From assembly GCA_037134355.1 (NCBI GenBank), contig JBAXMJ010000001.1, positions 16,951-80,950 on the forward strand: a stretch of 64,000 nucleotides of DNA. The letters are read 5' to 3'. A program made the translations under genes and the position numbers. Of the stretch, positions 1 to 64,000 are shown in pieces. This DNA is from a bacterium (GTDB lineage: Bacteria > Verrucomicrobiota > Kiritimatiellia > CAIKKV01 > CAITUY01). The notes beneath the pieces were generated by a model that saw nothing but the letters and a program-made list of their open reading frames with translations, was not told where the DNA came from and made no database searches. The number at the start of each line of letters is the position of its first letter. The first letter of the stretch is position 1.

Positions 1-669
1 GCGGGCCACAAAAATTCCCAGAACCAATAAGACCACCCCGGCCAGAAACATCACTGGCTCCCCGCTGAGCCGGAACACGGGAACAAAGGGATCGCAGCGG
101 CAGATAATGAAAGCCGAGCCGGTCGCCGCCAGCAGAACCGCCACTCCAAGGTAACCCGCGGGAATCATTCCCAACGCCACTGACACAGGACGTGGCAACC
201 GTGTTGGAAAAAGAATCATCATTTCCTGGATCGCACCGAGCGGACATACCGCGGCGCAAAATACACGCCCGAAAAACAGGGCAAACACCAGCGGAAGAAT
301 AAAAAATGCCGCCACGCTCAGGGAAAGACCGACCTCACTCCCCGACAACCAGGCGGCAACATTCTGGATAGACCCGATGGAACAGACACACCCCTTACGC
401 CAAAACCCGAAATACAGGAGAGAAAATGCCGTAAGCAGAAATACCCCGCGCCGAGATCGCTTCTTCAGGATCAGCCAGGCGGCAAGGGATAAGGCGCCGA
501 TGAGGACCACGACATCCAGCATCTCAACCGTCGCGGCCCGGGGCGGGGGCGTGGTTGTCACCGGCATGGTGTAGCCGCTCTCGAACTGCGGCTGCGGGAA
601 GCGGTTTTCAGCGAAGGCCGCGAGCACCGGCATCAGTAAATAAAGAATGAGCGCTACGGTTCTCATCAT
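1..669 (-). CDS. NapH/MauN-like membrane-bound polyferredoxin; partial, C-terminus lies beyond the window start
   Basis: My own minus-strand translation from ATG at 669/666: MRTVALILYLLMPVLAAFA signal, several TM helices, a 'FGRVFCAAVCPLGAIQE' CxxCP motif and 'CRCDPF'. The start overlaps the upstream gene's stop in an ATGA arrangement. Not in the ORF track because it runs off the window edge. Confidence 0.5.
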   Translation of the reverse strand, partial: MMRTVALILYLLMPVLAAFAENRFPQPQFESGYTMPVTTTPPPRAATVEMLDVVVLIGALSLAAWLILKKRSRRGVFLLTAFSLLYFGFWRKGCVCSIGSIQNVAAWLSGSEVGLSLSVAAFFILPLVFALFFGRVFCAAVCPLGAIQEMMILFPTRLPRPVSVALGMIPAGYLGVAVLLAATGSAFIICRCDPFVPVFRLSGEPVMFLAGVVLLVLGIFVAR

Positions 670-1307
670 GACGCCGCGCTTTCCGAGCGGGGATTCAAAA
701 GATAGGGAGCCGTCGCCGGCACCTGCCGAAAGGCGTCTGACGGGCAATTTCGGGCAATGGAACACTCATTACAATTCACACACCGGTCATGCCGGACCTG
801 CAACACAAGCGAACTGTTGCCGAAGGCCGAGCAGCCCTTGACACACCGGCCACACCCGACACATAGAGATTCATCAATGGTGTATTCGTAATAAGGCTCC
901 TCAACGAATTTCCGCCGGATCGCACCGGTTGGGCAAATCTGATTTTCGGCGGCACTGGTGAGGGTTGTAGAACCTGGCTGAAAAAACCCGAAGCACAACC
1001 GGCAATAGCCGCACTGCTTGGGCCGATGGACACACTTCACAGCGGACGCCTGTAGCACGCACTGAGTGGCGCACCGTCCGCACTGGGTACATTTGGAGGG
1101 ATCCAACTGCCAGACCTTGTGGCCCGCCGAAAGAACGGCCGACGGACACGAGGCCAAATCCGGGCAACCCTTGCAGAGTTTCCACTGGTCGGGACTGCCG
1201 GATGAGTGGCACCGGCGCCCCAGCAGGGCCCGGGCACCCATGCCAGCCAATCCGGCCAGCAAAACCCCGCGCAGAAGAGTCCTTAGAAATTCACGCCGAC
1301 TTTGCAT
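666..1307 (-). CDS. Tat-exported multi-[4Fe-4S] ferredoxin, NapG/MauM-like
   Basis: Twin-arginine signal 'MQSRREFLRTLL'; four Cys clusters (CTQCGRCATQC, CGYCRLC..CP, CVGCGRCVKGC, CVNCNEC..CP). The ORF-track N-terminal extension (1308-1379) is a translated REP element, so the start was moved to MQSRR. Confidence 0.6.
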   Translation of the reverse strand: MQSRREFLRTLLRGVLLAGLAGMGARALLGRRCHSSGSPDQWKLCKGCPDLASCPSAVLSAGHKVWQLDPSKCTQCGRCATQCVLQASAVKCVHRPKQCGYCRLCFGFFQPGSTTLTSAAENQICPTGAIRRKFVEEPYYEYTIDESLCVGCGRCVKGCSAFGNSSLVLQVRHDRCVNCNECSIARNCPSDAFRQVPATAPYLLNPRSESAAS

Positions 1308-1343
1308 GGCTCCTGTTGTTTTAACTTCATTCATCATTTTTTC

Positions 1344-1410
1344 GTAGCATGGGCGTCTCGCCCATGATTTCCTTTTCATTACCCAATCACGGGCGAGACG
1401 CCCGTGCTAC
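1344..1410. repeat. REP pair: forward copy 1344-1366 GTAGCATGGGCGTCTCGCCCATG and inverted copy 1388-1410, forming a hairpin
   Basis: Same 23-nt palindromic unit as at 2346-2469 and 3086-3108. A conserved ATTTCC follows the forward copy. Confidence 0.8.
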
Positions 1411-1411
1411 A

Positions 1412-2335
1412 TCAATACACCCTGACACCATCACCCGACGGATCGAGCACAAGAATCCGCCCCTTAGAATCCACCGCCAGATCCAACCCGACAACAGCCT
1501 TCTCCCACTCCCGTGGTCCCGACATGACCCCGGCAAACCGCCCAGACGCATCATACCGTTTCACCCGGACAATATGCTTCTCGCTTGTTACAAAGGAACC
1601 ATCGGGTGCCAGAGCCATATTGCTCGGATTGCAGCACCCGCAAAAGCCGTCGTCATCGACCGAGGCCTTGCCCCATGAAGACAAAAACTGGCCGTCGGCC
1701 GTGAAATGTTCAAGGCGATGCATACCGGGGTTGACGACCCATAGCGAGCCATCAGGGGCCGTCGCAATATCAAAGAACGCGCTGGGCACCACAAAGCCCT
1801 CCGGGCGACGGGCGGGATCCTTGTCGCCGATCCGTCCGGACACCTCGCCCGCCAAGGTGAACCGCCACACGATCCGATTCTGGCAATCTGCGATGAACAC
1901 AAAGTTTGACGAGACGGCCACGGAGGTGATCATCGTTTTCGCACTCGGGCTTTTCCAGATCGCCTTACGGGTGCCGTCCGGGCCAAAGACTTCAATATGA
2001 TTGTCCAGCCCGGAAAAGATGTCGCCATTAGCCGACACCGCAAGGGCTCGCACGGGGCCCGAAACAGTAAAGGACAACAGGGACTGGCCAAGAACATCAA
2101 GGACTTCAATGCCGGCCTTTGACCCCACGACGATCCTGTCGGATGGCCCGACGGCCAGAGCCGTCACATTGGAGAGGACTGGCTTGATCCAGCGGGATCC
2201 GGATGAAAGGAGGCCATTCGCGGAGATTTTCTTGACCCCGCAGACATCATAGCGGCAATCAGCAGGAGAGACGCACTCGTTGCATCTCGCCCCCATCGGC
2301 CAACAAGCTGTCAAGGCCAGAATGAGCGCCAAACA
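1412..2335 (-). CDS. NHL-repeat / six-bladed beta-propeller lipoprotein; 5' end disrupted by or fused to the REP array
   Basis: h-region plus lipobox 'LALILALTAC' but no in-frame ATG/GTG n-region; the best start is TTG at 2335. Repeated beta-strand-rich modules follow. The ORF track shows it in-frame with the upstream RAYT (ORF 1412..3256). Confidence 0.5.
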   Translation of the reverse strand, partial: CLALILALTACWPMGARCNECVSPADCRYDVCGVKKISANGLLSSGSRWIKPVLSNVTALAVGPSDRIVVGSKAGIEVLDVLGQSLLSFTVSGPVRALAVSANGDIFSGLDNHIEVFGPDGTRKAIWKSPSAKTMITSVAVSSNFVFIADCQNRIVWRFTLAGEVSGRIGDKDPARRPEGFVVPSAFFDIATAPDGSLWVVNPGMHRLEHFTADGQFLSSWGKASVDDDGFCGCCNPSNMALAPDGSFVTSEKHIVRVKRYDASGRFAGVMSGPREWEKAVVGLDLAVDSKGRILVLDPSGDGVRVY

Positions 2336-2345
2336 TAATTTTCCC

Positions 2346-2469
2346 GTAGCATGGGCGTCCCGCCCATGTCCCTCCTCCTCCGTAGCATGGGCGTCCCGCC
2401 CATGTCCCTCCTCCTCCGTAGCATGGGCGTCCCGCCCATGATTTCCCACGGGCGGGACGCCCGTGCTAC
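2346..2469. repeat. Tandem REP array: three forward copies (2346, 2382, 2418) with a 13-nt TCCCTCCTCCTCC spacer, plus one inverted copy (2447-2469)
   Basis: A 36-nt period repeated exactly. The core 'CATGGGCGTCCCGCCCATG' is self-complementary. Forward and inverted copies differ by G/T changes compatible with G-U pairs in RNA. Confidence 0.85.
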
Positions 2470-2470
2470 A

Positions 2471-3055
2471 AAATGAACCAACCCATCGCCAAGAATGTAA
2501 TCCGGCTACAGCAGGATTTTCCACCACATAGCGAACCTGCCTATTAAAGTCATTTTCATCACGAATCAAGTGGTCATAATACTCGGGCTGCCAAAAATCG
2601 CCGCTTCGACCCAACAGGCAATTGGCTTTTTTTGATGTAAAGGATTTCCACGAATGAAGAATGTTTGACATCATATTTCCAGAAAAAGGCCGAACAACAA
2701 CATGCACGTGATTTGGCATGATACACCATGAATAAAGGGCGTATCTCTGCCCATCAAAACACTTCAGCGCAGCTTCAACGACTGTCGCAATGCGATCCTC
2801 GCGCAACCAACATTTTCCATGACCCGCATCCAACCATTTGTCAACCCGTTCTGAGTGTAATTCCTGAAGGCGTAAATGTTCCTCGTCAGTAAGTTCTCGC
2901 CCCAACATTTTGGCGGTTTTGACAATGTCTTCACGCTCATCCCTCCATGATTTCAACACTGACGTCGGCAACGAATCGTGTAATCGGAAGGTCACAGCAT
3001 AGACGGCTCCTTCTTGCGTCCAGTGAGGCAAATAAGCACCCTGAGAAAGTTTCAC
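2471..3055 (-). mobile_element. REP-associated tyrosine transposase (RAYT, IS200/IS605-like HuH-Y1); no in-frame stop before the REP array
   Basis: HuH motif 'MPNHVHVVV', catalytic-Tyr region 'FWQPEYYDHLIRDENDF', C-terminal 'NPAVAGL..WRW' (cf. E. coli YafM). The start is uncertain: GTG at 3055 or GTG at 3088 at the REP edge. Confidence 0.75.
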
Positions 3056-3085
3056 ATCTGCAAAAGGATTATACCCATGCTTTTC

Positions 3086-3165
3086 CACGGGCGGGACGCC
3101 CGTGCTACAGATTGCATTTTCTTTATTCATCCTAAATAACTGACGTCTCGCCCGTGCTACAGATT
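3086..3165. repeat. REP copy (inverted orientation, 3086-3108) plus a degenerate partial copy at 3147-3165; a local direct repeat GCCCGTGCTACAGATT occurs twice
   Basis: Identical to the 2447-2469 copy. Lies between the RAYT start and the stop of the upstream PQQ-like gene. Confidence 0.75.
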
Positions 3166-4625
3166 CACCGCACATCCAAACACCGCATCGTTCCGAAATC
3201 CCTGACCAGAAGGCGGCCATCCGCCAAAGCAAGGGGCGCCCAGGCTTCCTTACCATCCAGCACTCTGGCTTGAGCCAACTTCTGATACCCTTCCGGAGTA
3301 GCCCGAATCATGGTCAGCATTCCCTCGTCATCCAGGATCAGCAATTTTCCGTCAGCCACCATAAAGGGACCCAGCCCGAACCGATCCAAAGCCCCGCTGG
3401 TCCAAACGACCCGTCCATCGGGGTCCATGCACACGGCCTGCTTTCGCATGGCCCCGGCATCCGCTGGCAGCACAGTGTAGAGGTAGCCCTGATAAAAGAC
3501 CGGGGTATGCTGCTCACAGGCGAAGAGTTTCTTATCCACCTTCTTCAGGAGCTTTACAGAAAATCGCTCCCCCTCCTTGAGGATCTGAAACAGGGCGCTC
3601 CCTGCGCCGTAACCGGAGGTGATCCAGAAACGGCCATCACCCACCGGAACGGGCGTCGGGGCAACAACCTGAATATTCCACAGGTCGGTCTCCCAGAGCA
3701 CGGTTCCGGTATCCTGTGCTTCCGCAGAGACTCCGACAATCCCGCCAATTGCACAATATAGATACATTTTCTTCCCGGCGAATTCCATCGGCATGACGGA
3801 GGAATGCGACATCTTCCACTTCCGGGGATTGGGTGTTTCCCATAGCACTTTACCGGTTTCGCAATCCACCCCCGCCGGCCGCACCTTGCCCCCCACCCCG
3901 AGCACCACCTGGGTTCCGTCGATCAGGGGACATTGGCCGGTGTACCACATCGGCACTTCCACGCCCCAATTCCGCTCCAGATCCAGCCCCCACTTGAGAT
4001 CACCCGTCACAGCATCGGCGCACATCACATGACAGCGGGGCCCAATGGTGACCACATAACGATCCGTCACCGCGGGAACGGTGCGTGAAATTCCATGGTT
4101 CCGTTTGATTCTGACCTTGTACGAACGCCGCCAGATTTCACGCCCATCCTCCATCGAAAAACACCGAAGCGCATCCGCGCCTGCAGCACCTTCATAATCC
4201 AATACATAAACGCATCCGTTCCGGATTGCCGGACCGGCATAGCCTTCGCCGAGCGGGATAGACCACAGGCGGGGCGGGCCCCCAACAGGCCAGGAGTTGG
4301 CCAGTTTTTCAGAAGCTGGCGCCAGGTTGTCATGAGCGGCTCCGCGAAAGGAAGGCCATGATCCCGGCGCTTGTGAGGGCACCCCGGCATATCGGGAAAA
4401 GGTTTCGCCAATCCGGACGGGAGTCTCCGCCGCCGCTGCAGCCTGATCGGCACCTGAAGATTCGCCAGCCAGAGGAATCCGCCTGGCCGTGGATACACCC
4501 GAGAGCGTCCCTCGCCACCAGAGCAACGCGACCGCCGAAAGTAGCACCCCGATCAGTACAATCAGTACGGCAGGAAGAATGCCCCTCCCTCGCTGTCCAC
4601 CCTGAAAGATACCCGGGAATGCCAT
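3165..4625 (-). CDS. PQQ-like beta-propeller repeat protein with an N-terminal membrane anchor and Ala/Pro-rich linker
   Basis: TM helix 'ILPAVLIVLIGVLLSAVALLWW'; repeated W/G-containing blade motifs; paralog of the next gene. Start moved to MAFPG. Confidence 0.6.
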   Translation of the reverse strand: MAFPGIFQGGQRGRGILPAVLIVLIGVLLSAVALLWWRGTLSGVSTARRIPLAGESSGADQAAAAAETPVRIGETFSRYAGVPSQAPGSWPSFRGAAHDNLAPASEKLANSWPVGGPPRLWSIPLGEGYAGPAIRNGCVYVLDYEGAAGADALRCFSMEDGREIWRRSYKVRIKRNHGISRTVPAVTDRYVVTIGPRCHVMCADAVTGDLKWGLDLERNWGVEVPMWYTGQCPLIDGTQVVLGVGGKVRPAGVDCETGKVLWETPNPRKWKMSHSSVMPMEFAGKKMYLYCAIGGIVGVSAEAQDTGTVLWETDLWNIQVVAPTPVPVGDGRFWITSGYGAGSALFQILKEGERFSVKLLKKVDKKLFACEQHTPVFYQGYLYTVLPADAGAMRKQAVCMDPDGRVVWTSGALDRFGLGPFMVADGKLLILDDEGMLTMIRATPEGYQKLAQARVLDGKEAWAPLALADGRLLVRDFGTMRCLDVR

Positions 4626-4639
4626 AAGTTCAAGCGATC

Positions 4640-5848
4640 CTACTTGCCCAGATTCAGCGCAATAAGAGTCCCTTTGCTGTTGCGACAGTACAGAACACCC
4701 CGGCACAAGACCGGCGCCGTCCAGCAGGTTTTCTCCAACACTTTACGGGCAGAGGACACCTCTTCATATTTTTCAGGCGACGCCTTGATAATGAACAAAT
4801 CTCCATTTTCATTCAGGGCAATCAGGTGATTCCCCGCTGCTGAGAGCGACCCGAACCCGATGTTCTGACTCCATTTCTCAACGCCAGTTTTGAAATCCAT
4901 GCATTTCAGGGAACCGCCTCCCACATTACCATCGAACCCGTACAAAAACCCGTTGATCAGCACACAACTACTGAACTGGTTCTTCATGGTCTTGTTCTTC
5001 CAGACCTCTATGGGTGCCGGGCCCCGGACATCAATAACGGCGCCCGCGTTGTTATACCCAGAGGAAATGAACATGAGCCCGTCCGATACAATCGGGTCGG
5101 CCGCATTGACATCATACGAGGTCTTCCAGGGAATAGACCAGAGCTTGACACCCGTTTCCAGATCGACGCCATACAGTTCCTTTGCGCTGAACAAGGCCAG
5201 GCACTCCTTCCCTCCCGCAGAGAACTCAACTGGTGCGGCATACCCCCCTGTCCCTCCCGGACTGGACCATACTTTGGCGCCGGTATTCCGGTTCAAGACC
5301 ACCCCGTATTCACCTGCATTCACCAACAACATGTCGCCCTTGATCACCGGCGATCCGGAGAATCCCCACCCCAGGTTAACGGCACCGAATTCCTTCATCA
5401 GATTCTTGTTCCACTTGACCTCGCCGGTTACCGCATCCAGGCACAACAACAGTCCTACACGGCTCAGGGAATAGACCAGTTTGCCGTCCGTGGCGGGAGT
5501 AGCGCGCGGTCCGGGATAACTCCCCGCCTCGCACGGATAGGAATGTTTCCATAACGCCTTTCCATCCTTCAGGGAAAGGGCGTAAATCGTGTCTGTATTA
5601 TCCTTATTTCCAAAGGCAAACAGCCTGTCGCCCTTGATGGAAACGGCGGAATAACCCTCTCCGACTTCTGCTTTCCACAGGATTTTCGCTCCACCTTGAA
5701 GCGCAAGCGGATTCCATTGGGTTTCCCTGGAGATCCCGTCACGATTCGCCCCGCGGAACTGAGGCCAGTCATAGACCTCTGAACCTTGCACATGACCCGC
5801 AACAATCCATCCCGCCAACCCGATTGCCGTCATAGTCTTGAAACGCAT
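4640..5848 (-). CDS. Secreted PQQ-like beta-propeller repeat protein
   Basis: Signal peptide 'MRFKTMTAIGLAGWIVAGHVQG'; repeated blade motifs (WxxxxG...). Tandem paralog of 3165-4625. Confidence 0.6.
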   Translation of the reverse strand: MRFKTMTAIGLAGWIVAGHVQGSEVYDWPQFRGANRDGISRETQWNPLALQGGAKILWKAEVGEGYSAVSIKGDRLFAFGNKDNTDTIYALSLKDGKALWKHSYPCEAGSYPGPRATPATDGKLVYSLSRVGLLLCLDAVTGEVKWNKNLMKEFGAVNLGWGFSGSPVIKGDMLLVNAGEYGVVLNRNTGAKVWSSPGGTGGYAAPVEFSAGGKECLALFSAKELYGVDLETGVKLWSIPWKTSYDVNAADPIVSDGLMFISSGYNNAGAVIDVRGPAPIEVWKNKTMKNQFSSCVLINGFLYGFDGNVGGGSLKCMDFKTGVEKWSQNIGFGSLSAAGNHLIALNENGDLFIIKASPEKYEEVSSARKVLEKTCWTAPVLCRGVLYCRNSKGTLIALNLGK

Positions 5849-5897
5849 AATCGCCCTCCTGTTTGATCCGCCTCTGTTTCTACTAAAAGGTCTCACA

Positions 5898-6368
5898 CTA
5901 GAGGATTTCGATTATGATTACGATTAAGATTATGAGGCAATTCGACGACGTACTGGGCGAACAGGAACTCCACCCGGTGCCGGTCGCTGGGAAACGCTTC
6001 GGCCCGGTAACACCGACCACGGCTCGATCTAACTCCGCATGGGCCTTCACCAGTTTCGGCGGCATCGCCACGGGATCGTGCAAGTCGGCCAGCGTTGAAC
6101 CCGGGAATTCCTTCCGGACATCCAGAACTTTCTGCGCCGTCGCTTCCACCGCCGTTTTCTGCTTCTTCGTCACCGCCTGCGGCCAGGGGAGTTGTTGTAG
6201 ACGATGTCCTTGGAGTAATGTTCCGTTCATAACCTGTCTCGAACCATCACCATCGTTAGCAAATGTTATTTGTTCCGATGTGAACCCGTACGGCCTCCAT
6301 TTGTCCGAACGTCGAAAGTCAGGGTCCGAGCGGAACGCGAGGTAACCTGGACTTTCTGGTTCGATCAC
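5898..6368 (-). pseudogene. Fragment of an N6-adenine DNA methyltransferase (RM-system C-terminal region), truncated
   Basis: 'TLADLHDPVAMPPKLVKAHAELDRAV' matches the conserved C-terminal tail of type I/IIG DNA MTases. The upstream and downstream parts are non-homologous and low-complexity. Confidence 0.45.
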
Positions 6369-6619
6369 TTTTCGTAGATTTCCCGTCTGTGGCCGATTCG
6401 CAGGACAAGGACTTGTGTTTCCAAGATGGCATAAATGACACGGTAATCACCGACTCGGAATTTCCGCAAGCCGGCAAAATGCCCCTTTAGAACAGGATAA
6501 GAATCCGCGCGCGTGGCGAGATCCTTGTCGATCTTGTCGAGTATCCGCCTGGCTTCGGCTTTACCGAGGCTTGCGAGGTCTTTCGACACGCTCTTCTTGT
6601 AGGTGATTTCAAAGGCCAA
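6365..6619 (-). CDS. Type II toxin-antitoxin system RelE/ParE family toxin
   Basis: 84 aa with typical RelE/ParE features ('...YRVIYAI....LVLRIGHRREIY'); overlaps the upstream antitoxin by 11 nt. Confidence 0.75.
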   Translation of the reverse strand: MAFEITYKKSVSKDLASLGKAEARRILDKIDKDLATRADSYPVLKGHFAGLRKFRVGDYRVIYAILETQVLVLRIGHRREIYEK

Positions 6620-6827
6620 GGGATTTCCTCAATTCACGTCCGGACACAACCGCATCCTTTTGATCGCGCAGTCGGTCAAGGGCAATTTGGACATCGGCAA
6701 AATCCGCAATATAGGATTCCAATGCTCTTTGAATATGGAAGGAGCGGGGCCTTTCCGTTTCATCCGCAATATGGGTCAGTTCATTGGCCAGACCATCAGG
6801 TAATCGAATTGATACAGCAATACTCAT
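6609..6827 (-). CDS. Ribbon-helix-helix (CopG/ParD-like) antitoxin
   Basis: 72 aa with an N-terminal RHH ('SIRLPDGLANELTHIADETERPRSFHIQRALESYI'); immediately upstream of the toxin. Confidence 0.65.
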   Translation of the reverse strand: MSIAVSIRLPDGLANELTHIADETERPRSFHIQRALESYIADFADVQIALDRLRDQKDAVVSGRELRKSLGL

Positions 6828-6839
6828 GACATCTCCTCA

Positions 6840-6858
6840 TGTATTCTTCTGTAATACA
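6840..6858. promoter_or_regulatory. Inverted repeat TGTATTcttctgtAATACA directly upstream of the antitoxin start; putative auto-repression operator
   Basis: Perfect 6-bp arms 13 nt upstream of the RHH gene start, in an AT-rich promoter region. Confidence 0.35.
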
Positions 6859-7148
6859 GTGTATGCAATGCCATCATTATTGTCAATTCCATCTTTGTCT
6901 TGAAATCAAACGAATCTGTAAGCGATTACAATTCCTGTTTTAGAAGAAAGTATTTATAAAAACCTGCTGAAAACAGATGCTTTCAGTTTACATTTGCCGG
7001 TAATTAGCAGCTTGCCCAGGCGGAACGGGCTTTGAGGCTGTATTTTGTTAATTTCTCAAAGGACACCAGCCCGATGAAAACAGTGAACGGGAATATCGCC
7101 TATTTTCCCGCTTGCTTCCCCGGCAAAATTCATCTATTTGGCACACCC

Positions 7149-9275
7149 ATGAATACATGCAAAACACCCCCACCGAAGTTCATGATTCTGACCCTTGGAA
7201 CCATGGCGTTATCTCTGATACTCATCCCGAACGCCAAATCGGCCACCAACACGATTGAAACGGTCGTGGTCTCTGCGCGGCGCTGGACGGAACCACTTCA
7301 GTCGGTGCCAGGCGCGGTGACCGTTCAAAATGCCGACACGCTTCAATCAGCTGGCATTCGGGATCTTCGCGATGCTGCCCCCAAAGTGCCAAATCTGACG
7401 CTGGGGGATTTCTCCGTGCGACGCCTCACCTTCCCCTATATGCGGGGCATCGGATCGGGCCGCAACAGCCCCGCTGTCACCACGATCATTGATGGCGTCC
7501 CCCAGCTCTCCTACGCCACCGCCAATCAGGAACTGCTCGATGTCGAGCGGATTGAATTCCTGCGCGGTGCTCAGGGTTCCCTGTATGGCCGCAACACACT
7601 CGGCGGCGCCATCAACATTGTCCCCCATCTGCCCACCCGGGATCCCGCCGCTTCCTTCAGCCTCGCTACCGGAAGTGAAAATTTCTTTGACGCCCGTGCC
7701 TCCAGCGAGGGGCCTCTCGGCACCGATAAAGCCGCCGGTAGTGCAAGCGCTGGCTATTCCCGCCGCGATGGATATACCCACAATGACATCACAGGCAACC
7801 GGCTGGACGGTCGCGAATCGTTCTTCGGCCGCGCTCAGATGCTCTGGCCCGACGAAGGACCGTGGACCTATCGTCTCAGTGCCGGCGGTGAAGTGGATCG
7901 CGATGGCGACTACGGGTTGGGCGATCTGGCGACCATCCGTTCCAAACCCCATCATGTTGCCCATGATTATGAAGGCAGCTCGGAACGCGATCTGGCGCAA
8001 CCGGTCTTTACCGCAACACGTAAAGGTGACAAGGCCGATTTTGTTTCAACCACGGCCTTTCAATGGTGGCGTTCCCATGACAGGACCGACCTGGATGCCA
8101 CCCCTGCCGACCTGATTCGCCGTGACAATGAGGAGAATCAACAGGCGACTATCGAGGAACTCCGCTTCATGTCGCCTGAGAACGCCCCGGTCACGCTCGG
8201 AGATCATCTGAGTCTCCGCTGGCTGCTCGGCGCCCTAGCGTTCCACTCGTCCTATTCCCAACGCGCCTTCAACGATTACCGGCCCGGCTCTGTCGCGATG
8301 CTCGGCCTTCCGTTCCCTTTTCAGCAGCATGATGATGCCGATCTTGCCGACACCGGACTGAGCCTCTTTGGGCACACCACGCTCACTCTGGATGAACGAT
8401 GGGAACTCGGCCTCGGTATCCGGGATGATTATGAACACCGGTCAGCCGACCGCCGGAGTTACGCCTCCATTCCCCTGATGCCGGCCTCGGGCGCGGACGA
8501 CAGCGCCGATTTCAACCAGATCAGCCCGCGCACCTCGCTCGGTTATCACCTTACGAAAAACGCCTTTGTCTACGGGGAAGCCTCAAAAGGATATAAGGCT
8601 GGCGGATTCAATACCCTGGCGATTCCCGGCCACGCCACCTATGGCGATGAAAACAGCTGGACCTATGAGACCGGACTTAAAACAGACTGGTTGAGCCGCC
8701 GCGTAACAGCCAACCTCGCCTTGTTCCACACCGACTGGAACGACCTGCAGATGGATGTCCCGACAGGTTCTCCCGGCGTCTTCTATCTCGACAACACCAG
8801 CAAGGCCGAAAGTCAGGGCGGTGAACTCGAACTGACAATCCGTCCAGTGAGCGGACTCAGCCTGTTCGGCGGACTGGGCGTCCTCTCCACCGAATTCGGA
8901 CAAGGCAGCACCACCGCCGGAATGGATGTCAGTGGCAACGACCTGCCCTTTGCCCCGCGCACAACCTGGAACGCCGGCACGGAGTACAGTCAGACGTTGC
9001 GCGGGCGCGCCATCGGCTTTATCCGGATTGAGGGTGTTGGAACCGGCCGCTATCAGTACGACGCCCTCAATGGGGCTTCCCAATCCAGTTATGCCCTGGT
9101 TAACACCCGCGTAGGTATGGCCAATGGAAGCTGGCGTGTCGAGGCCTGGGTGAAAAACCTGTTCGATAAGGATTATGTTCCCCTCGCCTTCTCCTACCCG
9201 CTTGCACCCTCGGGCTACATCGGGGAGAGCGGCACACCCCGAACCCTTGGCGTCTCCCTTGCCCGTTCGTTCTAA
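7149..9275 (+). CDS. TonB-dependent outer-membrane receptor
   Basis: Signal peptide, TonB-box-like 'ETVVVSA', plug and 22-strand barrel region, C-terminal '...SLARSF' terminal Phe. Start chosen at MNTCK; the ORF track begins at 7032. Confidence 0.8.
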   Translation: MNTCKTPPPKFMILTLGTMALSLILIPNAKSATNTIETVVVSARRWTEPLQSVPGAVTVQNADTLQSAGIRDLRDAAPKVPNLTLGDFSVRRLTFPYMRGIGSGRNSPAVTTIIDGVPQLSYATANQELLDVERIEFLRGAQGSLYGRNTLGGAINIVPHLPTRDPAASFSLATGSENFFDARASSEGPLGTDKAAGSASAGYSRRDGYTHNDITGNRLDGRESFFGRAQMLWPDEGPWTYRLSAGGEVDRDGDYGLGDLATIRSKPHHVAHDYEGSSERDLAQPVFTATRKGDKADFVSTTAFQWWRSHDRTDLDATPADLIRRDNEENQQATIEELRFMSPENAPVTLGDHLSLRWLLGALAFHSSYSQRAFNDYRPGSVAMLGLPFPFQQHDDADLADTGLSLFGHTTLTLDERWELGLGIRDDYEHRSADRRSYASIPLMPASGADDSADFNQISPRTSLGYHLTKNAFVYGEASKGYKAGGFNTLAIPGHATYGDENSWTYETGLKTDWLSRRVTANLALFHTDWNDLQMDVPTGSPGVFYLDNTSKAESQGGELELTIRPVSGLSLFGGLGVLSTEFGQGSTTAGMDVSGNDLPFAPRTTWNAGTEYSQTLRGRAIGFIRIEGVGTGRYQYDALNGASQSSYALVNTRVGMANGSWRVEAWVKNLFDKDYVPLAFSYPLAPSGYIGESGTPRTLGVSLARSF

Positions 9276-9292
9276 CCGAACGCCGATCACCC

Positions 9293-9390
9293 CTTCAGGG
9301 TAGGGAGGCCTCTCCGAGGCCTCCGCAGGCAGAATGGGTGATATTGACCAGTCGACAGCGGAGGCCTCGGAGAGGCCTCCCTACCCTGAA
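9293..9390. terminator. Very long near-perfect palindrome (about 34-nt arms, about 30-nt loop); probable bidirectional terminator or structured element
   Basis: CTTCAGGGTAGGGAGGCCTCTCCGAGGCCTCCGC ... GCGGAGGCCTCGGAGAGGCCTCCCTACCCTGAAG. Each arm contains the nested palindrome GAGGCCTC. No T-tract. Confidence 0.45.
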
Positions 9391-9439
9391 GAATCTTCTG
9401 TGCTTGCCTTAGGACCGTCACTTCTGAACAATCCAGCCC

Positions 9440-10060
9440 ATGAATCCAACACAAAGTTCCACCTTGGTCTGGTTCGATACCGAATACACCAGCCTTGACC
9501 TCGAGCAGGCGCACCTGATTCAGGTGGCCATGGTCATCACCGACATGCAGGGTCGGCGGATCGCGCCACAGGATCAGGACCTTATGACGGCTGTTCGACT
9601 TCCCGAAGGATGTTCTGTCAGTGATTTCGTTGCCAAGGAATGTCCGGACCTGGTCCGGCGGGCCCGATCTGAAAGCACGCCCACTTCGGATGAGGTCGAT
9701 GGCATGCTGACTGCACGATTGAATTCACTGCTCGGGCCGGCGCCTGAAAAAATCAAGGATCGCCCCATCCTCGCAGGAAATACTATTCACGCCGACTGGT
9801 GGTTTGCCCGGCGTTTTCTGCCCCGCTTTATCGACAGGCTCCACTATCGAAATCTGGATGTCAGCACCCTGAAAATCCTTTGGCTCGACTCCAAATTGGG
9901 GCCCGAATTTGACAAGGGAAACACCGCTCTGATCCAGGACAATCTGGATGGCTGGACACTCCCGAGTGGCACCAAACAGCATGACGCCCTCTATGATGTA
10001 ATGTGCTCGGTTGCAGAAATGAATTACTACCGTCGCCATTTTTTAAAAGACCTGAAATAA
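9440..10060 (+). CDS. orn: Oligoribonuclease-like DEDDh 3'-5' exonuclease
   Basis: 'LVWFDTEYTSLD' Exo I motif, 'H..DALYD' Exo III motif; about 200 aa. Confidence 0.6.
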   Translation: MNPTQSSTLVWFDTEYTSLDLEQAHLIQVAMVITDMQGRRIAPQDQDLMTAVRLPEGCSVSDFVAKECPDLVRRARSESTPTSDEVDGMLTARLNSLLGPAPEKIKDRPILAGNTIHADWWFARRFLPRFIDRLHYRNLDVSTLKILWLDSKLGPEFDKGNTALIQDNLDGWTLPSGTKQHDALYDVMCSVAEMNYYRRHFLKDLK

Positions 10061-10119
10061 TCTGGACATGATCCTGGAAGAGCCACGCCTTAACAGGCGC
10101 GGCTACGTAGCCGCCGCGG

Positions 10120-10926
10120 TTACGCGGTGGCCGGATCATGTAAATCGCGGAACAGGGCAGTGGCGTTCTCTGACAGGATTTTTTGAAGAAGCGGCGCGGG
10201 AAGACCCAATTCCCTCAACACCCGCAGGGGTTCCGCGGGATTACCCCACGGGGAATCACTGCCGAAAAACAATCGGTCTTCCGGATGCGCCAGGATCATC
10301 CGGCGCACCTGTTCCTGAGGCAGGAACTCCAGCGTCAGGGAAATCTCCAGATTCACCGGCTTCCCGATCAATTTAGCCTCCACGTCGTTCCAATCATTCC
10401 ACGCCCCGAAATGGGTGGCCATGAATTTCAGTTTGGGAAAACGGGTCACCAGGTCCAGGCTCCGCGACGCATCCGCCTTGCGATCCAGGGGAAAGGCCAT
10501 GTCAAATCCGGTATGAGATACCAGCACAAGCCCGGACGATTCCACTGCGGCGTAAAAGGGATCAAATGCGTGATCTGCCAGGTCAAACCCCTGATAATAG
10601 GGATGAATCTTGATTCCCTTCAATCCCGCAGCCTTGACCTCCCCCACGCGCGCCACCGCCAGGGGGTCGGCCGGATGAATCGACGCCAGAGGAATCAGCC
10701 GGTCGCTTTTTATTGCCCGCGACCACTTGAGGATGGGATCAAACTGTTCTGGCTTGGTGGCAATGGAACAGATGACGGAACGATCCACTCCCGCCGAATC
10801 CATGGAGCGGAGAAGTCCGGCCACCGTTCCATCCGAAAAGGCCCGGGCATTCCCCACCTCGAGATGAGCCATTGCCCGTGCCGCCAGGGAGTCAGGAAAG
10901 GCATGGGTATGAACGTCGATAATCAT
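10120..10926 (-). CDS. Amidohydrolase-family (TIM-barrel metal-dependent hydrolase) protein
   Basis: 'MIIDVHTHAFP' metal-binding HxH start; amidohydrolase-2-like. Confidence 0.6.
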   Translation of the reverse strand: MIIDVHTHAFPDSLAARAMAHLEVGNARAFSDGTVAGLLRSMDSAGVDRSVICSIATKPEQFDPILKWSRAIKSDRLIPLASIHPADPLAVARVGEVKAAGLKGIKIHPYYQGFDLADHAFDPFYAAVESSGLVLVSHTGFDMAFPLDRKADASRSLDLVTRFPKLKFMATHFGAWNDWNDVEAKLIGKPVNLEISLTLEFLPQEQVRRMILAHPEDRLFFGSDSPWGNPAEPLRVLRELGLPAPLLQKILSENATALFRDLHDPATA

Positions 10927-12086
10927 CAGGTTTTTTTCACGAAGGGGGAAATGGCTCTCAATTTGGCTATAATGGGAGGAAGACTCTTCAGGGTATACTC
11001 GATCTCTTCGGCTGTCGTGAACCGGCTCAGACTGAACCGTACCGAACCATGAACCGCAGTGAAGGGCACACCCATGGCGCGAAGCACATGCGAAGGCTCC
11101 AACGAACCCGAAGTGCAGGCCGACCCCGAGGAGGCCGCAATCCCGACATCACTCATCATATAGAGGATGGATTCACCCTCGATATATTCAAAACTGATGT
11201 TCAGAGTATTAGGAAGCCGGTTGACCCGGTCTCCATTGACCCGCGAATCCGGGCAGGTGGCCAGGAATCCGGCCTCAAGCCGGTCACGCAGGGCCGCTAT
11301 TACCGTCATCTCCCGACCGATTGACGCGCCGGCCAATTCCGCCGCCCGCCCCAATCCCACAATATAGGGCACATTCTCGGTACCCGCCCGACGACTGTCC
11401 TCCTGATGCCCCCCCAACATGAAGGGCTGAAGACGCGTCCCCTTGCGCACATACAATACGCCAATTCCCTTGGGCGCATGAATCTTGTGGCCGGAAAGGG
11501 AAAGCATATCGACCGGGATCTTGCGAACATCAATAGGCATCTTGCCCACCGCCTGCACGGCGTCAGTATGCATGACCCCGCCCGCGGCCTTCACCATGGC
11601 GGCGATTTCCGGTATCGGAAAAATCACACCCGTCTCATTGTTCGCCCACATCACGCTGACCACCGCAGGACCGTCCCGGAGCGCCTCACCCAATTGAACC
11701 ACATCCAACTGCCCCGCCGAATCCACGCCGATCTCGTGCAACCGGTGCCCCCGTTCTCCGAGATAGCGACACGGGCCCAGAACGGCAGGATGTTCCACCC
11801 GCGTGGTGATGATGTTATACCGTGGACCCAGAGCCTCGGCAGCACCCCGGATGGCCATGTTATCGCTCTCGGTTCCGCAACTGGTGAAAATAATTTCCGA
11901 GGGATCGGCATGAATCAGCTCAGCAACCTGACTCCGGGCCCGGTCAATGTGCTTTTTCACCTCCCCGCCAAACGCATGCATGCTGGAGGGATTCCCCCAC
12001 TGGTCATGCAAGAAAGGCATCATCGCCTCGATCACCTCGGGTGCCACGGCGCTGGTGGCGTTGTTATCCAGGTAGATGGTCTTCAT
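10926..12086 (-). CDS. nifS: Cysteine desulfurase NifS/IscS
   Basis: PLP-lysine region and 'SSGSACTSGSLEPSHVL' active-site loop. Confidence 0.85.
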   Translation of the reverse strand: MKTIYLDNNATSAVAPEVIEAMMPFLHDQWGNPSSMHAFGGEVKKHIDRARSQVAELIHADPSEIIFTSCGTESDNMAIRGAAEALGPRYNIITTRVEHPAVLGPCRYLGERGHRLHEIGVDSAGQLDVVQLGEALRDGPAVVSVMWANNETGVIFPIPEIAAMVKAAGGVMHTDAVQAVGKMPIDVRKIPVDMLSLSGHKIHAPKGIGVLYVRKGTRLQPFMLGGHQEDSRRAGTENVPYIVGLGRAAELAGASIGREMTVIAALRDRLEAGFLATCPDSRVNGDRVNRLPNTLNISFEYIEGESILYMMSDVGIAASSGSACTSGSLEPSHVLRAMGVPFTAVHGSVRFSLSRFTTAEEIEYTLKSLPPIIAKLRAISPFVKKT

Positions 12087-12937
12087 TCCCGAACCTCCTC
12101 CACCGTCAGTTCACTGGAAACAAACTCACGAAGCTTGACCTCCACCACATCCTTCAGGGTGAAATGGGCGACCTGACATCCAGCGCACATCCCACGCAGT
12201 GCGACCTTGACCCGGTTCCCATCGACATCAATCAGTTCGATATCCCCTCCGTCCCGCTTCAATAACGGACGGATTTCACGCTCGATCGTCTGTTCAATCA
12301 GCCGGATCTTTTCAATCACCGTCAGTTTCTTAGGTGCGGTTTTTGCTCCAGCCTTATGTTCGGCCTCCAGCCGTTCCACACGAGCTTTCTCCAGGATAGT
12401 CTCGATATCCGGTTTGCACTTCCCGCACCCGCCGCCCGCCTTCGTATAATTGGTCACCTGTTCCAGTGTCGAAAGGCCATTCTCACGAACCACCCGTTCG
12501 ATTTCCTCCGCGGTAACGCCAAAGCAATTGCACACCACCTTGCCGGCCAGAATTTTCTTCTCGGTCGATCCGCTCCTGTAATTCTCGATGGCCGCCTCAA
12601 GGGCCTCGCGCCCCATCACGGAACAGTGCATCTTCTGTTCGGGAAGCCCGCCCAGAAACTCAGCAATATCCTGATTGGTCACTTTTCCAGCTTCCTCTAC
12701 GGTCATGCCCTTGATCATCTCCGTCAACGCCGAGGATGAGGCAATAGCGCTGGCGCAGCCAAAGGTCTGAAACTTTACATCGGCAATCCGCCCGTCAGCG
12801 CCAAGCTTGAACATCAACCGCAGGGCATCCCCGCAGGCAAGTGAGCCCACTTCGCCGACTCCATCGGGTTTCTCAATCACGCCTACATTCCGGGGATTCC
12901 GGAAATGATCCATCACTTTTCCCGTATAGTCCCACAT
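12083..12937 (-). CDS. nifU: Fe-S cluster assembly scaffold NifU (three-domain)
   Basis: N-terminal IscU-like domain (three Cys), central BFD-like [2Fe-2S] domain (CNCFGVT), C-terminal Nfu CxxC domain. Confidence 0.85.
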   Translation of the reverse strand: MWDYTGKVMDHFRNPRNVGVIEKPDGVGEVGSLACGDALRLMFKLGADGRIADVKFQTFGCASAIASSSALTEMIKGMTVEEAGKVTNQDIAEFLGGLPEQKMHCSVMGREALEAAIENYRSGSTEKKILAGKVVCNCFGVTAEEIERVVRENGLSTLEQVTNYTKAGGGCGKCKPDIETILEKARVERLEAEHKAGAKTAPKKLTVIEKIRLIEQTIEREIRPLLKRDGGDIELIDVDGNRVKVALRGMCAGCQVAHFTLKDVVEVKLREFVSSELTVEEVRE

Positions 12938-13016
12938 AAATCATCATCCTTTCTTCTAGTAGAAACAATAGGTGTTATGAAGAGATCGGTCAAGGTTAAA
13001 TGCTACGCTATTGGTA

Positions 13017-14330
13017 TCATTTTGACGGAATCCCGTTCATTTCCTTGACAATTTTGCTGTGCTCCTTGCTGGCGGGATCAGGAAATTCCAGAATCGCCTT
13101 GTTATAGTAACTGCGTGCCTCCTCATATGACTGGCGCGCCTCAACGGGGTCCCCTGCCGAAGCCAGTAAGTCACCAATTCGTTTGGCATTCAGCCCCAGT
13201 ATCATTTCGCGGCTCACCCTGCACCCAGTCAGTGGATCCTGCTCGTCCCGATCCTGCTTTTTAATGAGACTCATGAAGTCACGGAAATATTTTACGGCCT
13301 CCCTGGGCTGCTTGTTCTTTAGGGCAAGATGGGCGTGGACTTTAGCAAGCATCTGCTGCCTCTGCTCCTCCCCGATTCCACCAGCCCCCTCCTGAATCAA
13401 TTTCAATGACGCCTCGAAGTCCTCCAGAAAATAACTGATATCCAGCATCATGCCCCGCAGCATCATCTTATCACTATCCAAGGTTAACCCTGTCTCCACA
13501 GTCCGGCACAGTGAAAACAAAGCCTGATAGGTGTCGCGATCATTGCAACCCAGCAGCACGGGATAGTATCCATTGATCAGCAGGATAATAACGCCCGGCT
13601 GGACTTTTCGGCGGTTGATCTCCTGCAACCGGTTTACCATCTCACGGGCAGATCCGTTCCGGGCCGCCATTCTCATCCATCCATCGGCGGCAGCCTCGCG
13701 GGTCAGCGTATATCCGGACGGGGACTCCAGTGCTGCGGAATACAGGGTATCGCCAGCCGAGTGATCCCCCTCCTTGAAGGCAGCCTCGCCAACGATCCTC
13801 ACGTTACGGGAAACGCCCTCATCCGGCACCTCAGATATAAGCGTTAGCAATTCGACCAAAGCGCCCTTGTACCCATCACGGGCCATCAGAAGGTCAATTC
13901 TCCCATTCGCCAGGAGGATGCGAGTGGCATGCGAATCCTTGAACTTCGCTTTTACGATGCCCAATACCTGCTCAACAGCCGTCCACTGCTTCCTCTGAAT
14001 CAGCATCGTTTCGATTGCGTTCACAATAGGAGCAACCACATCAGGAGTCTCACCGGCCGCAGCTCCGAACCGGGCCAAGGCGGCATCCATCCGGTTCGCC
14101 CCCATCTCAAGCTGAAGCATCTCCCATAATAGTATGGCTCGATTATTCATATAATGTCGACTGGTGTAATAGGAAGACAGCTTGGATAAGGCGGCATCCA
14201 CCTGCCCAGCCATAGCCATTCTCCGAGCCTCGCCCACAACACCAGCAAGATCCTGCCCGGCTTTGGGTCCGCACGATACCGTCAGAAGCATAGCGCTTAT
14301 CAAACATACACCTATTAACATCCGGGTCAT
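13017..14330 (-). CDS. Hypothetical lipoprotein with TPR-like helical repeats
   Basis: Signal plus lipobox 'LLTVSC'; alpha-helical repeat composition. Confidence 0.45.
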   Translation of the reverse strand: MTRMLIGVCLISAMLLTVSCGPKAGQDLAGVVGEARRMAMAGQVDAALSKLSSYYTSRHYMNNRAILLWEMLQLEMGANRMDAALARFGAAAGETPDVVAPIVNAIETMLIQRKQWTAVEQVLGIVKAKFKDSHATRILLANGRIDLLMARDGYKGALVELLTLISEVPDEGVSRNVRIVGEAAFKEGDHSAGDTLYSAALESPSGYTLTREAAADGWMRMAARNGSAREMVNRLQEINRRKVQPGVIILLINGYYPVLLGCNDRDTYQALFSLCRTVETGLTLDSDKMMLRGMMLDISYFLEDFEASLKLIQEGAGGIGEEQRQQMLAKVHAHLALKNKQPREAVKYFRDFMSLIKKQDRDEQDPLTGCRVSREMILGLNAKRIGDLLASAGDPVEARQSYEEARSYYNKAILEFPDPASKEHSKIVKEMNGIPSK

Positions 14331-14470
14331 GATCGTCCTCCGCTTGGCTTGTTATGTCACCCACTCCTGGTCGTAAAGTAACATTCACCGGCCTGCCCCC
14401 GTCAATCAGTAAATCCCATCAGGATATTCCTGATTGGCGGTTTTCTTCGGCTGTGATAGTTTTGACCCCT

Positions 14471-15499
14471 ATGACAGAGAAGAAAACCATTCCATTAAAG
14501 CGGCGGAAGACCCCAACAGTTAACGCCGACACCTATGTTCAACAGGGGCGAACAATCATTGACTTGGAGATTGAAGGGCTACGGAATGTCCGGACGCATC
14601 TTAACTCGGGATTCGGAAATTCCGTGGACATGATCATCAAGGCCACCCGGGCTGGGGGCAAGGTGGTCGTCACGGGAGTGGGAAAGAATCTCCATATCGG
14701 GGAAAAGATCTCGGCCACCCTGGCCAGTACCGGCACCACAAGCGTCATGCTGAATCCCATCCAGGCCATGCACGGGGATCTCGGAATCCTGGCGCCAGCC
14801 GACATCCTGCTGGCGCTCAGTTACAGTGGTGAATCTGAGGAAGTCCTCAACCTGCTTCCTCTTGTCCGCCGTCTCGGGATCAAGGTGATTGCCCTGACGG
14901 GAAAACTGAACAGTTCCATGGCGAAATTGAGCGATGAGGTTATTTCAGTCGCGATTGAACGAGAGGCATGTCCCTTCAATATGGCGCCCACCACCAGTAC
15001 CACGGCAACTCTGGCTGTCGGCGATGCCCTGGCCATGGTGCTCCTGAAGGCGCGCGGTTTCAAAATCGAGGATTACGCCAAACGCCATCCCGCAGGTGCC
15101 ATCGGCCGCACGCTCCTCCTCCGGGTATCCGACATGATGCGCAAGAGCGATCGAGTTGCCACAGTCCGGTCCGGTGCTAAAATCAAGGATTGCATCCTCG
15201 CCATGACCCGTGCCCGAACGGGATCCGCAGGTATTCTCGACTCAAAGGGACGTATTCTTGGAATCTTCACAGACGGGGATCTAAGGCGACATCTGCCCCA
15301 GCACCCGAACTTGATAAACCTTCCCGTGGAATCCCTAATGACGCGGAATCCCATCACGGTGCAGGAAGACTGCCTGGCCGCGGATGTACTCAGGATCTTC
15401 GAAAAGCACAACATTGATGATCTTCTTGTGGTTGATGCCAAAAACCGACTCGTCGGGGCGGTGGACATCCAGGACCTTCCGAAGCTGAAAATTCTATAA
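14471..15499 (+). CDS. kdsD: KpsF/GutQ-family arabinose-5-phosphate isomerase (SIS plus tandem CBS domains)
   Basis: SIS motif 'VVVTGVGKNLHIGEKISATLASTG'; CBS pair at the C-terminus. Confidence 0.8.
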   Translation: MTEKKTIPLKRRKTPTVNADTYVQQGRTIIDLEIEGLRNVRTHLNSGFGNSVDMIIKATRAGGKVVVTGVGKNLHIGEKISATLASTGTTSVMLNPIQAMHGDLGILAPADILLALSYSGESEEVLNLLPLVRRLGIKVIALTGKLNSSMAKLSDEVISVAIEREACPFNMAPTTSTTATLAVGDALAMVLLKARGFKIEDYAKRHPAGAIGRTLLLRVSDMMRKSDRVATVRSGAKIKDCILAMTRARTGSAGILDSKGRILGIFTDGDLRRHLPQHPNLINLPVESLMTRNPITVQEDCLAADVLRIFEKHNIDDLLVVDAKNRLVGAVDIQDLPKLKIL

Positions 15500-15520
15500 C
15501 CCCTTCTTCAAGGTTCTCCC

Positions 15521-16378
15521 ATGTCAGACATGACACTGATTCAATCAGCCGTCCTGGGCCTCGTCGAGGGTGTCACGGAATATCTTCCGATCAGTTCCAC
15601 CGGCCACCTTCTCCTGGCACAGAAACTCATGGGAATCGGCCAGACCGTCGGGACGCATGAGGCCTCCGAAGCCTATGCCGTCTGCATTCAGGCTGGTGCC
15701 ATCCTCGCAGTGGCTGGCCTGTATTTTCGACGATTGCGCGGCGTGATCGAGGGCGGGCTTGGGAAAAACCCTGAGGGACTCAGGTTGGGAATCAATATGA
15801 TTTTGGCATTCCTGCCCGCCGCCATCATCGGCCTGACCCTTGAAAAATGGATCAAGCAGAACCTGTTCGGAGGCGGCCATTACGGATTGTGGCCGATAGT
15901 GGCAGCCTGGTTTGTCGGGGGGCTTGCGATCCTTCTGATCGAACGCCGTCGAAAGGCACTTCGACAGGACAGCACAACGGGCATTAGCGTTTCCTCGATC
16001 ACCTGGAAAATGGCCCTGCTTATCGGGTCTGTTCAAGTTATTGCCATGTGGCCTGGTGTCAGCCGAAGTCTGGCAACCATTCTGGGCGGACTCTGGGCCG
16101 GCCTGTCTCTGGTTGCCGCAGTCGAATTCAGTTTTCTGCTGGGACTCATCACCCTCAGCGCCGCCACCGCCTTGGACACCCTGAAGTATGGTCATGAAAT
16201 CCTCGCCCATTACGGATGGCAGACCCCCCTGCTCGGGGTGGTGGTCTCGTTTATTTCCGCTGCCGTGGCCATAAAATGGCTCGTTACGTATCTCCAAAAA
16301 CACCCCCTATCGTGCTTCGGCTACTATCGGATTGCCCTCGCCATCGGGGTGGCCGCCTTCCTGCTTTTGGGTTCCTGA
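15521..16378 (+). CDS. uppP: Undecaprenyl-diphosphatase
   Basis: 'EYLPISSTGHL' BacA signature; 8 TM segments. Confidence 0.85.
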   Translation: MSDMTLIQSAVLGLVEGVTEYLPISSTGHLLLAQKLMGIGQTVGTHEASEAYAVCIQAGAILAVAGLYFRRLRGVIEGGLGKNPEGLRLGINMILAFLPAAIIGLTLEKWIKQNLFGGGHYGLWPIVAAWFVGGLAILLIERRRKALRQDSTTGISVSSITWKMALLIGSVQVIAMWPGVSRSLATILGGLWAGLSLVAAVEFSFLLGLITLSAATALDTLKYGHEILAHYGWQTPLLGVVVSFISAAVAIKWLVTYLQKHPLSCFGYYRIALAIGVAAFLLLGS

Positions 16379-16443
16379 AACATTTCTTCCTTTTTATATT
16401 GAAATCCCGATTGAGTTTCGACAGACTGCGCACCTGTTTTTGG

Positions 16444-16520
16444 GGGGACGTAGCTCAATTGGTTAGAGCGCTGCCCTGTCACGGCAGAGGTCGCGGGTTC
16501 GAGCCCCGTCGTCCCCGCCA
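16444..16520 (+). tRNA. tRNA-Asp (anticodon GTC), with encoded CCA
   Basis: Cloverleaf: acceptor GGGGACG/CGTCCCC, anticodon loop CTGTCAC, T-loop TTCGAGC. Confidence 0.9.
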
Positions 16521-16656
16521 TCCTTCGCTCCGCGCCCTACGGGCTTGAGCTTCGGATGGCAAGCCAGATCCCCCACTCATTCTTCATTTCTCATGTCTTG
16601 CTCTCTTTCACGCCTTTTGCTTTGATTCAACAGAACTCTCGCACAGGAGCATCCGC

Positions 16657-17751
16657 ATGTTTCAAATAGATGATTTTCTACGGCAGGCCGTCACATTGGG
16701 CGCGTCTGATGTCCATCTCAAAGCGGGACAAAGCCCTTACCTTCGATTGCATAGTGAACTCGTCGCCATCGATGCCCCTCCTCTAACAGAGGCCGATCTT
16801 GTGGAGGTGATCAACCTGATTCTGCCACGCCATCTGCAGAAATCATACGAGGAGCAGCATGAGGCCGACTTTTCGCATTCCGTTGAGAATGCGGGACGTT
16901 TCCGCGTGAATGCATTTATGAGCCAAGGTCTGCCGTCCTTGGCGTTCCGCCATGTCAAAACCAAAGTCCCCACCGTCGAGGAATTGAATCTTCCTTCGTG
17001 TATCAAAACTATCGCAGGTGCCAAACGCGGCATCGTCATCGTCAGTGGCGCCACAGGCAGTGGAAAATCCACCACCCTTGCCGCCATGCTGAATCACATG
17101 AACGAAACGGAACCGCTCCGGGTGATTACCATTGAGGATCCCATCGAATACCTGTTCATCGATAAAAAATGCGTTATTTCACAGCGCGAAGTGGGTCTGG
17201 ACACATTGAGTTTCCAGGCTGCGCTCAAGCATGTCCTGCGTCAGGATCCAGATGTGATCGTCATCGGCGAAATGCGAGACCAGACCACATTTCGGACGGC
17301 CCTTTCCGCCGCTGAAACCGGGCATTTGGTTCTCACCACCCTGCACTCTGGAACAGCGGCCATCGCCGTACAGCGCCTGCTCGAACTCTTCCCGGCCTCC
17401 GAGTGGGACCAAATCCGGCTAAACCTTGCCAGTAACCTTCAGGCCGTGATCTGCCAGCGATTGATCAAGGGGAATCAAGGCGGCGTCGTACCCGCCGTGG
17501 AAATCATGATCAATACCCCCACCGTCAGGAAACTGCTTGAAAAGAACAAACTCGATGTCCTGCCCGCTGCCATCGAAACGGGCAAGGAAGACGGCATGCA
17601 AACCTTCAATCAATCCATCTATACCCTCATCAAGACCGGCATGATCTCCCAGGAGGAAGGCATGACCTACGCCACGAATCCGCAGGCGTTGAGAATGAAC
17701 CTGCAGGGGATATTCCTGGATGAATCCAACCGGATTCTGGCCACGATTTAA
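16657..17751 (+). CDS. pilT: Type IV pilus twitching-motility ATPase PilT
   Basis: Walker A 'GATGSGKST', PilT-type N-terminus. Confidence 0.85.
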   Translation: MFQIDDFLRQAVTLGASDVHLKAGQSPYLRLHSELVAIDAPPLTEADLVEVINLILPRHLQKSYEEQHEADFSHSVENAGRFRVNAFMSQGLPSLAFRHVKTKVPTVEELNLPSCIKTIAGAKRGIVIVSGATGSGKSTTLAAMLNHMNETEPLRVITIEDPIEYLFIDKKCVISQREVGLDTLSFQAALKHVLRQDPDVIVIGEMRDQTTFRTALSAAETGHLVLTTLHSGTAAIAVQRLLELFPASEWDQIRLNLASNLQAVICQRLIKGNQGGVVPAVEIMINTPTVRKLLEKNKLDVLPAAIETGKEDGMQTFNQSIYTLIKTGMISQEEGMTYATNPQALRMNLQGIFLDESNRILATI

Positions 17752-17753
17752 TT

Positions 17754-18614
17754 ATGAAAACCGCTTCCTTCCCCCAAGATATCACAGAAATCGGCATTCT
17801 AGCTGGAAAGGGTGACTACCCGATCCAACTCGCCCAATCAGCCCGGGCACAGGGGGTAAAGAAAATCTTCGTGATCGCCTTCCGGCATGAAACCGATCGC
17901 GCTATCACCCGCTATGCCGATGAAGTTCAATGGCTTTATCTCGGCCAGTTCGGAGCCGTTCGCGATGCCTTTCAGTCACGGGGCATCAAAGTGGCCGTCA
18001 TGGCAGGCCAGATCACCCCGACTCACCTCTTCAGCCTTCGTTTCGACAAATTCACGCTGGATCTTCTCTCCCGATTGAAACAACGTAACGCGCACACCAT
18101 TTACGGAACCGCCTGTGATGAACTGAAGGCTGTTGGTGTTGAATTGCTCCCCGCCTGTCTGTTCATGGAAAACGCCATGCCCGAGGCGGGCTTGATCGGT
18201 GGACGCCCGCCAACGGAATCAGAAATGGCCGACATCCGGTTCGGCCTTGATGTGGCCAAAATCACCAGCGGTATTGATATCGGGCAAACCGTGGTGGTCA
18301 AGGGTGGAACTATCCTCGCTGTGGAAGCTTATGAGGGAACCGATGACACCATTCTCAGGGCCGGTCGCCTCGTCAAAGGAGGCGGCGCTATCGTCGTCAA
18401 GGTCGCTAAGAAAGGCCATGACATGCGGTTCGATATCCCGATTGTCGGAATGCGTACCATGAAGATTCTGCGCAAAAGCAAAACCGCCGTCCTGGCGGTA
18501 GAAGCCAAGCGCACCATTCTTCTGGATCGCGTCAAACTGATTGCCGAAGCCAACCGGCTGGGAATCTGTCTCATTGCCATGAACACCGAGGACTCCACCG
18601 CGGGGGCTTCATGA
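17754..18614 (+). CDS. lpxI: UDP-2,3-diacylglucosamine diphosphatase LpxI (DUF1009)
   Basis: LpxI-like N-terminus 'IGILAGKGDYP', 'DIGQTVVVKGGTILAVEAYEGTDDTILR'; located upstream of lpxB. Confidence 0.7.
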   Translation: MKTASFPQDITEIGILAGKGDYPIQLAQSARAQGVKKIFVIAFRHETDRAITRYADEVQWLYLGQFGAVRDAFQSRGIKVAVMAGQITPTHLFSLRFDKFTLDLLSRLKQRNAHTIYGTACDELKAVGVELLPACLFMENAMPEAGLIGGRPPTESEMADIRFGLDVAKITSGIDIGQTVVVKGGTILAVEAYEGTDDTILRAGRLVKGGGAIVVKVAKKGHDMRFDIPIVGMRTMKILRKSKTAVLAVEAKRTILLDRVKLIAEANRLGICLIAMNTEDSTAGAS

Positions 18615-19759
18615 GCCGTCCCCGCGAACTGCTCGTCATTGCCGGCGAAATTTCCGGTGACATGCACGCCGCCGGATTGATCCAGGAACTCAAAAAGCTT
18701 GATCCTTCCATCCAGTATTACGGAATCGGGGGCCCTCGACTCAGAGCTGAAGGAGTTGAAACTTTTCATGATGTCCGCGAGATGGGAGTGATGGGCTTTG
18801 TGGAAGTTCTGAAGCGTATTGTATTTTTCAGGCGCGTCTTCCAGGAAATGGAAGCCCTGGCCCGGAACCGGAAGCCTGATGCGGTGCTCCTTGTTGACTA
18901 TCCGGGATTCAACCTCCGATTTGCCGCCAGCGCCCATGCCATGGGGATCAAGGTGATCTATTACATCTGTCCCCAGGTTTGGGCCTGGAACCGCGGACGC
19001 ATCCCGAAAATGGCGGCCGTGGTGGATCGCTTGATGGCCATTTTCCCGTTTGAGCCGAAAGTCTTCGAGAGAACAACTCTGAAGGTTGATTTCGTGGGTC
19101 ATCCCCTGGTCACCGAGATTCAGGAAATACTTCACGCCCCCCTCACGTCGTTGCCTTGGCAAGGGGATCCGAAAATTGGAATGCTTCCCGGAAGCCGTCA
19201 CACTGAAATCGACCGCATGTTGCCTGCGTTCTGTGCTGCGGCAAAACGTGTGGAGCAACACTTTCCAAACGCCTCATTCATTATTCCTGCCCCCACCCCC
19301 GAAATTGAAACCCATATCCGGAAACTCCTGAAATCGTTGCGGGAGGTTCCCCGCCACATCTCAATCGTACAGGGTGAAGCCAGGCAAGTTTTCCGGCAAA
19401 GTCGGGCGGCCTTGGTAAAATCGGGAACTGCCACCATGGAATCCGCCCTGGCCGGATGTCCCACGGTCATCGCCTACATCGTCTCTCCAATCACCTGCTG
19501 GATCGGCCGGAAGCTGGCCACCGTCAAGTTCATGGGAATCGTGAACATCATCGCCAACCGGCGGATATGTCCTGAGTTCCTTCAGGAACAAGCCGCACCG
19601 GAAGCCCTCGCCGAGGCTCTGATCCCGCTGCTGACGGACACCCCGGAGCGTGCGGCTATGCTGAAGGGCTATGATGAGGTTCGCGAAATGCTCGGCAATG
19701 GCGGAGCCGCTGAGCGCGCGGCCCGAGTCGTCCATGAAGAACTCGCCTGTTGCCCCTGA
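18611..19759 (+). CDS. lpxB: Lipid-A-disaccharide synthase
   Basis: 'LVIAGEISGDMHAAGLI' N-terminus, GT19. Confidence 0.85.
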   Translation: MSRPRELLVIAGEISGDMHAAGLIQELKKLDPSIQYYGIGGPRLRAEGVETFHDVREMGVMGFVEVLKRIVFFRRVFQEMEALARNRKPDAVLLVDYPGFNLRFAASAHAMGIKVIYYICPQVWAWNRGRIPKMAAVVDRLMAIFPFEPKVFERTTLKVDFVGHPLVTEIQEILHAPLTSLPWQGDPKIGMLPGSRHTEIDRMLPAFCAAAKRVEQHFPNASFIIPAPTPEIETHIRKLLKSLREVPRHISIVQGEARQVFRQSRAALVKSGTATMESALAGCPTVIAYIVSPITCWIGRKLATVKFMGIVNIIANRRICPEFLQEQAAPEALAEALIPLLTDTPERAAMLKGYDEVREMLGNGGAAERAARVVHEELACCP

Positions 19760-19762
19760 TTA

Positions 19763-20431
19763 TCAGGCTTGCCAGATCTCAATTGAAATCGCATTACGCA
19801 GCGCCAAGCCAGCCACAACCTGAGCCGGAGACTCGATCAGCTGCGTGACAATGGCTTTCTTTTCAGGACCCGCAACCAGGATGACCAACCGTTCTACCCG
19901 GCGCAACAGTTCGGGCGTAACCGAGATACGGTCCGGTTTAGGTTCATGGGGAACCGCCACCGCATAGAGGTTTTCGCCCCTGGCCACATCCTCAGGAGTG
20001 AACAGAGACGCTGTATGGCCATCCGCCCCGAGCCCCAGCAGCCCAAACGTGATACGTCCATTGCCATTCATGAAACGGCGAAGCTCCTCGTGATACCGGG
20101 TGGACGCAGCCTGCCACGCCAGCTCTGTGTGGACCCGGAACACCCGCGATTCAGGAAGGCTCAATTGCTTCAGAAGAGGAATGGTTGCGCCGTAATTGCT
20201 GTCGGTCGAGCCGGCGGGCACATATCGCTCGTCGGAGTAAAGTAGCCGTACCGAGTCCGAGGCCTTTCTTTGCCGCCGGCACAGTTCCTGGTAGACCCGA
20301 ACCGGGGTTGTTCCCCCGGAGAGCATGACGGCAACGGGTCCTGTCTCCATAAGATGGCGTTCCAGATGATCAGCCGTTTCCTGCGCCAAGGCCTCCGCCG
20401 AGGCAAAATGCCGGAGCGTGTACCGGGTCAC
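19763..20431 (-). CDS. pgl: 6-phosphogluconolactonase
   Basis: 'VMLSGGTTP' motif; overlaps the zwf stop. Confidence 0.8.
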   Translation of the reverse strand: MTRYTLRHFASAEALAQETADHLERHLMETGPVAVMLSGGTTPVRVYQELCRRQRKASDSVRLLYSDERYVPAGSTDSNYGATIPLLKQLSLPESRVFRVHTELAWQAASTRYHEELRRFMNGNGRITFGLLGLGADGHTASLFTPEDVARGENLYAVAVPHEPKPDRISVTPELLRRVERLVILVAGPEKKAIVTQLIESPAQVVAGLALRNAISIEIWQA

Positions 20432-21906
20432 GATGACTTCCCCTGCTGAAACCCGTATCGCCGGGCCAGCCTGCGCCCCGCTTCAGGGCCGGCGCTTCCA
20501 TAGGGATAGGACTCGGGGACGGTTTTCCGGGATTCGAGCTCGTGAAGGACGGGAGTGAAAATATCCCAGGCCGCCGCCAACTCGTCGGCCCTTATGAAAA
20601 GGTTGCGATCCCCCTCTATCACATCAAGCAGGAGGCATTCATAGGCATCTGGAATCAACACATTAAACGCCGACTGGTAGCGAAGGTTGAGTTCGGTCCG
20701 GGCGAGTTCCAACCCCAGCCCCGGAACCTTATTCATGATCTTGAGTGTGATCGCCTCATCCGGCTGAATGCGGATCACCAACTCATTGGCCTCCACCCGC
20801 GCCTGCTGCCCTCCCCACAACTCACTTGGAACCTCATGAAACCGGATCCGGACCTCGTTGATACGTTCATCCAGCGCCTTACCAGCCTCAATCAGGAAAG
20901 GCACCCCTTCCCAGCGGGGATTATTGATTTTCAGGAGGGCGGCGGCATAAGTGGGCGACAGGGAACCGGGAGGAACCATAGGCTCCGCCGCATAGGCGGA
21001 TTGTCGTCCGGATTCCGAAGCGCCATACTGGCCGACCACAAGGTCGTCCAGAGACAACGGCTGGATCGCCTTGAGTAACTGTACCTTGGCGTCGCGAATT
21101 GCCCCCGCATCAAACTTCACGGGTCGTTCCATTGCCAGGAGCGACAGGATCTGCAACAAGTGATTCTGCATCACGTCCCGGATAATCCCGAACCCGTCAA
21201 AATAGCCCCCGCGCGGCCCCACACCAACCGGCTCGGCCCATTTAATGTGAACACTGTGGATCGTCCTCCGGTTCCAAAGCGGCTCGAAAATGAGATTGGC
21301 AAACCTTAGAACCAGGAGATTCTGGACAATTTCCTTTCCGAGATAATGATCGATCCGATAGGTCATGTCCTCGGTAAAAACCTTCTGCATTTCCTGAATC
21401 AGGATATCGGAGCTCTGCCGATCCCGCCCAAAAGGTTTCTCAATGACAATCCGGGACCATTCATCACGGTCTCCGCAGGCCACCAGCCCCGAATCACCCA
21501 ACGCCTGAGCCACATCCATAAAGACAGAAGGAGGAATGGCCATGTAAAAAATCCGGTTCACCGGCCCGTCGCCTTCCAGTTCGTGCATAAGTTGGAAGAG
21601 GTCCAGGAACGAGTCTGGCGAGGAATACTGCCCCTGGCAATAATAGCACCGGTTCAGAAACGCTTCCGTCCTGTCGGCGCAAGACGCTACTTCCGGGGTA
21701 TACCGGCAGGTTAGGTTTTCCGCGATCTTCCGGCGAAACCCCACGTGATCAAAATCGCTTCGGGCCAAACCGTAAAGATGAAAGTCTGCAGGAAGGTAAC
21801 CCTGGCAAAAAAGCGAAAATAGCGCGGGAATCACTTTCCTCTGGGCGAGATCTCCTGAGGCCCCGACCACAACGATCCCGAGCTTGTTTTTCAGGCTCAT
21901 GAGCAT
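20428..21906 (-). CDS. zwf: Glucose-6-phosphate 1-dehydrogenase
   Basis: 'VVGASGDLAQRK' NADP motif, 'DHYLGKE' active site. Confidence 0.9.
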   Translation of the reverse strand: MLMSLKNKLGIVVVGASGDLAQRKVIPALFSLFCQGYLPADFHLYGLARSDFDHVGFRRKIAENLTCRYTPEVASCADRTEAFLNRCYYCQGQYSSPDSFLDLFQLMHELEGDGPVNRIFYMAIPPSVFMDVAQALGDSGLVACGDRDEWSRIVIEKPFGRDRQSSDILIQEMQKVFTEDMTYRIDHYLGKEIVQNLLVLRFANLIFEPLWNRRTIHSVHIKWAEPVGVGPRGGYFDGFGIIRDVMQNHLLQILSLLAMERPVKFDAGAIRDAKVQLLKAIQPLSLDDLVVGQYGASESGRQSAYAAEPMVPPGSLSPTYAAALLKINNPRWEGVPFLIEAGKALDERINEVRIRFHEVPSELWGGQQARVEANELVIRIQPDEAITLKIMNKVPGLGLELARTELNLRYQSAFNVLIPDAYECLLLDVIEGDRNLFIRADELAAAWDIFTPVLHELESRKTVPESYPYGSAGPEAGRRLARRYGFQQGKSS

Positions 21907-22052
21907 ATTCCTTCAGGTTCCCCGACAACTCTTGCATCGGGCATCCGAACACCACTGACACATCCGGCAATCCGTACAGGGATGCTTTTTATCCCGGCAT
22001 TTCCCCTTTTTCAACTTCCCTGTCCCGAGGCAAGGCTTTGTCCCCTTATCTC

Positions 22053-23720
22053 TCATGGCCGGGTTGCCTCCCGCGTTGGCTTGAGAACGACATAGGAGGG
22101 AAGTCCCCTGACACCAAAAGTCTCAAGTGCTTCGCGGGTTGCCGGATCCGTCGACTTTTCCGCTTGGAATTTGACAACCAGATAATGGGAAAGACGTCCC
22201 TTCACCTTGGCATCCTTAAAGGTCGTCAACTCCATTGCCTCGCAATTTTTGCACCAGGTCGCCCAGAAATCTATTAAGACCGGCTTCCCGGATCCCGCCG
22301 ATTCGCGAAGAATATCCGTCCACCGGTCATGATCCGATGCGGTGATTTGATAAACGCCCACACCGGCCTGTTGAGACACCTGTGCTCCCCGCAAACCCTG
22401 ATAGGCCAGGGAAAAATAATACACCGCAAACAACAGGATGAACACACCGAACCCTTTCTTGATCCAAGTCATCCAATTACCCGGTTTGGGAAGAAAGGTG
22501 AGCCCGGCGCCCGCCAACGGCCAGGGCAAGGCCATCCCAAGCCCCAAAATAAAGGGAAGCGCTAACCCGATCCCGGCCCCATGGGAATACAGATTGCCGG
22601 ACAGCAACAGCACCGCAATCACCACGGGGGCCACACAGGCACCGGCAAGAAGGGCGGCCACCCCGCCCATGATGAAGGCGGCAGCCACCCGGCCCTGCCC
22701 TGGACTCCCCGACCCGGTTCCAACACTCTGGAATCGGGTAAAATCAATCGTGAAGACATCAAACATTGCCAGGGCCAACGCCACAAAGATGATCCCAATT
22801 ACCCCATTGAACCACGGCATCGAATTGAGTGCCCCGAACTGGGAGCCGGTCAACACAACCACAAGACCCAATACTCCATACACGAGGGCAATTCCGAGAC
22901 CATAACACGAACCCAACAGCAGTCCCCGCGCGCGAGTGCTGTTCTGCGCCCCAACCCCCAGAATAGCGAGATTGATCGGAATCATTGGCAAAACACAGGG
23001 GGTAAGATTCAAGAGGAGTCCCCCAATGACAATCAAAAGAATAGTCCACCAAGCCCCATGAATCTTCAAGAACTCGACGGGGTTAATTCCGAAAAGAAGA
23101 AAGCCAGCCTTGATCCTGGACGCCCACGTCGTCCGCCCCGGTATTCCAGAAACATCCTTTCCCTCGGCACGATCCAGAAATACCAGGAAGTCAGAAGCGC
23201 CCATATAACCGGAAGCTCGCGCTGAAATGACCGGGGTTCCCGTCATTCCTATCCAGCCGGAAGTGCGTTCGGCGATGCGTTCCCCGCCCCCCTTTACTAT
23301 CGCTTCAGCCGGTTCCAAGCCCACAGTCCGGAGTGTGTAAAAAAGGGTTTTCGGGAAAAAGCATTCCTGTTCATTGCAGCCCTGATATGAAAATTTCACT
23401 ACCGAACGCCCGGGAGTCGGAACTCCGGCATTGTAGATCAATTTGACATCCCGACTGAACGCAGGTCGTTCGGAATCACTCAAGGAATCATGGATCGTAA
23501 CAGGACTATCCCCGCCCACTTGGCGTAAACGAGCACCCCCCTCCAGACTGGCCTCAACCTGATCGGCATATACGTGATGTCCCGAGGGAACCGAAACTGA
23601 AACCGATACCAGAACATTTGAACCCTCAGTAGCTTGGCTAAACGCAATACGAAAAGGATCCGCCGCATACGCTGAAACGACACCCGCCAAGGCCAACAGC
23701 CCTATGATTAGCTTTTTCAT
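22053..23720 (-). CDS. dsbD: Thiol:disulfide interchange protein DsbD-like (TM core plus C-terminal thioredoxin domain)
   Basis: Signal peptide, multiple TM helices with Cys, C-terminal 'WATWCKNC'. Confidence 0.75.
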   Translation of the reverse strand: MKKLIIGLLALAGVVSAYAADPFRIAFSQATEGSNVLVSVSVSVPSGHHVYADQVEASLEGGARLRQVGGDSPVTIHDSLSDSERPAFSRDVKLIYNAGVPTPGRSVVKFSYQGCNEQECFFPKTLFYTLRTVGLEPAEAIVKGGGERIAERTSGWIGMTGTPVISARASGYMGASDFLVFLDRAEGKDVSGIPGRTTWASRIKAGFLLFGINPVEFLKIHGAWWTILLIVIGGLLLNLTPCVLPMIPINLAILGVGAQNSTRARGLLLGSCYGLGIALVYGVLGLVVVLTGSQFGALNSMPWFNGVIGIIFVALALAMFDVFTIDFTRFQSVGTGSGSPGQGRVAAAFIMGGVAALLAGACVAPVVIAVLLLSGNLYSHGAGIGLALPFILGLGMALPWPLAGAGLTFLPKPGNWMTWIKKGFGVFILLFAVYYFSLAYQGLRGAQVSQQAGVGVYQITASDHDRWTDILRESAGSGKPVLIDFWATWCKNCEAMELTTFKDAKVKGRLSHYLVVKFQAEKSTDPATREALETFGVRGLPSYVVLKPTREATRP

Positions 23721-24073
23721 GCTGCGGACCGCTTCGGCCAATTTTTGACGAGGTTCACCACTTCCAGAACATAGGCGCACTCACATTGGGCCGGACAGGG
23801 AGCAAGATTGCTTTGATGCAGGCATTGCCCCGAACATTTAGCAGAGCCTTCACGCCGCTCCTGAAAGATTGTTCCGTTGTAGAGATCGAGAAATTCCGCG
23901 GCCTGAATCGACATTGTTGTAAAACATTTATTCTCAAGGTGATTAAAGAGAAAAAAACCTTCCCTTAAATGCTCGAAATTGACTTGATAGCCAACAATAC
24001 TGATGTTTGGATCCCCCAGAAAATCCTCCCTGGTCTTCCACGAAAACCCACATGTGCAATCTCGAAAATTCAT
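23717..24073 (-). CDS. Hypothetical Cys-rich protein
   Basis: About 118 aa from MNFRDCTCGF...; several CxxC-like pairs (CSGQC, CPAQCEC). Sits between the ferritin and dsbD genes. Confidence 0.35.
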   Translation of the reverse strand: MNFRDCTCGFSWKTREDFLGDPNISIVGYQVNFEHLREGFFLFNHLENKCFTTMSIQAAEFLDLYNGTIFQERREGSAKCSGQCLHQSNLAPCPAQCECAYVLEVVNLVKNWPKRSAA

Positions 24074-24146
24074 TATCTCGCTCCTGCCCCTAAAAACAGT
24101 GCGGGCGGCCGGGGCCGCCCACACCGCCCCCATCATTCCGCGACGT

Positions 24147-24659
24147 TTATGACGCGGCTCCCCGCTTCCCCAACTGCTTATCAATCATCAACAGCGTCCC
24201 CGTTGAACTTCCCGCCATCCGAAGCATCGAGAGAATATCGATATCATTCGATTCTTCTTCAATCTGTTCTGTGATGTACCATTGCACCAGTGACTGGGTG
24301 GCATAATCCTTCCCAGCCACGGCAACATCCATCAGTTCGTTCAATGACTTCGTGATGAACTGCTCATGCTTGAGCGTAGACTCATACATCTCAAGGAGAG
24401 ACTTCCACGTCCACTTCGGCTTTTTGATCTCATTCAAGGTAACTCCCGCCCCCTGACTCTGGAGATAATCATAAAACTTCAGGGCGTGCCCCTGTTCCTC
24501 CTGGAACTGAACGCGAAACCACTTTCCTGCCCCCTTATAACCCTTAGCGGTCGCATCGGCGGACATCGCGAGGTACAAATAAGCTGAATAGAGTTCCCGG
24601 TTGAGCTGCTCGTTAATTGCCTTTTCAATTTTTTTAGTGATCATTGTCAGACCTTCCAT
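24147..24659 (-). CDS. ftnA: Non-heme bacterial ferritin
   Basis: Ferritin diiron ligand pattern 'ELYSAYLYLAMS...EEQGHALKF...QWYITEQIEEE'. Confidence 0.8.
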   Translation of the reverse strand: MEGLTMITKKIEKAINEQLNRELYSAYLYLAMSADATAKGYKGAGKWFRVQFQEEQGHALKFYDYLQSQGAGVTLNEIKKPKWTWKSLLEMYESTLKHEQFITKSLNELMDVAVAGKDYATQSLVQWYITEQIEEESNDIDILSMLRMAGSSTGTLLMIDKQLGKRGAAS

Positions 24660-25024
24660 AAACCATGCAGATTACAAAACTCGCGTACAACTACTGTCGT
24701 AGCCTTGACGCCCTCAAAAACGGCAATGGCAGGCTGCCCGGGCTTCAAATACTGGCGCAACACGGTGTCACCAGCAATCAATTCAATCCACTCTATGAAA
24801 TGCTTCTCTTCCATCGGATGCGGCACGCTGCCTACAGTCACCTTGAACCCGTTGGTCAGGCGCTCCACCACAGGAATATGCTTCTCCTTAGAGGCATCCA
24901 CAGTGTTTTCCGAAAGTCGCTTCATCTCAGCCCCGCAACACACCAGTGTGCCGCCAGAAGCGTGCACCACTTCAACAATATTGCCGCATACTTCGCACTT
25001 ATAAATTTCCGACCTGTTTGTCAT
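24647..25024 (-). CDS. dfx: Desulfoferrodoxin (2Fe superoxide reductase)
   Basis: N-terminal desulforedoxin 'CEVCGNIVEV...LVCCG' plus center-II domain with His and Cys ligands. Confidence 0.85.
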   Translation of the reverse strand: MTNRSEIYKCEVCGNIVEVVHASGGTLVCCGAEMKRLSENTVDASKEKHIPVVERLTNGFKVTVGSVPHPMEEKHFIEWIELIAGDTVLRQYLKPGQPAIAVFEGVKATTVVVREFCNLHGLWKV

Positions 25025-25061
25025 GCCCTTACTCCTTAATTATTGCTTTACCAACGCCCCG

Positions 25062-25217
25062 TCACTGGGGAGAAAAATCATCCTTGCCCACACCACAGTC
25101 CGGACAGGCCCAATCCGCCGGGATATCTTCAAACGAAGTTCCCGGCGCGATTCCATGGTCCGGATCACCTATTTTCGGATCGTATACATATCCACACACA
25201 TTACACACAAACTTCAT
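25062..25217 (-). CDS. rub: Rubredoxin (51 aa); not in the ORF track because it is shorter than 60 aa
   Basis: My own translation: [51 protein letters not shown], with canonical CxxCG...CPxCG pairs. Confidence 0.85.
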
Positions 25218-25255
25218 TCCCGCATCCTCCACCATTATTTATTCGTTTATCCGTG

Positions 25256-25711
25256 CTATTTTTTCCCGACCAAAGATTTTACATGTTTGACATACGCCTC
25301 AGCCCCACCAGGCATATACCCGGTCCGGGCCAATTCTTTTCCCTGCCCATTCAGGAGTAGAACCGTCGGAAACCCCTGAACATCAAACTTCTCAGCCAGC
25401 AGGTCGTTCTGCTTTTTGACATCCTCCGGAAGTTTTGATTTCCGGGGAAAATCTACCAGAAGCAACACAAGATCAGTCTTGGCGTAGGCCTTAAACTCTT
25501 CTTTTGAAAACACTTCCTTGTCCAGTTTGATACACCATCCACACCAGTCTGACCCCGAGAAATCAACCAGGATGGGAACTTGTCGCTTAACGGCTTCCGT
25601 CTTGGCCGCCTCCAGAGACGTCAACCACCCGTCACCACCCGCCAGTGATGGAACAGTCAACGCGCAGATCAACGCCACACCCGAAACAAATCCATTAACC
25701 TTCATTGTCAT
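25256..25711 (-). CDS. Secreted thioredoxin-family protein
   Basis: Signal peptide plus 'WCGWC' active site. Confidence 0.75.
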   Translation of the reverse strand: MTMKVNGFVSGVALICALTVPSLAGGDGWLTSLEAAKTEAVKRQVPILVDFSGSDWCGWCIKLDKEVFSKEEFKAYAKTDLVLLLVDFPRKSKLPEDVKKQNDLLAEKFDVQGFPTVLLLNGQGKELARTGYMPGGAEAYVKHVKSLVGKK

Positions 25712-25716
25712 ACTCC

Positions 25717-25929
25717 TTAATTAAACCTTTTTTGAGGCCTTGCCAAATGGGCTGCAAACTCACGCTCCGCTTCAGCCCGTATACGGTATCCACAATCCTT
25801 CGCCAAGCCAAATAACCCGACACAATTTTCGTCTACGCACTCGGCGTGACCGGTATCAGCCACCTCAATGAGATTGGCCGCAACATCGAGTAACCGCCTC
25901 ACATTTTTATTATTATCATGCATTCTCAT
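25717..25929 (-). CDS. Small hypothetical Cys-containing protein; first gene after the sigma-54 promoter
   Basis: 70 aa; GGAG RBS 6 nt upstream; 'HAECVDENC..C'. Confidence 0.35.
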   Translation of the reverse strand: MRMHDNNKNVRRLLDVAANLIEVADTGHAECVDENCVGLFGLAKDCGYRIRAEAEREFAAHLARPQKRFN

Positions 25930-25959
25930 CTCCGTTATAAGCCGTGCTAGTTACCTCAG

Positions 25960-25975
25960 TGCAAGAGTTGTGCCA
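25960..25975 (-). promoter_or_regulatory. Sigma-54 (RpoN) -24/-12 promoter: minus strand reads TGGCACaactcTTGCA
   Basis: Perfect match to TGGCAC-N5-TTGCW, about 30 nt upstream of the 25929 ORF and 128 nt downstream of the bEBP gene on the same strand. Confidence 0.7.
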
Positions 25976-26102
25976 GAACGAATAAAAGACTTCTTAAAAA
26001 TCCATAACCTGCACGGAGAAAACAGGTTGTGAGTTTATCGGTCCGTTTTGGATCCCACAGTCGAGTGTCTCACAGTGTCGCCTGGCTGTATCAGGAGACG
26101 AC

Positions 26103-27866
26103 TTATCCGTTCTCATCAAGAAAACGGTAGAGGGTGGCGCGAGACACACCTAACAACTTGGCGGCCTCAACCTTATTGCCGCCTGCCTGCAAAATGGCGG
26201 CTTCAATACTCTCACGAGTCAGGCGTTGACGTCCCCGCATCGGAGGCGGAGCGGGCCGCTCGGGAGGTGGCGGTGTTTTCGCAAGTGCCATCGGATTCAG
26301 GGCAATCGGCGGCAAATGATCGCGCTGGATTACTCCACCCTTGCATTTGATCAGTGCAAATTGGATCCAGTTCTGAAGTTCCCGGACATTGCCGGGCCAA
26401 TTATAATCCAACATGAAGTCAATGGCGTCTGGTGAAAAACTAATAGTCTTCCCTACAGCCAATTGCTTTAAAAAGTGATTGGCCAGCAGGGGAATGTCGA
26501 GCCGCCGTTCCCGGAGAGGTGGCACCACCAAGGGGACTACGCTCAAACGGTAAAACAAGTCTTCCCGGAATTTTCCCGCCGCCATTTCCTTCTGGAGGTT
26601 TCGATGGGTCGCACTCACTACCCGGACGTTCACTTTGATGGTTTGTTCGCCCCCCACCCTTTCAAAAGACCCTTCCTGCAAAACGCGCAGCAATTTAACC
26701 TGCATAGCCGGCGAAATATCACCGATTTCATCCAGAAAAATGGTGCCGCCGTCAGCGAGCTCGAAACGCCCCTTCTTGTCACGGATCGCGCCGGTAAACG
26801 CCCCCTTGACGTGCCCGAACAGCTCGCTCTCCAGCAATCCTTCTGGAAGCGCACCGCAATTCACGGGCACAAACATTTTTCCGGCACGTGGCCCCTCGTT
26901 GTGAAGCGCTGCGGCAACCAGCTCTTTTCCTGTTCCGCTTTCTCCCTGGATGAGCACTGAAGCGGAGGATTCCGCAAGCTCGGGAATCAGGTCATACAAG
27001 GCCAGCATTTTAGGATCACGCCCCACAATTCCCGCAAACTGCTCAATGACGCCCAACCGGCGCGCCAATTGCAGCTCCCGTGTGACATCCCGGAAACAGG
27101 CCAGAACGCCGACATTTTTTCCTGCCAGGTCGGCCATGCTATTGACCGTCATGGAAATCCTGCGGTGCTCGCCGCTGGCGGTTACAATTTCAACCTCCTT
27201 GTTCAGAGCGTCCTTCGGGGGCTCACCCCCGTTACAAAACAAACACTTAGCCCCGCATAAGCCCCCGGGAATGACCTTATGGCAATCCCGGTTCAGAAGA
27301 GACTCACGCGAATAACCAGTTATTTTCTCGGCGGCGGCATTGAAATAAAAAACGCGGCGATTGAGGTCATGCGCAATCACCCCGTCTGACATACTCTCAA
27401 GAACCTGATCCCCCGTGCGCTTTGATTGCAGAAACGCATCCAGGTATCCCCGCTCATAAAAGTCATCCACCAATCTCCGGATCGTCTCACACCACCGCCG
27501 CAAGGAGTCCAACACCGCAGCCTGATCCTCGGCACGATCCGAAAAATCATCCAGAGTCCAGTGCAACTGAAGAGGATTACCCGGTAATACGGCGCAGGGC
27601 CCATCCGCCGCGTTGCACAAGGAAACCGCGACATCAAAAACAGTATTGCCCATCTGGCTCGGGATTCCGCCATCCCGTTCCTCGGGAACCACGCGAAATT
27701 CAGACAGCACGCGCCACGCCAGAGGGGAAACCCGCCCTGAGGAGATCCCGGCATAGTGAACCACCACGTCTGCACGGCCTCTTGCCCGGGCAAAAGCCGC
27801 CGCGATCGCGCTGACGGTGGCGTCTTTCCCTCCAACAAAAATCAATTGATTGATCGGTTTAGCCAT
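26103..27866 (-). CDS. Sigma-54-dependent Fis-family transcriptional activator (bEBP) with a degenerate ArsC/LMW-PTP-like N-domain and a Cys-rich PAS domain
   Basis: AAA+ 'GESGTGKE', exact 'GAFTGA' sigma-54 contact motif, C-terminal Fis HTH. N-terminal domain aligns to thioredoxin-coupled ArsC with the P-loop replaced ('VGGKDATVS') but the Cys pair 'CNAADGPC' retained. PAS domain carries 'CHKVIPGGLCGAKCLFC'. Confidence 0.8.
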   Translation of the reverse strand: MAKPINQLIFVGGKDATVSAIAAAFARARGRADVVVHYAGISSGRVSPLAWRVLSEFRVVPEERDGGIPSQMGNTVFDVAVSLCNAADGPCAVLPGNPLQLHWTLDDFSDRAEDQAAVLDSLRRWCETIRRLVDDFYERGYLDAFLQSKRTGDQVLESMSDGVIAHDLNRRVFYFNAAAEKITGYSRESLLNRDCHKVIPGGLCGAKCLFCNGGEPPKDALNKEVEIVTASGEHRRISMTVNSMADLAGKNVGVLACFRDVTRELQLARRLGVIEQFAGIVGRDPKMLALYDLIPELAESSASVLIQGESGTGKELVAAALHNEGPRAGKMFVPVNCGALPEGLLESELFGHVKGAFTGAIRDKKGRFELADGGTIFLDEIGDISPAMQVKLLRVLQEGSFERVGGEQTIKVNVRVVSATHRNLQKEMAAGKFREDLFYRLSVVPLVVPPLRERRLDIPLLANHFLKQLAVGKTISFSPDAIDFMLDYNWPGNVRELQNWIQFALIKCKGGVIQRDHLPPIALNPMALAKTPPPPERPAPPPMRGRQRLTRESIEAAILQAGGNKVEAAKLLGVSRATLYRFLDENG

Positions 27867-27867
27867 A

Positions 27868-29157
27868 TCATGAATCCAAATACCCGCGCTTCACGGCATC
27901 CCGGATCATATTTTCAGCGAATTCCCACAATACACGGGACCCTTCCTCAACATGCCGGTTACGCTCCAGCACCTGTCCGCTACGAACCCCGTGCTTTTTC
28001 CACACCACTCCTGCCGTTCCGAAATTATGCATCAGAGGCTGAACCCGATCCAACGCCGCGGCAAATTTTGCCTCAGGGGTCTCACGAGCCTCGAATTCCG
28101 CCCAGATCGACATCAGATCCTGCCCCTGTTCATCCGGCAAAAGCCCAAACAAACGTTTTGCAGCAACCTGTTCACGAGCCACTTTATCACGGTTTCCAAT
28201 CTCGTCATAACAATAGGTGTCGCCGGCATCGATTTCCACGATGTCATGAACCAGAACCATCCTGATCACCCGTGCCAAATCCAGCCGGGGCTCATTCGCG
28301 TGTTCACACAGCAACACGGCCATAACCGCCAGATGCCAGGAATGTTCCGCATCATTCTCATAGCGGCTCCCGTCCAGCAACAGGGTGCGCCGTAATACGG
28401 ACTTCAATTTATCAATTTCCCGGATGAAATCCCACTGCTTTGCCAGACGACTCACCCCTGGTAATGGTTGCCCCCCATCCTGTCGTCGGGGTTCAGAAAT
28501 CCTGGCTCCGGGTCTTGCCTGTTCCACCCACTTCACGATTCGCTCGGCCACCTCGCGCTTGGACATCACCGGAAAGGGAATTGCCGGAGCGTCAGCCGTG
28601 ATAAACATCACCCGGTTGGTATCGACATCGAATCCTGCGTCGGGCTGGCTGACATCATTGGCGACGATCATATCCAGCCTTTTGGTCGTCACCTTGCGTC
28701 GCGCTTCGGCTTCTACATCAGTCGTCTCCGCTGCGAATCCCACAACCGTCCGGCTCCCTTTCCGGGGCTTCAGGGCCATCAGGATATCCGTTGTGGGCTC
28801 AAGCGTGAGCGTGGAGGACGCCTGGCGTTTTTTTACCTTCAGGCGGCTTACCTCTACCGGTCGCCAGTCGGCGACGGCAGCCGCCATCACCAGGGCATCA
28901 CAAGACTCGAAGTGGGTCGACACGGCGTCCAGCATCTCGGCGGCGGAGACCACGGACACCACGCGAATTCCCGCCGGGGCCGATAGGGAAACAGGACCGG
29001 AAATGAGAACCACCTCGTGCCCCCGATCGCGGGCCGAAACGGCAATGGCGTAGCCCATCTTTCCGGAAGAGCGATTACTGAGGAATCGAACGGGATCCAT
29101 GAACTCGCGAGTCGGCCCTGCTGTGATGAGAAAACGCATGCCGCTACCTTGCGTCAA
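27868..29157 (-). CDS. coaB: Fusion protein: phosphopantothenate-cysteine ligase (CoaB) N-domain plus HD-domain (YfbR-like 5'-deoxynucleotidase, HD_3) C-domain
   Basis: 'LITAGPTREFMDPVRFLSNRSSGKMG...AAAVADWRP' is CoaB. The C-terminal 'ENDAEHSWHLAVMAVLL...VLVHDIVEIDAGDT' is an HD metal-binding domain. Confidence 0.6.
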   Translation of the reverse strand: MTQGSGMRFLITAGPTREFMDPVRFLSNRSSGKMGYAIAVSARDRGHEVVLISGPVSLSAPAGIRVVSVVSAAEMLDAVSTHFESCDALVMAAAVADWRPVEVSRLKVKKRQASSTLTLEPTTDILMALKPRKGSRTVVGFAAETTDVEAEARRKVTTKRLDMIVANDVSQPDAGFDVDTNRVMFITADAPAIPFPVMSKREVAERIVKWVEQARPGARISEPRRQDGGQPLPGVSRLAKQWDFIREIDKLKSVLRRTLLLDGSRYENDAEHSWHLAVMAVLLCEHANEPRLDLARVIRMVLVHDIVEIDAGDTYCYDEIGNRDKVAREQVAAKRLFGLLPDEQGQDLMSIWAEFEARETPEAKFAAALDRVQPLMHNFGTAGVVWKKHGVRSGQVLERNRHVEEGSRVLWEFAENMIRDAVKRGYLDS

Positions 29158-30067
29158 ACTCGCGAATCTTTTCGCGAACGGTCGCTTCCGCCTCTGTGTA
29201 AATCTCCTGGATCATCTCGTCATTGAAACAATAGACTCGATCCTCGAAGGACGTTGTTTTGATCCGGTCGAAAAGACGCTGGCGGGCCAGATCAATGTCC
29301 TTGCCGTAAATGTGGAAGGAATCCGCCTGCCAGTTCAGTCGGCCGAGCTTGACCGTTTTTCCGGAACGGCGTGCCACTTCAGCGGCGATGACATCCCGGT
29401 TGAACAGCACAAAGCCGAACATATTCATGAAGTTTGCGCCCCAGGCATCATTACTGCGGAACCGGATATTGCAATTCAGCCACCACACCCCGTCCTTACC
29501 CTCCAGGATACGGTACCAGAGCGACTGGAGACAGGGGGGGTCGTAGCAATCGAGATCCATGTTAGGCATCCACGTGATCATCTGGGCCTGGCGGGTAAAA
29601 GGCTGCTTCACCAACTTGTTGATAACGGCCTCGACTTGATTGACCTTGAAAAACCCTGTCTCGATGGATTCGTAATTGCGAAGTTCCTTCCAGGCACCGT
29701 AATTCGCAAGCCGCCCGTGATAGGTATACTCCCACCGCGTGTCGGCCGGGTCATTCATGTTCTTGACCCAGTGATCCTTGACTCCCTGGAGTTCCATCAC
29801 ATACTCGCGGAGATCCTCAATTCCGCCTGGGAATGCCTTGTGGATCATGGGATCGGCCAAAGGATTCTCGACCGTGATATTCATGGTTGAATCCAGACTG
29901 GCGGGATCGCCGGGCTTGTCATACTGGGTGCGGAACCGAGTTCCGTTTTCATGAAGGGCAAGCAACGCCTTTTCATAAGCCTCCGCCAAAGACACTCCCG
30001 CCACATGAAGAACCGGTATGTTTTCCATTCCACCCTCTCCTTTATTGGATTCCATAACCCCACTCAA
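29144..30067 (-). CDS. Divergent thymidylate synthase (ThyA) family protein
   Basis: Active-site equivalents 'PPCLQSLWYRI' (cf. PCHAFFQFYV) and 'LNCNIRFRSNDAWGANFMNMFGF' (cf. [22 protein letters not shown]), plus 'ADSFHIYGKD'. Overlaps the coaB-HD start by 14 nt. Confidence 0.55.
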   Translation of the reverse strand: MSGVMESNKGEGGMENIPVLHVAGVSLAEAYEKALLALHENGTRFRTQYDKPGDPASLDSTMNITVENPLADPMIHKAFPGGIEDLREYVMELQGVKDHWVKNMNDPADTRWEYTYHGRLANYGAWKELRNYESIETGFFKVNQVEAVINKLVKQPFTRQAQMITWMPNMDLDCYDPPCLQSLWYRILEGKDGVWWLNCNIRFRSNDAWGANFMNMFGFVLFNRDVIAAEVARRSGKTVKLGRLNWQADSFHIYGKDIDLARQRLFDRIKTTSFEDRVYCFNDEMIQEIYTEAEATVREKIREFDAR

Positions 30068-30171
30068 GCTGGCCGAATTATGGCGGCTTGTTCCGAAATG
30101 GAAAGCACTTTCTGATTTTCCGAGAGTTTTCTATTGCCCCACGCCCCCCACCGTCAGTATCTTCCTACCCC

Positions 30172-30927
30172 ATGGACGACATTTTAAAACAATCGCTGAT
30201 CATCATCCCGGCCTTCAATGAGGAGGCCGCCCTGCCCGGTCTTCTGGCGGAAATCCGGGCGGTGGCTCCGGACTCGGATATCGCCGTCCTGAACGATTGC
30301 TCGCTTGATCATACGGCGACCGTTGCCAGGAAACACGGAGCGCTCGTTCTGGATCTCCCCTGTAATCTAGGGGTCGGCGGCGCAGTTCAGGCCGGCTTCC
30401 AGTACGCCTTCCAGCGCGGTTACCGGTATGTGATCCGTTGCGATGGCGACGGCCAGCACCCCCCCTCCGAAATCCCCAAGCTGATTGACGCCATGCGCGC
30501 CGGTGATGTCGACCTGGTGGTGGGCTCCCGATTTCTTGAGAACGATAAGGACTCCTACAAAAGCACCGCCCTGCGTAGCATCGGAATCCGTGGCCTCGCC
30601 TTCCTTCTCACCCTTACCTGCCGGGCCCGCGTGACGGATCCGACATCCGGCTTTCAAATGTTGAACCGGCCGCTACTGACCTACTTCGCACACTCCTACC
30701 CGCTGGATTATCCGGAGCCGGAATCGCTGGCCCTACTTCGGCGGCAGGGATATCGCTTCCGTGAAGTGGGAACCCGCTTCAGAGCACGCACCACGGGAAT
30801 CTCCTCCATCAAATCCTGGGGCGCGCTGTATTACATGCTTAAGGTCGGCCTGGCCCTGGTGGTCGATCGCGCCCGAACCGTCAACCCCCGCTATGCCCGC
30901 CACAACCTTGTCAGTGAGGATTTATGA
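30172..30927 (+). CDS. Family 2 glycosyltransferase (polyprenyl-phosphate sugar transferase-like)
   Basis: 'IIIPAFNEE' and DxD region 'VLNDCSLD'. Confidence 0.7.
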   Translation: MDDILKQSLIIIPAFNEEAALPGLLAEIRAVAPDSDIAVLNDCSLDHTATVARKHGALVLDLPCNLGVGGAVQAGFQYAFQRGYRYVIRCDGDGQHPPSEIPKLIDAMRAGDVDLVVGSRFLENDKDSYKSTALRSIGIRGLAFLLTLTCRARVTDPTSGFQMLNRPLLTYFAHSYPLDYPEPESLALLRRQGYRFREVGTRFRARTTGISSIKSWGALYYMLKVGLALVVDRARTVNPRYARHNLVSEDL

Positions 30928-31460
30928 CCTTTCGCGCACTACTTCTTTGTTTCCTCAGTCTGGCCATGTTGATCATGGGAATCCGCATGACCGCGCAAAA
31001 ACAAAAACGATTTTTCCTCGGCTGGGCGTGGATTGCCGTAGGAATCGCCATGGCTGTGGCCGTGTTCAAGCCGGAACTCTTTCAGGGCGAGACTCCCGCT
31101 TCGCTCACCTTGCGCATGCGTATGGCGCTGGGATTCCTGAGCTTTCTCGTTCTCATGATCACGCTTGAGGCGGTGCGACGGTTCGCCATGGAGGAACGTT
31201 ATGCCCTGTTGTGGGTATCAACGGGCATCATCCTGGTAGTTTTCGCCGTTTATCCCGATGCGGTCGGCTGGCTCGCCAAGTTGACCGGAATGCAGTATGT
31301 GAGCGCCATCACCATGGTGGTGTTCGCGTTCCTCTTGCTGGTTGCCTTTCACTTCTCCCTCGCGCTCTCGGAGTTGCGTGCCGACCAGAAACGGGTCTGC
31401 CAGTTCGCCGCCAGCCTCGAATTACGGGTCGCGGAATTGGAAAAGAAGCAGAAAGGTTAA
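30924..31460 (+). CDS. DUF2304-type small membrane protein (GT2 partner)
   Basis: Four TM helices plus a C-terminal coiled coil; typical genomic partner of DPM-like GT2 genes. Confidence 0.5.
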   Translation: MTFRALLLCFLSLAMLIMGIRMTAQKQKRFFLGWAWIAVGIAMAVAVFKPELFQGETPASLTLRMRMALGFLSFLVLMITLEAVRRFAMEERYALLWVSTGIILVVFAVYPDAVGWLAKLTGMQYVSAITMVVFAFLLLVAFHFSLALSELRADQKRVCQFAASLELRVAELEKKQKG

Positions 31461-32245
31461 CCTCGCCGCCTTCTCTCCATCATCTTGTAAATGGTGACTA
31501 TCCACAGACGGACACCGCGATGCAGAAGAACCTGGGGAGAATATCGCCCCGCATCGGCAATGGCAGCGTCAAGTTCCTCCTGAAATTGTCTGACATAGCC
31601 CTGCCCGCTGATGGACCCGGGATGCCAGCGGAATTCCGCCAGCGGCCCGCCAAGAACATGTACTGCGCCCCCCTGCTTCCACAGACGCAGGATAAAGTCA
31701 TAATCCCAAGCCGCATGCCAATCTTCCCGCAGGAATCCAGCCTTCTCCAGTGCCGACCGGCGAAAGAACATGGCGGGTTGGGAAACATAATTGATGCTCT
31801 GAATCATAAACCGGCATGAAAATGGGAAAAACAGCTCCTTGAACCGCGTAATGCCCTTCCGGATTTCGCCACCCTGCTCATCGATAATCGGGCAATGACC
31901 AAAACACAGTGCCTTGTCGGGATGTTGCTGCATCACCTCAGCAACCCGCTCCAGCGCGCCGGGGCAATAGCGGTCATCTGCATTCAACCAGCCGATAATC
32001 TCTCCGGTCGCCAGCCTCAGTCCCTTGTTGATCGCCGAGGCTGCCCCCTTGTCCGGCTCCGACACCAGATGCGACAGACCCGACCGATGGCGTTTAAGAA
32101 TCTCCAGCGAAGAATCCGTGCTACCCCCGTCGATCACACACTGCTCGATCTCCAATCCCGGACGGACTTGAGACCGAACACTTTGAATCGACTCCTCCAG
32201 GAAACGGGCACTGTTATAATTGGGCGTAATAATTGAAATTTTCAT
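31457..32245 (-). CDS. Family 2 glycosyltransferase
   Basis: 'ISIITPNYNSARFLEESIQS' GT2 N-terminus, DxD 'DGGSTD'. Confidence 0.7.
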   Translation of the reverse strand: MKISIITPNYNSARFLEESIQSVRSQVRPGLEIEQCVIDGGSTDSSLEILKRHRSGLSHLVSEPDKGAASAINKGLRLATGEIIGWLNADDRYCPGALERVAEVMQQHPDKALCFGHCPIIDEQGGEIRKGITRFKELFFPFSCRFMIQSINYVSQPAMFFRRSALEKAGFLREDWHAAWDYDFILRLWKQGGAVHVLGGPLAEFRWHPGSISGQGYVRQFQEELDAAIADAGRYSPQVLLHRGVRLWIVTIYKMMERRRRG

Positions 32246-32389
32246 GGTTATTCCAAGCTGCGGTTGATTGGAGCAAAAAAACGGCAAACATGAAACTGCG
32301 AAAAGGATAATTCTGGTTTTATTCTTGCCTAACCCCTTCTCTTTGTGTCAAATGCGCCCGATTCATTTGCAACGAAGGAAGTGATTTTT

Positions 32390-34099
32390 ATGCGTTTGAC
32401 ACAGACTTTGATCCCCACCCTGCGCGAAGCGCCGCAGGATGCCGAAATCCCCAGCCACAAACTCATGATGCGGGCCGGCCTGATCACGAAACTCGGAGGC
32501 GGACTCTATACCTTTCTCCCTGCCGGTCTGAAAGCCCTTCGCAAAGTCGAACGGATCGTGCGGGAGGAAATGGACCGGGCTGGCGCCCTGGAAGTCCTCA
32601 TGCCTGCCCTGCAACCCCGCGAAATCTGGGAAAAATCAGGGCGTTACGCCGTTCTCAAGGAATCCATGTTCAAGGTCAAGGACCGCCAGCAGCGCGACAT
32701 GGTGCTGGGCCCGACCCATGAGGAAGTCATCACGGATCTTGTTTCACGCCTGATCAGCTCCTACCGCCAGTTGCCGAAAACCTTCTACCAGATCCAGACC
32801 AAGTTCCGGGATGAGATCCGGCCCCGCTTCGGCCTGATGCGCGCAAAGGAATTCAGCATGAAGGACGCCTATAGCTTTGATGTGAGCTGGGAAGCCGCCG
32901 ATGTCAGCTACCAGGCCATGTACGACGCCTATGTCCGGATCTTTAAACGGTGCGGACTGCGCACTAAGATCGTCGAAGCCGATACCGGCGCCATGGGAGG
33001 CAATTTCTCACACGAGTTCATGGTTCTCGCGGATTCCGGCGAGGATGGCATCGTGGAGTGCGAAGCCTGCTCCTACGCCGCCAATCTGGAACGGGCGGAA
33101 CGCAAAGCCCCGGTTCCCAAGGCCTCCAGCACTGACCAGCCCCCGACTGTGGTGGCCACCCCCGGCCAGCGCACAATCGAGGAGGTCTCCTCCTTCCTCA
33201 AACTCAAACCCTGGGATCTGATCAAGACCCTGATCTATATCGCCGACGGCAACCCGATTGCCGTCCTGGTGGCCGGCCACCGCGATCTGAACGAACACAA
33301 GCTCGCCCGCATCCTCGGCAGCGTCTCCCTTGAGATGGCAGACGACCAGACCATCGCCAAGGTCACGGGCGCTCCAGTCGGCTTTGCCGGTCCAGTGGGA
33401 CTCAAGATCCCCATCTATGCCGATGTGGAACTGCAGACGCCCCGTATCATGGCTACCGGCGCCAATATCGCCGAAAGCCACCTGATCAATGTCATGATCG
33501 AGCGGGACTTCCAGGTCACCTCCTTCCATGATCTCGTCATTGCCAAAGAGGGTGACAAGTGCCCCCGTTGTAGCATCCGCATGCGAGAAAAGCGCGGCAT
33601 CGAGGTCGGGCATGTCTTCAAGCTGGGCACCAAATACAGTCAGGCGTTTGATGCCGGCTTCCTTGATGACAAGGGAACCCGCCAGATCAGCGTCATGGGA
33701 TGCTACGGCATCGGAGTCACGCGCACCCTGCAGGCCATTATTGAACAGAGTTTTGATGAGGATGGTATCATCTGGCCCATGGCCATTGCACCCTATCAAG
33801 TCTGCGTGGTGGTTCCTAATACAGGGCACGCGGAAAGCGTCCGGGTCGCCGAGGAACTTATCAAGGATCTGGAGGCCAAGGGTATTGAAGTGCTGTTCGA
33901 CGATCGTGATGAGCGACCGGGCGTCAAATTCAAGGACGCTGACTTGATGGGACTGCCCATCAGGGCTGTAATCAGTGAGCGATCCCTTGCCGAAGGCAAG
34001 GTTGAAGTCAAGCGGCGCACGGAGAAGGATAAGCAGATGATTTCCGTCACCGATACCGTTTCTGTTATTCAAAGTATTATTCAGGGAGAACTCGCATGA
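32390..34099 (+). CDS. proS: Proline--tRNA ligase
   Basis: 'MRLTQTLIPTLRE' N-terminus, class II motifs, anticodon-binding domain. Confidence 0.9.
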   Translation: MRLTQTLIPTLREAPQDAEIPSHKLMMRAGLITKLGGGLYTFLPAGLKALRKVERIVREEMDRAGALEVLMPALQPREIWEKSGRYAVLKESMFKVKDRQQRDMVLGPTHEEVITDLVSRLISSYRQLPKTFYQIQTKFRDEIRPRFGLMRAKEFSMKDAYSFDVSWEAADVSYQAMYDAYVRIFKRCGLRTKIVEADTGAMGGNFSHEFMVLADSGEDGIVECEACSYAANLERAERKAPVPKASSTDQPPTVVATPGQRTIEEVSSFLKLKPWDLIKTLIYIADGNPIAVLVAGHRDLNEHKLARILGSVSLEMADDQTIAKVTGAPVGFAGPVGLKIPIYADVELQTPRIMATGANIAESHLINVMIERDFQVTSFHDLVIAKEGDKCPRCSIRMREKRGIEVGHVFKLGTKYSQAFDAGFLDDKGTRQISVMGCYGIGVTRTLQAIIEQSFDEDGIIWPMAIAPYQVCVVVPNTGHAESVRVAEELIKDLEAKGIEVLFDDRDERPGVKFKDADLMGLPIRAVISERSLAEGKVEVKRRTEKDKQMISVTDTVSVIQSIIQGELA

Positions 34100-34377
34100 C
34101 CAAACGTGAACTTGTCGTCCGCATCGCCGAAGAAACGAACTTGTCGCAACTTGAGGTTTTTTCAGTGGTTCAAAAAACACTGGACTACATCACCGAAAGC
34201 CTCGAAAAAGGTGAAAACATTGAATTCCGCGACTTTGGCGTCTTTGAAATCAAGACCCGGAAGCCACGTATCGGGCGCAATCCGAACAAGCCGGAAAACA
34301 CCGTGATCATTCCTGAACGACGAGTTGTCAAATTCAAGCCGGGCAAGGAAATGAAAGCCAAGGTATTGAAGGGCTAA
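34096..34377 (+). CDS. HU/IHF-family DNA-binding protein
   Basis: 'GENIEFRDFGVFEIKTRKPRIGRNPNKPE' beta-arm motif. Confidence 0.8.
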   Translation: MTKRELVVRIAEETNLSQLEVFSVVQKTLDYITESLEKGENIEFRDFGVFEIKTRKPRIGRNPNKPENTVIIPERRVVKFKPGKEMKAKVLKG

Positions 34378-34384
34378 TCAAAAG

Positions 34385-34430
34385 GTTTAAGGGTTCAGGG
34401 TTCGGGGTTCAGGAATCTGAATACTGAATA
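34385..34430. repeat. Short tandem repeats (GGGTTCA)x3 followed by (CTGAATA)x2
   Basis: aagGGTTCAGGGTTCGGGGTTCAGGaatCTGAATACTGAATAC between the HU gene and hisS. Confidence 0.5.
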
Positions 34431-34454
34431 CCGAACACTACACCTGAGGACAAC

Positions 34455-35732
34455 ATGAGTGAACCGACTAGTTACTCCGCACCGCGTGGCATGCGGGACT
34501 TTTACCCGGACGATATGGCCGTCCGGAACACGATCTTTGAGGCCTGGGCCCTAGCGGCACGCCGTTTCGGCTTCGAGCAATACGATGCCTGCGTCGTCGA
34601 AAGTCTGGAGCTGCTCAAGCGCAAGGGCGGCGAGGAAATCCAGGACCAGATTTACTGGTTCAAGGACAAAAGTGATCGGGAACTCGCGCTTCGGGCTGAG
34701 ATGACCCCCACCCTAGCCAGAATGATTGTCGCCAAACAGAACGAACTCACATTTCCTCTCAAGTGGTTTACCATCGCCCAATGCTTCCGCTACGAGCGAA
34801 TGACTCGCGGGCGCAAACGCGAACATTACCAGTGGAATCTGGATATCGTTGGCGAACCATCCGTCCTCGCTGAAGCGGAAGTGGTGATGGCCGCCGTGGA
34901 CGCACTGAAACAGCTTGGCCTGGGAAGCCAGGATGTCCACGTTCATGTGAACAGCCGGGCCGTCCTGTCGGATCTCCTCGCTAAACTTGGAATTCCCCGG
35001 GATCACCACGCCGCCACCTTCCTCGCACTGGACAAACGCGGAAAGATATCCGACGAGGAGATTGCCAAACTGCTGACCGGAGAGGGACTCACCCAGAGCA
35101 GCATTGACGCCACATTCAAGATTCTCAGTCTCACCACGCTGGAAAGCGTGATCGAGGCCCTCGGCGAGAGAACTCCGGCACTGGAGCATTTCCTGTCCTT
35201 CTTCAACCTCATGAAGCTCTACGGGGCCGGGGATAGTGTAACGTTCGACATCTCCGTCATCCGTGGCCTCGGGTATTACACTGGCATCGTCTTCGAAGGG
35301 TTCGATACAGGCAAAAGCCTCCGGGCCATCTTCGGCGGAGGCCGCTACGACAACTTGCTCGGCGACCTCGGTGGAAAGCCCATGACCGCCGTTGGCCTAG
35401 GCTTCGGAGATGTTGTCATCGCCGAATTGCTGGCGGAAAAGGCCAAACTTCCCCACCCGTCCGCCCGCAAGGATCTCGCCATCTCCTATATGGAAGACGC
35501 CCAGCGCGACACGGCTATCCGGCTGGCCAAGGCGATGCGCGGCGAAGGCTCCAACGTCGACATCGCCCTTCATCCAGAAAAGCCAAAACATTTCTTCGCC
35601 AGAACCGGAAAGACCGGTTTCCGAAGGGGAATTTATATCGGGCCGGACGATATAACGAAGGGAAACATCAGGATAAAGAACCTGCTGGACCGGACGGAAC
35701 AGGAAGTCGCATTATCTAGTCTGAACGCTTAA
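34455..35732 (+). CDS. hisS: Histidine--tRNA ligase
   Basis: 'APRGMRDFYPDDM' N-terminus, class II motifs. Confidence 0.9.
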   Translation: MSEPTSYSAPRGMRDFYPDDMAVRNTIFEAWALAARRFGFEQYDACVVESLELLKRKGGEEIQDQIYWFKDKSDRELALRAEMTPTLARMIVAKQNELTFPLKWFTIAQCFRYERMTRGRKREHYQWNLDIVGEPSVLAEAEVVMAAVDALKQLGLGSQDVHVHVNSRAVLSDLLAKLGIPRDHHAATFLALDKRGKISDEEIAKLLTGEGLTQSSIDATFKILSLTTLESVIEALGERTPALEHFLSFFNLMKLYGAGDSVTFDISVIRGLGYYTGIVFEGFDTGKSLRAIFGGGRYDNLLGDLGGKPMTAVGLGFGDVVIAELLAEKAKLPHPSARKDLAISYMEDAQRDTAIRLAKAMRGEGSNVDIALHPEKPKHFFARTGKTGFRRGIYIGPDDITKGNIRIKNLLDRTEQEVALSSLNA

Positions 35733-35737
35733 ACAAA

Positions 35738-35817
35738 CCCCTCACCCCAACCCTCTCCCCCAAGGGGCGAGGGAGGCGTCTTCCTCTCCCCTTGGGGGAG
35801 AGGATTGAGGTGAGGGG
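35738..35817. terminator. Long GC-rich palindrome (about 30-nt arms) after hisS; putative terminator
   Basis: CCCCTCACCCCAACCCTCTCCCCCAAGGGG...CCCCTTGGGGGAGAGGATTGAGGTGAGGGG. Confidence 0.45.
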
Positions 35818-35836
35818 ATTTAGCCAAAGGAAGTCC

Positions 35837-36469
35837 ATGAACATCATCCCCATCGTCGTTGGCGCCTTTCAAGTTAACTGTTACCTAGTCGCATCAGACA
35901 GCGGGCAGGCACTGGTGATTGATCCGGGCGAGGATGCCGGACAGATAGCCGTCGCCCTGCGTGAAAGGACACTGACGGTGGCCGCTTACCTGATCACCCA
36001 CGGGCATATGGATCACATTGGAGGATTGGAGGAACTGACCCGGCTATTCCCCGCCCCAGTGTCCATGCATCCCGCAGATGAGGTATGGGCCTTTAGTGCT
36101 GACAATAAAATGCTCCCTTACTACGACACTCCGGAGCGCCCGGTCGGAAAAATCCGTGCTCTAGTCGACGGACAGCCGGGTGACGACGGGGGCCTTCACT
36201 ACGAGATCATTACAACGCCGGGCCATTCTCCAGGTTGTGTTTGCTATTATTTTCCGGTCGAAAAAACCCTGTTTACCGGCGACACCCTGTTCAGCGGCTC
36301 TATCGGACGGACAGACTTCGAGGGAAGTGACGAGGCCCTGATGGAGAAATCCTTGCGTCGTTTGGCCCAATTGCCGGACGATACCCTGGTTTATCCCGGC
36401 CACGGCCCCCTCACCACAATCGAGCGGGAGAAGAAAAATAATCCGTTTCTGCGATTTCTGGCGCAGTAA
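35837..36469 (+). CDS. MBL-fold metallo-hydrolase (glyoxalase II-like)
   Basis: 'ITHGHMDHIGG' HxHxDH motif. Confidence 0.75.
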   Translation: MNIIPIVVGAFQVNCYLVASDSGQALVIDPGEDAGQIAVALRERTLTVAAYLITHGHMDHIGGLEELTRLFPAPVSMHPADEVWAFSADNKMLPYYDTPERPVGKIRALVDGQPGDDGGLHYEIITTPGHSPGCVCYYFPVEKTLFTGDTLFSGSIGRTDFEGSDEALMEKSLRRLAQLPDDTLVYPGHGPLTTIEREKKNNPFLRFLAQ

Positions 36470-36472
36470 GGC

Positions 36473-37252
36473 TTACGCATCGCGCTGGCGACGAATTTCG
36501 TAGCAGAAAATACCGGTGGCGACGGCCACATTCAGGGATCCAATTCGACCCATTTGCGGGATCTTGATCACGGCATCGCATTGTGAAAGCAGAACGGAAC
36601 GTGGCCCCACCCCCTCGTTTCCCATCAGCAACGCCGTCCCCTGAGTAAAATCATAAGCTGCGGCCACCCTCTCAGCCTTCTCGCTGGCGGCCACAACCCG
36701 GATGCCAGTTGCACGCAACCGGCCAACCAGCGCCTCCATGTCGCCTACCCTGACAATCGGGACCCGGTTTACCGCTCCGGCAGAACTCCTAACCACCATG
36801 CTGGTCACCCCGACCTGCCCGGTCTCACCAATAAACACGGCATTCGCGCCGAACACTTCAGCTGACCTGATAATTGCACCAAAATTATAGGGATCCTGAA
36901 TGCCGTCCAGAACAATGCAAAAAGGAAGTGAAGGAAATCCGGCCATGATCTGCGCTTCATCAGAATACGGAAAATCGGTCATCCGGGCCAGATACCCCTG
37001 ATGCTCCGTGGTGTGACACAACCGGGAAAGAACTTCAGGATCTTCAATGACGGGAACAATCCCTAAAGGGGCACAGAGGGTGCAAGCCTGGTCAAGACAA
37101 TCACGGGAAAGCTGTCGGGACAGATAGAGGTCCACAATCGACCACCGCCCCGCCTGCAGGGTCTCCACCACGGAGTTTCGGCCCCAGATCCAGCATTTCT
37201 GGTGACTACCGAGCAGTTTTTGCTTTCCCTTACCCCGGCTATGTCGCTCCAT
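36473..37252 (-). CDS. TrmH/SpoU-family RNA 2'-O-methyltransferase (RlmB-like)
   Basis: SpoU motifs 'LDGIQDPYNFGAIIRSA', 'GNEGVG'. Confidence 0.7.
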   Translation of the reverse strand: MERHSRGKGKQKLLGSHQKCWIWGRNSVVETLQAGRWSIVDLYLSRQLSRDCLDQACTLCAPLGIVPVIEDPEVLSRLCHTTEHQGYLARMTDFPYSDEAQIMAGFPSLPFCIVLDGIQDPYNFGAIIRSAEVFGANAVFIGETGQVGVTSMVVRSSAGAVNRVPIVRVGDMEALVGRLRATGIRVVAASEKAERVAAAYDFTQGTALLMGNEGVGPRSVLLSQCDAVIKIPQMGRIGSLNVAVATGIFCYEIRRQRDA

Positions 37253-37284
37253 GGCCCGCTTCCCTCTCTTTGCGCAAGGGAATA

Positions 37285-37896
37285 TTACCGGCGGGGCGCA
37301 GCGCCACCAAGCGCCGGGTCAATCAAGGGCATATCCTTAGCGAAGAATTCCTTTGCCGCAGTCACGACATCTTCCGTCAGGTCAGATTTGTTCCGGACAT
37401 ACAGGATGTTCGGACCGGCATAGACCACAACATCCAGTCCCCGCTTCTGGGCCACCTTGTTGATGAAAGGCTGCAGACGCTTCCGGAAGGTCGCCACCGC
37501 GCCCGCCTCAAACTGTTGCATCTGTCCCTGAATAGGCTGAATACCCTGCTGGAACATTTCATTGGAGGCCTTGATTTGGGCGGTAAGTTTATCCTTTTCC
37601 GCCTGGGTCTTGGCATCATCCATTTTATCCTTAAGAGACTTGATTCGCGTGTTGTAGGCCTGCAGCATGGCCGTTCCCTTGTTGTAAAACTCAGTCTTCT
37701 GGCGCTCCCTTTCGATTTTCTGGAGCATTCCCACATCCTTGAACACGCGATCCATGTCCACCACGGCAACCTTGTGCGGATTCATGAAAAACACGCTCCA
37801 GGCCAGCAACCCGACCAGCACCACCACATACATCACTTCGTACCAACGCACTTTTCGAGTCTCATTCATATCCATATAACTCCTTTTGAAATGCAA
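37285..37896 (-). CDS. OmpH/Skp-family periplasmic chaperone
   Basis: N-terminal TM or signal, long coiled-coil, Lys/Gln-rich. Confidence 0.5.
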   Translation of the reverse strand: MHFKRSYMDMNETRKVRWYEVMYVVVLVGLLAWSVFFMNPHKVAVVDMDRVFKDVGMLQKIERERQKTEFYNKGTAMLQAYNTRIKSLKDKMDDAKTQAEKDKLTAQIKASNEMFQQGIQPIQGQMQQFEAGAVATFRKRLQPFINKVAQKRGLDVVVYAGPNILYVRNKSDLTEDVVTAAKEFFAKDMPLIDPALGGAAPRR

Positions 37897-37990
37897 TGAT
37901 TAACACATGCTGTGACACGGAGGCAAACAACAAATCATGGAAAATCCCTTGACCTTTGCCGTCCACTCCGAACAATACCCTTCTTTTCCA

Positions 37991-38076
37991 GCCCGGGTGG
38001 CGAAATGGCAGACGCAAGGGACTTAAAATCCCTTATCCGCAAGGGTGTGTGGGTTCGAGTCCCACCCCGGGCACCA
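37991..38076 (+). tRNA. tRNA-Leu (anticodon TAA), long variable arm, CCA encoded
   Basis: Acceptor GCCCGGG/CCCGGGC, anticodon loop CTTAAAA, T-loop TTCGAGT. Confidence 0.85.
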
Positions 38077-38077
38077 C

Positions 38078-38299
38078 TTATTTCAATTGGGTAGCGAGTT
38101 GCTTGAGTTCATCCGGATCCAACGATTTTGCAAAGTCAGCATCCGCTTCAGCAAGAACTTGCCTAGCGGCACCGGGATCGCTTGATGCCTTCCGCAGACT
38201 CTTTACCTCGTCCGGCATCAGATCAACTTTTGTTCCATTCTTCTTGATAATCGAGCAGATACCCGTTTCCGGGCACAATTCAATGTTCAGCTTATCCAT
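38078..38299 (-). CDS. Small hypothetical protein downstream of rubrerythrin
   Basis: 73 aa from MDKLNIELCPETGICSI. Confidence 0.3.
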   Translation of the reverse strand: MDKLNIELCPETGICSIIKKNGTKVDLMPDEVKSLRKASSDPGAARQVLAEADADFAKSLDPDELKQLATQLK

Positions 38300-38350
38300 A
38301 ATATGTCCTTCCTTCTTGTTTCCCGTATCCGAACACAAACCCACCACCGT

Positions 38351-38887
38351 TCAATAATTCACAGGCACCAGTTCAAAGAAGGACTGGGGATGATCGCAAA
38401 CCGGGCACTTGGCCAGGGCCGCCGTTCCTTCATGGACAAACCCGCACTCCCGGCAACGCCACTTGACCTTTGCCTCTTTCTTGAACACTTTGCCCTCTTC
38501 CAGGTTTTTCAAAAGGGCCAGATAGCGTGCCTGATGTTCCTTTTCGATCTTGGCAATATTTTCAAACAGACGGGCGATGACATCAAACCCCTCGGCACGG
38601 GCCTCCTGGGCCATCCTTGGATACATCTGTGTCCATTCCTCATGCTCTCCGCCGGCCGCCGCCTTCAGGTTGGCCAGCGTGTCACCAATCCCGCTGAGCG
38701 CCTTGAAATGCAATTTGGCATGCGTCTTTTCCTGGTCAGCCGTCTCCAAAAAAACAGCCGCAATCTGCTCATAGCCCTCTTTCTTGGCAACCGAGGCGAA
38801 ATAGGTGTACTTGTTTCGCGCCTGCGATTCTCCTGCGAACGCGTCCTGCAGATTCTTTTCTGTTTTCGAACCAATTAATTCTGTCAT
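38351..38887 (-). CDS. rbr: Rubrerythrin
   Basis: Diiron ferritin-like domain plus C-terminal rubredoxin-like 'CRECGFVH...CPVCDHP'. Confidence 0.85.
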   Translation of the reverse strand: MTELIGSKTEKNLQDAFAGESQARNKYTYFASVAKKEGYEQIAAVFLETADQEKTHAKLHFKALSGIGDTLANLKAAAGGEHEEWTQMYPRMAQEARAEGFDVIARLFENIAKIEKEHQARYLALLKNLEEGKVFKKEAKVKWRCRECGFVHEGTAALAKCPVCDHPQSFFELVPVNY

Positions 38888-38985
38888 AACAGTTCCTCCT
38901 TTATTTTTATGATGTAAGACTCTACAACGAACTTTGAAATTTGTGAACACTAGAGAATTAAAATAAGATATTATCACGCTAATCT

Positions 38986-39909
38986 ATGGACCTGAAAGAA
39001 CAGATCAAGTCACTTGCCTCAGACCTCGGCTATCACGCCTGCGGAATCGCCGGCGTGCATCCCTTTGAGGATTATCGGGCCAGCATTCATGAACTCACAC
39101 AACGTTTCCCGGAATCAGCGGAACTGTGTCGTCGCATGGAACGGCGTGTAGAACCCCTAAGCATGAATCCCTGGGCCAGATCCATCGTGGTCTGCGTTCG
39201 TCGCTACGGGAAATATGCCATCCCTGAATCGGTAGCCAACCATATCGGACGCAACTACCTTTGCGACCGGCGGATCAAGGACTGCCCCGACACCACGATG
39301 CCGAAGCGGATGAAAGACGGCATGGCGGCCTTGGGAATTCGGGTTCGAACCGGCGGGGTCCCATCCCGCGAAGCCGCCGTACGGGCGGGAGTCGTCCAAA
39401 TCGGAAAAAACGGGTTTGCCTACGCGCCAGGATGCGGATCCTGGATCAATATCGAGGCCTGGATGATCGATGCCGCCCTGGAGCCTGACACCTCCTCCTC
39501 GCCACTTGCCTGCCCTGAGGGATGCCATGCCTGCCTAGACGCCTGCCGCACCAAGGCTCTTGTGGAACCCTACGTCACCCGTATCCATCACTGCATCGCT
39601 TATCTGACCTATGAGGCTCCGGAACCGATATCCCCGGAACTGGAATCAAGAATGAACCCCTGGATCTACGGGTGCGACGATTGCCAGCGGGCATGCCCCA
39701 TGAACCAGGGCCAGTGGAGCAATCTCGAACCTGCGCCTTGGATAACAGGGGTTGCCGATGCCTTAACCCCTGCGGCGCTCGCCGTCATGGATCAGGACAC
39801 TTATGCCAAGGTGGTTCATCCCCTCTTCGGCTATATCCCGTTGAACAATCTCGACCGATGGCACGCGAATGCCCGAAGGGCGTTAAAGCCCGTTGGCCCG
39901 CTTGGCTGA
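38986..39909 (+). CDS. queG: Epoxyqueuosine reductase QueG-like (DUF1730 plus 2x[4Fe-4S]), short form
   Basis: '[17 protein letters not shown]' and '[10 protein letters not shown]...[13 protein letters not shown]' match QueG Fe-S motifs. Confidence 0.65.
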
Positions 39910-40767
39910 TTCGACGGTATTGTACAGGAGCATCGTGATGGTCATAGGGCCGACTCCGCCGGGAACTGGGGTAATCAGAGAAGCTTTCGCCTTGCAGGCC
40001 TCAAAATCTACATCACCAACCAACCGGAAGCCCGCCTTCTTTGTAGCGTCCTCAATTCGATTGACGCCCACGTCAATCACCACAGCACCATCCTTGATCA
40101 TATCGGCGGTCACGGTGTTGGGCCGTCCGGCCGCGGCAATCACGATGTCCGCCTGCCGGGTATGATAACCGATGTCTTTCGTCTTCGTATGACAGACCGT
40201 CACCGTCGCATTGGCCATCTTCCCCTTGGCCATGAGCAGATTTGCCAGAGGCTTTCCCACAATATTGCTACGCCCTACAATAACGACATGCGCTCCCTCA
40301 ATTTTGACACCGCTTCGAGCCATCATCTGCAACACGCCATGCGGGGTGCACGGCAGAAACGCCTTTTCACCCACCACCATCCGCCCGACATTCAGCGGAT
40401 GGAACCCGTCCACATCCTTGTCCGGATCAATGGCAAGGAGCACTTCACTCTCATTCAGGTGCTTGGGAAGCGGAAGCTGGACGAGAATCCCATTGATCTT
40501 GGGATTCGCATTCATCGCCGCGATCAGGGCCAGAAGTTCCACCTGAGTCGTAGTCGCCGGAAGACGATTGTCATTCGAAAAAATACCGATTTCATGACAC
40601 GCTTTTTCCTTGGCTGTAACATAGGATCGGGATGCTGGATCTTCCCCGACCAGGATAACACCCAGGCCCGGAACTATACCCAGCGTCTTGAGGTTCTGAA
40701 TTTCCGTCGCCAGTTCATCCCGGATCTGCTGGGCAATCTCTTTTCCATCAATGTTTTTCGCAGTCAT
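39883..40767 (-). CDS. folD: Bifunctional methylene-THF dehydrogenase/methenyl-THF cyclohydrolase
   Basis: 'YVTAKEKAC...GILVQLPLP' signatures. Confidence 0.9.
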
Positions 40768-40807
40768 AATACTCCTTAATATATGAATTCCAGAAAAGCG
40801 CCGAAAA

Positions 40808-43507
40808 TTATCCTAGCATTTCCAGGAGACGTTTTGTTTTGAGATACTTTTCCTGAAGGTCCTGGCGAGATTTTTCAAACTGCGCCACGACCTCAGGCTT
40901 TGCCTTGCTGATGAAGGCCTGGTTATTGAGCTTCTGGTTGGCTCGCTCCAAGTGCCCGCCAAATTCCTCGAGTTGTTTGGTCAACTTGGCGGACTCCGCC
41001 TTGGCATCAATCAACCCCTCAATAGGCATATAAATCGTTCCTATTCCGGTCAGCGTGCCTGGCATAGCCGTACTCGGCGTGAAGGTTTCGTCGATGGTCA
41101 TCCCCCCTGCCTTGAGCATGGCCTTCAGCGTGGCCGTATCGGCTTTCAGCCAGGCGGCGAGCACAGCCGAATTGGGTTTAATGATGTAGTCAATCTTCTG
41201 GCCCGGGGCAATCCCGCAATCGGTTCGAAGCATCCGGCCAGCCCGTATCAATTCATGGCGGGCATCAACATACCCGACCCGATCCGAAGTCGCGCCCCAT
41301 TGCGCCAGTTCGGCCGTCAGAGGTTTAGGCCATGGTGCGGTCATGATCGTCTCGTCATCCGCCCCGTAGCCCATGCCATGCCAGAGTTCCTCGGTCAGGT
41401 GCGGCATGAAGGGATGAAGCAGACGTAACGCCGTGGAAAAGGCGTAATGCATGACCTTGAGGACTTCCACGCGACGGGCAGGATCCTGACCGTAGAGCAC
41501 ATCCTTGGAGTATTCCACATACCAGTCGCAGTACTCGTGCCAGATAAACCCGTATAAGTCCTGAGACGCGTCATTAAATCGAAACCGTGTCAGGTTTTCG
41601 GTACAGGACTCGGTAGCCCGGCTCAGCTTGGCCAGAATATGGAGATCATCAGCACTTAACAGGGTGGGATCAAGAGCGGGAACAAGGGCGGATGGGCGGG
41701 CTCCGGGGACAACTCCTTCCCCTTTCTCCTGCATCTGCATGTAGCGGGCGGCATTCCATATCTTGGTGCCGAAATTCCGCCCGATTTCAAACTTATCGTT
41801 CGACAGGAACACATCCTGCCCCGTAGCCGTAATCATCATGAGGCTATAGCGGAGCGCATCGGCGCTATACTCGTCAATGATGGTGAGCGGATCGATAGAG
41901 TTCCCGAGACTCTTGCTCATCTTGCGACCTTTATCATCGCGCACCGTTCCATGGATGTAGACCTCCCGGAAGGGAATATCGCCCATGAACTCAATGCCTG
42001 CCATAACCATGCGGGCCACCCAGAAAAAAATGATCTCCGATGCCGTAACCAGCGTGTTGCCGGGATAATAGAGCTTAAGATCGGGATTGTCCTGCGGCCA
42101 ACCAAAGGTGCTGAACGGCCATAACCAGGAGGAAAACCAGGTATCCAGAACATCCTCATCCTGCCGGATTGTGGTCGCCTTGCACTTAGGACAATCCACC
42201 TGTTTTCCGCGCCCGGCCCACTGATGGTTGCAGGCGTCGCAATAATACACAGGAATACGGTGCCCCCACCAAATCTGTCTGGAAATACACCAATCCCGGA
42301 TATTCGTCATCCATTCGACATAAACCTTGTTCCAGCGTTCCGGGACAAACTTGATCCGTCCATCCTGAACCGCCTGGAGTGCGGGTCCGGCAAGAGGCTT
42401 CATGCTGACAAACCACTGAAGAGAAAGGCGCGGCTCGACCACCGTATCGCACCGGTAGCAATGCCCCACCGCATGCTGATGGGGATCGATTTTTTCAATC
42501 AAGCCGGCGGCCGTCAGGTCGGTGATAATCCGTTTCCGGCATTCAAAACGATCCAGCCCGGCATAGGGACCCGCGCCCTCGTTCATCGAGCCGTCCTGAT
42601 TCATCACATTGATAGGGGTCAGGCTATGTCGGCGCCCCATCTCGAAATCGTTAGGGTCATGAGCTGGTGTTACCTTGACAGCACCGGTTCCGAAGGCGGG
42701 ATCCACAAAATCATCGGCAATGACAGGCAATTCGCGGTGCAGAACCGGAAGACTCAGGGTCTTTCCGATCAACGCCTTATACCGGTCATCCTTCGGACTG
42801 ACGGCCACCGCTACATCGCCCAACAGCGTTTCTGGCCGGGTTGTCGCCACCACCACAAACTCGCTGGCAGTCAACTTGCCGTCACGTTTGACGGGGTACC
42901 GGATATAATAGAGCTTGCCGGTGGTGTCCTGATGTTCACTCTCCTCATCCGACAAGGCTGTATGGCAGCGCGGGCACCAGTTGGTGATATAGTTGGCGCG
43001 GTAGATCAGGCCTTTGTCATACAACCGGCAGAACACTTCCTCGACCGCCTGGCTTAGGCCGGCGTCCATGGTGAAGCGCTCCCGCTCCCAGTCACAGGAG
43101 GCTCCGAGGCGCTTGAGCTGGCGAACAATCGTCCCGCCATATTCTTCCTTCCATTCCCACACCTTGCCGACAAACGCCTCGCGTCCGAGGTCATGACGGG
43201 TCTTACCCTCCTTGCGCAAGGCGCGTTCGACCACATTCTGGGTGGCAATTCCGGCATGATCCGTACCCGGCATCCACACCGTATTTTTGCCATCCATGCG
43301 TTGCCATCGGACCAGGATATCCTGAATGGTGTTGTTCAGTGCATGACCAATGTGAAGAATGCCCGTGACATTAGGGGGGGGGATTACGATGCAATAGGGC
43401 GTGCCGCCACGGGCCGCGTCCCCATGAAAACATCCCTTTTCCTGCCACCAGTTATACCAGCGGGTCTCAACGGTCTTCGAATCGTACTGCTTTTCCAGTT
43501 CTTTCAT
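40808..43507 (-). CDS. valS: Valine--tRNA ligase
   Basis: '[15 protein letters not shown]' HIGH motif and 'KMSKS'; C-terminal coiled coil. Confidence 0.9.
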
Positions 43508-45108
43508 TTTTCCTCTTCCCGGAACAGCTTGTACTCCACACTATCCACAAGGGCCTCCCACGAGGCTTCAATGATGTTGCCTGAAACACCGACCGTGCCC
43601 CAGTGCTGTTCACCATCACTCGACTCAATGATTACCCGTGTTTTGGCCGCGGTGGCTTCCTCGGGATCGAGAATGCGAACCCGGAAATCGGTCAGGAACA
43701 CTTTTTCAATCTCTGGATAAAACCGGGTCAACGCATTCCGCAGGGCGCGATCCAGAGCGTTAACAGGCCCATCTCCCTCAGCCACGCCGTGTTCCACCTC
43801 TTTCCCGACGCGAACCTTGACGCTCGCTTCCGAAACACAGGGCTTGTCCTTGCCGTTTTTTTCAATGACGACCCGGAACCCCTCCAATTCGAAAAACGGC
43901 TTATGCTTGCGTAGCACCTTTTGCACGAGAATCCGAAACGAGGCATCCGCCGCCTCATATGAATACCCCTGCTTCTCCAGTGCCTTCAGCGCCTCGAGGA
44001 TCTCCTTCACTTCGGGAGATGATTTCTTGAGATCCATGCCCAGTTCGATGGCCTTCAGCAGGACGCTACTCGACCCAGACCCATCAGAAATGAGAATGTG
44101 GCGCTCATTCCCCACGCTTTCCGGAAGAATGTGCTCAAAACTGCGGGGGTTTTTCTGAACCGCATTCACATGCATACCTGCCTTGTGCGAAAAGGCGCTG
44201 GCACCAACATAAGGTGACTTGCCGTCATGCCGCAGGTTCACCAGATCGTCCACAAACAACGACAGGTTACGCAACTGCTTCAAGGATCCGTCGGGAACGG
44301 CACGGCAGCCCATTTTTAATTCCAGTGCGGGAATAATAGAACACAGATTCGCGTTTCCGGTTCGCTCGCCATACCCGTTAATGGTTCCCTGAACCTGAAT
44401 GGCACCAGCCCGAATAGCCTCCAAACTGTTGGCCACAGCAAGCCCGGAATCGTTATGGGTATGAATCCCGACCGGAATGGGGAATGCCTTCACGACCTCG
44501 GCGGTAATGCCAAACACCTCATGGGAAAGCGAGCCGCCATTGGTATCACACAGAACAATCGAATCGGCCCCGGCGTCTACCGCCGCCTTAAGCACATCTA
44601 AAGCGAAGGAGGGACTGTCTTTGTATCCATCAAAGAAATGCTCCGCGTCAAATATCACTTCCCTGCCCTGCTGCTTGAGGTACTGAACCGTTTCAAAAAC
44701 CATTCGCCGATTCTCCGCAGTCGAGGTGCGCAATACATCGGTAACATGCAGTTGCCAGGTTTTTCCGAAAATTGTGACCACCGGTGTCTTTGCCTCGATC
44801 AGGCGCAGGACATTATCATCCTCCCCCACCGCGATATCCGCCCGACGGGTACTTCCGAAGGCGGCAATTTTGGCATGGCGCAGGGTCTGCTTCCTGATTT
44901 CATGAAAAAACTCCATGTCCTTGGGATTGGAACCGGCATAGCCACCCTCAATATAATCCACGCCGAACTCGTCCAGCTTCAGCGCCACCTGGATCTTGGA
45001 GGATCCGGAGAACGAGATCCCCTCCCCCTGCGAACCATCCCGCAGGGTGGTGTCATAGATAAAAACTTTTTTCCGCTGGTTCATGCTGTACCGCCCGGAT
45101 TGTCTCAT
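43504..45108 (-). CDS. cimA: Citramalate synthase / 2-isopropylmalate synthase family (CimA-like)
   Basis: 'IYDTTLRDGSQGEG' HMGL-like N-terminus, LeuA dimerisation C-domain; about 525 aa. Confidence 0.75.
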   Translation of the reverse strand: MRQSGRYSMNQRKKVFIYDTTLRDGSQGEGISFSGSSKIQVALKLDEFGVDYIEGGYAGSNPKDMEFFHEIRKQTLRHAKIAAFGSTRRADIAVGEDDNVLRLIEAKTPVVTIFGKTWQLHVTDVLRTSTAENRRMVFETVQYLKQQGREVIFDAEHFFDGYKDSPSFALDVLKAAVDAGADSIVLCDTNGGSLSHEVFGITAEVVKAFPIPVGIHTHNDSGLAVANSLEAIRAGAIQVQGTINGYGERTGNANLCSIIPALELKMGCRAVPDGSLKQLRNLSLFVDDLVNLRHDGKSPYVGASAFSHKAGMHVNAVQKNPRSFEHILPESVGNERHILISDGSGSSSVLLKAIELGMDLKKSSPEVKEILEALKALEKQGYSYEAADASFRILVQKVLRKHKPFFELEGFRVVIEKNGKDKPCVSEASVKVRVGKEVEHGVAEGDGPVNALDRALRNALTRFYPEIEKVFLTDFRVRILDPEEATAAKTRVIIESSDGEQHWGTVGVSGNIIEASWEALVDSVEYKLFREEEK

Positions 45109-46490
45109 TCACCATTCTTCTTAAAAAACGCCTCATACAGGGCCTGAACCGCCTTTTTCCGATCCATGGCTTTGACGCCGAACATCATGCTGATTTCCGA
45201 AGAACCCTGGTTCTGCATCTCGATATTCACGCCAGCATTTGCCAGAGCCGTGGTTGCCCGCGCCGCCACACCCACCGTGTAATGCATCCCCTCGCCCACG
45301 ATCATGACCAGAGCGAGTCCGCGGTCGAGGTCGATATTATCCGATCCAAGCTCAGTCCGGATCCGGGAGAGCACACGGTCCTCCGCTTCCTTGGTAAAAT
45401 CCTTTTCCCGGAAAATCACGGAGATGTTGTCAATTCCCGAGGGCGAATGTTCATAAGACAGCCCCTCCTCTTCCATGATCTGGAGCAATCGCCGACCGAA
45501 CCCCACTTCGCGGTTCATCATATACTTGTCTACATAAACCGCGCAGAAGCCGTCCGCGCTGGCGATCCCGACCACTGCCCCGCCCGCATATTTCCGGTTT
45601 GGAACGATGCGAGTACCGGGTGCCTCTGGGCGGTTTGTATTTTTCACGCAAATCGGAATCTTGGCATGCACGGCGGGAATGATGGCTTCATCATGAAACA
45701 CGCCGAACCCGGCGTAGGCCAGTTCGCGCATTTCCCGGTAGGTCAACAATTCTATCGGCGCGGCATCGGGAACAATACGCGGATCAGCCGAATACACGGA
45801 GTCGACATCAGTGAAATTCTCATACAGGTCGGCCTGCACCGCCGCCGCCAGGATGGCCCCGGTGATATCCGAACCGCCGCGGGGAAACGTAGCCACCGCG
45901 CCTGAGGTCGTATATCCAAAAAAGCCCGGGAAAATGCTGATACCGGGAGCCGTTTTCAGGGATGCCAGTTTCGCATAAGATTCCTGAAGCACCATGGCGT
46001 TTCCGAAGTCGTCGCTCAACAACATCCCCGCAGACTTGGGGTTCACATAATGCGCATCCAGGCCGTTCATGCGGAATATTTCGGCCACGAGCTTAGCGCT
46101 GTTATCCTCGCCCGCCGCCTTCATCAAATCCAGAAAACGGCCGCGATGCGAACAATCGGAAGCCAGCCGGCCGCGCAGGTCGGTTTCAATTTCACGAATC
46201 ACGGCGTCCCCGACGCCCGCGTCCCGCTGGATCTCGGCGTAGCGTTCCACAATGGCCTTCAACTCCGCATCTGCCGGCCGGCCAGCCAGCCTCGCCTCGG
46301 CGCAGGCAATCAGCATGTCGGTCACCTTGGTGTCGTCAGACCGGCGTTTACCCGGCGCCGAGACCACCACAATCCGGCGATCAGCATCCATTTTGATAAT
46401 GGAACAGACCTTCAGGATCTGGACGGCATCCGACACAGAAGAGCCACCGAACTTCGCCACCTTTAGCCCGCATTTCAATTTCGCTGTCAT
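45105..46490 (-). CDS. lysC: Aspartate kinase
   Basis: 'VAKFGGSSV' motif, ACT domains. Start MTAKLK overlaps the hom stop by 4 nt. Confidence 0.85.
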   Translation of the reverse strand: MTAKLKCGLKVAKFGGSSVSDAVQILKVCSIIKMDADRRIVVVSAPGKRRSDDTKVTDMLIACAEARLAGRPADAELKAIVERYAEIQRDAGVGDAVIREIETDLRGRLASDCSHRGRFLDLMKAAGEDNSAKLVAEIFRMNGLDAHYVNPKSAGMLLSDDFGNAMVLQESYAKLASLKTAPGISIFPGFFGYTTSGAVATFPRGGSDITGAILAAAVQADLYENFTDVDSVYSADPRIVPDAAPIELLTYREMRELAYAGFGVFHDEAIIPAVHAKIPICVKNTNRPEAPGTRIVPNRKYAGGAVVGIASADGFCAVYVDKYMMNREVGFGRRLLQIMEEEGLSYEHSPSGIDNISVIFREKDFTKEAEDRVLSRIRTELGSDNIDLDRGLALVMIVGEGMHYTVGVAARATTALANAGVNIEMQNQGSSEISMMFGVKAMDRKKAVQALYEAFFKKNGE

Positions 46491-47803
46491 GATGCTTTCT
46501 CGATTCCCGGATCCTCGATCCGTAAACATACTGCCTTAGCCCCCAAAGCCTGGCGATCCTCCAGGATCCGCAAGGCCTCCATAATATTCTTCTCCACTGC
46601 GCGGTGCGTCAGGATTACCACGGACACATGGCGTCCCGACCGGTTCGGCTCCTTCTGGAGGATGGATGCCAGGCTGATTCCGTACTGTCCCAAAACCGTA
46701 GCCACGACGCCGAGAATACCCGGCTTATCGAGAAGGGACAGGCGCAGGTAATAGCGGCATTCCACCTTGCCCATAGGGCGGAAGGTAATTGTTCCGGACG
46801 GACTGGCCGGACTGTAACGTGCCTTTCGACCGCCGTCGGCCAGAATACGCGCCACTTCAGCCAGATCGCTTACCACGGCGCTGGCCGTTGGCAACCGCCC
46901 AGCCCCGCGCCCGGTGTAAACGGTCTGACCGACAATATCCCCATCAACCACCACGGCGTTGAAAACCCCCATGACCGAGGACAGCATGTGATCGTGAGGA
47001 ACAAGGGTTGGATGAACCCGGACTTCCACTTCACCACCCGCCGCCTTGATCACCGCCAATTGTTTCACGCGGTACCCGAAATCACGTGCGTACTCGATGT
47101 CCGCCTTATTCAGGCCGCGGATCCCTTCCACATGAATCTTCTCCATCGGCACTTGGACACCATAGGCCAGGGAAGCCAGAATGGCGGCCTTGTGCGCGGT
47201 GTCGAATCCGTCAATGTCCAGTCCGGGATCCGCCTCCGCGTACCCGGCGGCCTGTGCCTCCTTCAGAGCATGCTCGAAGGTCACCTGTTCCCGCTCCATT
47301 TTGGTCAGGATATAGTTGCAGGTGCCATTCAGAATTCCAAAAATGCGGTCAATCCGGTTGGCCACCAGGCCTTCCCTCAAGGCACGGATAATCGGAACGC
47401 CGCCGGCAACGCTGGCCTCAAACCAGACCCCGGTATTGTTCGCGGCAGCCAGGGCAAAGATCTCACCGCCATGATCGGCAAGAAGCGCCTTGTTAGCCGT
47501 GATCACTGGTTTTCCGAGACGCAATGCGCGCAGGACGAAATCTTTGGCCAGGGTGGTGCCGCCGACCAGTTCAATCACGACATCCACCGCCGGGTCATCA
47601 ATCAGGGCCGCGGCATCCCGGGTCAGAAGGGACCGGTCAACCGTGACGCCCCGATCACGATCCAAATCCACATCCGCGATGCGTCGCAGCACAAGCTTCA
47701 CCCCGATGCGTCCGGCCAGGAGGTCTCCATTGCACTGAAGCGCCTCGACTACGCCCGCGCCAACGGTGCCAAATCCAAGAAGTCCAATTCCAATTTCTTT
47801 CAT
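46487..47803 (-). CDS. hom: Homoserine dehydrogenase
   Basis: 'IGLLGFGTVGAGV' NAD motif, C-terminal ACT. Confidence 0.85.
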   Translation of the reverse strand: MKEIGIGLLGFGTVGAGVVEALQCNGDLLAGRIGVKLVLRRIADVDLDRDRGVTVDRSLLTRDAAALIDDPAVDVVIELVGGTTLAKDFVLRALRLGKPVITANKALLADHGGEIFALAAANNTGVWFEASVAGGVPIIRALREGLVANRIDRIFGILNGTCNYILTKMEREQVTFEHALKEAQAAGYAEADPGLDIDGFDTAHKAAILASLAYGVQVPMEKIHVEGIRGLNKADIEYARDFGYRVKQLAVIKAAGGEVEVRVHPTLVPHDHMLSSVMGVFNAVVVDGDIVGQTVYTGRGAGRLPTASAVVSDLAEVARILADGGRKARYSPASPSGTITFRPMGKVECRYYLRLSLLDKPGILGVVATVLGQYGISLASILQKEPNRSGRHVSVVILTHRAVEKNIMEALRILEDRQALGAKAVCLRIEDPGIEKAS

Positions 47804-47907
47804 GATGCATTCCTCATCCTTCGAACCGGGCGATACTCTATAAGGAATCACGCCGGAAACAAGAATAAAGGCCGCATCGAAAGGAATTTTGAGCGCCTGG
47901 GGGAGCC

Positions 47908-48129
47908 TTAGGCGACGATTACTGCCAGTGGATTGGATTTTCCACAATGCGGACAGCGGTAGGTTTCCGAATTCGGATTCTTGTCCTGCTCAGACAACAT
48001 CAGGCCGCACTTGCAGTTGCCTCTGAAACGACGTATCACAAGAGTTTTTGCCAAAGCGCGCGCAAGGTCCTCTTTGCCGGTTTTGATTTCAGCTTCCCGA
48101 CGACAAAGAATAGCTTCCTGACTTTTCAT
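47908..48129 (-). CDS. Small zinc-ribbon protein (hypothetical)
   Basis: 73 aa; 'CKCG...CPHCG' pairs. Upstream of hom on the same strand. Confidence 0.3.
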   Translation of the reverse strand: MKSQEAILCRREAEIKTGKEDLARALAKTLVIRRFRGNCKCGLMLSEQDKNPNSETYRCPHCGKSNPLAVIVA

Positions 48130-48321
48130 AACGACTCCAATTCTGCAATGGCATCAGCTCAGACCGGTGCGTTGTGCATGGTTTCTGACGGGAGACCCGC
48201 CTCTCATGTGATTTTCTATTGGCTGACTATGCCACATATAGGCCTGAATCACCAGAGGATTCTCACACAGGCTGTTGAGCTTGCCTCTCTGACGCGTTCC
48301 TTGTCATACTCGCACTTATAT

Positions 48322-48882
48322 ATGAACCACTCTACTGAACACCCCATTGCCTCTGACGAAGTTATCATTTATGCCGACGGGGCGGCTTCGCCCAATCCCG
48401 GAAAAGGTGGTTATGGAGTTGTCATCATCCAGAACGGTTGTCGACATGAACTCTCTGGCGGCTTCCGCGCCACGACCAACAACCGGATGGAACTGATGGG
48501 GGCGATTGTGGGACTCCGGGCGATTTCCTCTTGCGAAGGCAACAAGGAAAAAGTGGTTCTTTATAGTGACGCCAAGTATGTGGTGGACATGTTTAACGAG
48601 GGGCATGCCTTGAAATGGCGCAAAAATGGATGGACTCGAAGCAATGGCCGTGAAAAAGCCCGTAACCCCGACCAATGGAATGAACTATTGACTCTGGCAG
48701 AACGCCATGACGTCAGGATGGTGTGGGTCAAGGGCCACGCCGATAACCAGGAGAATGCCCACTGCGATGAATTGGCAGTCGCGGCCAGACAAGCGGATGA
48801 TCTACCTGCCGATGAAGGGTTTGAAAACTCCACAACCCCCACCCGACATATTGCTTCGCAACAAACCCTTTTCGATTGGTAA
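48322..48882 (+). CDS. rnhA: Ribonuclease HI
   Basis: 'IYADGAASPNPGKGGYG', 'RMEL', 'YSDAKYV', 'HADNQENAHCDELA' catalytic DEDD. The ORF-track N-terminal extension was rejected. Confidence 0.8.
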   Translation: MNHSTEHPIASDEVIIYADGAASPNPGKGGYGVVIIQNGCRHELSGGFRATTNNRMELMGAIVGLRAISSCEGNKEKVVLYSDAKYVVDMFNEGHALKWRKNGWTRSNGREKARNPDQWNELLTLAERHDVRMVWVKGHADNQENAHCDELAVAARQADDLPADEGFENSTTPTRHIASQQTLFDW

Positions 48883-48967
48883 AGCCCGAATTATCGCTGG
48901 AAGAATGGATAGGATTTTGTTATCAGGACTGACCAGAACCTTCAAGAGGAAGTTTGGAGGCACATCC

Positions 48968-51742
48968 ATGAATACTCGACTGAACACATTAGGCGATGAA
49001 AAGTGCTCGCCCGAGGAACTCCTGACTCTCCGGAAACGCGAAGAACACCTCCGCATCACACTGGCGTCCATCGGCGATGCCGTCATTGCCACGGACGACA
49101 AAGGACGAGTCACCACCATGAACCCGGTGGCCGAAACCTTGACTGGGTGGACCGAAAAGAATGCCCTAGGCAAAGACTTGCACGATGTTTTCCACATTAT
49201 CAACGCCAAAACACGGGAAAAGGTTGAAAATCCAATTTCTCTTGTGCTAGCCAGTAAAAAAACTGTCGGCCTGGCTAACCACACGATCCTTATTTCAAAA
49301 GAAGGCGCCGAGTACCAAATCGCCGACTCTGCGGCACCCATTAAAGATATAAAGGGTCATATCTCAGGCGTCATCCTTGTTTTTAGGGATGTCACCCGGG
49401 AGTACAGGGCGGAAGAGGCACTTCGGGAAAGCGAAAGCCGCTATAGGGGACTAATTGATCTCGCTGTTGATGGAATACTTCTCGGAAACCAAAAGGGTCT
49501 TATTACAGAGGCCAATCAGTGCATGTGCACAATAACGGGCATGGCCAAGCATGAGCTTATTGGACGACACATCACTGATTTACCTTTCACGCAAAAGAGT
49601 CTCCTCGCCACTCCACTCCGCTTTGATCGTTTGCAAAAAGGCGAAATTGTTATTAGCGAGCGCGTGCTGATTCGCCCCGATGGCTCTGAAGTAATTGTCG
49701 AGATGCGATCCAAGATGATGCCCGACGGCACCTATCAGTCCATCTATCGCGATGTATCCGAACGCAAAAGGGCCGCCAAATTCCTGAAGCTGATTCTAGA
49801 CAATATTCCCGATTACGTTTTTTGGAAAGACCGGAATTCCGTCTTTCTAGGCTGCAACAACAATGTTGCCAGAGCCGCCGGCCTGAGCTCCCCTGACGAA
49901 ATAATCGGCAAAACCGACTTCGATCTCGGCTGGAAAAAGGAAGAGTCCGACTTCTTTGTCGCCACTGATCGCCGGATCATGAAGAGTAATACAGCCGAGT
50001 ATCACATTATTGAGCCACAACTTCAGGCAGACGGCAAACAGGCCTGGCTCGATACCTGTAAAATTCCACTCCATGACGAACAAGGCCATGTCATAGGCAT
50101 TTTAGGCTCATTTGTCGATATCACCGAGCGAAAGAAAATGGAAGAAGCACTTCGCGAAAGCGAATCCTCCCTTCACACCATTCTGCAATCCACAGCCGAC
50201 GGAATTCTGGCTGTCGACAGCGAAAACAAGGTTTTAAGCGCCAATGCTCGGTTTGCTGAAATGTGGAATATACCACCTGCGTTGACCGCCAGTCGGAATG
50301 ACGCCGCCCTCCTTCACCATGTTCTTGATCAACTGATCAATCCGCAAGAATTTCTTGAAAAAGTTCAGGACGTTTACAAATCAACGGAAGACAGTTTTGA
50401 CACCTTGTCTTTCAAGGATGGACGGGTGTTTGAGCGGTTATCGCGCCCCCTCATTCGTGAAAACAAGCCGAATGGCAGAGTGTGGTCATTTCGCGACGTA
50501 ACGACGCGAAAAATTGCGGAGGAGCGTGAAAAAGAGTTTCTTGTTAAGTTGGAACGAAGCGCAAGATTGGAATCATTGGGTGTACTTGCTGGAGGAGTGG
50601 CGCATGACCTGAATAATATTCTAGGCCCCGTTGTTGCTCTGCCGGATGTTGCAATCGAGTACATTCGTCGGCACGGAAATCCAGTCGACCCAGATCACGC
50701 CGCAACACTGGATTCACTGCATATGATGAAGTCTTCAGCGTTACGGGCGGCGAGTGTCGTCAGTGACCTGGTGGTATTAGGTAGACGGGCACAGTTCCAG
50801 AAAAAGTCATCGAATATAAATCGGGTTGCGGAATACCTTCTGAAGTCAAAGCAAATTCAGGCCATGCAGGCCAAACGACCCGACGTGCAAATATCAAACC
50901 ATTTGTCTCCCGCGTCCCTCTGGTGCCAGGGCTCAGAATCGAGACTAACACGAATCCTGGAGAATTTGACAAACAATGCCGCGGAGGCGATCTCCGAAAA
51001 AGGCGAGATCATTATTAGCACCAGCCGGACAAGATTTGAAACCCCCTATCAGGGGTACGAACTGATCCCGGCGGGAGAGTATGTCGCGCTCGAAGTCAAA
51101 GATACAGGGTGCGGCATAGACGCTAAAACCATTGCCAGGATCTTTGAGCCGTTCTTTTCAACAAAATCACCTACTGAACGAAGTGGCAGCGGCTTGGGCC
51201 TCTCCGTAGTGCATGGACTGGTAAAGGATCATGCCGGATATCTGGATGTGAAAAGTTCACCCGGCAAGGGGGCAACCTTTACTGTTTTCCTGCCAGCCGT
51301 CCCTGAGGAAAAAGAAGACGAGATTCCTCCTGAAGTCGCCATAAGTCGCCTGCCGGGAGGGACCGAACGGATCCTGGTCGTGGATGATGAGCCGGGGCAG
51401 AGATTCTTGACCCAGATGTATTTGACGAAAATGGGATACGCCTCAACCGTGGTATCCACGGGGACAGAAGCGGTGGCACTATTTGAAACAGCAGGACGAG
51501 AAGGCAAAGCATCGCCATTCGACTTGGTCTTGACGGATATGGTCATGGAGGGATTGGATGGACTGGCCACCTGTAGGCTGATCCGCAAACTGTATCCGAC
51601 ACAAGAACTGGTCATCATGAGCGGCCAGGTCCCGGACGGATATGCACCTCAAATCAAAGAATTGGCCGCCGAATGGCTAAATAAACCCTTTACGCCCATT
51701 GAACTGGCCCGAGCCATCCGGCTTCGAATGGATCGGCACTAA
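48968..51742 (+). CDS. Hybrid sensor histidine kinase / response regulator with multiple PAS domains
   Basis: Four PAS-like segments, HisKA 'AHDLNNILGPV', HATPase_c, C-terminal receiver 'ILVVDDE...DLVLTDMVM'. Confidence 0.8.
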   Translation: MNTRLNTLGDEKCSPEELLTLRKREEHLRITLASIGDAVIATDDKGRVTTMNPVAETLTGWTEKNALGKDLHDVFHIINAKTREKVENPISLVLASKKTVGLANHTILISKEGAEYQIADSAAPIKDIKGHISGVILVFRDVTREYRAEEALRESESRYRGLIDLAVDGILLGNQKGLITEANQCMCTITGMAKHELIGRHITDLPFTQKSLLATPLRFDRLQKGEIVISERVLIRPDGSEVIVEMRSKMMPDGTYQSIYRDVSERKRAAKFLKLILDNIPDYVFWKDRNSVFLGCNNNVARAAGLSSPDEIIGKTDFDLGWKKEESDFFVATDRRIMKSNTAEYHIIEPQLQADGKQAWLDTCKIPLHDEQGHVIGILGSFVDITERKKMEEALRESESSLHTILQSTADGILAVDSENKVLSANARFAEMWNIPPALTASRNDAALLHHVLDQLINPQEFLEKVQDVYKSTEDSFDTLSFKDGRVFERLSRPLIRENKPNGRVWSFRDVTTRKIAEEREKEFLVKLERSARLESLGVLAGGVAHDLNNILGPVVALPDVAIEYIRRHGNPVDPDHAATLDSLHMMKSSALRAASVVSDLVVLGRRAQFQKKSSNINRVAEYLLKSKQIQAMQAKRPDVQISNHLSPASLWCQGSESRLTRILENLTNNAAEAISEKGEIIISTSRTRFETPYQGYELIPAGEYVALEVKDTGCGIDAKTIARIFEPFFSTKSPTERSGSGLGLSVVHGLVKDHAGYLDVKSSPGKGATFTVFLPAVPEEKEDEIPPEVAISRLPGGTERILVVDDEPGQRFLTQMYLTKMGYASTVVSTGTEAVALFETAGREGKASPFDLVLTDMVMEGLDGLATCRLIRKLYPTQELVIMSGQVPDGYAPQIKELAAEWLNKPFTPIELARAIRLRMDRH

Positions 51743-51747
51743 CCCTG

Positions 51748-52443
51748 TCACCCGCGCCACCACCGGTCGAAATACGCCGGCGCGTCGGCTTCAAACATCA
51801 TACGCTGCCCGGTGAAGGGATGATCGATAGCGATCGACCTGGCGTGCAGGGCAAGGAATTTATGGGAATCATGAGATCGCCCGTATTTATCATCACCCAC
51901 AACCGGATGGCCCAACTCAGACAGGTGAACCCGGATCTGGTGCTTCCGCCCGGTCAATAGCGTAATATCCAGCACACTGAACGCAGGCGTCTCTCGGATC
52001 ACCCGATAGGCCGTATGGGATATCAACCCTTTTGCAGGATCAGGGGTTGAATAGACCCTGAAAGCAGTATTTTCAGTCAAATATGAGGTCAGTGTCCCTT
52101 CTTTTCGAGTCAAAATCCCATGGACTACCGCGAAGTAGTGCTTCTCGGTCGTCTCCCAGTGAGCCTGCAATTGCCTCTTGGCCGTTTCCGTCCGCGCAAA
52201 TACCAGAACCCCTGAGGTATCGCGATCCAATCGGTGAACAATAAAGACTCGCTCCCGCGATTTCGCAGTACCCTTGCGAACATAGTCAGTCAACAGGTAA
52301 TACGCAGTCCGCACCCTGTCGGTCTCCGTAGCAATGGTCAAAAGCCCCGGCGCCTTGTTCACAACAATGATATCACGATCCTCATGGAGGATGGCCAACC
52401 CCTTGGGTTGGCGCCACCGCGAGCGACTATCAGGCTTCGACAT
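51748..52443 (-). CDS. RluA-family pseudouridine synthase
   Basis: 'HRLDRDTSGVLVFA' catalytic Asp motif. Confidence 0.8.
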   Translation of the reverse strand: MSKPDSRSRWRQPKGLAILHEDRDIIVVNKAPGLLTIATETDRVRTAYYLLTDYVRKGTAKSRERVFIVHRLDRDTSGVLVFARTETAKRQLQAHWETTEKHYFAVVHGILTRKEGTLTSYLTENTAFRVYSTPDPAKGLISHTAYRVIRETPAFSVLDITLLTGRKHQIRVHLSELGHPVVGDDKYGRSHDSHKFLALHARSIAIDHPFTGQRMMFEADAPAYFDRWWRG

Positions 52444-52553
52444 GGCTGTTTTGTACAACCTCAGGCCTTTATAAGAAATAGGTTTTTTCACATCCAGAAC
52501 CTGATGCAAACTTCCACCTTGATTCCTTCCCCCGTCTCTTTCATCCTGTACCC

Positions 52554-53294
52554 ATGAGTTTACGTCAACTACTTCACGCCGTCGCCGGTGGGGAACTGGC
52601 ACCTGATAAGGCGTTTCGCCAACTTGAGGCTGCCCGTGAAAAAAATCTGGGCTACGCCAGAGTGGATACCGACCGCATGCGCCGCAGGGGTTTCCCGGAA
52701 GTCATCTTCTGCCAGGGAAAGACCCCGGAACAAGTCACTGGAATCGTCAAGGCGCTTCATGAGGCCGGCCAGAATGTACTCGCCACCCGCGCCTCACGGG
52801 AGCAGGCAGAAGCAGTGAAAAAAGAATTTCCAAAGAGCCGGTACCATGAAGTCGCCCGCGTGATCACGCTGGAAACACGCAAGCGGATCAGGCCGGCCGG
52901 ATGCGTCGTGGTGTTATCCGCCGGAACCACCGATATCCCCGTAGCAGAGGAATCCGCCCTCGTCGCCGAGGCCATGGGCGCCCGGGTGGTGCGGGTCTAT
53001 GATGTCGGCGTCGCCGGACTTCACCGCCTGCTGCATCAGCTTCCGATTCTCAAGAAGGCGCGGGTGCTGATTGTGGTTGCCGGCATGGAAGGTGCCCTTC
53101 CCTCGGTTGTCGGAGGTCTCACCAACTGCCCCATCATAGCCGTTCCCACCAGCATCGGCTACGGGACCAGCCTTGGCGGAATCACGGCGCTTCTGGCCAT
53201 GCTGAACAGCTGCGTGCCCGGGATCACCGTGGTGAACATCGACAACGGATTTGGTGCAGGCGTTGCGGCGGCGATGATCAACAGGGGAAAGTGA
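52554..53294 (+). CDS. larB: Nickel-pincer cofactor biosynthesis protein LarB (PurE-like carboxylase)
   Basis: PurE-fold 'VVLSAGTTDIPVAEE...VAGMEGALP'; LarB-type N-terminal extension. Confidence 0.7.
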   Translation: MSLRQLLHAVAGGELAPDKAFRQLEAAREKNLGYARVDTDRMRRRGFPEVIFCQGKTPEQVTGIVKALHEAGQNVLATRASREQAEAVKKEFPKSRYHEVARVITLETRKRIRPAGCVVVLSAGTTDIPVAEESALVAEAMGARVVRVYDVGVAGLHRLLHQLPILKKARVLIVVAGMEGALPSVVGGLTNCPIIAVPTSIGYGTSLGGITALLAMLNSCVPGITVVNIDNGFGAGVAAAMINRGK

Positions 53295-54508
53295 AACGTG
53301 AGGAGAGAGACGTGAATCGGGTACTGTGGTTCGACAGTGTGGGCGGTGCAAGCGGGGACATGATCCTGGCCTGCCTCGTCGATCTGGGGGTTCGCCCTGC
53401 GGATCTGAACGAGGCGCTCAGCTCGCTTGGTGATGTCCACCTCTCGCTCGAGGCCCGGCAACACTCAGAACATGGAATGCATGGAACACGGGTCACGGTT
53501 CATGCCCATGAAAGCCATGCCCACGTCCATGCGTCGCACCGTCATCTTTCGGATATTCGCCAGCGCATCCAGCAAAGCGCCGTTTCCGGGACGGTGAAAA
53601 GCCAGAGCATTGCGGTCTTCGAGCGTCTGGCCCATGCTGAAGCACAGGTTCACGGCAAGACCGCGGAAGATATCCATTTTCATGAGGTTGGAGCCCTCGA
53701 TGCCATTCTGGATGTGGTCGGTGCCTGTCAGGCGCTCCACCTCCTGCACATCGATCAAGTAGGATTCTCGCCGCTTCCGCAGGGACATGGCACGATCGAG
53801 TGCGCCCACGGCAGGCTTCCAAACCCCGCACCGGGCACGGTAGAACTGCTTAAGGGCTTTCCGGTCTGCCATGCAGACGAACCCTTTGAACTTGTGACGC
53901 CAACGGGCGCAGCCCTGCTCACAACCTGGAAAACCCTCACCACCTGGCCCGATGGCTGGGTGATCAAGGCGGTTGGCCACGGATTCGGATCCCGTACTCT
54001 CAACCACCGCCCCAACCTACTGCGCGCGACCCTGCTGGAGGCCCCGCCCCCGAAGGTCGAGGATCCGGAAATCTGCCTCGTTCTGGAAACCAATATCGAC
54101 GACACCACTCCTGAGTTGGTTGGGGCGCTCGTTCAAAAACTCATGGCCGACGGGGCTTATGACGCCTTTACCACTGCCATTCAGATGAAAAAACAGAGAC
54201 CCGGCACTTTGCTCACCGTCCTCTGCGCCCCCGATCTCAAGCCGGTCATGTTGGATCTCATCTTCACCGAAAGCACCACGTTCGGCATTCGCGAACACCT
54301 GACCCGTCGAACGATGCTAGAGCGCGAAATCCTGAATGTCGAGACCGCTTACGGGCTGATCCGGGCCAAGATCGGACGCTGGCATGGAACACCCGTTACC
54401 GCCTCGCCAGAGTATGAGGATTGTGTTAAAGCGGCGACCCTCCACAATGTCCCGGTTCGCGTCGTCTATGAGTGCGCACAAACCGAAAGCCGCAAACAAC
54501 TGGAATAG
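53291..54508 (+). CDS. larC: Nickel insertion protein LarC (DUF111)
   Basis: 'VLWFDSVGGASGDM' N-terminus, His-rich 'HAHESHAHVHASHRH' segment. Confidence 0.7.
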   Translation: MKREERDVNRVLWFDSVGGASGDMILACLVDLGVRPADLNEALSSLGDVHLSLEARQHSEHGMHGTRVTVHAHESHAHVHASHRHLSDIRQRIQQSAVSGTVKSQSIAVFERLAHAEAQVHGKTAEDIHFHEVGALDAILDVVGACQALHLLHIDQVGFSPLPQGHGTIECAHGRLPNPAPGTVELLKGFPVCHADEPFELVTPTGAALLTTWKTLTTWPDGWVIKAVGHGFGSRTLNHRPNLLRATLLEAPPPKVEDPEICLVLETNIDDTTPELVGALVQKLMADGAYDAFTTAIQMKKQRPGTLLTVLCAPDLKPVMLDLIFTESTTFGIREHLTRRTMLEREILNVETAYGLIRAKIGRWHGTPVTASPEYEDCVKAATLHNVPVRVVYECAQTESRKQLE

Positions 54509-54514
54509 CACCGG

Positions 54515-55384
54515 TTAGACGTTGGATCCGCGCCAATGGAGTTTCTGGCGCAGGACGGAAAAATAGTTATAGCCGGGAAGATGAATGAACCGGACGCCGT
54601 TTCTGCTTCGGGTAACTCGAACAATATCACCGATTTCAAGGGGTTGTCCGATCTGGCCATCCACAGAGAGTCTCCCCCCGACCACCCGCTCCACAACCTG
54701 GACTTCAATCTTGGATTCATTCGTCAGCACCAGGGGCCGGGTACTCAGGGTATGAGGGCAAATCAGGCTCACCACAACAGCCGGAGAGGTGGGCATCAGC
54801 ACCGGCCCGCCCGCCGACAACGAGTGCCCGGTGCTCCCGGTGGGAGTTGAGACAATCAGACCGTCACAAACAAAATCTCCCACTTCCTGCCCGTCAACTG
54901 ACATCCGGAGTGTTCCCACTCGGGCCCCGCAAAAAATTACCGAATCGTTCAGGGCCTGATATGCGCCCACCACAGCCTCATCACGCAGCACCGAACAATC
55001 CATCATCACTCTGAGAGACGTGGTGTAGTTTTTCTGAACCAGACAATCCAGCGCACGTTCCAAGTCATTCTCGGTAACGCTGGTCATGAAACCCAGAGCG
55101 CCCAGGTTCACGCCAATGACAGGGATGTCGCGGCCATCCAACTCGCGAACCACACGCAACATGGAGCCATCGCCCCCGAGCACCATGACCACATCAGCCT
55201 GCTGGCAAACATCATAGGGGGTCGCCTCGGAATTCAACCCCATCAGGCCGGCCGTCGCGGTGTCGGGGAACAGGGTCAGTCCGAGGGATTTCGCCTTCTT
55301 TCTCAGGCGGGCCAAAACCACAGGGGCCCGTTCTTTTGCACAGTTCGCAATAACACCAAGTGTTTTCATAGTATTTTCCGCCAC
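54515..55384 (-). CDS. nadK: NAD+ kinase
   Basis: 'GGDGSML' and 'NDSV...DGLIVSTPTGSTGHSLSAGGP' motifs. Confidence 0.85.
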   Translation of the reverse strand: MAENTMKTLGVIANCAKERAPVVLARLRKKAKSLGLTLFPDTATAGLMGLNSEATPYDVCQQADVVMVLGGDGSMLRVVRELDGRDIPVIGVNLGALGFMTSVTENDLERALDCLVQKNYTTSLRVMMDCSVLRDEAVVGAYQALNDSVIFCGARVGTLRMSVDGQEVGDFVCDGLIVSTPTGSTGHSLSAGGPVLMPTSPAVVVSLICPHTLSTRPLVLTNESKIEVQVVERVVGGRLSVDGQIGQPLEIGDIVRVTRSRNGVRFIHLPGYNYFSVLRQKLHWRGSNV

Positions 55385-56106
55385 CAGGCAAGAAACTCAA
55401 CATTCCCCGCTGGCCCCTTGAGGGGCGACTCGCACAATCCCATCCAGTCTAGCGGCAATGTCCGGGTTCCAAACTGGCGGATCCGCTCAATCACATCCTC
55501 CCGAACCGCCGGGTCACGCACCACGCCACCCTTGCCTACCAAATCACGACCGGCTTCAAACTGGGGCTTGATTAGGGATACAATTTGACCGCCCGGCGCG
55601 ATTAATTTTGTAACAGGAGGAAGGATCAGGGTCAAGGAGATGAATGACACATCCACCACGGCAAACTGGAACCGCTCAGGGATGTCTCGCTCTGAAAGAA
55701 ACCGGGCATTCAACCCCTCCCGGACCACCACACGGGGATCATTACGGAGCCGCCAGTCGATCTGGCCCTTCCCCACATCAATGGCATACACCTTCGCCGC
55801 CCCGTGCTGGAGAAGACAATCGGTAAAGCCACCCGTGGACGCTCCAATATCCGCGCAGATCAGCCCGGCAACATCCAGGGAAAATGCCTCAAAGGCGGCT
55901 TCCAGTTTTCCACCGCCACGACTGACGAATTTCTCGCCAGCCTCAACCTCAATAACGGCGTCGGCATCGCACGGTCGCCCCGCCTTGTCAGCCACCTGAC
56001 CATCAACCCGCACGGCTCCGGCCAGAATGAGGCGCTGTGCCTTCTCCCGACTTTCCGCCAATCCCCGCTCGACCACGGCTATATCAAGACGCTGTTTTAC
56101 CATAAT
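55366..56106 (-). CDS. tlyA: TlyA-family rRNA 2'-O-methyltransferase
   Basis: S4 domain plus FtsJ-like 'DIGASTGGFTD'. Confidence 0.75.
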   Translation of the reverse strand: MMVKQRLDIAVVERGLAESREKAQRLILAGAVRVDGQVADKAGRPCDADAVIEVEAGEKFVSRGGGKLEAAFEAFSLDVAGLICADIGASTGGFTDCLLQHGAAKVYAIDVGKGQIDWRLRNDPRVVVREGLNARFLSERDIPERFQFAVVDVSFISLTLILPPVTKLIAPGGQIVSLIKPQFEAGRDLVGKGGVVRDPAVREDVIERIRQFGTRTLPLDWMGLCESPLKGPAGNVEFLAWWRKIL

Positions 56107-56136
56107 TTTCACCGTACCGCGTGAGCATGCCCCAGA

Positions 56137-57213
56137 TCACCCGGCTGGCGCAATAGAAATGAGTTTTCCGGAGTCAGCAGCCAGCATCCCACAGGCGGCA
56201 TGAATATCCTGTCCCCCGCTATATCGGCGGGCCACGGGCATCCGGAGGTGCAAACGCAGGGCATCCCGGAAATTATCGAGCTCGGACCGGTCAGGTGGCC
56301 GGAACTGCCCGGTGGCATCATTCACATCGATTAGATCCAGAGTAATAGGTAAGCCGCCGGTCAATCTCGCCAACTGCACCCCATCTTCCGCTCGGGTATT
56401 GAACCCTGAAATCAGAGGCCAGGCCAGAGTCACCCGTCGCCCCGAGACAAGATGATAATCGCGAATCGCGGCCATGAGATCCTCCAGCGGATAGGTCGAC
56501 TCGACCGGCATCACCTCGCGCCGGCGTGCGGAATCAGCGCTGGTAAGGGATACGACAAGACGGAATGGCAAACGATCGGCCGTGAAGCGTCTGATCCCGG
56601 GAACAATACCAGCCGTTGAAATACTAATGGCTTTCCCGGCTATCGCCATTCCGCACGGTTCCGCCAAGATCCGGGCCGCCCGAATCACCGATTCATAGTT
56701 GAGCAGGGGCTCCCCCATGCCCATGAACACCACGCCACGGACCGGATGTTCTGAGTCTGCCTGAATGCGGATGACCTGATCAACGATTTCCCATGCAGAT
56801 AAATCACGCGCAAAGCCCTGCCGCCCTGTGGCGCAAAACAGGCATCCCATGGCACAGCCAGCCTGGGAGCTGACGCACACGATGTATTTCGGGTCATCGG
56901 CTCGATTCAGGATGGGAATGCGCACCGCTTCAAAGGACTCCGGCCCATCCCCTCGAAACAGGTATTTTGCAAACCCGTCACAGGGAGAGACCACCTTGTT
57001 GAGCGTGACCAACCGGGGCAGCCTGACCACCCGCCCCACCCGCTCCAATAACTTTCCGGAAACGGCTGGAAGTGATTCTGGGATTTCATCGCGCTTCACC
57101 GCCGCCGCTTGGAGTTGCCGCGCCAGATGGAGCGATACCCCCAGAGAAGCCAGCGCGCTGTGCAGCTCTGAGGAGGTTAAATCTTTGAGGTTAACAGGCA
57201 TGTATCTCGACAA
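56137..57213 (-). CDS. rlmN: 23S rRNA/tRNA adenine-C2 methyltransferase RlmN (radical SAM)
   Basis: 'CVSSQAGCAMGCLFCATG' radical-SAM cluster motif. Confidence 0.8.
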   Translation of the reverse strand: MSRYMPVNLKDLTSSELHSALASLGVSLHLARQLQAAAVKRDEIPESLPAVSGKLLERVGRVVRLPRLVTLNKVVSPCDGFAKYLFRGDGPESFEAVRIPILNRADDPKYIVCVSSQAGCAMGCLFCATGRQGFARDLSAWEIVDQVIRIQADSEHPVRGVVFMGMGEPLLNYESVIRAARILAEPCGMAIAGKAISISTAGIVPGIRRFTADRLPFRLVVSLTSADSARRREVMPVESTYPLEDLMAAIRDYHLVSGRRVTLAWPLISGFNTRAEDGVQLARLTGGLPITLDLIDVNDATGQFRPPDRSELDNFRDALRLHLRMPVARRYSGGQDIHAACGMLAADSGKLISIAPAG

Positions 57214-57248
57214 TCGCCAATGTTCTGGGTGTTGCGCAACTCATCCAA

Positions 57249-58550
57249 CTACCTCAGACAGCGCTCGACCGCCTTGATGGCATCAATCGCGGAACTCGTG
57301 ATTCCGCCAGAATAACCGGATCCTTCACCGATAGGGATCAGGTTCTTTACGGCCACGGATTCGTAGTTCTCATTGCGACATATTCGAACGGACGAAGAGG
57401 TTCGTGTTTCGGGCGCCAGCAGGACGGCCTGTTCGGAAATGAATAGCGGCTCATCCTGCTTCCATTTCGCAAAGGCGCATAAAAGCTCATCGCCTACAAA
57501 TTTCGGAAAAAGTGATCTCAAGTCAACAGCCACAACGCCCATTTTACAGGAATTCGCATGGATCCCAACAGAGACCTGCCCGGCTATGAAATCTATGAGA
57601 TTCTGTGCGGGGACCTTCCACTCACGCCCCGCCGCCTCAAAAGCCTTTTGCTCAATTTCCGCCTGAAACTCAAGTCCGGCAAGGGGATGAGCCGACGGAT
57701 AATCCTCCGTGTGGCACCGCACCACCAGCGCTGAGTTAGAAAAGGCCGACGCCCGTGCGGCGTAACTCATGCCGTTTAAAACAAGCCGCCCGCTTTCAGA
57801 CGAGGCATTCACAATCTCACCCCCGGGGCACATACAGAAAGTGGCGACTCCCCTTCCCGTCTTTCGATCGGTGTGATTGAAAGAATAGGTGGCCGCTTCA
57901 AGCATTGGGTCATTGTGGTATTTTGCGCCATATCTGACCCGGTTGATGATATCGACCGGATGCTCAATTCGCACCCCGACGGAAATCGACTTCTGCTCAA
58001 GCGACACACCCTTTTCATGAAGCATCCGGAAGGTATCCCGGGCAGAATGTCCCACGGCTAGATAGAGGGTTGATACCAGATAGTCTTTCACCCCGTTGAT
58101 CACAATTCCGGCAACGCTCCCGTCGGATATCCGCACATCTGTCAATCGCGACGAATAATGGATCTCACCGCCATGTTCGAGGATATGATTCCGGATCGAA
58201 CGGACAATTCCGCACAGGACATCAGTCCCAAGATGCGGTTTGCGGACGACCCGGATGTCTTCAGGGGCGCCAAAGCGAATTAATGTTTCCAAAACCCGGT
58301 TGGCATAAGGGGAATTATTGACTCGCGAGAACAATTTCCCATCCGAATAAGATCCCGCCCCACCTTCACCGAACTGGATATTGGACTCGGAATCAAGCGT
58401 TCTTTCCCTTATGAATCGCTGGATGTCGCAATCCCGTTCCTCGATCTTTTTCCCCCGCTCAAAGATCAGGGGTTTGATCCCGGCATCGAGAAGTTCCAGA
58501 GCGGCGAACATTCCGGCAGGGCCGAATCCGATGATAACAGGTCGTTCCAA
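57249..58550 (-). CDS. FAD-dependent oxidoreductase (COG2509-like)
   Basis: 'IIGFGPAGMFAALEL' dinucleotide-binding motif. Confidence 0.6.
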   Translation of the reverse strand: MERPVIIGFGPAGMFAALELLDAGIKPLIFERGKKIEERDCDIQRFIRERTLDSESNIQFGEGGAGSYSDGKLFSRVNNSPYANRVLETLIRFGAPEDIRVVRKPHLGTDVLCGIVRSIRNHILEHGGEIHYSSRLTDVRISDGSVAGIVINGVKDYLVSTLYLAVGHSARDTFRMLHEKGVSLEQKSISVGVRIEHPVDIINRVRYGAKYHNDPMLEAATYSFNHTDRKTGRGVATFCMCPGGEIVNASSESGRLVLNGMSYAARASAFSNSALVVRCHTEDYPSAHPLAGLEFQAEIEQKAFEAAGREWKVPAQNLIDFIAGQVSVGIHANSCKMGVVAVDLRSLFPKFVGDELLCAFAKWKQDEPLFISEQAVLLAPETRTSSSVRICRNENYESVAVKNLIPIGEGSGYSGGITSSAIDAIKAVERCLR

Positions 58551-58732
58551 TGGAATAGTAATGCTCCTCGCCTGAATCTAAATCGTTTTGCAAAACCCGG
58601 AACATAATCGGATTTCACCAATTGGACAATAGCATTCCTCAAATCTGACCTTAAAACCAGCCGAGGAAAAAATTTCACAATGCAAAAACAATTTGATAAC
58701 TTCGCAGCCTTTTGAAGAAAAGGTGAAGTAAT

Positions 58733-59977
58733 ATGAAAGCAACACTCAACGACCTGACAATCCGGGACGATCTGATCCGGATTGCGAAACAAAAACGACT
58801 GAATGTCACAGGCGGAATGATCCGCCGCACTTCCTCGCGCTTTTGTCTTGGCGTGGAGCATGGCGATTACAATGGCACCGAGTTATTCGGTGTCGGAACC
58901 GACCGGTTCATCTGGATGGCCTATAAGCCTAATGGAACGAACCGGTTCCGGCTTTATAGCGACAACTTTCCAGGGGATGGCGTCATCGAGTTCCAGTCCG
59001 GAAAGATTCCCCCACCCTGCCACAAGTCGACCGCCGACACCTGGGCCCGATTCGCTTATGGGTGCGACTATATCCTGCGCAAAGCGGGATTTGAACTGAA
59101 GGCGGGATTTGATGCGGTTCTGATCGGCAATATCCCCGGTGGCGGCATGTCCCGTTCGGCCTCACTCACGCTAAACCTCCTCCTGACCATGATGGAAGTC
59201 AATGGGATCAAGCTCGGCAAAAACCCGATGCAGATCATTGATCTGGCTCAGACGGTTGAAAACGATTACATCGGCTCACCCTGCGGCCAGCTTGACCAAA
59301 TCATGATCTATTTTGCAAAAGCCGGAATGGGAACCCATTACGACCCCAAAACCCGCGCGATCAAGTACATCCCGCTGGGTAAAGAAGCCTCGGACTTCCG
59401 CATCGTTAGTCTCGACACCGCCACCGTGCGGCCCGGCCTTGAAAAATCAACCTACCGGTTGCGCCGGGCGGAATGCGACGCGTTTGCCGCATTGGCCGGA
59501 AAGAAATTTGGCTTCACGATGCTGGCGGATGTCCGTGACGACAAGCTTTATCAAAAAATCCTGTCTGCATTCGGCAAAACCCACCCGGATCATTGCGACC
59601 GCCTGACTTACATCTACGGTGCCCAGAAACGCTTCTACAAGATGCTCAAGGCCTGGCGGTCCGGAGATATTGAGACCGTGGGTGCGATTTTTCGCGAGGA
59701 TGGTCTCGGTCTGCGCGATCAGTATAAAATCTCTGGCCCCGAACTCGAGACGATGTGCGACATCGCCCGAACGATCCCTGGTGTTTACGGCGAGCGAATG
59801 CTGGGGGGAGGCGATAAAGGAGCCGCAGGCGCCCTTGTGGCCGCCAAGAGCGTCAAGGCACTTCAGGATGCCGTTGCCGTTGCCTATCCCCGTAGTGTCC
59901 CGGCTCTGTCCGGGAAATTCGCGGTGCATGCCTTGAAGGTGGTTGACGGAGTGACGGTGTTCGACAGCCTGCTCTAA
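58733..59977 (+). CDS. Galactokinase-family GHMP sugar kinase
   Basis: 'GVEHGDYNG' galactokinase signature, GHMP motif 'PGGGMSRSASL', 'GGGDKGAAGALV'. Confidence 0.65.
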   Translation: MKATLNDLTIRDDLIRIAKQKRLNVTGGMIRRTSSRFCLGVEHGDYNGTELFGVGTDRFIWMAYKPNGTNRFRLYSDNFPGDGVIEFQSGKIPPPCHKSTADTWARFAYGCDYILRKAGFELKAGFDAVLIGNIPGGGMSRSASLTLNLLLTMMEVNGIKLGKNPMQIIDLAQTVENDYIGSPCGQLDQIMIYFAKAGMGTHYDPKTRAIKYIPLGKEASDFRIVSLDTATVRPGLEKSTYRLRRAECDAFAALAGKKFGFTMLADVRDDKLYQKILSAFGKTHPDHCDRLTYIYGAQKRFYKMLKAWRSGDIETVGAIFREDGLGLRDQYKISGPELETMCDIARTIPGVYGERMLGGGDKGAAGALVAAKSVKALQDAVAVAYPRSVPALSGKFAVHALKVVDGVTVFDSLL

Positions 59978-60984
59978 ATCAGCCCGTGGCTGATAAAAAC
60001 CAACCCTGGCACAGTTACCAGACTGATCAGGGTTGAGCAGAAGATGGAGCTGGCGCTTAATGCACTGTCTCCATCGAACCGTTCCGCAAACATGGTGCAA
60101 CTGATCGCGACCGGCATAGCGACAATAATCACGGCCGTAATGAATTCTGCTTCCGTCAGACTGATACCACTTACCAGCATTCCTCCCTTCAACAGGAGGA
60201 TCGTGAGCACGGGCGCAACAAGCAGTCTGGCGGTTGTAACACCGACCAGCGGGCGCCATTGAAAATGGCTTGTCTTGACCATACCGCCCAGTTGCGCACC
60301 AGTTGCCAGAAGGGATAAGGGAATCGTCAAATCCCCGATCATTTTCAGGGCACCTATAACCACATCCCCGAAAATCAACAGGCCGGAACTCGACTCGGAA
60401 TGGCCCAGCCGGGCCGCGCATGGGAAGAACAATGCTACAGCGGCACCGCCCAATGTGGCCCAAATCCCGGCATTCCCGAGAAGCGTGCGCCACGCCGACA
60501 GACCCGGTTTGCCCCCCTGAAGAATCCTGATGCCGAATGACCACAGAACAATCTGCGCCCCAAAATTGTTGAGCAACACGAACCGCACCCCCTCAGCACC
60601 GTAAAGCGCCTCGGCAATAGGAAGTGGCAGAAAAACCCAATTTGGAATCGCAACGAGAAATGTGAATGTGCGGCGACTCACCGGATTCAATCCGAAAAAC
60701 GAAACAAACAGACGACCCACTCCGGCGGCCAGAACAATGCTGATCAAGGCGAAGAGAGGCACCCACCACCCCCGACTCAAGGCCGCCGGGCTAACCGTTC
60801 CGATCATTTGAACAATAATAAGGCAGGGGAAAGTCAGTTGAACCACAAGGAGGCCAAGGGCCTTCGTCAAGGCAGGAGTCAAATAATCACGGCGGGACGC
60901 CCACCCCCCTGCCATCATCACCATGAACATGACGGCGATTTTTAGGAACACAACCTGACTTTGATGCATAACATCACCCCGCAA
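59974..60984 (-). CDS. AEC-family (auxin efflux carrier-like) membrane transporter
   Basis: About 10 TM helices, AEC topology. Confidence 0.6.
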   Translation of the reverse strand: MRGDVMHQSQVVFLKIAVMFMVMMAGGWASRRDYLTPALTKALGLLVVQLTFPCLIIVQMIGTVSPAALSRGWWVPLFALISIVLAAGVGRLFVSFFGLNPVSRRTFTFLVAIPNWVFLPLPIAEALYGAEGVRFVLLNNFGAQIVLWSFGIRILQGGKPGLSAWRTLLGNAGIWATLGGAAVALFFPCAARLGHSESSSGLLIFGDVVIGALKMIGDLTIPLSLLATGAQLGGMVKTSHFQWRPLVGVTTARLLVAPVLTILLLKGGMLVSGISLTEAEFITAVIIVAMPVAISCTMFAERFDGDSALSASSIFCSTLISLVTVPGLVFISHGLI

Positions 60985-62845
60985 GCGCGTTTACAACCCG
61001 ATCCGCAATCGCATCAGGAGTGAGGCCATATTTTTCCATGAGAATGGAGGGGGCCCCCTGGGGCACAAATTCAGTCGGCCACCCGTTTCTAATGACCCGA
61101 CCGCGATAGCCCTCATCCAAAAGCTTTTCCGCAATCGCCGATCCAAACCCTCCGGAAGCCACGGCATTCTCAATCGTCACAAAGGCACGTGCCAAACTAC
61201 TTTGAGACAGGATCATCTCCTTGTCGAGCGGAGCGGTAAATCGACCATTTACCACACCGACCGAATACCCTTTTGTAACCAGGATATCCGCTGTGGCAAT
61301 GGCGAGCGGCAACATATCGCCCAGCGCCCATATCTGGATCTCCCAGCCTGCCCGCAGGACATGCGCACGACCCCGCGGAATTTCCTCGAACTGTTCAGGG
61401 GCCACATATCCCGGGCAAGCTCCCCGTGGGTAGCGGATCACGACTGGACGCTTCCACAACAGTGCAGAATAAAGCATGTGCGCCAGTTCAACCCCGTCCG
61501 CCGGTTGCATCAGGGTCAGGTTCGGGAAACTGCGCATCATCGCCAGGTCAAAAACGCCATGATGGGTCGGGCCGTCATCCCCCACAATGCCCGCCCGATC
61601 CAGGCAAATCACCACGGGCAAATTCTGCAGGCACACATCATGCAGAATGTAATCCATCGCCCGCTGGGAAAAAGTTGAATAAACGGCGAAAACAGGGCTC
61701 ATCCCCTGGGTTGCCAATCCTGCGGCAAAAACAACCGCATGCTCCTCCGAGATCCCTACATCATGGAAACGGGTTGGGAAACGCGAGGCAAAGGAGGACA
61801 AGCCTGTCCCGGTCTGCATGGCCGCCGTGATGGCAACAATGGACGGGTCACGGGCGGCCAACCGCTCCAGCGTGCTTCCGAAAACATGGGAGAAAGAAGG
61901 CGCCACGGAAGGCGTACAGGCCAAACCGGACTCAATGTCAAACGAGCCGATGCCATGCCAGCTTTCGGGGCTCTTCTCGGCATATTCATAACCACGCCCC
62001 TTCTGAGTGACGACATGCAGGAGTACCGGAACGGCATCATCACTCGCAATCTCAAGCGCGGCAATCAAACGGGGAATATCGTGCCCATCAATCGGGCCGA
62101 TATACCGGAACCCGAATTCTTCAAACATGACACTTTTCAGGAAAAGATTTTTGATGGACTCTTCGAGACGATAATAGATGCGGCGCAATGTGGTTGACTC
62201 TCCCGACAACCGCTTGACCACGCCCTCAATGAAATGCTTCCACCGGTTATAGCGGGGATTTGCCAATAGTTCGCCCAGATATTTCGACACCGCACCAACA
62301 TTTGCGGAAATGGACATTTCATTGTCGTTCAGAATCACAATGAGGCGTTTTGCGGACGATTCAACGTTATTCAAGGCTTCAAACGACACTCCACACGCCA
62401 AGGAGGCATCTCCGACAACAGCCACAATATGCTCATGCCCCCCCTTTTCATCCCGCGCCGCCGCCATGCCCAATGCTGCGGAAAGGGCCGTGCCGGAGTG
62501 TCCCGCCCCGAAGGCATCATAAGGGCTCTCCCTGCGGCTCAGGAATCCGGAAATCCCTCCATATTGCCGAAGCGTTTGGAATCGATCCTTGCGCCCCGTC
62601 AGGATCTTGTAGGTATAGGCCTGGTGGCTCACATCGAAAAGGATCTTATCCTCAGGTGGGCTGAATACTCTCAAGAGGGCAATTGTCAGCTCTACCGTGC
62701 CAAGATTGGACGCCAAATGCCCGCCCGTCTTGCTGACAGTGTCGATGATCAGCGCCCGGATGTCCCCCGATAGTTGATTCAAGTCCTCCTTCACAAGGCC
62801 CTTGAGATCCGCCGGCTCATTTACTTTTTCAAGAACGCTACTCAT
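60974..62845 (-). CDS. dxs: 1-deoxy-D-xylulose-5-phosphate synthase
   Basis: 'GGHLASNLGTVELT', TPP-binding and transketolase domains. Start at MSSVLEK (about 62844). Confidence 0.9.
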   Translation of the reverse strand: MSSVLEKVNEPADLKGLVKEDLNQLSGDIRALIIDTVSKTGGHLASNLGTVELTIALLRVFSPPEDKILFDVSHQAYTYKILTGRKDRFQTLRQYGGISGFLSRRESPYDAFGAGHSGTALSAALGMAAARDEKGGHEHIVAVVGDASLACGVSFEALNNVESSAKRLIVILNDNEMSISANVGAVSKYLGELLANPRYNRWKHFIEGVVKRLSGESTTLRRIYYRLEESIKNLFLKSVMFEEFGFRYIGPIDGHDIPRLIAALEIASDDAVPVLLHVVTQKGRGYEYAEKSPESWHGIGSFDIESGLACTPSVAPSFSHVFGSTLERLAARDPSIVAITAAMQTGTGLSSFASRFPTRFHDVGISEEHAVVFAAGLATQGMSPVFAVYSTFSQRAMDYILHDVCLQNLPVVICLDRAGIVGDDGPTHHGVFDLAMMRSFPNLTLMQPADGVELAHMLYSALLWKRPVVIRYPRGACPGYVAPEQFEEIPRGRAHVLRAGWEIQIWALGDMLPLAIATADILVTKGYSVGVVNGRFTAPLDKEMILSQSSLARAFVTIENAVASGGFGSAIAEKLLDEGYRGRVIRNGWPTEFVPQGAPSILMEKYGLTPDAIADRVVNALAG

Positions 62846-62980
62846 AGCATCAACCCTATTCCCCACTTTTTGATTAGAAAGTTGTTTCAAGTTAGGGGAA
62901 GACACCCTTGGAGTCAAGACGTGGCGAACCCTTCCAGATGAGGATTGTGGATTCAGTCTGTGTTTGTTTTAATAAGTCAA

Positions 62981-64000
62981 ATGAACATTCTTCTGCTCGC
63001 TCCCCATCCCTTCTATCAGGAACGTGGAACCCCCATCGCGGTCAACCTTTTGCTGAAGGCACTTTCTCGACTGGGACACACCGTGGATGTATTGACTTAT
63101 CATGAAGGGAACGATGTCACTTACCCGAATGTGACGATTCATCGCATCACCCCTCCTCCATTTACGAGGAATGTGCCGCCAGGGCCTTCGCTCAAAAAGA
63201 TCCTCTGCGACCTGTATATGCTTCCCAAAGCCCTCGCCATGGCGCGTCGCAAACCCTATGACCTCGTTCATGCCATTGAAGAGTCGGTTTACATGGCTAT
63301 GCTGATCCGGCACCGGCGGGGGATTCCCTATTTTTATGACATGGATTCTTCACTTGCCCGCCAGATCGCTGAAAAGTTTTCATTTTTAGGGTTTTTGTTG
63401 CCGATCATGACGCGCACGGAACGCGCCGCAATCCGGGGTGCCCTGACAGTGGTTCCGGTCTGTGATGCCCTCGCTCGAATTGCAAAAAAGGATGGGGCTG
63501 CCAGAGTTGTGCTACTGCGGGATATTTCCTTACTATCTCCCGCTTCACCGGAAGACCTTGAGCGCGTCAGGAAATTGGTGCCCCGGCATGAATCCCTGTG
63601 CTTCATGTATGTCGGCAATCTCGAGGTCTACCAGGGCGTCGACCTCATGCTGAACAGTTTTTCTGAATTTTTGAAAGCCGGAAACAAGGCCCGACTCGTT
63701 ATCGCCGGGGGCCAGGAAGCAGACATCCTACGTTACCGGGCGAAAACCGAAAAACTGGGCATCGACGAAAACACCCTGTTTCTTGGCCCCCAACCCGTCA
63801 GTCGCATGTCAGCTCTTTTTGAAGTCGCCGATGTCCTGATCTCCCCCCGCATTACGGGAAATAACACGCCCATGAAAATTTATTCCTATCTGGCGTCAGG
63901 AAAAGCGATTCTCGCCACAGCGCTTCCGACCCATACCCAGGTACTCACCCCCGAGGTTGCCCTGCTCGTTCCGCCCGACATTCGAAGTTTTGCCGGGGCC
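62981..64000 (+). CDS. Family 4 (group 1) glycosyltransferase; partial, runs off the window end
   Basis: My own translation from ATG 62981: MNILLLAPHPFYQERGTPIAV...; a GT4 N-terminal domain and the start of a C-terminal domain. No stop in the window. Confidence 0.6.
   Translation, partial: MNILLLAPHPFYQERGTPIAVNLLLKALSRLGHTVDVLTYHEGNDVTYPNVTIHRITPPPFTRNVPPGPSLKKILCDLYMLPKALAMARRKPYDLVHAIEESVYMAMLIRHRRGIPYFYDMDSSLARQIAEKFSFLGFLLPIMTRTERAAIRGALTVVPVCDALARIAKKDGAARVVLLRDISLLSPASPEDLERVRKLVPRHESLCFMYVGNLEVYQGVDLMLNSFSEFLKAGNKARLVIAGGQEADILRYRAKTEKLGIDENTLFLGPQPVSRMSALFEVADVLISPRITGNNTPMKIYSYLASGKAILATALPTHTQVLTPEVALLVPPDIRSFAGA

Follow-up and report, generated by a model that had tools for sequence, protein, structure and literature searches.

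The five minus-strand genes in positions 1-5848 of the window (the whole 64,000-nucleotide stretch of bacterial DNA analysed here), namely PQQa, PQQb, NHL, Fd and a partial polyFd, are the 5′ half of a longer operon that continues past coordinate 1. This operon is uncharacterised and conserved in at least nine bacterial phyla, and we found no published description of it. We propose, with a probability of roughly 50%, that it wires a cytoplasmic NAD(P)H flavoprotein via a membrane Fe-S protein to periplasmic propellers. The system is an interesting candidate. The elements listed below confirm those of a preliminary description of this DNA, with some corrections.

1..669, minus strand: polyFd, NapH-like membrane polyferredoxin, first 223 codons, running off the window (Pfam Fer4_5, 3.3e-10)
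666..1334, minus strand: Fd, Tat-exported multi-cluster ferredoxin, 222 aa (alignment A1, homologues)
1344..1410, no strand: inverted REP doublet at the NHL-stop/Fd-start junction (REP pattern search, L085 spacing)
1412..2344, minus strand: NHL, six-bladed propeller with N-terminal membrane anchor (family conservation, AF2, NHL fold matches)
2346..2469, no strand: REP array lying 3′ of RAYT, with three direct units of 36 nt and an inverted copy
~2471..3130, minus strand: RAYT, REP-associated tyrosine transposase with HVH (HUH-type) motif (NCBIfam NF047646, Pfam Y1_Tnp)
3086..3165, no strand: one full REP copy (3086-3108) and a partial one (3149-3165) lying 5′ of RAYT, directly after the PQQb stop codon
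3165..4622, minus strand: PQQb, eight-bladed BamB-like propeller with one N-terminal TM helix (Pfam PQQ_2, 1.2e-17)
4640..5848, minus strand: PQQa, secreted BamB-like propeller, 402 aa, with signal peptide (Pfam PQQ_2, 1.6e-29)
5898..6368, minus strand: mobile remnant, MmeI C-terminal fragment (MmeI_C, 1.5e-20)
6365..6619, minus strand: mobile remnant, ParE-type toxin (Pfam labels, identical arrangement in L088/L089)
6609..6827, minus strand: mobile remnant, RHH antitoxin (Pfam labels, identical arrangement in L088/L089)
7032..9275, plus strand: TonB-dependent receptor, siderophore-receptor type, divergent (NCBIfam TonB-siderophor, 2.5e-55, below cutoff)

A genome scan found the order PQQb-NHL-Fd-polyFd repeated in 80 species-representative genomes, the scanned loci being drawn from at least 583 matching stretches. 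The core order in relatives is PQQb-NHL-Fd-polyFd-PQQc-NuoEF-like-GltD-like; the part beyond the window thus comprises a third propeller (PQQc) followed by an NfnABC/Bfu-type flavoprotein pair. Scored only in loci with enough sequence, and hence as lower bounds, Fd is flanked by polyFd in 74 of 75 loci, by NHL in 70 of 77 and by PQQb in 56 of 65, while PQQc (61/64), the NuoEF-like gene (53/58) and the GltD-like gene (46/52) are further members of the cluster. The loci range over Bacteroidota, Kiritimatiellia, Lentisphaerota, Verrucomicrobiota, Planctomycetota, Calditrichota, KSB1, Firestonebacteria and Armatimonadota. Spacing is tight: two relatives (L085 and L086) carry ten genes from PQQa to PQQd no more than 36 nt apart, with several 4-nt overlaps. 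Natural PQQb-NHL fusions also occur as single proteins of 764-814 aa that retain both the KRNHG and the GCCNP motifs. Because the order recurs in 80 genomes and such fusions exist, the gene pairing is not local chance.

Synteny, close spacing and fusions mark one conserved unit and support the earlier suggestion that the propellers are partners of a NapGH-type module; their linkage to Fd and polyFd was checked in relatives and holds across at least nine phyla. The contrary arrangement, orthologous pairs beside nap, nos or mau genes with the propellers unlinked, was sought and not found: in 84 related loci, neither nap, nos or mau genes nor any other reductase is a recurrent neighbour. The reported lack of a molybdoenzyme was likewise borne out, both in the remainder of the window and in those loci. 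Three loci (L038, L057, L062) have Fd, two of them with polyFd, and lack the remaining cluster. Some lineages also carry more secreted propellers, a GT4 glycosyltransferase and a LolD/MacB-type ABC exporter. When 568 unassigned ORFs of the 84 loci were clustered, no further family was common to more than five loci.

Fd occupies an ORF extending over 666-1379, and its true start is probably the ATG at 1334, judging from the orthologue-like 222 aa that this would give. Its twin-arginine motif is SRREFLR, with RR invariant in alignment A1. The same alignment contains 20 invariant cysteines, in four CxxCxxC...C(P) motifs plus four more, which is enough for five clusters. Homologues number 2556, with 55-92% identity among the best 120. 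The likeness to NapG proposed previously did not hold: profile comparison with E. coli NapG aligned one generic 51-column ferredoxin segment only, the NapG/MauM family was absent from the NCBIfam matches, and on this comparison Fd is not a NapG homologue.

The ATGA stop/start overlap between Fd and polyFd is real (666-669). The part of polyFd in view has a signal-like N-terminus, the conserved RFPxPxF, GCxC and ICRxDPF motifs and the first CX3CP, and it matches its L002 orthologue with 310 bits. This first CX3CP reads FCAAVCP, which corrects the CxxCP given before. Family members have two CX3CP and two CxxCxxCxxxCP motifs, together with invariant cysteines and helices beyond the E. coli NapH core. 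Three of these cysteines, in GCxC and ICRxDPF, are predicted to lie on the outer face. PolyFd is only a distant homologue of NapH, to which it had been likened, with 52.6 bits against a cutoff of 213 (TIGR02163, 4e-14) and 26% identity over 172 aa to the E. coli protein.

Beyond the window, the NuoEF-like protein is a NuoE+NuoF fusion with NuoE, 2Fe-2S, Complex1_51K, NADH_4Fe-4S and two Fer4 domains. Its best solved relatives are NfnB (9n5u_B, 2e-204), 9bov_B and Stn 8oh5_B. The GltD-like protein is a 2Fe-2S/GltD-like FAD flavoprotein that best matches residues 6-288 of NfnA (9bov_A, 2e-88), followed by StnA and 9n5u_A. NfnABC couples NADPH oxidation to the reduction of NAD+ and ferredoxin (PMC11829005, PMC12018979). 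True NfnA has an Fdh-like domain that is missing from the GltD-like subunit, and bifurcation may therefore not be retained. In the present genome we infer the flavoprotein genes from relatives L001 and L005, whose Fd is 83-92% identical.

This NfnB/NfnA-like NAD(P)H module is the conserved downstream partner, and it points to cytoplasmic NAD(P)H rather than quinol as the electron partner, contrary to the quinol dehydrogenase proposed initially. NapH-family proteins are classically quinol-linked, and to judge by its sequence polyFd may have a quinol site. Fd/polyFd could instead be a NapGH-type (mena)quinol dehydrogenase passing electrons from the quinone pool to the propellers, with the NfnABC-like genes a separate soluble transhydrogenase travelling along. 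The NapH core of polyFd with its paired CX3CP and [4Fe-4S] motifs, and the NapGH architecture of a Tat ferredoxin overlapping a membrane polyferredoxin, speak for such a module. We consider it improbable, though the strongest of the alternatives. The flavoprotein genes keep their linkage across phyla at 0-3 nt from their neighbours, which is hard to reconcile with an unrelated enzyme; furthermore, polyFd scores well short of the cutoff for NapH and contains additional helices and cysteines, and Fd is not a NapG homologue.

As described previously, one propeller is membrane-anchored (PQQb, TM helix) and one secreted (PQQa, signal peptide). They share only 28% identity (E 3e-31) and are thus old paralogues rather than a recent tandem duplication. 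In the window's lineage the operon begins with PQQa, and gene calls on three metagenome contigs give the identical protein. Among the system's propellers PQQb is the most conserved, with 60 invariant positions in 66 sequences, among them the loop K-R-N-H-G-x-S-R-T-x-P-A. In its AF2 model (pLDDT 89.5), the polar invariant residues map to the D-to-A and B-to-C loops in blades 2-7, as read from secondary-structure order rather than coordinates; in propeller enzymes this is the ligand- or cofactor-binding face. Fold searches placed PQQb closest to the cofactor-less BamB, YxaL and Rv3035, with PQQ dehydrogenases ranking lower, which does not favour the PQQ-like catalytic role once envisaged. These nearest folds belong to scaffolds without a catalytic role, and the propellers may therefore do no more than organise a complex. 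None of the propellers contains a CxxCH heme motif, and all have signal peptides or membrane anchors; PQQb, NHL and PQQc (through a three-helix anchor) are all tethered to the inner membrane.

NHL belongs to a family of 2272 cluster representatives (E<=1e-30) with an invariant F-x-G-C-C-N-P motif, and its AF2 model shows a six-bladed NHL fold (pLDDT 88.7). C237, C238, N239 and P240 do not vary among 70 sequences; in the model the CCNP lies within a loop entering an inner strand, beside invariant E255, K256 and R260. The conserved cysteines of NHL number just two or three, and no cofactor site can be recognised in it. The window copy has a lipobox-like LTAC, but its description as a lipoprotein does not hold for the family: any such motif occurs in only 8 of 73 orthologues, and most orthologues have an uncleaved N-terminal membrane anchor.

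In the window the operon is interrupted by a RAYT element between PQQb and NHL (NCBIfam REP_Tyr_transpos, NF047646, 76.3 bits against a cutoff of 80, 2.1e-21; Pfam Y1_Tnp, 25.5 bits against 23). A REP pattern search found seven copies against 0 expected by chance, all within 1344-3108. RAYT lacks its own stop codon, and the in-frame ORF 1412-3256 continues into NHL, whose ribosome-binding site, ATG and first two codons are replaced by REP. The resulting fusion protein, with its anchor helix retained, could still place NHL outside the membrane; its function here is uncertain. The REP doublet at 1344-1410 is a second insertion, absent from the preliminary description. NHL and Fd overlap by 4 nt in relatives (L085), and the doublet has split this coupling in the present genome.

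We envisage the following arrangement, drawn from the gene content, synteny, fusions, motifs, folds and homologies described above. NAD(P)H would be oxidised by the cytoplasmic NfnABC/Bfu-type flavoprotein (the NuoE+NuoF fusion and the GltD-like FAD subunit), possibly with flavin-based bifurcation and NAD+ as second acceptor. Electrons would pass to the cytoplasmic [4Fe-4S] domains of polyFd, in place of a soluble ferredoxin, and the two CX3CP segments would carry them across the membrane to the three predicted outer-face cysteines. The next carrier would be Fd, with four or five clusters, and the terminus a membrane-anchored propeller complex of PQQb, NHL and PQQc. The reaction would probably take place at the invariant vicinal cysteine pair of NHL, acting together with a conserved basic pocket on the top face of PQQb, where a probably anionic periplasmic or envelope substrate may be reduced.

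The same chain could run in reverse, a low-potential periplasmic donor being oxidised at the propellers and electrons entering via Fd/polyFd for Bfu-type confurcation to NADPH or NADH. The cluster chain has no intrinsic direction, synteny fits equally well, and NfnABC-type enzymes are reversible (PMC11829005). Nevertheless, the cluster contains no recognisable oxidising centre (hydrogenase, formate dehydrogenase or heme), which makes this direction unlikely. In addition, the carriers, which from their record titles we take to be mostly fermentative, polymer-degrading anaerobes, would usually need electron sinks more than extra donors.

Equally doubtful is a role in envelope maturation: the linked GT4 enzyme would make a glycolipid or glycoconjugate, the Fe-S/propeller complex would modify it reductively on the outer side of the inner membrane, and a linked LolD/MacB-type ABC transporter would extract it, the BamB-like propellers serving as scaffolds. 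The inner-membrane tethering and the BamB-like fold of PQQb fit such a role. So do the genes that accompany the core, namely GT4, another secreted propeller, a LolD-like ATPase and an FtsX/MacB-type permease; they follow it in Bacteroidota and Kiritimatiellia and precede it in Planctomycetota. Against it, the ABC genes were scored in only about 20 loci, owing to the edge of the retrieved DNA, there is no recognisable lipid- or sugar-modifying redox enzyme, and the need for a Bfu-type module would go unexplained.

The TonB-dependent receptor adjoins PQQa in close relatives (L085, P0002 contigs, L023, L028); in the window, mobile remnants (5898..6827) part the operon from this usual divergent neighbour. 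A periplasmic metal-chelate reductase serving the receptor, for example with ferric siderophores, is very unlikely, since the receptor was present in only 4 of the 85 sequences scanned (84 loci and the window), all Kiritimatiellia/Lentisphaerota-like, and is thus not part of the conserved system; nor do iron-binding or transport genes recur. That the genes form no functional unit, their adjacency being chance or an assembly artefact, has only the interruption by mobile DNA in its favour and is scarcely credible given an order kept in 80 genomes from nine or more phyla, the fusion proteins and an identical PQQa context in three independent metagenome assemblies.

Several known systems resemble parts of the proposed NAD(P)H-to-propeller chain. 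In NapGH, MauMN and NosGH/NosR, as here, a Tat multi-[4Fe-4S] ferredoxin directly precedes, and is translationally coupled to, a membrane polyferredoxin. PolyFd is detectably homologous to E. coli NapH and shares two CX3CP and the cytoplasmic [4Fe-4S] motifs with NapGH-type polyferredoxins, although the E. coli protein lacks the signal-like N-terminus, about three extra helices and the invariant GCxC/ICRxDPF cysteines. NosGH and MauMN accompany enzymes with β-propeller subunits (NosZ and the methylamine dehydrogenase heavy chain), which we take solely as precedent for an Fe-S/propeller partnership. The present system differs from NapGH in having no nap, nos or mau genes nearby in the 84 loci and in its apparent partner, an NAD(P)H flavoprotein rather than the quinone pool.

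The NuoE+NuoF fusion has the BfuB/BfuC domain set of the Bfu-family enzymes NfnABC and Stn, and the GltD-like protein matches the N-terminal and NfnL-like (FAD, NADPH) part of NfnA/StnA (PMC11829005). Here, however, subunits B and C form a single protein, the entire Fdh/NuoG-like domain is missing from subunit A, and the genes, outside the window, sit in an operon with polyFd, a Tat ferredoxin and propellers. A survey of Bfu enzymes names no membrane-linked types other than Mbh-Bfu and Nuo-Bfu, and its main text contains none of the terms 'propeller', 'PQQ' and 'periplasm' (PMC9304861).

Compared with the eight-bladed PQQ_2 propellers BamB, YxaL and Rv3035, PQQb differs by its inner-membrane TM anchor, by having its 60 invariant residues mostly on one face, by its fusion to NHL in some genomes and by its constant Fe-S protein neighbours. 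TetH, a tetrathionate hydrolase and cofactor-less PQQ-like propeller enzyme, is only 13-15% identical and needs no electron donor; we treat this resemblance as a lead rather than functional evidence. NHL shares its six-bladed fold with TRIM/Brat NHL domains, peptidyl-hydroxyglycine lyase and the PknD sensor (Foldseek E ~1e-17 to 1e-11, TM 0.6-0.73), none of which is a redox enzyme; the GCCNP vicinal cysteines and the Fe-S gene context are specific to the operon's own NHL family.

The five co-directional minus-strand genes at positions 1-5848 of the window, together with the mobile DNA inserted among them, are much as the preliminary description had them, with only small corrections from ORF calling and Pfam and NCBIfam searches. 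The features are as follows.

4640-5848, minus strand: PQQa, a BamB-like PQQ_2 propeller of 402 aa with a signal peptide (Pfam PQQ_2, 1.6e-29)
3165-4622, minus strand: PQQb, a second such propeller of 485 aa with one N-terminal transmembrane helix (PQQ_2, 1.2e-17)
1412-3256, minus strand: a long ORF with an N-terminal RAYT part and a C-terminal NHL propeller part
about 2471-3130, minus strand: RAYT, a probable REP-associated tyrosine transposase (NCBIfam NF047646 and Pfam Y1_Tnp)
1412-2344, minus strand: NHL, the propeller that forms the C-terminal portion of the ORF at 1412-3256
666-1334, minus strand: Fd, a Tat-exported ferredoxin with the twin-arginine motif SRREFLR
1-669, minus strand: polyFd, a NapH-like membrane polyferredoxin, first 223 codons (Fer4_5, 3.3e-10)
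5898-6827: MmeI C-terminal domain fragment, left over from a restriction enzyme, and a toxin-antitoxin pair of ParE/RHH type, between the operon and the TonB-dependent receptor
7032-9275: TonB-dependent receptor of siderophore-receptor type, divergent from the operon
9440-14330: RNase_T, amidohydrolase, NifS-like aminotransferase, NifU-like scaffold and a 437-aa protein without a Pfam match, in order and lengths identical to the metagenome contig L088

The ATG of polyFd shares the sequence ATGA with the Fd stop codon. The membrane motif of polyFd, read before as CxxCP, is FCAAVCP and hence CX3CP. PQQa and PQQb had been called tandem paralogues; the paralogy stands, at an identity of only 28%. 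The NHL protein had been taken for a lipoprotein, for which the window copy offers a lipobox-like LTAC, but any such motif occurs in just 8 of 73 orthologues. An identical PQQa is encoded on three metagenome contigs (L088-L090), all of which stop inside PQQb, while the exact window Fd sequence, with either start, matches no database record. Promoter and terminator scans of window positions 1-7100 gave no excess over shuffled expectation.

The insertion is confined to this operon. The 64-kb window contains 7 copies of a 23-nt REP consensus, GTAGCATGGGCGTCCCGCCCATG, where 0 would be expected; all of them are within 1344-3108 beside the sole RAYT, and none is elsewhere in the window. Five copies flank RAYT in inverted orientation, and the remaining two, absent from the preliminary description, form an inverted doublet (1344-1410) exactly at the junction of the NHL stop and the Fd start. 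RAYT itself scores just below the NF047646 cutoff (76.3 bits against 80, E 2.1e-21) and above that of Y1_Tnp (25.5 bits against 23), with the HVH motif present. Related loci show the undisturbed arrangement. In L005, whose Fd is 92% identical, the PQQb stop is followed by GGAGG, about 5 bases and ATG AGC GGG ACG GGT AAA CTG; in L085, 10 nt separate PQQb from NHL, and the NHL stop overlaps the Fd start by 4 nt. In the window, the last REP has taken the place of NHL's ribosome-binding site, ATG and two initial codons, and RAYT has no stop codon of its own, such that the rest of the NHL frame runs on in frame from it. Translational coupling of NHL to Fd is also broken, since the REP doublet occupies the place of the relatives' 4-nt overlap. 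Because NHL orthologues usually bear an uncleaved N-terminal anchor helix, the RAYT-NHL fusion could still put the propeller outside the membrane, although function in this genome is uncertain.

The association of these genes extends far beyond this contig. Fd has 2556 homologues, the best 120 of them 55-92% identical, and a pattern scan with the Fd family alignment over one genome per GTDB species returned at least 583 matching stretches. The best 80 of these loci come from Bacteroidota, Kiritimatiellia, Lentisphaerota, Verrucomicrobiota, Planctomycetota, Calditrichota, KSB1, Firestonebacteria and Armatimonadota. ORFs were called in every locus and assigned by phmmer to the reference proteins of three annotated loci, and the co-occurrence counts rest on gene midpoints and on this calling and assignment of our own. 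Nearly all loci share one gene order: PQQb, NHL, Fd, polyFd, PQQc (a further propeller), and a flavoprotein pair, NuoEF-like and GltD-like. Among loci with enough flanking DNA to be scored, polyFd lies beside Fd in 74 of 75, and near Fd are found NHL (70/77), PQQb (56/65), PQQc (61/64), the NuoEF-like gene (53/58) and the GltD-like gene (46/52); these are lower bounds, because insertions interrupt some clusters. The loci are related by descent and are not independent events, though at least nine phyla are spanned.

Packing and fusion point the same way. In L085 and L086, ten genes from PQQa to the last propeller are separated by gaps of at most 36 nt, with several 4-nt overlaps, and PQQb and NHL are naturally fused, with both signature motifs kept, in several protein clusters of 764-814 aa. 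Inspection of three of these sequences (P0249, P0261 and P0271) revealed single chains that have lost the anchor helix of NHL; for P0243, P0273, P0276 and P0279, fusion is suggested by length (764-814 aa). Clustering of the 568 leftover ORFs of at least 150 aa from 84 loci yielded no further family common to more than five loci. In these loci no molybdoenzyme, cytochrome or other reductase recurs with the Fd/polyFd pair, and no nap, nos or mau gene recurs with polyFd. Fd occurs without propeller or flavoprotein genes in L038 (9740-11729), L057 (6552-8428) and L062 (4932-5486), accompanied by polyFd in the first two, where the neighbours are housekeeping genes, and not in L062. Synteny across 80 loci and at least nine phyla, operon packing and fusions together uphold the original proposal that propellers, and no conventional reductase, are tied to the NapGH-like pair, and we are very confident that the conserved operon is real. 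Four loci (L029, L035, L050 and L057) are labelled Bifidobacteriaceae/Bifidobacterium or Akkermansia, whereas the cluster is otherwise found in Bacteroidota and PVC-group genomes; these labels probably reflect mis-binning or mislabelling of MAGs.

The following functional statements are drawn from sequence, synteny and predicted folds. In our main reading, to which we assign a probability of about 0.5, an NfnABC-like flavoprotein would oxidise NAD(P)H and pass electrons to the cytoplasmic clusters of polyFd, which would take the place of a soluble ferredoxin. The electrons would cross the membrane via the CX3CP segments and outer-face cysteines of polyFd, enter the Tat-exported Fd, and be delivered to a membrane-tethered PQQb/NHL/PQQc assembly. 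There, a vicinal dithiol of NHL and a basic pocket of PQQb may act on a putative, probably anionic, substrate, a terminal chemistry in which we have low confidence.

The two CX3CP segments at membrane helices and two C-terminal [4Fe-4S] motifs are invariant in 67 polyFd orthologues and align with E. coli NapH, to which polyFd is 26% identical in a 172-aa stretch that takes in the first cluster as well as both CX3CP segments; the window portion includes only the first CX3CP. The curated NapH model TIGR02163 gives 52.6 bits for the full-length orthologue in L001 (a close relative) and 18.1 bits for the window fragment, against a cutoff of 213.05. The NapH-like label thus holds for homology and motifs and not at the curated family threshold, and its sequence marks polyFd as a true but distant NapH relative. 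The N-terminus of polyFd, unlike that of E. coli NapH, is signal-like and contains a conserved RFPxPxF; polyFd further differs in an invariant GCxC, in the equally invariant cysteine of ICRxDPF, and in a pair of additional helices that separate its two cluster motifs. Judged by hydrophobicity and the positive-inside rule, the cytoplasmic side would carry the CX3CP and cluster motifs, and the periplasmic side the GCxC and ICR cysteines.

A quinol-fed module of the NapGH type is the first rival to our reading. Fd does carry NapG/MauM-type features, namely a twin-arginine signal and four [4Fe-4S] motifs. Against this, alignment of the Fd family to E. coli NapG with hhalign recovers one generic ferredoxin segment of 51 columns, and the 25 best NCBIfam matches to Fd are generic ferredoxins with no NapG or MauM model among them. 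On these two results Fd is not a NapG homologue, and the earlier identification goes no further than generic ferredoxin motifs. R13, R14 and 20 cysteines are invariant in the Fd alignment; the cysteines comprise four CxxCxxC...C groups plus C54, C57, C63 and C101, enough for five clusters. PDB sequence searches with Fd, PQQb and NHL found no close solved relative.

The electron input of the main reading would come from genes beyond window coordinate 1, which are predicted for this genome from its relatives. In the close relatives L001, L005 and L085, three more core genes follow polyFd: PQQc, a propeller on three transmembrane helices; a NuoEF-like protein of ~790 aa (NuoE, an extra 2Fe-2S, the FMN/NADH module of NuoF and, at the C-terminus, two [4Fe-4S] domains); and a GltD-like protein of ~515 aa (N-terminal 2Fe-2S, Fer4_20 and a GltD-type FAD/NAD(P) domain). 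The best solved relatives of the NuoEF-like protein are NfnB (9n5u_B, 2e-204) and also 9bov_B, and of the GltD-like protein NfnA (9bov_A residues 6-288, 2e-88), B and A subunits of the electron-bifurcating NfnABC/Stn enzymes. The L001 orthologue has the Bfu-type domain set of BfuB (NuoF-like, N-terminal 2Fe-2S, C-terminal 2x[4Fe-4S]) and BfuC (NuoE-like). Relative to NfnABC, the B and C subunits are fused, and the A-like subunit lacks the Fdh/NuoG-like domain of a complete BfuA/NfnA, as its 512 aa, compared with the 1178 aa of NfnA (PMC11829005), are far too short to hold one. NfnABC couples NADPH oxidation to reduction of NAD+ and ferredoxin (PMC11829005, PMC12018979), and we are moderately confident that the operon is coupled to NAD(P)H. 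In a second rival, the same wire runs in the reverse direction. A bifurcating input, we speculate, would give ferredoxin-level electrons, suiting low-potential acceptors.

Outside this core, several phyla share a GT4-type glycosyltransferase, one more secreted propeller, an ATPase resembling LolD and a permease of the FtsX/MacB type, located downstream in Bacteroidota and Kiritimatiellia and upstream in Planctomycetota; none of these genes lies elsewhere in the 64-kb window. On this set rests a third rival, an envelope glycoconjugate maturation and export system. A fourth, in which a metal-chelate reductase would serve the TonB receptor, would draw on the receptor directly adjoining the operon in Kiritimatiellia/Lentisphaerota relatives (L085, L023, L028 and P0002 contigs), but the receptor is present in only 4 of 85 sequences scanned and absent from other phyla, and a conserved link is rejected. 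The 5898-6827 arrangement recurs in identical form on L088-L090. A conserved link to Fe-S assembly genes is likewise rejected, the NifU/NifS-like pair near the window operon being absent from the 7 kb upstream in L085.

The propellers, at which electrons would arrive in our main reading, are not PQQ enzymes by their profiles or predicted folds. Against the PQQ dehydrogenase model TIGR03075, PQQa scores 37 bits (cutoff 480) and PQQb is not listed; in fold searches PQQ enzymes rank below BamB, YxaL and Rv3035. The "PQQ-like" description is not supported, and by predicted structure the propellers group with scaffolds of the BamB and NHL kinds. Copper propellers rich in His, NosZ-like or other, are rejected on the presence of only two invariant histidines in PQQb and none at PQQc positions conserved in at least 85%, and heme proteins on the absence of CxxCH from every NHL, PQQb, PQQc and polyFd sequence. 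The NHL model (pLDDT 88.7) folds as a six-bladed NHL propeller, and the structures nearest to it are NHL domains that are not enzymes. In 70 sequences C237, C238, N239 and P240 are invariant, and C235 is kept in at least 90%; the Cys-Cys site lies in a 17-residue loop leading into an inner strand, with invariant E255, K256 and R260 in the next loop. The conserved residues placed on one face of PQQb, by strand order rather than model coordinates, are K173, N175, H176, S179, R180 and T181; Y227, T228, Q230 and C231; N265, M271, S272 and H273; Y338; and E370, Q371 and T373. At E<=1e-30 the NHL family comprises 2272 cluster representatives, and its named members are all 'hypothetical', 'NHL repeat-containing protein' or 'sugar lactone lactonase YvrE'; named PQQb homologues are 'BamB' or 'PQQ-binding-like'. 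Two NHL orthologues (L073, SRRRFV; L051, LDRRNFI) have twin-arginine-like N-termini in place of the anchor helix, which hints that NHL may sometimes be exported folded. The structural likeness to tetrathionate hydrolase shows only that PQQ-less propellers can be enzymes.

The cluster that the Fd family marks is present in at least 583 genomic stretches from species representatives; it is widespread and unannotated, and the cultured carriers in which it can be tested include Perlabentimonas gracilis M08_MB (L067) and Gaoshiqia sediminis A06 (L076). If the wiring is right, it would explain a possible purpose of the cytoplasmic clusters in NapH-type proteins, and bring to light a so far unrecognised redox reaction in the periplasm of polymer-degrading anaerobes that are abundant in lakes, sediments and digesters. 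It would also give the Bfu family another membrane-linked type; the Bfu survey has only Mbh-Bfu and Nuo-Bfu, and the words propeller, PQQ and periplasm are absent from its main text (PMC9304861). A stronger claim, which we think unlikely, is that this is the first NfnABC-type bifurcating module to export low-potential electrons over the cytoplasmic membrane, with a NapH-like Fe-S conduit leading them to propeller reductases of a new, cofactor-poor class whose active site would be a vicinal dithiol on NHL. If true, it would constitute a previously unrecognised periplasmic electron sink, with low-potential sulfur oxyanions or polysulfide as example acceptors, for widespread fermentative bacteria of the FCB (Fibrobacterota-Chlorobiota-Bacteroidota) and PVC (Planctomycetota-Verrucomicrobiota-Chlamydiota) groups.

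A search of open-access papers found no published description of the system, which is not proof of absence. Of known systems, the operon resembles the NapGH/NosGH-type module in electron delivery, but departs from it in the NapG family, the curated NapH threshold and the defining genomic partners. Its cytoplasmic part is like NfnABC, but without a complete A subunit. In sum, the operon joins parts of known kinds in a combination not yet described.

Follow-up and report, generated by a model that had tools for sequence, protein, structure and literature searches.

REP/RAYT systems are generally portrayed as ancient residents of their genomes, present in one copy and inherited vertically, with genes that stay in place. 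The paired form of the repeat, the REPIN, was reportedly described in Pseudomonas fluorescens by Bertels and Rainey in 2011. In Escherichia coli, the REPtron consists of TnpA_REP (the RAYT, YafM; PDB 4ER8) and the REP/BIME sequences that flank it (Nunvar 2010; Ton-Hoang 2012; Messing 2012, summarised in PMC6006769). Subclass 2.7 of the TnpAY1 proteins is characterised by the motifs [ND]HVH, WQ and YI[LR][NQ]NP, a length of ~213 amino acids and long canonical GT[AG]G REPs (PMC6006769). Earlier work has recorded both GTAG REPs and RAYTs from PVC bacteria, among them Opitutus terrae, Planctomyces and Rhodopirellula (PMC3733652), and the statement in an earlier note on the present DNA that such systems are sparsely documented in PVC-type anaerobes is to that extent mistaken.

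The locus described here is very probably a REPtron, that is, a single RAYT gene together with copies of its cognate GTAG-tagged 23-nt hairpin. Its features are collected in Table 1, where positions refer to the window, the whole 64-kb stretch of DNA that was analysed; a further 9.3 kb of this organism was reached via a 213-aa Fer4 protein, giving 73 kb in total. The REP palindrome GTAGCAYGGGCGTCYCGCCCRTG is present eight times, seven times exactly or nearly so and once in decayed form, all within 1344-3160, in agreement with the count of at least eight in a 1.8-kb stretch given in the earlier note; there are no copies elsewhere in the 64-kb window, and 0 are expected by chance. Scanning both strands of the window with the pattern GTAGCAYGGGCGTCCCGCCCRTG at up to three mismatches returned seven matches, at 1344-1366 (+), 1388-1410 (-), 2346-2368, 2382-2404 and 2418-2440 (+), 2447-2469 (-) and 3086-3108 (-), and 100 dinucleotide-preserving shuffles returned 0. 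The inverted pair at 1344/1388 and the bracketing of the gene by copies, both claimed previously, are thereby confirmed. Tandem Repeats Finder identifies at 2344-2440 a repeat of period 36 with 2.7 copies and 100% matches, which corresponds to the three exact tandem REPs with identical 13-nt spacers that had been noted; the spacer sequence is GGAGGAGGAGGGA on the gene strand.

The eighth site, 3149-3160 (-), was recovered with the first 12 nt of the pattern, GTAGCAYGGGCG, as query. A degenerate copy had been placed at 3147; it does exist, but it ends at 3160 as a remnant covering ~3139-3160. The 17-nt sequence CGCCCGTGCTACAGATT recurs exactly and in direct orientation at 3097-3113 and 3149-3165, which identifies this decayed REP as a partial duplicate of the neighbouring REP (3086-3108) with its 5' flank AATCT. 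We observe also that the AATCT adjoining GTAG is duplicated in this pair of sites.

Table 1. Features of the RAYT locus, in window coordinates.
Feature	Position	Strand	Remarks
Decayed REP, GTAGCACGGGCG then degenerate right arm	~3139..3160	-	Starts 4 nt past TGA (3167-3165) of upstream PQQ gene
REP directly upstream of RAYT, on coding strand, GTAGCACGGGCGTCCCGCCCGTG	3086..3108	-	Pattern match and fold; same place in homologues
RAYT (TnpA_REP-type HUH/Y1 transposase) core	2471..3055	-	Likely start GTG 3055 (MKLSQGAYLPHW...), alternative ATG 3130
REP directly downstream of RAYT, on coding strand	2447..2469	-	Pattern match and fold
Inverted doublet, REPIN-like hairpin, 6-nt spacer	2418..2469	arms 2418-2440 (+), 2447-2469 (-)	Folds as one hairpin within array
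Tandem array, three REPs (2346, 2382, 2418), identical 13-nt spacers	2344..2440	+	Period 36 nt = 12 codons
Inverted REP doublet, REPIN-like, loop variant TCT	1344..1410	arms 1344-1366 (+), 1388-1410 (-)	Sits between NHL stop and Fer4 start
Uninterrupted ORF, RAYT through REP array into NHL gene	1412..3256	-	ORF list; GenBank MEI6786854.1, 614-aa 'transposase'
NHL-repeat protein gene, host operon	1412..2332	-	Candidate new start TTG 2332

As single-stranded DNA, every full REP copy forms an 8-bp stem with a 3-nt loop and leaves the 5' GTAG unpaired (-9.2 to -10.4 kcal/mol, z ~ -5); the decayed REP at the 3149-3160 site, with its degenerate right arm, is without a fold (-0.8 kcal/mol). Two pairs of inverted REPs, 1344-1410 and 2418-2469, each form one long hairpin in the manner that defines a REPIN. 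For the 1344-1410 doublet, the folding energy is -27.2 kcal/mol (z -11) on one strand and -27.5 kcal/mol (z -10) on the other. The two doublets lie within 1.1 kb of one another, and there is none in the other 71 kb of this organism's sequence.

The stems occur in two variants, CATG...CATG in the + copies and CACG...CGTG in the - copies, and the two differing positions are compensated within each palindrome. When a + copy is paired with a - copy, one of these positions forms a G.T wobble and the other an A.C mismatch, so that the earlier description of all such differences as G-U pairable holds for the first position and fails for the second. Among the matches listed from other genomes, 154 REP copies carry the exact pattern; the CATG..CATG and CACG..CGTG forms dominate, and mixed forms are rare. 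Another 133 sites were located by the left arm alone; in 89 of them at least seven of the eight pairs are Watson-Crick, and pairs 3, 6 and 8 show compensatory changes. Judged from sequence, the REP hairpin appears to be under selection. A search of Rfam gave no match above threshold, its sub-threshold matches being generic hairpins only (miRNA precursors, ar14, CcsR1), and a full-text literature search with the REP sequence found no relevant paper.

The coding sequence between the copies, to which a HuH motif had been attributed, is on the minus strand (core 3055-2471), and HVH is present in its product. Matches had been sought to Y1_Tnp and RAYT profiles, and both were obtained: Pfam Y1_Tnp (PF01797) at 27.9 bits against a cut-off of 23, and NCBIfam NF047646 (equivalog, REP-associated tyrosine transposase, REP_Tyr_transpos), marginally, at 80.5 bits against a cut-off of 80, each profile covering the C-terminal half of the protein only. 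A sequence search of the PDB returned 4ER8, E. coli TnpA_REP, as the sole match, and the same structure is the best fold match to an AF2 model of the protein (pLDDT 83.8), ahead of ISDra2, IS200 and IS608. The N-terminal half contains, after the first strand, a helical insertion of ~55 residues forming two helices, which is absent from 4ER8. In a family alignment of the query with 49 homologues, RAYT keeps 41 of the 41 invariant columns, including HVH, W-Q, D-H..R and Y...NP. The catalytic tyrosine and the third metal ligand (Y115/N119 of 4ER8) align to RYVVENP; EYYDHLIRD, which the earlier note had taken for the catalytic tyrosine motif, aligns instead to the segment W94-R104 of 4ER8, the GTAG-recognition region (Quentin et al. 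2018, PMC6006769). As far as alignment can tell, the catalytic and GTAG-contact positions are kept in RAYT.

Three of the features by which membership of the RAYTs is judged are found here, namely the HUH/Y1 domain, the RAYT-specific signature (marginally) and flanking GT[AG]G hairpin REPs. The profile matches, the correspondence to 4ER8 by sequence and structure and the recurrence of the same flanks around homologues bear out the original reading of a REP-RAYT-REP unit, or REPtron. By analogy with E. coli TnpA_REP, RAYT would recognise the flanking 23-nt hairpin, binding the 8-bp REP hairpin on single-stranded DNA, and the conserved W-Q...D-H..R segment would read the unpaired 5' GTAG. The same analogy provides a putative catalysis and cleavage site: the DNA would be cut and rejoined nearby through the HVH-bound metal and the Tyr of RYVVENP, with the outcome that REPs and inverted REP doublets (REPINs) would be multiplied and moved. 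No stop codon closes RAYT itself, and its reading frame continues into the NHL gene, so its product may be aberrant. Besides this, several observations count against a REPtron: the other 71 kb of this organism contains no REP of this family, whereas classical REP/RAYT systems are defined by a genome-wide REP population, the NCBIfam score is barely at its cut-off, and both profiles leave out the N-terminal half with its insertion.

Comparison with relatives reveals how the unit is placed. Their operon order, PQQ, PQQ, NHL, Fer4, is the same as that of the host operon. In the related genomes L126 and L129, PQQ-NHL-Fer4 is present; the site of the RAYT/REP block is a 10-nt gap, the genes overlap by 4 nt at the site of the NHL/Fer4 doublet, and neither RAYT nor REP is present at these operon junctions. 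We conclude from the empty sites that the RAYT/REP block and the NHL-Fer4 REP doublet are both insertions; the doublet occupies the next gene junction, 1 kb downstream of the RAYT block. Homology to the relatives in blastn breaks exactly at 3167/2277, resuming at 2277 in the NHL gene, and at 1415/1334. The GC content of RAYT is 46.2% (GC3 44%) compared with 54-59% (63-68%) for its neighbours, within the lowest 0.9% of windows. RAYT with its flanking REPs is thus a compositionally foreign insertion, in the operon's orientation, between two genes of a conserved redox operon of an uncultured PVC-group bacterium, and the insertion is apparently recent. It is possible that the RAYT block arrived by recombination of a larger transferred segment. 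Flank identity to the empty-site genomes is just 85-92%, too low for the exact junctions, a target sequence or the order of events to be read.

The ancestral ATG of the NHL gene and its first four codons have been overwritten by the end of the REP array, orthologues beginning MSGTGKL... or MNRVGK... compared with ...HATGKL here. The same RAYT-REP-NHL fusion is present in an independent assembly (P0380), and an assembly chimera is therefore unlikely. In a second strain, the REP array consists of two units separated by 16 nt; between strains, the length of the array in the fusion differs by multiples of three. A metagenome scan with the NHL protein recovered a single 1.4-kb contig, which is 100% identical and belongs to the same strain, and no variant site. 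Short-read assemblies break at the REP array.

Outside this organism, MAGs whose names point to at least eight phyla carry the same REP 23-mer, nearly always far from any RAYT. The matches listed, from species representatives, comprise at least 120 REP-bearing blocks, and the family HMM found a RAYT in one of the 120; in 58 of them the sequence extends for 1.5 kb or more in both directions from a REP, and none of the 120 resembles the window outside the REPs. REPs disperse without the RAYT gene in these genomes. The earlier view that the REP family is confined to the locus holds, then, for the window and the additional 9.3 kb but not beyond this organism's sequence, the same REP being dispersed elsewhere. 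A search of 5.8 billion proteins gave 3732 homologues of RAYT. In the 100 that were examined, ORF extensions are translated REPs, N-terminal in 43 and C-terminal in 37, and many homologues end ...WVGVARASRP, with the REP providing the last codons and the stop. At six homologue loci, hairpins of this type lie close to the gene both upstream and downstream; four of the six are on MAGs named Terriglobia, Phycisphaeraceae, Hydrogenedentes and Verrucomicrobia; the REP-flanked gene architecture is family-wide. Ten REP matches and no RAYT were found in 2.9 million viral contigs, which provide no evidence for a phage vector.

The flanking hairpins raise the question of whether the unit is instead an autonomous IS200/IS605-like insertion sequence, with hairpins 3108-3086 and 2469-2447 as left and right ends, a 0.7-kb unit that moves as single-stranded DNA ('peel and paste') and the other REPs as by-products. 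Here and at most homologue loci, a coding-strand REP is indeed found on each side of the gene, like the ends of IS200/IS605; however, elements of that family are recognised by several near-identical units with distinct end hairpins, and this organism has one copy in 73 kb, with identical hairpins. Nor was a longer IS with terminal inverted repeats of its own, which had been named as a possible objection, found around the unit beyond the REPs themselves. The RAYT fold is shared with the IS200/IS605 transposases, but the best match in both sequence and fold is TnpA_REP, no IS transposase. A site empty in relatives and a foreign base composition imply that the gene has moved, not the REPs alone, and the distribution of subclass 2.7 is patchy and HGT-like (Quentin et al. 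2018, PMC6006769). Set against this, two homologues, P0004 (21 contigs) and P0070 (23 contigs), have a single genomic context each with no sign of multiple copies, the nearest relative among the 5.8 billion proteins is 63% identical once the same-locus strain variant is set aside, and the REPs among the matches listed are overwhelmingly without the gene. We consider an autonomous IS unlikely.

Less likely again, and in our judgement improbable, is that the hairpins matter chiefly to the host through the structures they form in RNA or DNA, for instance as mRNA stabilisers, as attenuators between operon genes or as sites for gyrase or IHF, and that RAYT is a decaying, inactive passenger. REPs have such host roles in enterobacteria (summarised in PMC3733652), and every copy at this locus falls at a junction between genes of the same operon and would be transcribed with them; relatives nevertheless run the same operon without hairpins at these junctions, and the sole terminator-like structure found in a terminator scan, one hairpin with a T-run, is on the strand opposite the genes. 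Although RAYT has lost its own stop codon, it retains every invariant family residue. There are no other REP copies in 73 kb, but the length of the array differs from strain to strain, which would fit a repeat that is active or unstable. A CRISPR-like mini-array or a chance cluster of palindromes, which the regular 36-nt spacing of a palindromic repeat might suggest, can be dismissed, since single and inverted copies are present as well, chance predicts none, Rfam gave no match above threshold, the spacers, which are unique in a CRISPR array, are here identical and just 13 nt in length, and there are no cas genes among the neighbouring genes examined (Fer4, NHL, RAYT, two PQQ and a TonB-dependent receptor).

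It is conceivable, though we are inclined to doubt it, that this RAYT subclass, far from being a domesticated, vertically inherited gene, is a REPtron that is still mobile and passes from phylum to phylum as one unit. In its support, the 23-nt hairpin is found letter for letter in MAGs named for at least eight phyla while the proteins are 44-63% identical, and the gene and hairpins are inside an operon, with a neighbour's start codon replaced, RAYT-REP-NHL fused in frame and an array whose length differs between strains by multiples of three. A RAYT gene and hairpins of un-host-like base composition at a site empty in relatives are direct evidence that the gene arrived, not only the repeats. 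The consequences at the locus are a split operon, an overwritten start codon and a 614-aa chimeric 'transposase' in GenBank. One exact 23-mer across phyla would make the family a convenient test case for RAYT/REP co-evolution; the known picture of what such elements are is unchanged by this locus.

With IS200/IS605 elements (IS608, ISDra2), the locus shares the HUH/Y1 catalytic core, same-strand hairpins at both gene ends, and the lack of classical terminal inverted repeats and of a visible target duplication. It differs in that the two hairpins have the same sequence and are not distinct left and right ends, in the RAYT-specific features of the protein and in that no multi-copy behaviour was seen. 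Like the REPINs of P. fluorescens, the doublets at 1344-1410 and 2418-2469 are two inverted REPs with a short spacer that form one long hairpin, but their spacers, at 6 and 21 nt, are shorter, the arms are two compensated sequence variants, and only two doublets, with no population, are seen within 73 kb.

From the REP-encoded peptides only, the repeat appears to be of the GTAG-19 family of O. terrae (Di Nocera et al. 2013, PMC3733652), and the REP type would then not be new for PVC bacteria. The peptides GTGVPPV and HGRHARAT of that family and STGVPPV and HGRDAHAT here translate one and the same type of hairpin, nucleotide identity being inferred from the peptides; both hosts belong to the PVC group, and in both, REPs are inserted in frame within genes. 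The O. terrae copies differ in being mostly GTGG.

The motifs suggest that RAYT falls in TnpAY1 subclass 2.7, an assignment by motifs only. NHVH, WQ and Y[IV]xxNP are shared (YVVENP in RAYT), as are the replacement of E100 by D, reported for subclasses 2.5 and 2.7, a length of ~205-215 aa among the homologues compared with a median of 213, variable N-termini, the lack of a conserved C-terminal tail domain, long canonical GT[AG]G REPs and a patchy phylum distribution (Quentin et al. 2018, PMC6006769). The subclass is small (36 members) and mainly cyanobacterial in that study, whereas more than 3700 relatives were found here, many of them named from Planctomycetota, Acidobacteriota, Hydrogenedentota and PVC MAGs.

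Compared with the E. coli REPtron, RAYT is only ~16-25% identical, contains the two-helix insertion of ~55 aa and has D in place of E100; the stem is perfect, bulge-free and 8 bp long, the gene is inside an operon as an apparently recent insertion in contrast to a stable locus, and the REPs are known from one locus (73 kb). The two systems nonetheless have in common the HUH/Y1 fold, with W94, Q95, H101, R104, Y115 and N119 kept in RAYT, a hairpin with an unpaired 5' GTAG, and REPs on both sides of the gene, including inverted doublets.

Searching the 64-kb window with the 23-mer GTAGCAYGGGCGTCYCGCCCRTG revealed seven REP copies, each with at most one mismatch; none were found elsewhere in the window or in the 9.3 kb beyond its start, and 100 shuffles gave no matches. 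The copies, their positions and the tandem array were accurately described in the earlier note, the array (2346–2440) being a perfect one of three plus-strand REPs with a period of 36 nt. Folded as single-stranded DNA, each full copy forms an 8-bp stem with a 3-nt loop and an unpaired GTAG, with energies of −9.2 to −10.4 kcal/mol (z about −5). Long hairpins also arise when the inverted pairs 1344/1388 (about −27 kcal/mol) and 2418/2447 are folded; each contains one G·T and one A·C position. All plus-strand copies in the window read CATG...CATG and all minus-strand copies CACG...CGTG, so that within each palindrome one difference balances the other. The proposal that forward and inverted copies could still pair through G-U therefore holds at the G·T position and fails at the other, an A·C mismatch. 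An unrelated GTAG-tagged inverted doublet lies at 9291–9393, directly after the TonB-dependent receptor gene. Its sequence, GTAGGGAGGCCTCTCCGAGGCCTCC, occurs just twice in the window and in no fetched locus; it may belong to a different REP family whose own RAYT lies elsewhere.

Features of the RAYT/REP locus and of the second GTAG doublet (window positions)
Feature	Position	Strand	Remark
RAYT core CDS	GTG 3055 to 2471	-	195 aa; between REPs at 3086 and 2447
REP	1344	+	match to GTAGCAYGGGCGTCYCGCCCRTG
REP	1388	-	match to GTAGCAYGGGCGTCYCGCCCRTG
REPs	2346, 2382, 2418	+	matches to GTAGCAYGGGCGTCYCGCCCRTG
REP	2447	-	match to GTAGCAYGGGCGTCYCGCCCRTG
REP	3086	-	match to GTAGCAYGGGCGTCYCGCCCRTG
Decayed eighth REP	3149-3160	-	first 12 nt only; fold lost
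Inserted block	3166-2278		RAYT, REPs, diverged NHL N-terminus; no blastn match in L126/L129
Inserted REP doublet	1410-1344		next gene junction; no blastn match in L126/L129
Second-family doublet	9300; 9360-9384	+; -	GTAGGGAGGCCTCTCCGAGGCCTCC; arms to about 34 nt

The RAYT core passes the HuH/Y1 profile check, matching Pfam Y1_Tnp at 27.9 bits (cut-off 23) and the NCBIfam equivalog model for REP-associated tyrosine transposases at 80.5 bits, barely above the cut-off of 80. The profiles cover the C-terminal half only, because a two-helix insertion of ~55 aa follows the first strand in the AlphaFold model (pLDDT 83.8), which was built from an alignment of the query and 49 homologues (50 sequences). 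Against the PDB, this model matches E. coli TnpA_REP (4ER8) best and, next, the transposases of ISDra2, IS200 and IS608; 4ER8 is also the sole solved structure matched by sequence (E 2.7e-6). In the sequence alignment, W94, Q95, H101 and R104 of 4ER8 are kept and E100 is replaced by D, all inside FWQPEYYDHLIRD, while Y115 and N119 align to the Y and N of RYVVENP. The W94–R104 segment is the GTAG-contact region, and N119 is a metal ligand four residues past the catalytic tyrosine (Quentin et al. 2018, PMC6006769). We infer that EYYDH, previously taken for the Tyr motif, is instead the GTAG-reading segment and that the catalytic tyrosine lies downstream, in RYVVENP.

A threshold of E ≤ 1e-5 yields 3732 homologues, of which the best are 60–63% identical; many are labelled RayT or transposase by their source, and the MAGs include Hydrogenedentes, Terriglobia and Phycisphaerae. 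Their cores span ...GAYLPHW to ...W.WVG, and the ORF extensions are translated REPs (N-terminal in 43 and C-terminal in 37 of 100 parseable homologues) encoding peptides such as GTGVPPV, HGQDGHAT and VARASRP; in many, a REP provides the final seven codons plus the stop. In the DNA around six homologues, GT[AG]GCAYGG..CCRTG hairpins lie immediately up- and downstream of the gene, mostly on the coding strand, with inverted doublets also nearby, and their inner stem pairs vary by genome but are always compensated. The REP-RAYT-REP arrangement is thus the normal state of this family. One homologue, P0004 (loci L131–L137), lies inside a type I restriction-modification locus, flanked on one side by a PIN-domain gene that follows hsdM and on the other by hsdS, with five REP doublets in 8.7 kb, each combining a GGGCG-stem and a GGGCA-stem REP. 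On a Phycisphaeraceae contig (L141), an IS200-type Y1_Tnp gene (4019–4471, 150 aa) lies 5.5 kb from a RAYT homologue, so that this contig holds Y1 transposases of both kinds.

The host operon (window 1–9275), common to relatives, encodes two PQQ-like β-propellers, an NHL-repeat protein, an RnfB-like Fer4 protein bearing a twin-arginine signal, a Fer4_5 protein, a further PQQ propeller and a NuoF-like flavoprotein. In L126 and L129, loci of related genomes used as empty sites, the order is TonB-dependent receptor, PQQ (402 aa), PQQ (486 aa), NHL (318 aa), Fer4 (222 aa), Fer4_5, PQQ and NuoF-like, with a PQQ–NHL gap of 10 nt and an NHL–Fer4 overlap of 4 nt. The NHL-repeat orthologues are 80–82% identical, and RAYT and REP are absent from 13 kb of these loci. 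Window segments 5935–3167, 2277–1415 and 1334–1 align to them by blastn at 84–92% identity, with no alignment between 3167 and 2277 or between 1415 and 1334. We conclude that the block and the doublet are insertions, each at one of two consecutive junctions between genes. The RAYT core has a GC content of 46.2% (GC3 44%) against 54–59% (63–68%) in four neighbouring genes, and lies within the lowest 0.9% of equal-sized windows. The insertions and low GC indicate that the gene and hairpins arrived after the split from these relatives, probably from outside the host lineage.

No stop codon was found from RAYT to the end of NHL, and GenBank gives 1412–3256 (minus strand) as a single 614-aa 'transposase' (MEI6786854.1) consisting of RAYT, translated REP array and NHL in one frame. 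The end of the array has replaced the ancestral NHL start (MSGTGKL or MNRVGK in orthologues versus ...DAHATGKL here). P0380 (576 aa), assembled independently from a slightly different strain, carries this fusion too, its array having two units and a spacer of 16 nt; it has one unit fewer and one extra GAG, an in-frame difference of 33 nt. Since each unit measures 36 nt and the spacer consists of a repeated triplet, the frame is kept without need of selection. NHL may restart at a candidate TTG at 2332. The array spacers (2369–2417, gene strand) read GGAGGAGGAGGGA, then CATG of the next REP, placing a strong Shine-Dalgarno-like run 1 nt ahead of an ATG that opens a short out-of-frame ORF (2311–2481) of MGGTPMLRRRRD repeats, which ends within the 5' part of NHL. 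In relatives NHL's native ribosome-binding site is GGGAGGA, from which the spacer may have arisen. The spacer's opposite strand reads CCUCCUCC, which accounts for weak, sub-threshold Rfam matches to ar14 and CcsR1. A contig of the same strain from a short-read metagenome (L145, ENA k141_920201) begins at window 2319, just past the array, whose end is at 2344, and a JGI contig covers only 548–1990; the array evidently breaks short-read assemblies.

Scanning one genome per species in 8-kb blocks, we found the exact REP pattern in at least 120 blocks, often on several contigs per genome. The MAG names of the listed blocks include Planctomycetota (many Phycisphaerae, Tepidisphaerales), Verrucomicrobiota, Kiritimatiellia, Armatimonadota, Acidobacteriota, Hydrogenedentota, Sumerlaeia, Zixibacteria, Ignavibacteria and others. 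Mis-binning cannot account for all of them, since some copies lie on long contigs (125 kb to 1.4 Mb). Among the 120 listed blocks, 58 extend 1.5 kb or more to either side of the REP, and a RAYT was detected in one only, L022 (tblastn; family HMM). Two compensated stem variants dominate the 154 copies from these blocks, mixed forms being rare, and the loop is TCC or TCT in fixed orientation. A left-arm-only search gave 133 further sites, 89 of them with at least 7 of 8 pairs, and exchanges at three stem positions (G-C/A-T and G-C/C-G). Because pairing is kept by compensated exchanges across copies, the hairpin appears to be under selection. In other genomes (loci L141, 9689–9911, L092, L035 and L097) there are longer tandem arrays with other periods (100, 29 and 48 nt) and head-to-tail REPs one A apart (GTG-A-GTAG).

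The main rival reading treats the whole REP-RAYT-REP unit as a mobile element of the IS200-like kind. The site is empty in relatives and the flanking hairpins lie on the same strand, as such an element would have it; yet two homologues, P0004 and P0070, each keep a single context across 21 and 23 contigs, and solo REPs are abundant. A purely host-structural role of the hairpins and a CRISPR-like array are both unlikely. The locus fits a REPtron of a known RAYT subclass, as the earlier note had correctly read it, and by analogy its mechanism would be that of E. coli TnpA_REP. Most useful are the evidence from empty sites and the hairpin's exact conservation in different phyla.

The window's ValRS and adjoining genes match GenBank proteins tagged WCL49_, from a MAG contig of 84.9 kb. 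A 'PVC-type' host is reasonable, the closest named relatives of the window's ValRS being from Verrucomicrobiota, Kiritimatiellae and Lentisphaerae (65–67% identity). The claim that REP/RAYT systems are sparsely documented in such bacteria needs qualifying in view of Di Nocera et al. (2013, PMC3733652), who report GTAG REPs in Planctomyces and Rhodopirellula and, for the GTAG-19 family of Opitutus terrae, the in-frame REP-encoded peptides GTGVPPV and HGRHARAT. At the peptide level these are translations of the window's hairpin type, so that this REP type is apparently already on record for PVC bacteria. The locus is of a described kind, with a REP type apparently reported in a PVC bacterium, and its RAYT family is similar to subclass 2.7 of Quentin et al. 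(2018, PMC6006769) in its motifs, its length and the type of REP.

What the first reader, a model, noticed from the sequence alone, without database searches (positions are those of the whole stretch)
1412..3256. RAYT lacks a stop codon and reads in-frame through three REP copies into an NHL lipoprotein whose signal n-region is missing
The ORF track shows one 614-aa frame. The RAYT domain ends at about 2471. The REP array is then translated (CSTGVPPVGNHGRDAHATEEEGHGRDAHATEEE...) and joins directly onto 'KLCLALILALTAC', which is the h-region and lipobox of a lipoprotein signal peptide. No in-frame ATG or GTG lies upstream of that h-region; the only candidate start is a TTG at 2335, which would leave a 9-residue pre-Cys peptide. 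Either REP proliferation destroyed both the transposase stop and the lipoprotein's 5' end, or a genuine RAYT-REP-lipoprotein fusion is expressed. Both REP copies that flank the RAYT are translated in the same frame as '..CSTGVPPV..'.
Basis: seen in the sequence. Interest (0 to 1): 0.5.

Follow-up and report, generated by a model that had tools for sequence, protein, structure and literature searches.

The report
Transposase cassette fused in-frame onto host gene
A small mobile cassette (a REP-associated transposase gene with its hairpin repeats) landed between two operon genes, deleted the start of the downstream gene and now forms one continuous reading frame with it; a second assembly confirms the fusion, and this transposase family turns out to sit in-frame in dozens of other host genes.

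Summary
One open frame runs on the minus strand from 3256 to 1412.

What is shown:
- It is a mosaic. An 815-bp REPtron (RAYT plus REP hairpins, 3160-2346) sits where REP-free relatives have a 10-nt spacer between a PQQ-propeller gene and an NHL-propeller gene.
- The insertion removed the NHL gene's Shine-Dalgarno sequence, ATG and first codons. Relatives start MSGTGKL; the window keeps TGKL.
- This RAYT family has no stop of its own before its 3' REPs, and the REP is stop-free in 5 of 6 frames. The RAYT frame therefore runs through four REPs into NHL.
- It is not a sequencing error. An independent assembly (L132/P0285) carries the same fusion with a 33-nt, frame-keeping difference in the REP array. 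Its cassette has no SNPs, while its flanks differ by 5-8%.

What is inferred: the fusion is translated, and the NHL signal segment lets the propeller still be exported.

Wider context: the same RAYT clade lies in-frame inside many host proteins, including Sua5 (33 clusters, old and co-inherited), AlaRS, ValRS, LeuRS, UvrA, CarB and pseudopilins. I found no description of this in the literature I could search.

The parts
3165..4625 (-). Upstream operon gene, a PQQ-like beta-propeller (486 aa). Its C-terminus ...TMRCLDVR is intact and its stop is TGA 3167-3165.
   Evidence: It is 92% identical to the L001 PQQ486 gene over residues 1-486. It gives weak BamB/PQQ family hits and sits in the same operon position.
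2346..3160 (-). The whole REPtron insertion, 815 bp from GTAG to CTAC. Its order is: degenerate REP, 5' REP, RAYT, then a 3' REP array. It is absent from all orthologous loci.
   Evidence: Repeats were mapped. Empty sites L001/L005/L004 were read, and no REP occurs in L001-L009. RAYT GC3 is 0.45 against 0.64-0.67 in the neighbouring genes. The element has 0 SNPs against L132.
3138..3160 (-). Degenerate REP copy (GTAGCACGGGCGAGACGTCAGTT) at the left edge, 4 nt after the PQQ stop codon.
   Evidence: It matches the REP pattern with 3 mismatches. The 17-nt stretch CGCCCGTGCTACAGATT is repeated at 3097-3113 and 3149-3165 (family D3).
3173..3175 (-). Candidate start ATG of the chimeric ORF. It overlaps the end of the PQQ gene by 11 nt, which suits translational coupling. 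A second candidate is ATG 3130-3128.
   Evidence: The gene call of P0285 starts here, with MCGESVARARRQLFRMNKEN.
3056..3108 (-). 5' REP (3086-3108, GTAGCACGGGCGTCCCGCCCGTG) with its decayed inverted partner (3056-3079). Together they read as CSTGVPPVEKHGYNPFAD.
   Evidence: Homologues carry a full REPIN-coded GTGVPPVxxHGQDGHAT at this position.
2471..3055 (-). RAYT core (Y1/HuH tyrosine transposase). The HuH motif PNHVHVV is at 2716-2696 and the Tyr motif YVVENP is at 2530-2513.
   Evidence: Pfam Y1_Tnp scores 25.5 bits against a cutoff of 23. NCBIfam REP_Tyr_transpos scores 76.3 bits against a cutoff of 80. The only PDB match is 4ER8, E. coli TnpAREP, at E 1.8e-6 with both motifs aligned. The family has 3743 homologues and 11860 representatives.
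2418..2469 (.). 3' REPIN: a forward REP at 2447-2469 (-) and an inverted REP at 2418-2440 (+), 6 nt apart. It is translated as CSTGVPPVGNHGRDAHAT.
   Evidence: Inverted repeat I8 is 91% complementary. It forms the long hairpin in the RNA fold.
2346..2417 (+). Two further 36-nt tandem units. Each is a GGAGGAGGAGGGA spacer plus a REP (REPs at 2382-2404 and 2346-2368). In the ORF frame each reads EEEGHGRDAHAT.
   Evidence: Tandem Repeats Finder reports period 36, 2.7 copies, 100% matches, family D1. L132 has one REP fewer and a 16-nt spacer, a net difference of 33 nt.
2336..2347 (-). Junction codons ACG GGA AAA TTA (T-G-K-L). These are the retained residues 4-7 of the ancestral N-terminus MSGTGKL. 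The AC of ACG is also the end of the last REP (CTAC).
   Evidence: Orthologue N-termini are listed and the L001/L005 DNA is.
2303..2341 (-). Hydrophobic signal or anchor segment with a lipobox-like LTAC (KLCLALILALTAC). Inside it are an in-frame TTG at 2332 and another at 2314.
   Evidence: The cysteine is not conserved in the closest orthologues.
1412..2302 (-). NHL-repeat beta-propeller (mature part) with its stop TGA at 1414-1412.
   Evidence: Pfam NHL scores 26 bits against a cutoff of 20. Orthologues are up to 82-88% identical. Pairwise dN/dS is 0.13-0.17, and my terminal-branch estimate from those pairwise values is about 0.16.
1344..1410 (.). A second insertion: a REPIN (1344-1366 on + and 1388-1410 on -) placed exactly between the NHL stop and the ferredoxin start. 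In relatives these two genes overlap by ATGA.
   Evidence: Inverted repeat I1. Compare L001 5880-6060 with window 1480-1250. There are 0 SNPs against L132 over 1465-1297.
666..1334 (-). Downstream operon gene, a Tat-signal 4Fe-4S ferredoxin (MMNEVKTTGAMQSRREFL...).
   Evidence: Ferredoxin family hits. It is 92% identical to the L001 Fer4 gene.
2311..2481 (-). Out-of-frame 56-aa ORF across the REP array. Each 36-nt unit offers GGAGGAGGAGGGAC followed by ATG, which resembles a strong ribosome-binding site plus start codon. The ORF ends at TGA 2313-2311, which overlaps the in-frame TTG 2314 in a TTGA arrangement.
   Evidence: No function was tested.

Best explanation
SHOWN. A REPtron is a RAYT tyrosine-transposase gene bracketed by GTAG-tagged REP hairpins. 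One of these, about 815 bp with foreign base composition, lies in a conserved operon: PQQ-propeller, PQQ-propeller, NHL-propeller, Tat-ferredoxin and further genes. It occupies the place where relatives have only a 10-nt spacer between the second PQQ gene and the NHL gene. The insertion replaced the NHL gene's Shine-Dalgarno sequence, its ATG and its first 2-3 codons.

RAYTs of this clade carry no stop codon of their own upstream of the 3' REPs. The REP sequence is stop-free in 5 of its 6 frames, and the array unit is 36 nt. As a result the RAYT frame continues through one REPIN and two further REP units (45 codons) and enters NHL at codon 4 (T-G-K-L) in phase.

The chimeric ORF is a true feature of the genome. 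A second, independently assembled lineage has it as well.

INFERRED.
- Ribosomes start at ATG 3175 or 3130, coupled to termination of the PQQ gene. They translate the RAYT and, finding no stop, continue into NHL. The product would be about 570-590 aa: a cytoplasmic RAYT, an acidic His-rich REP-coded linker, a hydrophobic signal or anchor segment, and the NHL propeller.
- With its own start gone, this read-through is the main route by which NHL is still made.
- The hydrophobic segment can still take the propeller across the membrane. If the LTAC lipobox is used, signal peptidase II would then cut the propeller free of the RAYT part.
For: ORF and repeat anatomy.

Empty sites. Loci L001, L002, L003, L005 and L006 have PQQ stop, 10 nt (L004 has 20 nt), then ATG of NHL, and an ATGA overlap between NHL and Fer4. 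None of L001-L009 contains the REP. Orthologue N-termini read MSGTGKL... where the window reads ...HATGKL.

Family habit. Among 178 proteins with this RAYT core, the tail after the conserved W.W is 10 aa or less in only 60. Many of the longer tails I inspected read into REP-coded TGVPPV..HGxDxHAT or stop in VARASRP + TGA.

Not an artefact. P0285/L132 comes from another sequencing run and was seen in 2 samples. It is 97% identical over 572 aa, with an identical RAYT and a 33-nt in-frame indel in the array.

Recent spread. There are 0 SNPs over 3165-2232 and 4 SNPs down to 1890, against 5.5-8% divergence in the flanks (P about 1e-23). RAYT GC3 is 0.45 against 0.64-0.67 in the neighbours.

NHL is not an old pseudogene. 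It has 310 intact codons and dN/dS of about 0.13-0.17.

The RAYT looks intact. The HuH and Tyr motifs are present and align to 4ER8.

Translation through REP-RAYT-REP happens elsewhere.
- 33 Sua5 clusters have YrdC + RAYT + Sua5_C in one frame, and the RAYT part diverges in step with the host parts.
- ValRS, LeuRS, AlaRS, UvrA, CarB and helicases are split in-frame by the RAYT.

N-terminal analogues. P0308 and P0302 have RAYT-REP fused directly upstream of a prepilin cleavage motif.
Against: - There is no expression data of any kind.
- None of the candidate starts has a good Shine-Dalgarno sequence.
- The in-phase junction has a prior of about 1 in 3. The array unit (36 nt) and the GGA slippage (3 nt) keep the frame automatically, so the shared frame in two lineages does not prove selection.
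- All three frames are open across the array except for the GTAG stop.
- The insertion is young (0 SNPs, foreign GC3), so purifying selection may simply not have acted yet.
- The low dN/dS mostly reflects time before the insertion.
- A 13-residue hydrophobic segment lying about 275 residues inside a protein is not a proven export signal.
- The REP array folds very stably as RNA (-99.7 kcal/mol, z -6.6) and could impede ribosomes.
- The lipobox cysteine is not conserved among orthologues.
Confidence: 0.6

Rival explanations
1. Recent, functionally dead accident. The REPtron insertion knocked out NHL expression, the in-phase junction is chance, and any fusion polypeptide is non-functional or degraded. 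The allele persists only because it is young or because NHL is dispensable.
For: - The chance of an in-phase junction is about 1 in 3.
- The REP is open in 5 of 6 frames, so read-through needs no selection.
- The cassette has 0 SNPs and foreign GC3, so it is young.
- In a relative (L008) the whole NHL N-terminal region has been deleted and rearranged, so this junction is unstable.
- No ribosome-binding site precedes any in-frame start.
Against: - The allele, together with part of NHL, is shared between two lineages that differ by 5-8% in the flanks. That is not expected for a clearly deleterious knockout.
- The NHL frame is fully intact in both lineages.
- Many in-frame RAYT insertions in essential genes are demonstrably maintained over long times.
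- If the RAYT is translated at all, the genetic code forces read-through into NHL.
Confidence: 0.27
2. NHL is still made as a separate protein from an internal start. Candidates are TTG 2332 (MALILALTAC...) or GTG 2449. Initiation might be helped by termination and re-initiation after the small out-of-frame ORF that the SD-like GGAGGAGGAGGGA-ATG units could drive.
For: - In-frame TTG 2332, TTG 2314 and GTG 2449 exist.
- Some orthologues have very short, uncharged N-termini, such as P0127 MSILTAVLILMMCW and P0133 MINILLVVLAWLACC.
- Each 36-nt unit carries a strong SD-like motif followed by ATG. That ORF ends at TGA 2313-2311, which overlaps TTG 2314.
Against: - TTG 2332 leaves only 9 residues before the Cys, 3 fewer than the shortest orthologue. 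It has no charge and no Shine-Dalgarno sequence within 35 nt.
- TTG 2314 and ATG 2296 would give a protein without any signal segment.
- GTG 2449 lies inside the REPIN stem.
- The gene caller for L132 did not call a separate NHL gene.
Confidence: 0.1
3. Sequencing or assembly artefact. A missed base or a collapsed repeat removed a real stop codon between RAYT and NHL.
For: The region contains a perfect 36-nt tandem repeat and short homopolymers (T4 before GTAG, A4 after the last REP). A 1-nt shift before GTAG would create TAG.
Against: An independent assembly from another run (L132) has the identical sequence through both junctions. It differs only by a 33-nt indel. Changes in repeat copy number come in 36-nt or 3-nt steps and cannot change the frame.
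Confidence: 0.03

Closest known systems
REPtron / RAYT-REPIN system (E. coli TnpAREP, PDB 4ER8). Sources: Di Nocera 2013, PMC3733652, and Quentin 2018, PMC6006769; from my own memory also Nunvar 2010, Bertels & Rainey 2011 and Ton-Hoang 2012.
   Same: It has a Y1/HuH transposase with NHVH and YxxxNP motifs. It is flanked by GTAG-tagged GC-rich hairpins, some paired as REPINs, and there is only one RAYT in the 64 kb window. Like the published elements, it is embedded in host transcription units and appears to depend on read-through.
   Different: Published RAYTs are described as free-standing genes. Quentin 2018 discarded over-long proteins as 'gene fusions or annotation errors'. Here the RAYT ORF has no terminator of its own and is continuous with a host gene. 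In the wider clade it lies in phase inside host proteins on both sides.
Intragenic REPs and Rickettsia palindromic elements. Di Nocera 2013 (PMC3733652) reports the highest numbers in Opitutus terrae (Verrucomicrobia), in uvrA, tRNA synthetase and helicase genes. Ogata 2000 is cited in that paper.
   Same: Palindromic repeats are inserted in phase and translated as 20-80 extra residues. The same host gene classes are affected, and REPs also occur at ORF N-termini.
   Different: Those inserts are the hairpin repeats alone. Here the insert includes the whole transposase gene (about 270 codons), and in this locus it replaces the host gene's start rather than decorating a loop.
ORF fusions caused by small repeats and MITEs (review by Delihas 2011, PMC3184786).
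   Same: A mobile repeat with an open frame joins a chromosomal ORF, and it is uncertain whether the fusion is stable or transient.
   Different: Here the fusion partner is a full enzyme domain. The arrangement recurs across dozens of hosts, and in Sua5 it is conserved over deep divergence.
Inteins and homing-endonuclease genes (comparison from my own general knowledge).
   Same: Selfish nuclease-type genes sit in phase inside conserved housekeeping proteins. In this locus flanking DNA was co-transferred with the element between lineages.
   Different: I saw no splicing motifs at the junctions, which are REP-coded peptides. Nothing indicates that the insert is removed from the protein, and no homing activity was shown.
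IS200/IS605 insertion sequences (TnpA Y1).
   Same: They share the catalytic fold and motifs and have subterminal hairpins. The foreign base composition and the identical copies in diverged lineages suggest mobility or recent transfer.
   Different: There is no tnpB. The ends are inverted REPs rather than same-strand left-end and right-end hairpins. No multiple copies were seen in the window.

Membership tests
RAYT (REP-associated tyrosine transposase, TnpAREP) | HuH motif and catalytic Tyr motif in a Y1 fold | tested here: met
   PNHVHVV is at 2716-2696 and YVVENP at 2530-2513. Both align to E. coli TnpAREP 4ER8 at E 1.8e-6. Pfam Y1_Tnp scores 25.5 bits against a cutoff of 23.
RAYT (REP-associated tyrosine transposase, TnpAREP) | Score above the curated NCBIfam REP_Tyr_transpos cutoff | tested here: inconclusive
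   The score is 76.3 bits against a cutoff of 80, at E 2.1e-21. Sources name the homologues 'REP element-mobilizing transposase RayT'.
RAYT (REP-associated tyrosine transposase, TnpAREP) | Gene flanked by the REP sequences it is associated with | tested here: met
   REPs lie at 3138-3160 and 3086-3108 on the 5' side and at 2447-2469, 2418-2440, 2382-2404 and 2346-2368 on the 3' side.
RAYT (REP-associated tyrosine transposase, TnpAREP) | Single copy per genome with a dispersed REPIN population | not testable with these tools
   Only 64 kb is available. It holds one RAYT, and all REP copies lie within 1344-3160. The exact 23-mer is widespread in metagenome contigs, with more than 120 hits.
REP / REPIN (GTAG family) | 5' GTAG followed by a short GC-rich hairpin, with pairs in inverted orientation | tested here: met
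   The sequence is GTAG + CACGGGCG-TCC-CGCCCGTG. There are REPINs at 2418-2469 and 1344-1410. The RNA fold has z -6.6.
Bacterial lipoprotein (SPII substrate) | Lipobox [LVI][ASTVI][GAS]C at the end of an N-terminal signal peptide | tested here: inconclusive
   L-T-A-C fits the lipobox. However, the segment is not N-terminal in the ORF, the n-region is gone, and the cysteine is absent from the closest orthologues P0121-P0129.
NHL-repeat beta-propeller | NHL repeat profile match and full-length similarity to the orthologous family | tested here: met
   Pfam NHL scores 26 bits against a cutoff of 20. There are 2844 homologues, up to 82% identity over the whole length.
Intein | N- and C-terminal splicing motifs (Cys/Ser/Thr at +1, and His-Asn before a nucleophile) | tested here: not met
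   The junctions of the in-frame RAYT inserts are REP-coded peptides (GTGVPPV....HGQDxHAT) joined directly to host sequence. This was checked by eye only.

The most novel reading that the evidence does not exclude
REPtrons of this RAYT clade may be 'translationally open' cassettes whose normal mode of life is to sit in phase inside host genes and be expressed as part of the host protein. Hosts seen here include Sua5/TsaC, AlaRS, ValRS, LeuRS, UvrA, CarB, helicases and DNA methylases.

When such a cassette lands at the N-terminus of an exported protein, as with NHL here and the pseudopilins P0308 and P0302, the host's own signal or prepilin peptidase would separate transposase and cargo. The host gene would survive and the RAYT would gain expression signals.

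The SNP-free tract shared by two 5-8% diverged lineages would then mark active spread of a tolerated or favoured allele.
Probability: 0.35. Interest if true: 0.85.

Novelty: new variant of a known kind. Interest (0 to 1): 0.68.

Why it matters
RAYTs are treated as free-standing, single-copy, 'domesticated' transposases, and REPs as extragenic elements. Three things follow if the picture here holds.

- This locus shows a whole REPtron welded in phase to a host gene.
- Following it up shows the same clade embedded in phase in dozens of host proteins, including essential ones. At least one insertion (in Sua5) has been kept open over deep divergence. That implies routine translation through REP hairpins, transposase domains carried inside housekeeping enzymes, and a way for a promoter-less mobile gene to borrow expression from its host.
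- It matters for annotation, because such genes are currently split, mis-started or discarded as errors. It matters for how operons tolerate insertions, and for any model of how RAYT activity is regulated.

Tried and rejected
- **Sequencing error.** Rejected after finding L132/P0285.
- **Exact look-ups of window proteins.** The 614-aa and 587-aa fusion ORFs, PQQ486 and Fer4 are not on record. The source genome is therefore not in that collection.
- **Junction 27-mer in metagenome contigs.** No match.
- **RAYT in viral contigs.** No match.
- **Rfam on window 1-6000.** Nothing reached a gathering score.
- **Promoter and terminator scan.** No sigma-70-like site on the minus strand. The only terminator-like hit is a plus-strand REP at 1348.
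- **REP-like target at the NHL start.** The orthologue start ATGAGCGGGACG equals the REP's ATGGGCGGGACG with one mismatch. Only 3 such hits occur in 92 kb and 2 of them are this site. The wider 41-nt comparison is not better than shuffles (1882 of 2000 reach it). I leave this as an unexplained curiosity.
- **Frame conservation of the 3' REP.** All three phases occur at the RAYT 3' end in the family, so I do not read the 3' tail as a conserved protein feature.
- **Old pseudogene for NHL.** Rejected by dN/dS of about 0.13-0.17, although this cannot date the insertion.
- **Tool caveat.** The word-indexed searches did not list P0285, although it is 97-100% identical. It surfaced only.

Full report
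**1. The observation**

On the minus strand one frame is open from ATG 3256 to TGA 1412, a length of 614 aa. It contains three parts.
- A Y1/HuH transposase domain. Pfam Y1_Tnp scores 25.5 bits and NCBIfam REP_Tyr_transpos scores 76.3 bits against a cutoff of 80.
- A run of translated palindromic repeats.
- An NHL-repeat protein (Pfam NHL).

The repeat is GTAG + CACGGGCG-TCC-CGCCCGTG and its CATG variant. The pattern has 15 matches in the 64 kb window against none in shuffles, and all lie within 1344-3160.

On the minus strand the order of features is as follows:
- PQQ-type propeller gene, with stop TGA at 3167-3165
- a degenerate REP at 3160-3138
- ATG 3130
- a REP at 3108-3086 with a decayed partner
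- the RAYT core, 3055-2471
- a REP at 2469-2447, inverted against a REP at 2418-2440
- two more 36-nt units, each a GGAGGAGGAGGGA spacer plus a REP, down to 2346
- ACG GGA AAA TTA TGT TTG..., which reads TGKLCLALILALTAC
- the NHL propeller, ending with the stop at 1414-1412
- a REPIN at 1410-1344
- a Tat-signal ferredoxin gene

- The in-frame TTG is at 2332.
- An in-frame GTG exists at 2449.
- Four REP units are read through, not three.
- The first 27 codons of the 614-aa frame merely overlap the end of the PQQ gene.

**2. What the locus looked like before**

The NHL part has close orthologues, up to 82% identity and about 317 aa. I recovered several of their loci. They all share one operon: PQQ(402) - PQQ(486) - NHL(318) - Fer4(222) - Fer4_5(422) - PQQ(578) - a NuoF-like protein.

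In L001 and L005 the PQQ stop is followed by 10 nt containing GGGAGGA. Next comes ATG AGC GGG ACG GGT AAA CTG, which reads MSGTGKL. L004 has a 20-nt spacer. NHL and the ferredoxin gene overlap by ATGA.

None of these nine loci contains the REP.

The window therefore carries two insertions:
- an 815-bp RAYT+REP cassette (a REPtron) in place of the spacer, the Shine-Dalgarno sequence, the ATG and the first codons of NHL
- a 67-bp REPIN placed precisely between the NHL stop and the ferredoxin start

The window's ...HAT-GKL keeps residues 4-7 of the ancestral MSGTGKL. This explains the 'missing n-region'.

The lipobox reading is weak. LTAC fits the consensus, but the closest orthologues have VWC, AWL, VWW or AWR at that position. 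The segment is best called a signal or anchor.

**3. Why the RAYT has no stop**

The RAYT belongs to a very large family, with 3743 word-index hits. The exhaustive search found 11860 representatives at E<=1e-3 and 849 at E<=1e-30.

I examined 178 members with a recognisable core. HuH and Tyr motifs are kept in 177. The ORF ends within 10 residues of the conserved W.W in only 60. In many of the others I inspected it reads on into REP-coded peptide (TGVPPV..HGxDxHAT), or it ends in VARASRP where the REP supplies TGA.

The REP is stop-free in 5 of its 6 frames; only the frame that reads the TAG of GTAG is closed.

So no stop was 'destroyed'. This clade normally terminates wherever the flanking DNA happens to provide a stop. 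Here the 3' flank is a stop-free REP array followed by a host ORF in the same phase.

**4. Is it real?**

Yes. P0285 (576 aa) surfaced. It comes from a different sequencing run (Logan SRR21524760) on a contig seen in two samples. It is the same chimeric ORF:
- It is 97% identical over 572 aa.
- The RAYT is 100% identical.
- It has five substitutions near the NHL C-terminus.
- It has an 11-codon gap in the REP-coded linker.

At the DNA level L132 has two reverse REPs with a 16-nt GGA-rich spacer, instead of three REPs with 13-nt spacers. The net difference is 33 nt, so the frame is kept.

The SNP pattern between the two assemblies is striking:

| Window region | SNPs against L132 |
|---|---|
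| PQQ gene, 3820-3165 | 36 in 655 nt (5.5%) |
| 3165-2232 (cassette and start of NHL) | 0 |
| 2231-1890 | 4 |
| 1889-1466 | 25 |
| 1465-1297 (around the REPIN) | 0 |
| Ferredoxin gene onward | about 8% |

The probability of 0 SNPs in 933 nt at the background rate is about 5e-23.

The cassette plus the 5' half of NHL, and separately the REPIN, were therefore exchanged recently between lineages that are otherwise 5-8% apart. The low GC3 of the RAYT (0.45 against 0.64-0.67) also marks it as a recent arrival.

**5. Is NHL still in use?**

The NHL frame is intact. Pairwise dN/dS against three orthologues is 0.13-0.17, and my terminal-branch estimate from those values is about 0.16. It is therefore not an old pseudogene. 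Because the insertion is young, this figure says little about selection since the insertion.

The possible independent starts are poor:
- TTG 2332 leaves nine uncharged residues before the Cys and has no Shine-Dalgarno sequence.
- TTG 2314 and ATG 2296 give a protein with no signal segment.
- GTG 2449 lies inside the REPIN stem.

If the RAYT is translated at all, ribosomes must run on into NHL. ATG 3175 overlaps the PQQ stop by 11 nt, which suits coupling to PQQ translation.

My best model is a polypeptide made of a cytoplasmic RAYT, an acidic His-rich linker, a hydrophobic segment and a periplasmic propeller, possibly cut at the lipobox. All of this is inference.

**6. The wider pattern**

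Following the family led well beyond the window.

*Sua5.* A search with P0055 found 33 protein clusters of 430-582 aa that carry YrdC (PF01300), Y1_Tnp (PF01797) and Sua5_C (PF03481) in one frame. In 25 full-length members the RAYT part has median pairwise identity 0.68. The two Sua5 parts have 0.72 and 0.67. The distances are correlated about as well as the two Sua5 halves are with each other. This is an old, co-inherited insertion that has been kept in phase, with REP-coded linkers on both sides.

RAYT-less close relatives carry a single REPIN-coded peptide (GLGFQPSEVIGRDADAT) at exactly that site.

*Other hosts.* In the exhaustive search, 56 of 147 top cluster representatives are 400 aa or longer, and in most of them the RAYT is an internal stretch. 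Clustering at 50% identity inflates this share, because every host forms its own cluster. Pfam on 20 of them shows the following hosts:
- ValRS, LeuRS and another class-I synthetase
- AlaRS, at two or more different sites
- CarB and UvrA
- DinG-type helicases
- a chorismate-binding enzyme and a TPP enzyme
- several restriction-modification methylases

*DNA-level cases.* Two metagenome loci that carry the exact REP and a RAYT homologue are also in-frame insertions. One lies in an alaS gene and one in a helical-repeat protein. Both are bounded by GTAG...CTAC.

*Closest analogues of the window's case.* In P0308 and P0302, RAYT-REP is fused directly upstream of a prepilin cleavage and methylation motif. 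P0308 reads ..NRG|FTLAEVLVA and has an N_methyl hit at 261-284 plus T2SS-J. P0302 reads ..AAG|LTLIELIV. In those two proteins and in the window, the host protein's N-terminus is one that a peptidase normally removes.

**7. What is known**

- Intragenic, in-phase GTAG REPs have been described. The highest numbers are in the verrucomicrobium Opitutus terrae, in uvrA, tRNA-synthetase and helicase genes. 'REPtron' is the published name for RAYT plus REPs (Di Nocera 2013, PMC3733652).
- ORF fusions caused by small repeats are reviewed by Delihas 2011 (PMC3184786).
- I found nothing in the searchable library that describes whole REPtrons in phase with or inside host genes. This is absence of evidence within that library only.

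**8. Verdict**

The finding is a true chimeric gene made by a REPtron insertion. It is not an assembly error, and it is not a case of a lost stop codon. Whether the fusion protein is functional remains untested.

As a single locus it is a moderately interesting insertion event. As the visible tip of a recurrent and apparently undescribed habit of this RAYT clade, it deserves follow-up.

Noticed in passing
L008 2552-4852 (Verrucomicrobiota MAG CAZOZF010000049.1): In this relative the PQQ(486) and NHL genes form one 766-aa ORF (...TMRCLDVR|YDVGVVKK...). The stop, the spacer and the whole NHL signal region are deleted between two similar motifs (..CLDVR* and ..AECRYDV). The NHL propeller can apparently ride on the PQQ protein's own signal, and this junction is prone to rearrangement.
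   Followed up: partly
Proteins P0241-P0275; relatives P0279, P0281, P0287, P0290, P0291: 33 clusters of Sua5/TsaC carry a RAYT inserted in phase between the YrdC and Sua5_C domains. The RAYT part diverges in step with the host parts. RAYT-less close relatives keep a single REPIN-coded peptide (GLGFQPSEVIGRDADAT) at the same site. That could be a 'solo REPIN' left by deletion, or a REPIN that was there before the RAYT.
   Followed up: partly
L062 (JABAOC010018528.1), about 3950-4650; proteins P0294, P0295, P0337, P0349, P0380: RAYT+REPs are inserted in phase inside alanyl-tRNA synthetase, at two or more different sites (a beta-barrel loop, and between ..VRVLTMG and FSMELCGGTHV in the editing domain). 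The C-terminal part of the L062 copy looks frameshifted. P0337 (1232 aa) is intact.
   Followed up: partly
Proteins P0326-P0380: The same RAYT clade lies in phase inside ValRS, LeuRS, CarB, UvrA, DinG-type helicases, a chorismate-binding enzyme, a TPP enzyme and many restriction-modification methylases. 56 of 147 top cluster representatives are 400 aa or longer.
   Followed up: partly
Proteins P0308 and P0302: RAYT-REP is fused directly upstream of prepilin-type cleavage and methylation motifs (G|FTLAEVLVA and G|LTLIELIV). As in the window, the host N-terminus is one that a peptidase removes.
   Followed up: partly
window 1344-1410: A REPIN sits exactly between the NHL stop and the ferredoxin start, replacing the ancestral ATGA overlap. 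Both ORFs are preserved, but their translational coupling is broken. The tract 1465-1297 is SNP-free against L132.
   Followed up: partly
window 3165-1890 compared with L132: The recombination tract has its left edge within 13 nt of the cassette's left end (SNPs at 3176 and 3186). It extends about 450 nt into NHL on the right. This asymmetric co-transfer of flanking DNA with the element has no explanation yet.
   Followed up: partly
L001/L005 5001-5012 compared with window REP: In REP-free relatives the NHL start ATGAGCGGGACG equals the REP's ATGGGCGGGACG with one mismatch. The array spacer GGAGGAGGAGGGA resembles the ancestral Shine-Dalgarno sequence GGGAGGA. This could be microhomology at the insertion site, or coincidence.
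   Followed up: partly
window 2311-2481 (minus strand): Each 36-nt array unit carries a strong SD-like GGAGGAGGAGGGA followed 1 nt later by an ATG in another frame. This gives a 56-aa ORF that ends at a TGA overlapping an in-frame TTG of NHL (a TTGA arrangement). It might drive small-ORF translation or ribosome pausing within the fusion.
   Followed up: no
L010-L129: The exact 23-nt REP occurs in more than 120 metagenome contigs from many environments, but only 2 of 120 fetched loci carry a RAYT. 20 of 140 REP copies lie in a frame open for at least 100 aa on both sides, for example in ORFs of 2504, 1570, 1315 and 1172 aa.
   Followed up: partly
searches compared: The word-indexed protein search did not list P0285 when queried with the window's own RAYT or NHL parts, although P0285 is 97-100% identical. 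It appeared only in a search with a 56%-identical relative. A negative result from that tool is therefore not proof of absence.
   Followed up: no
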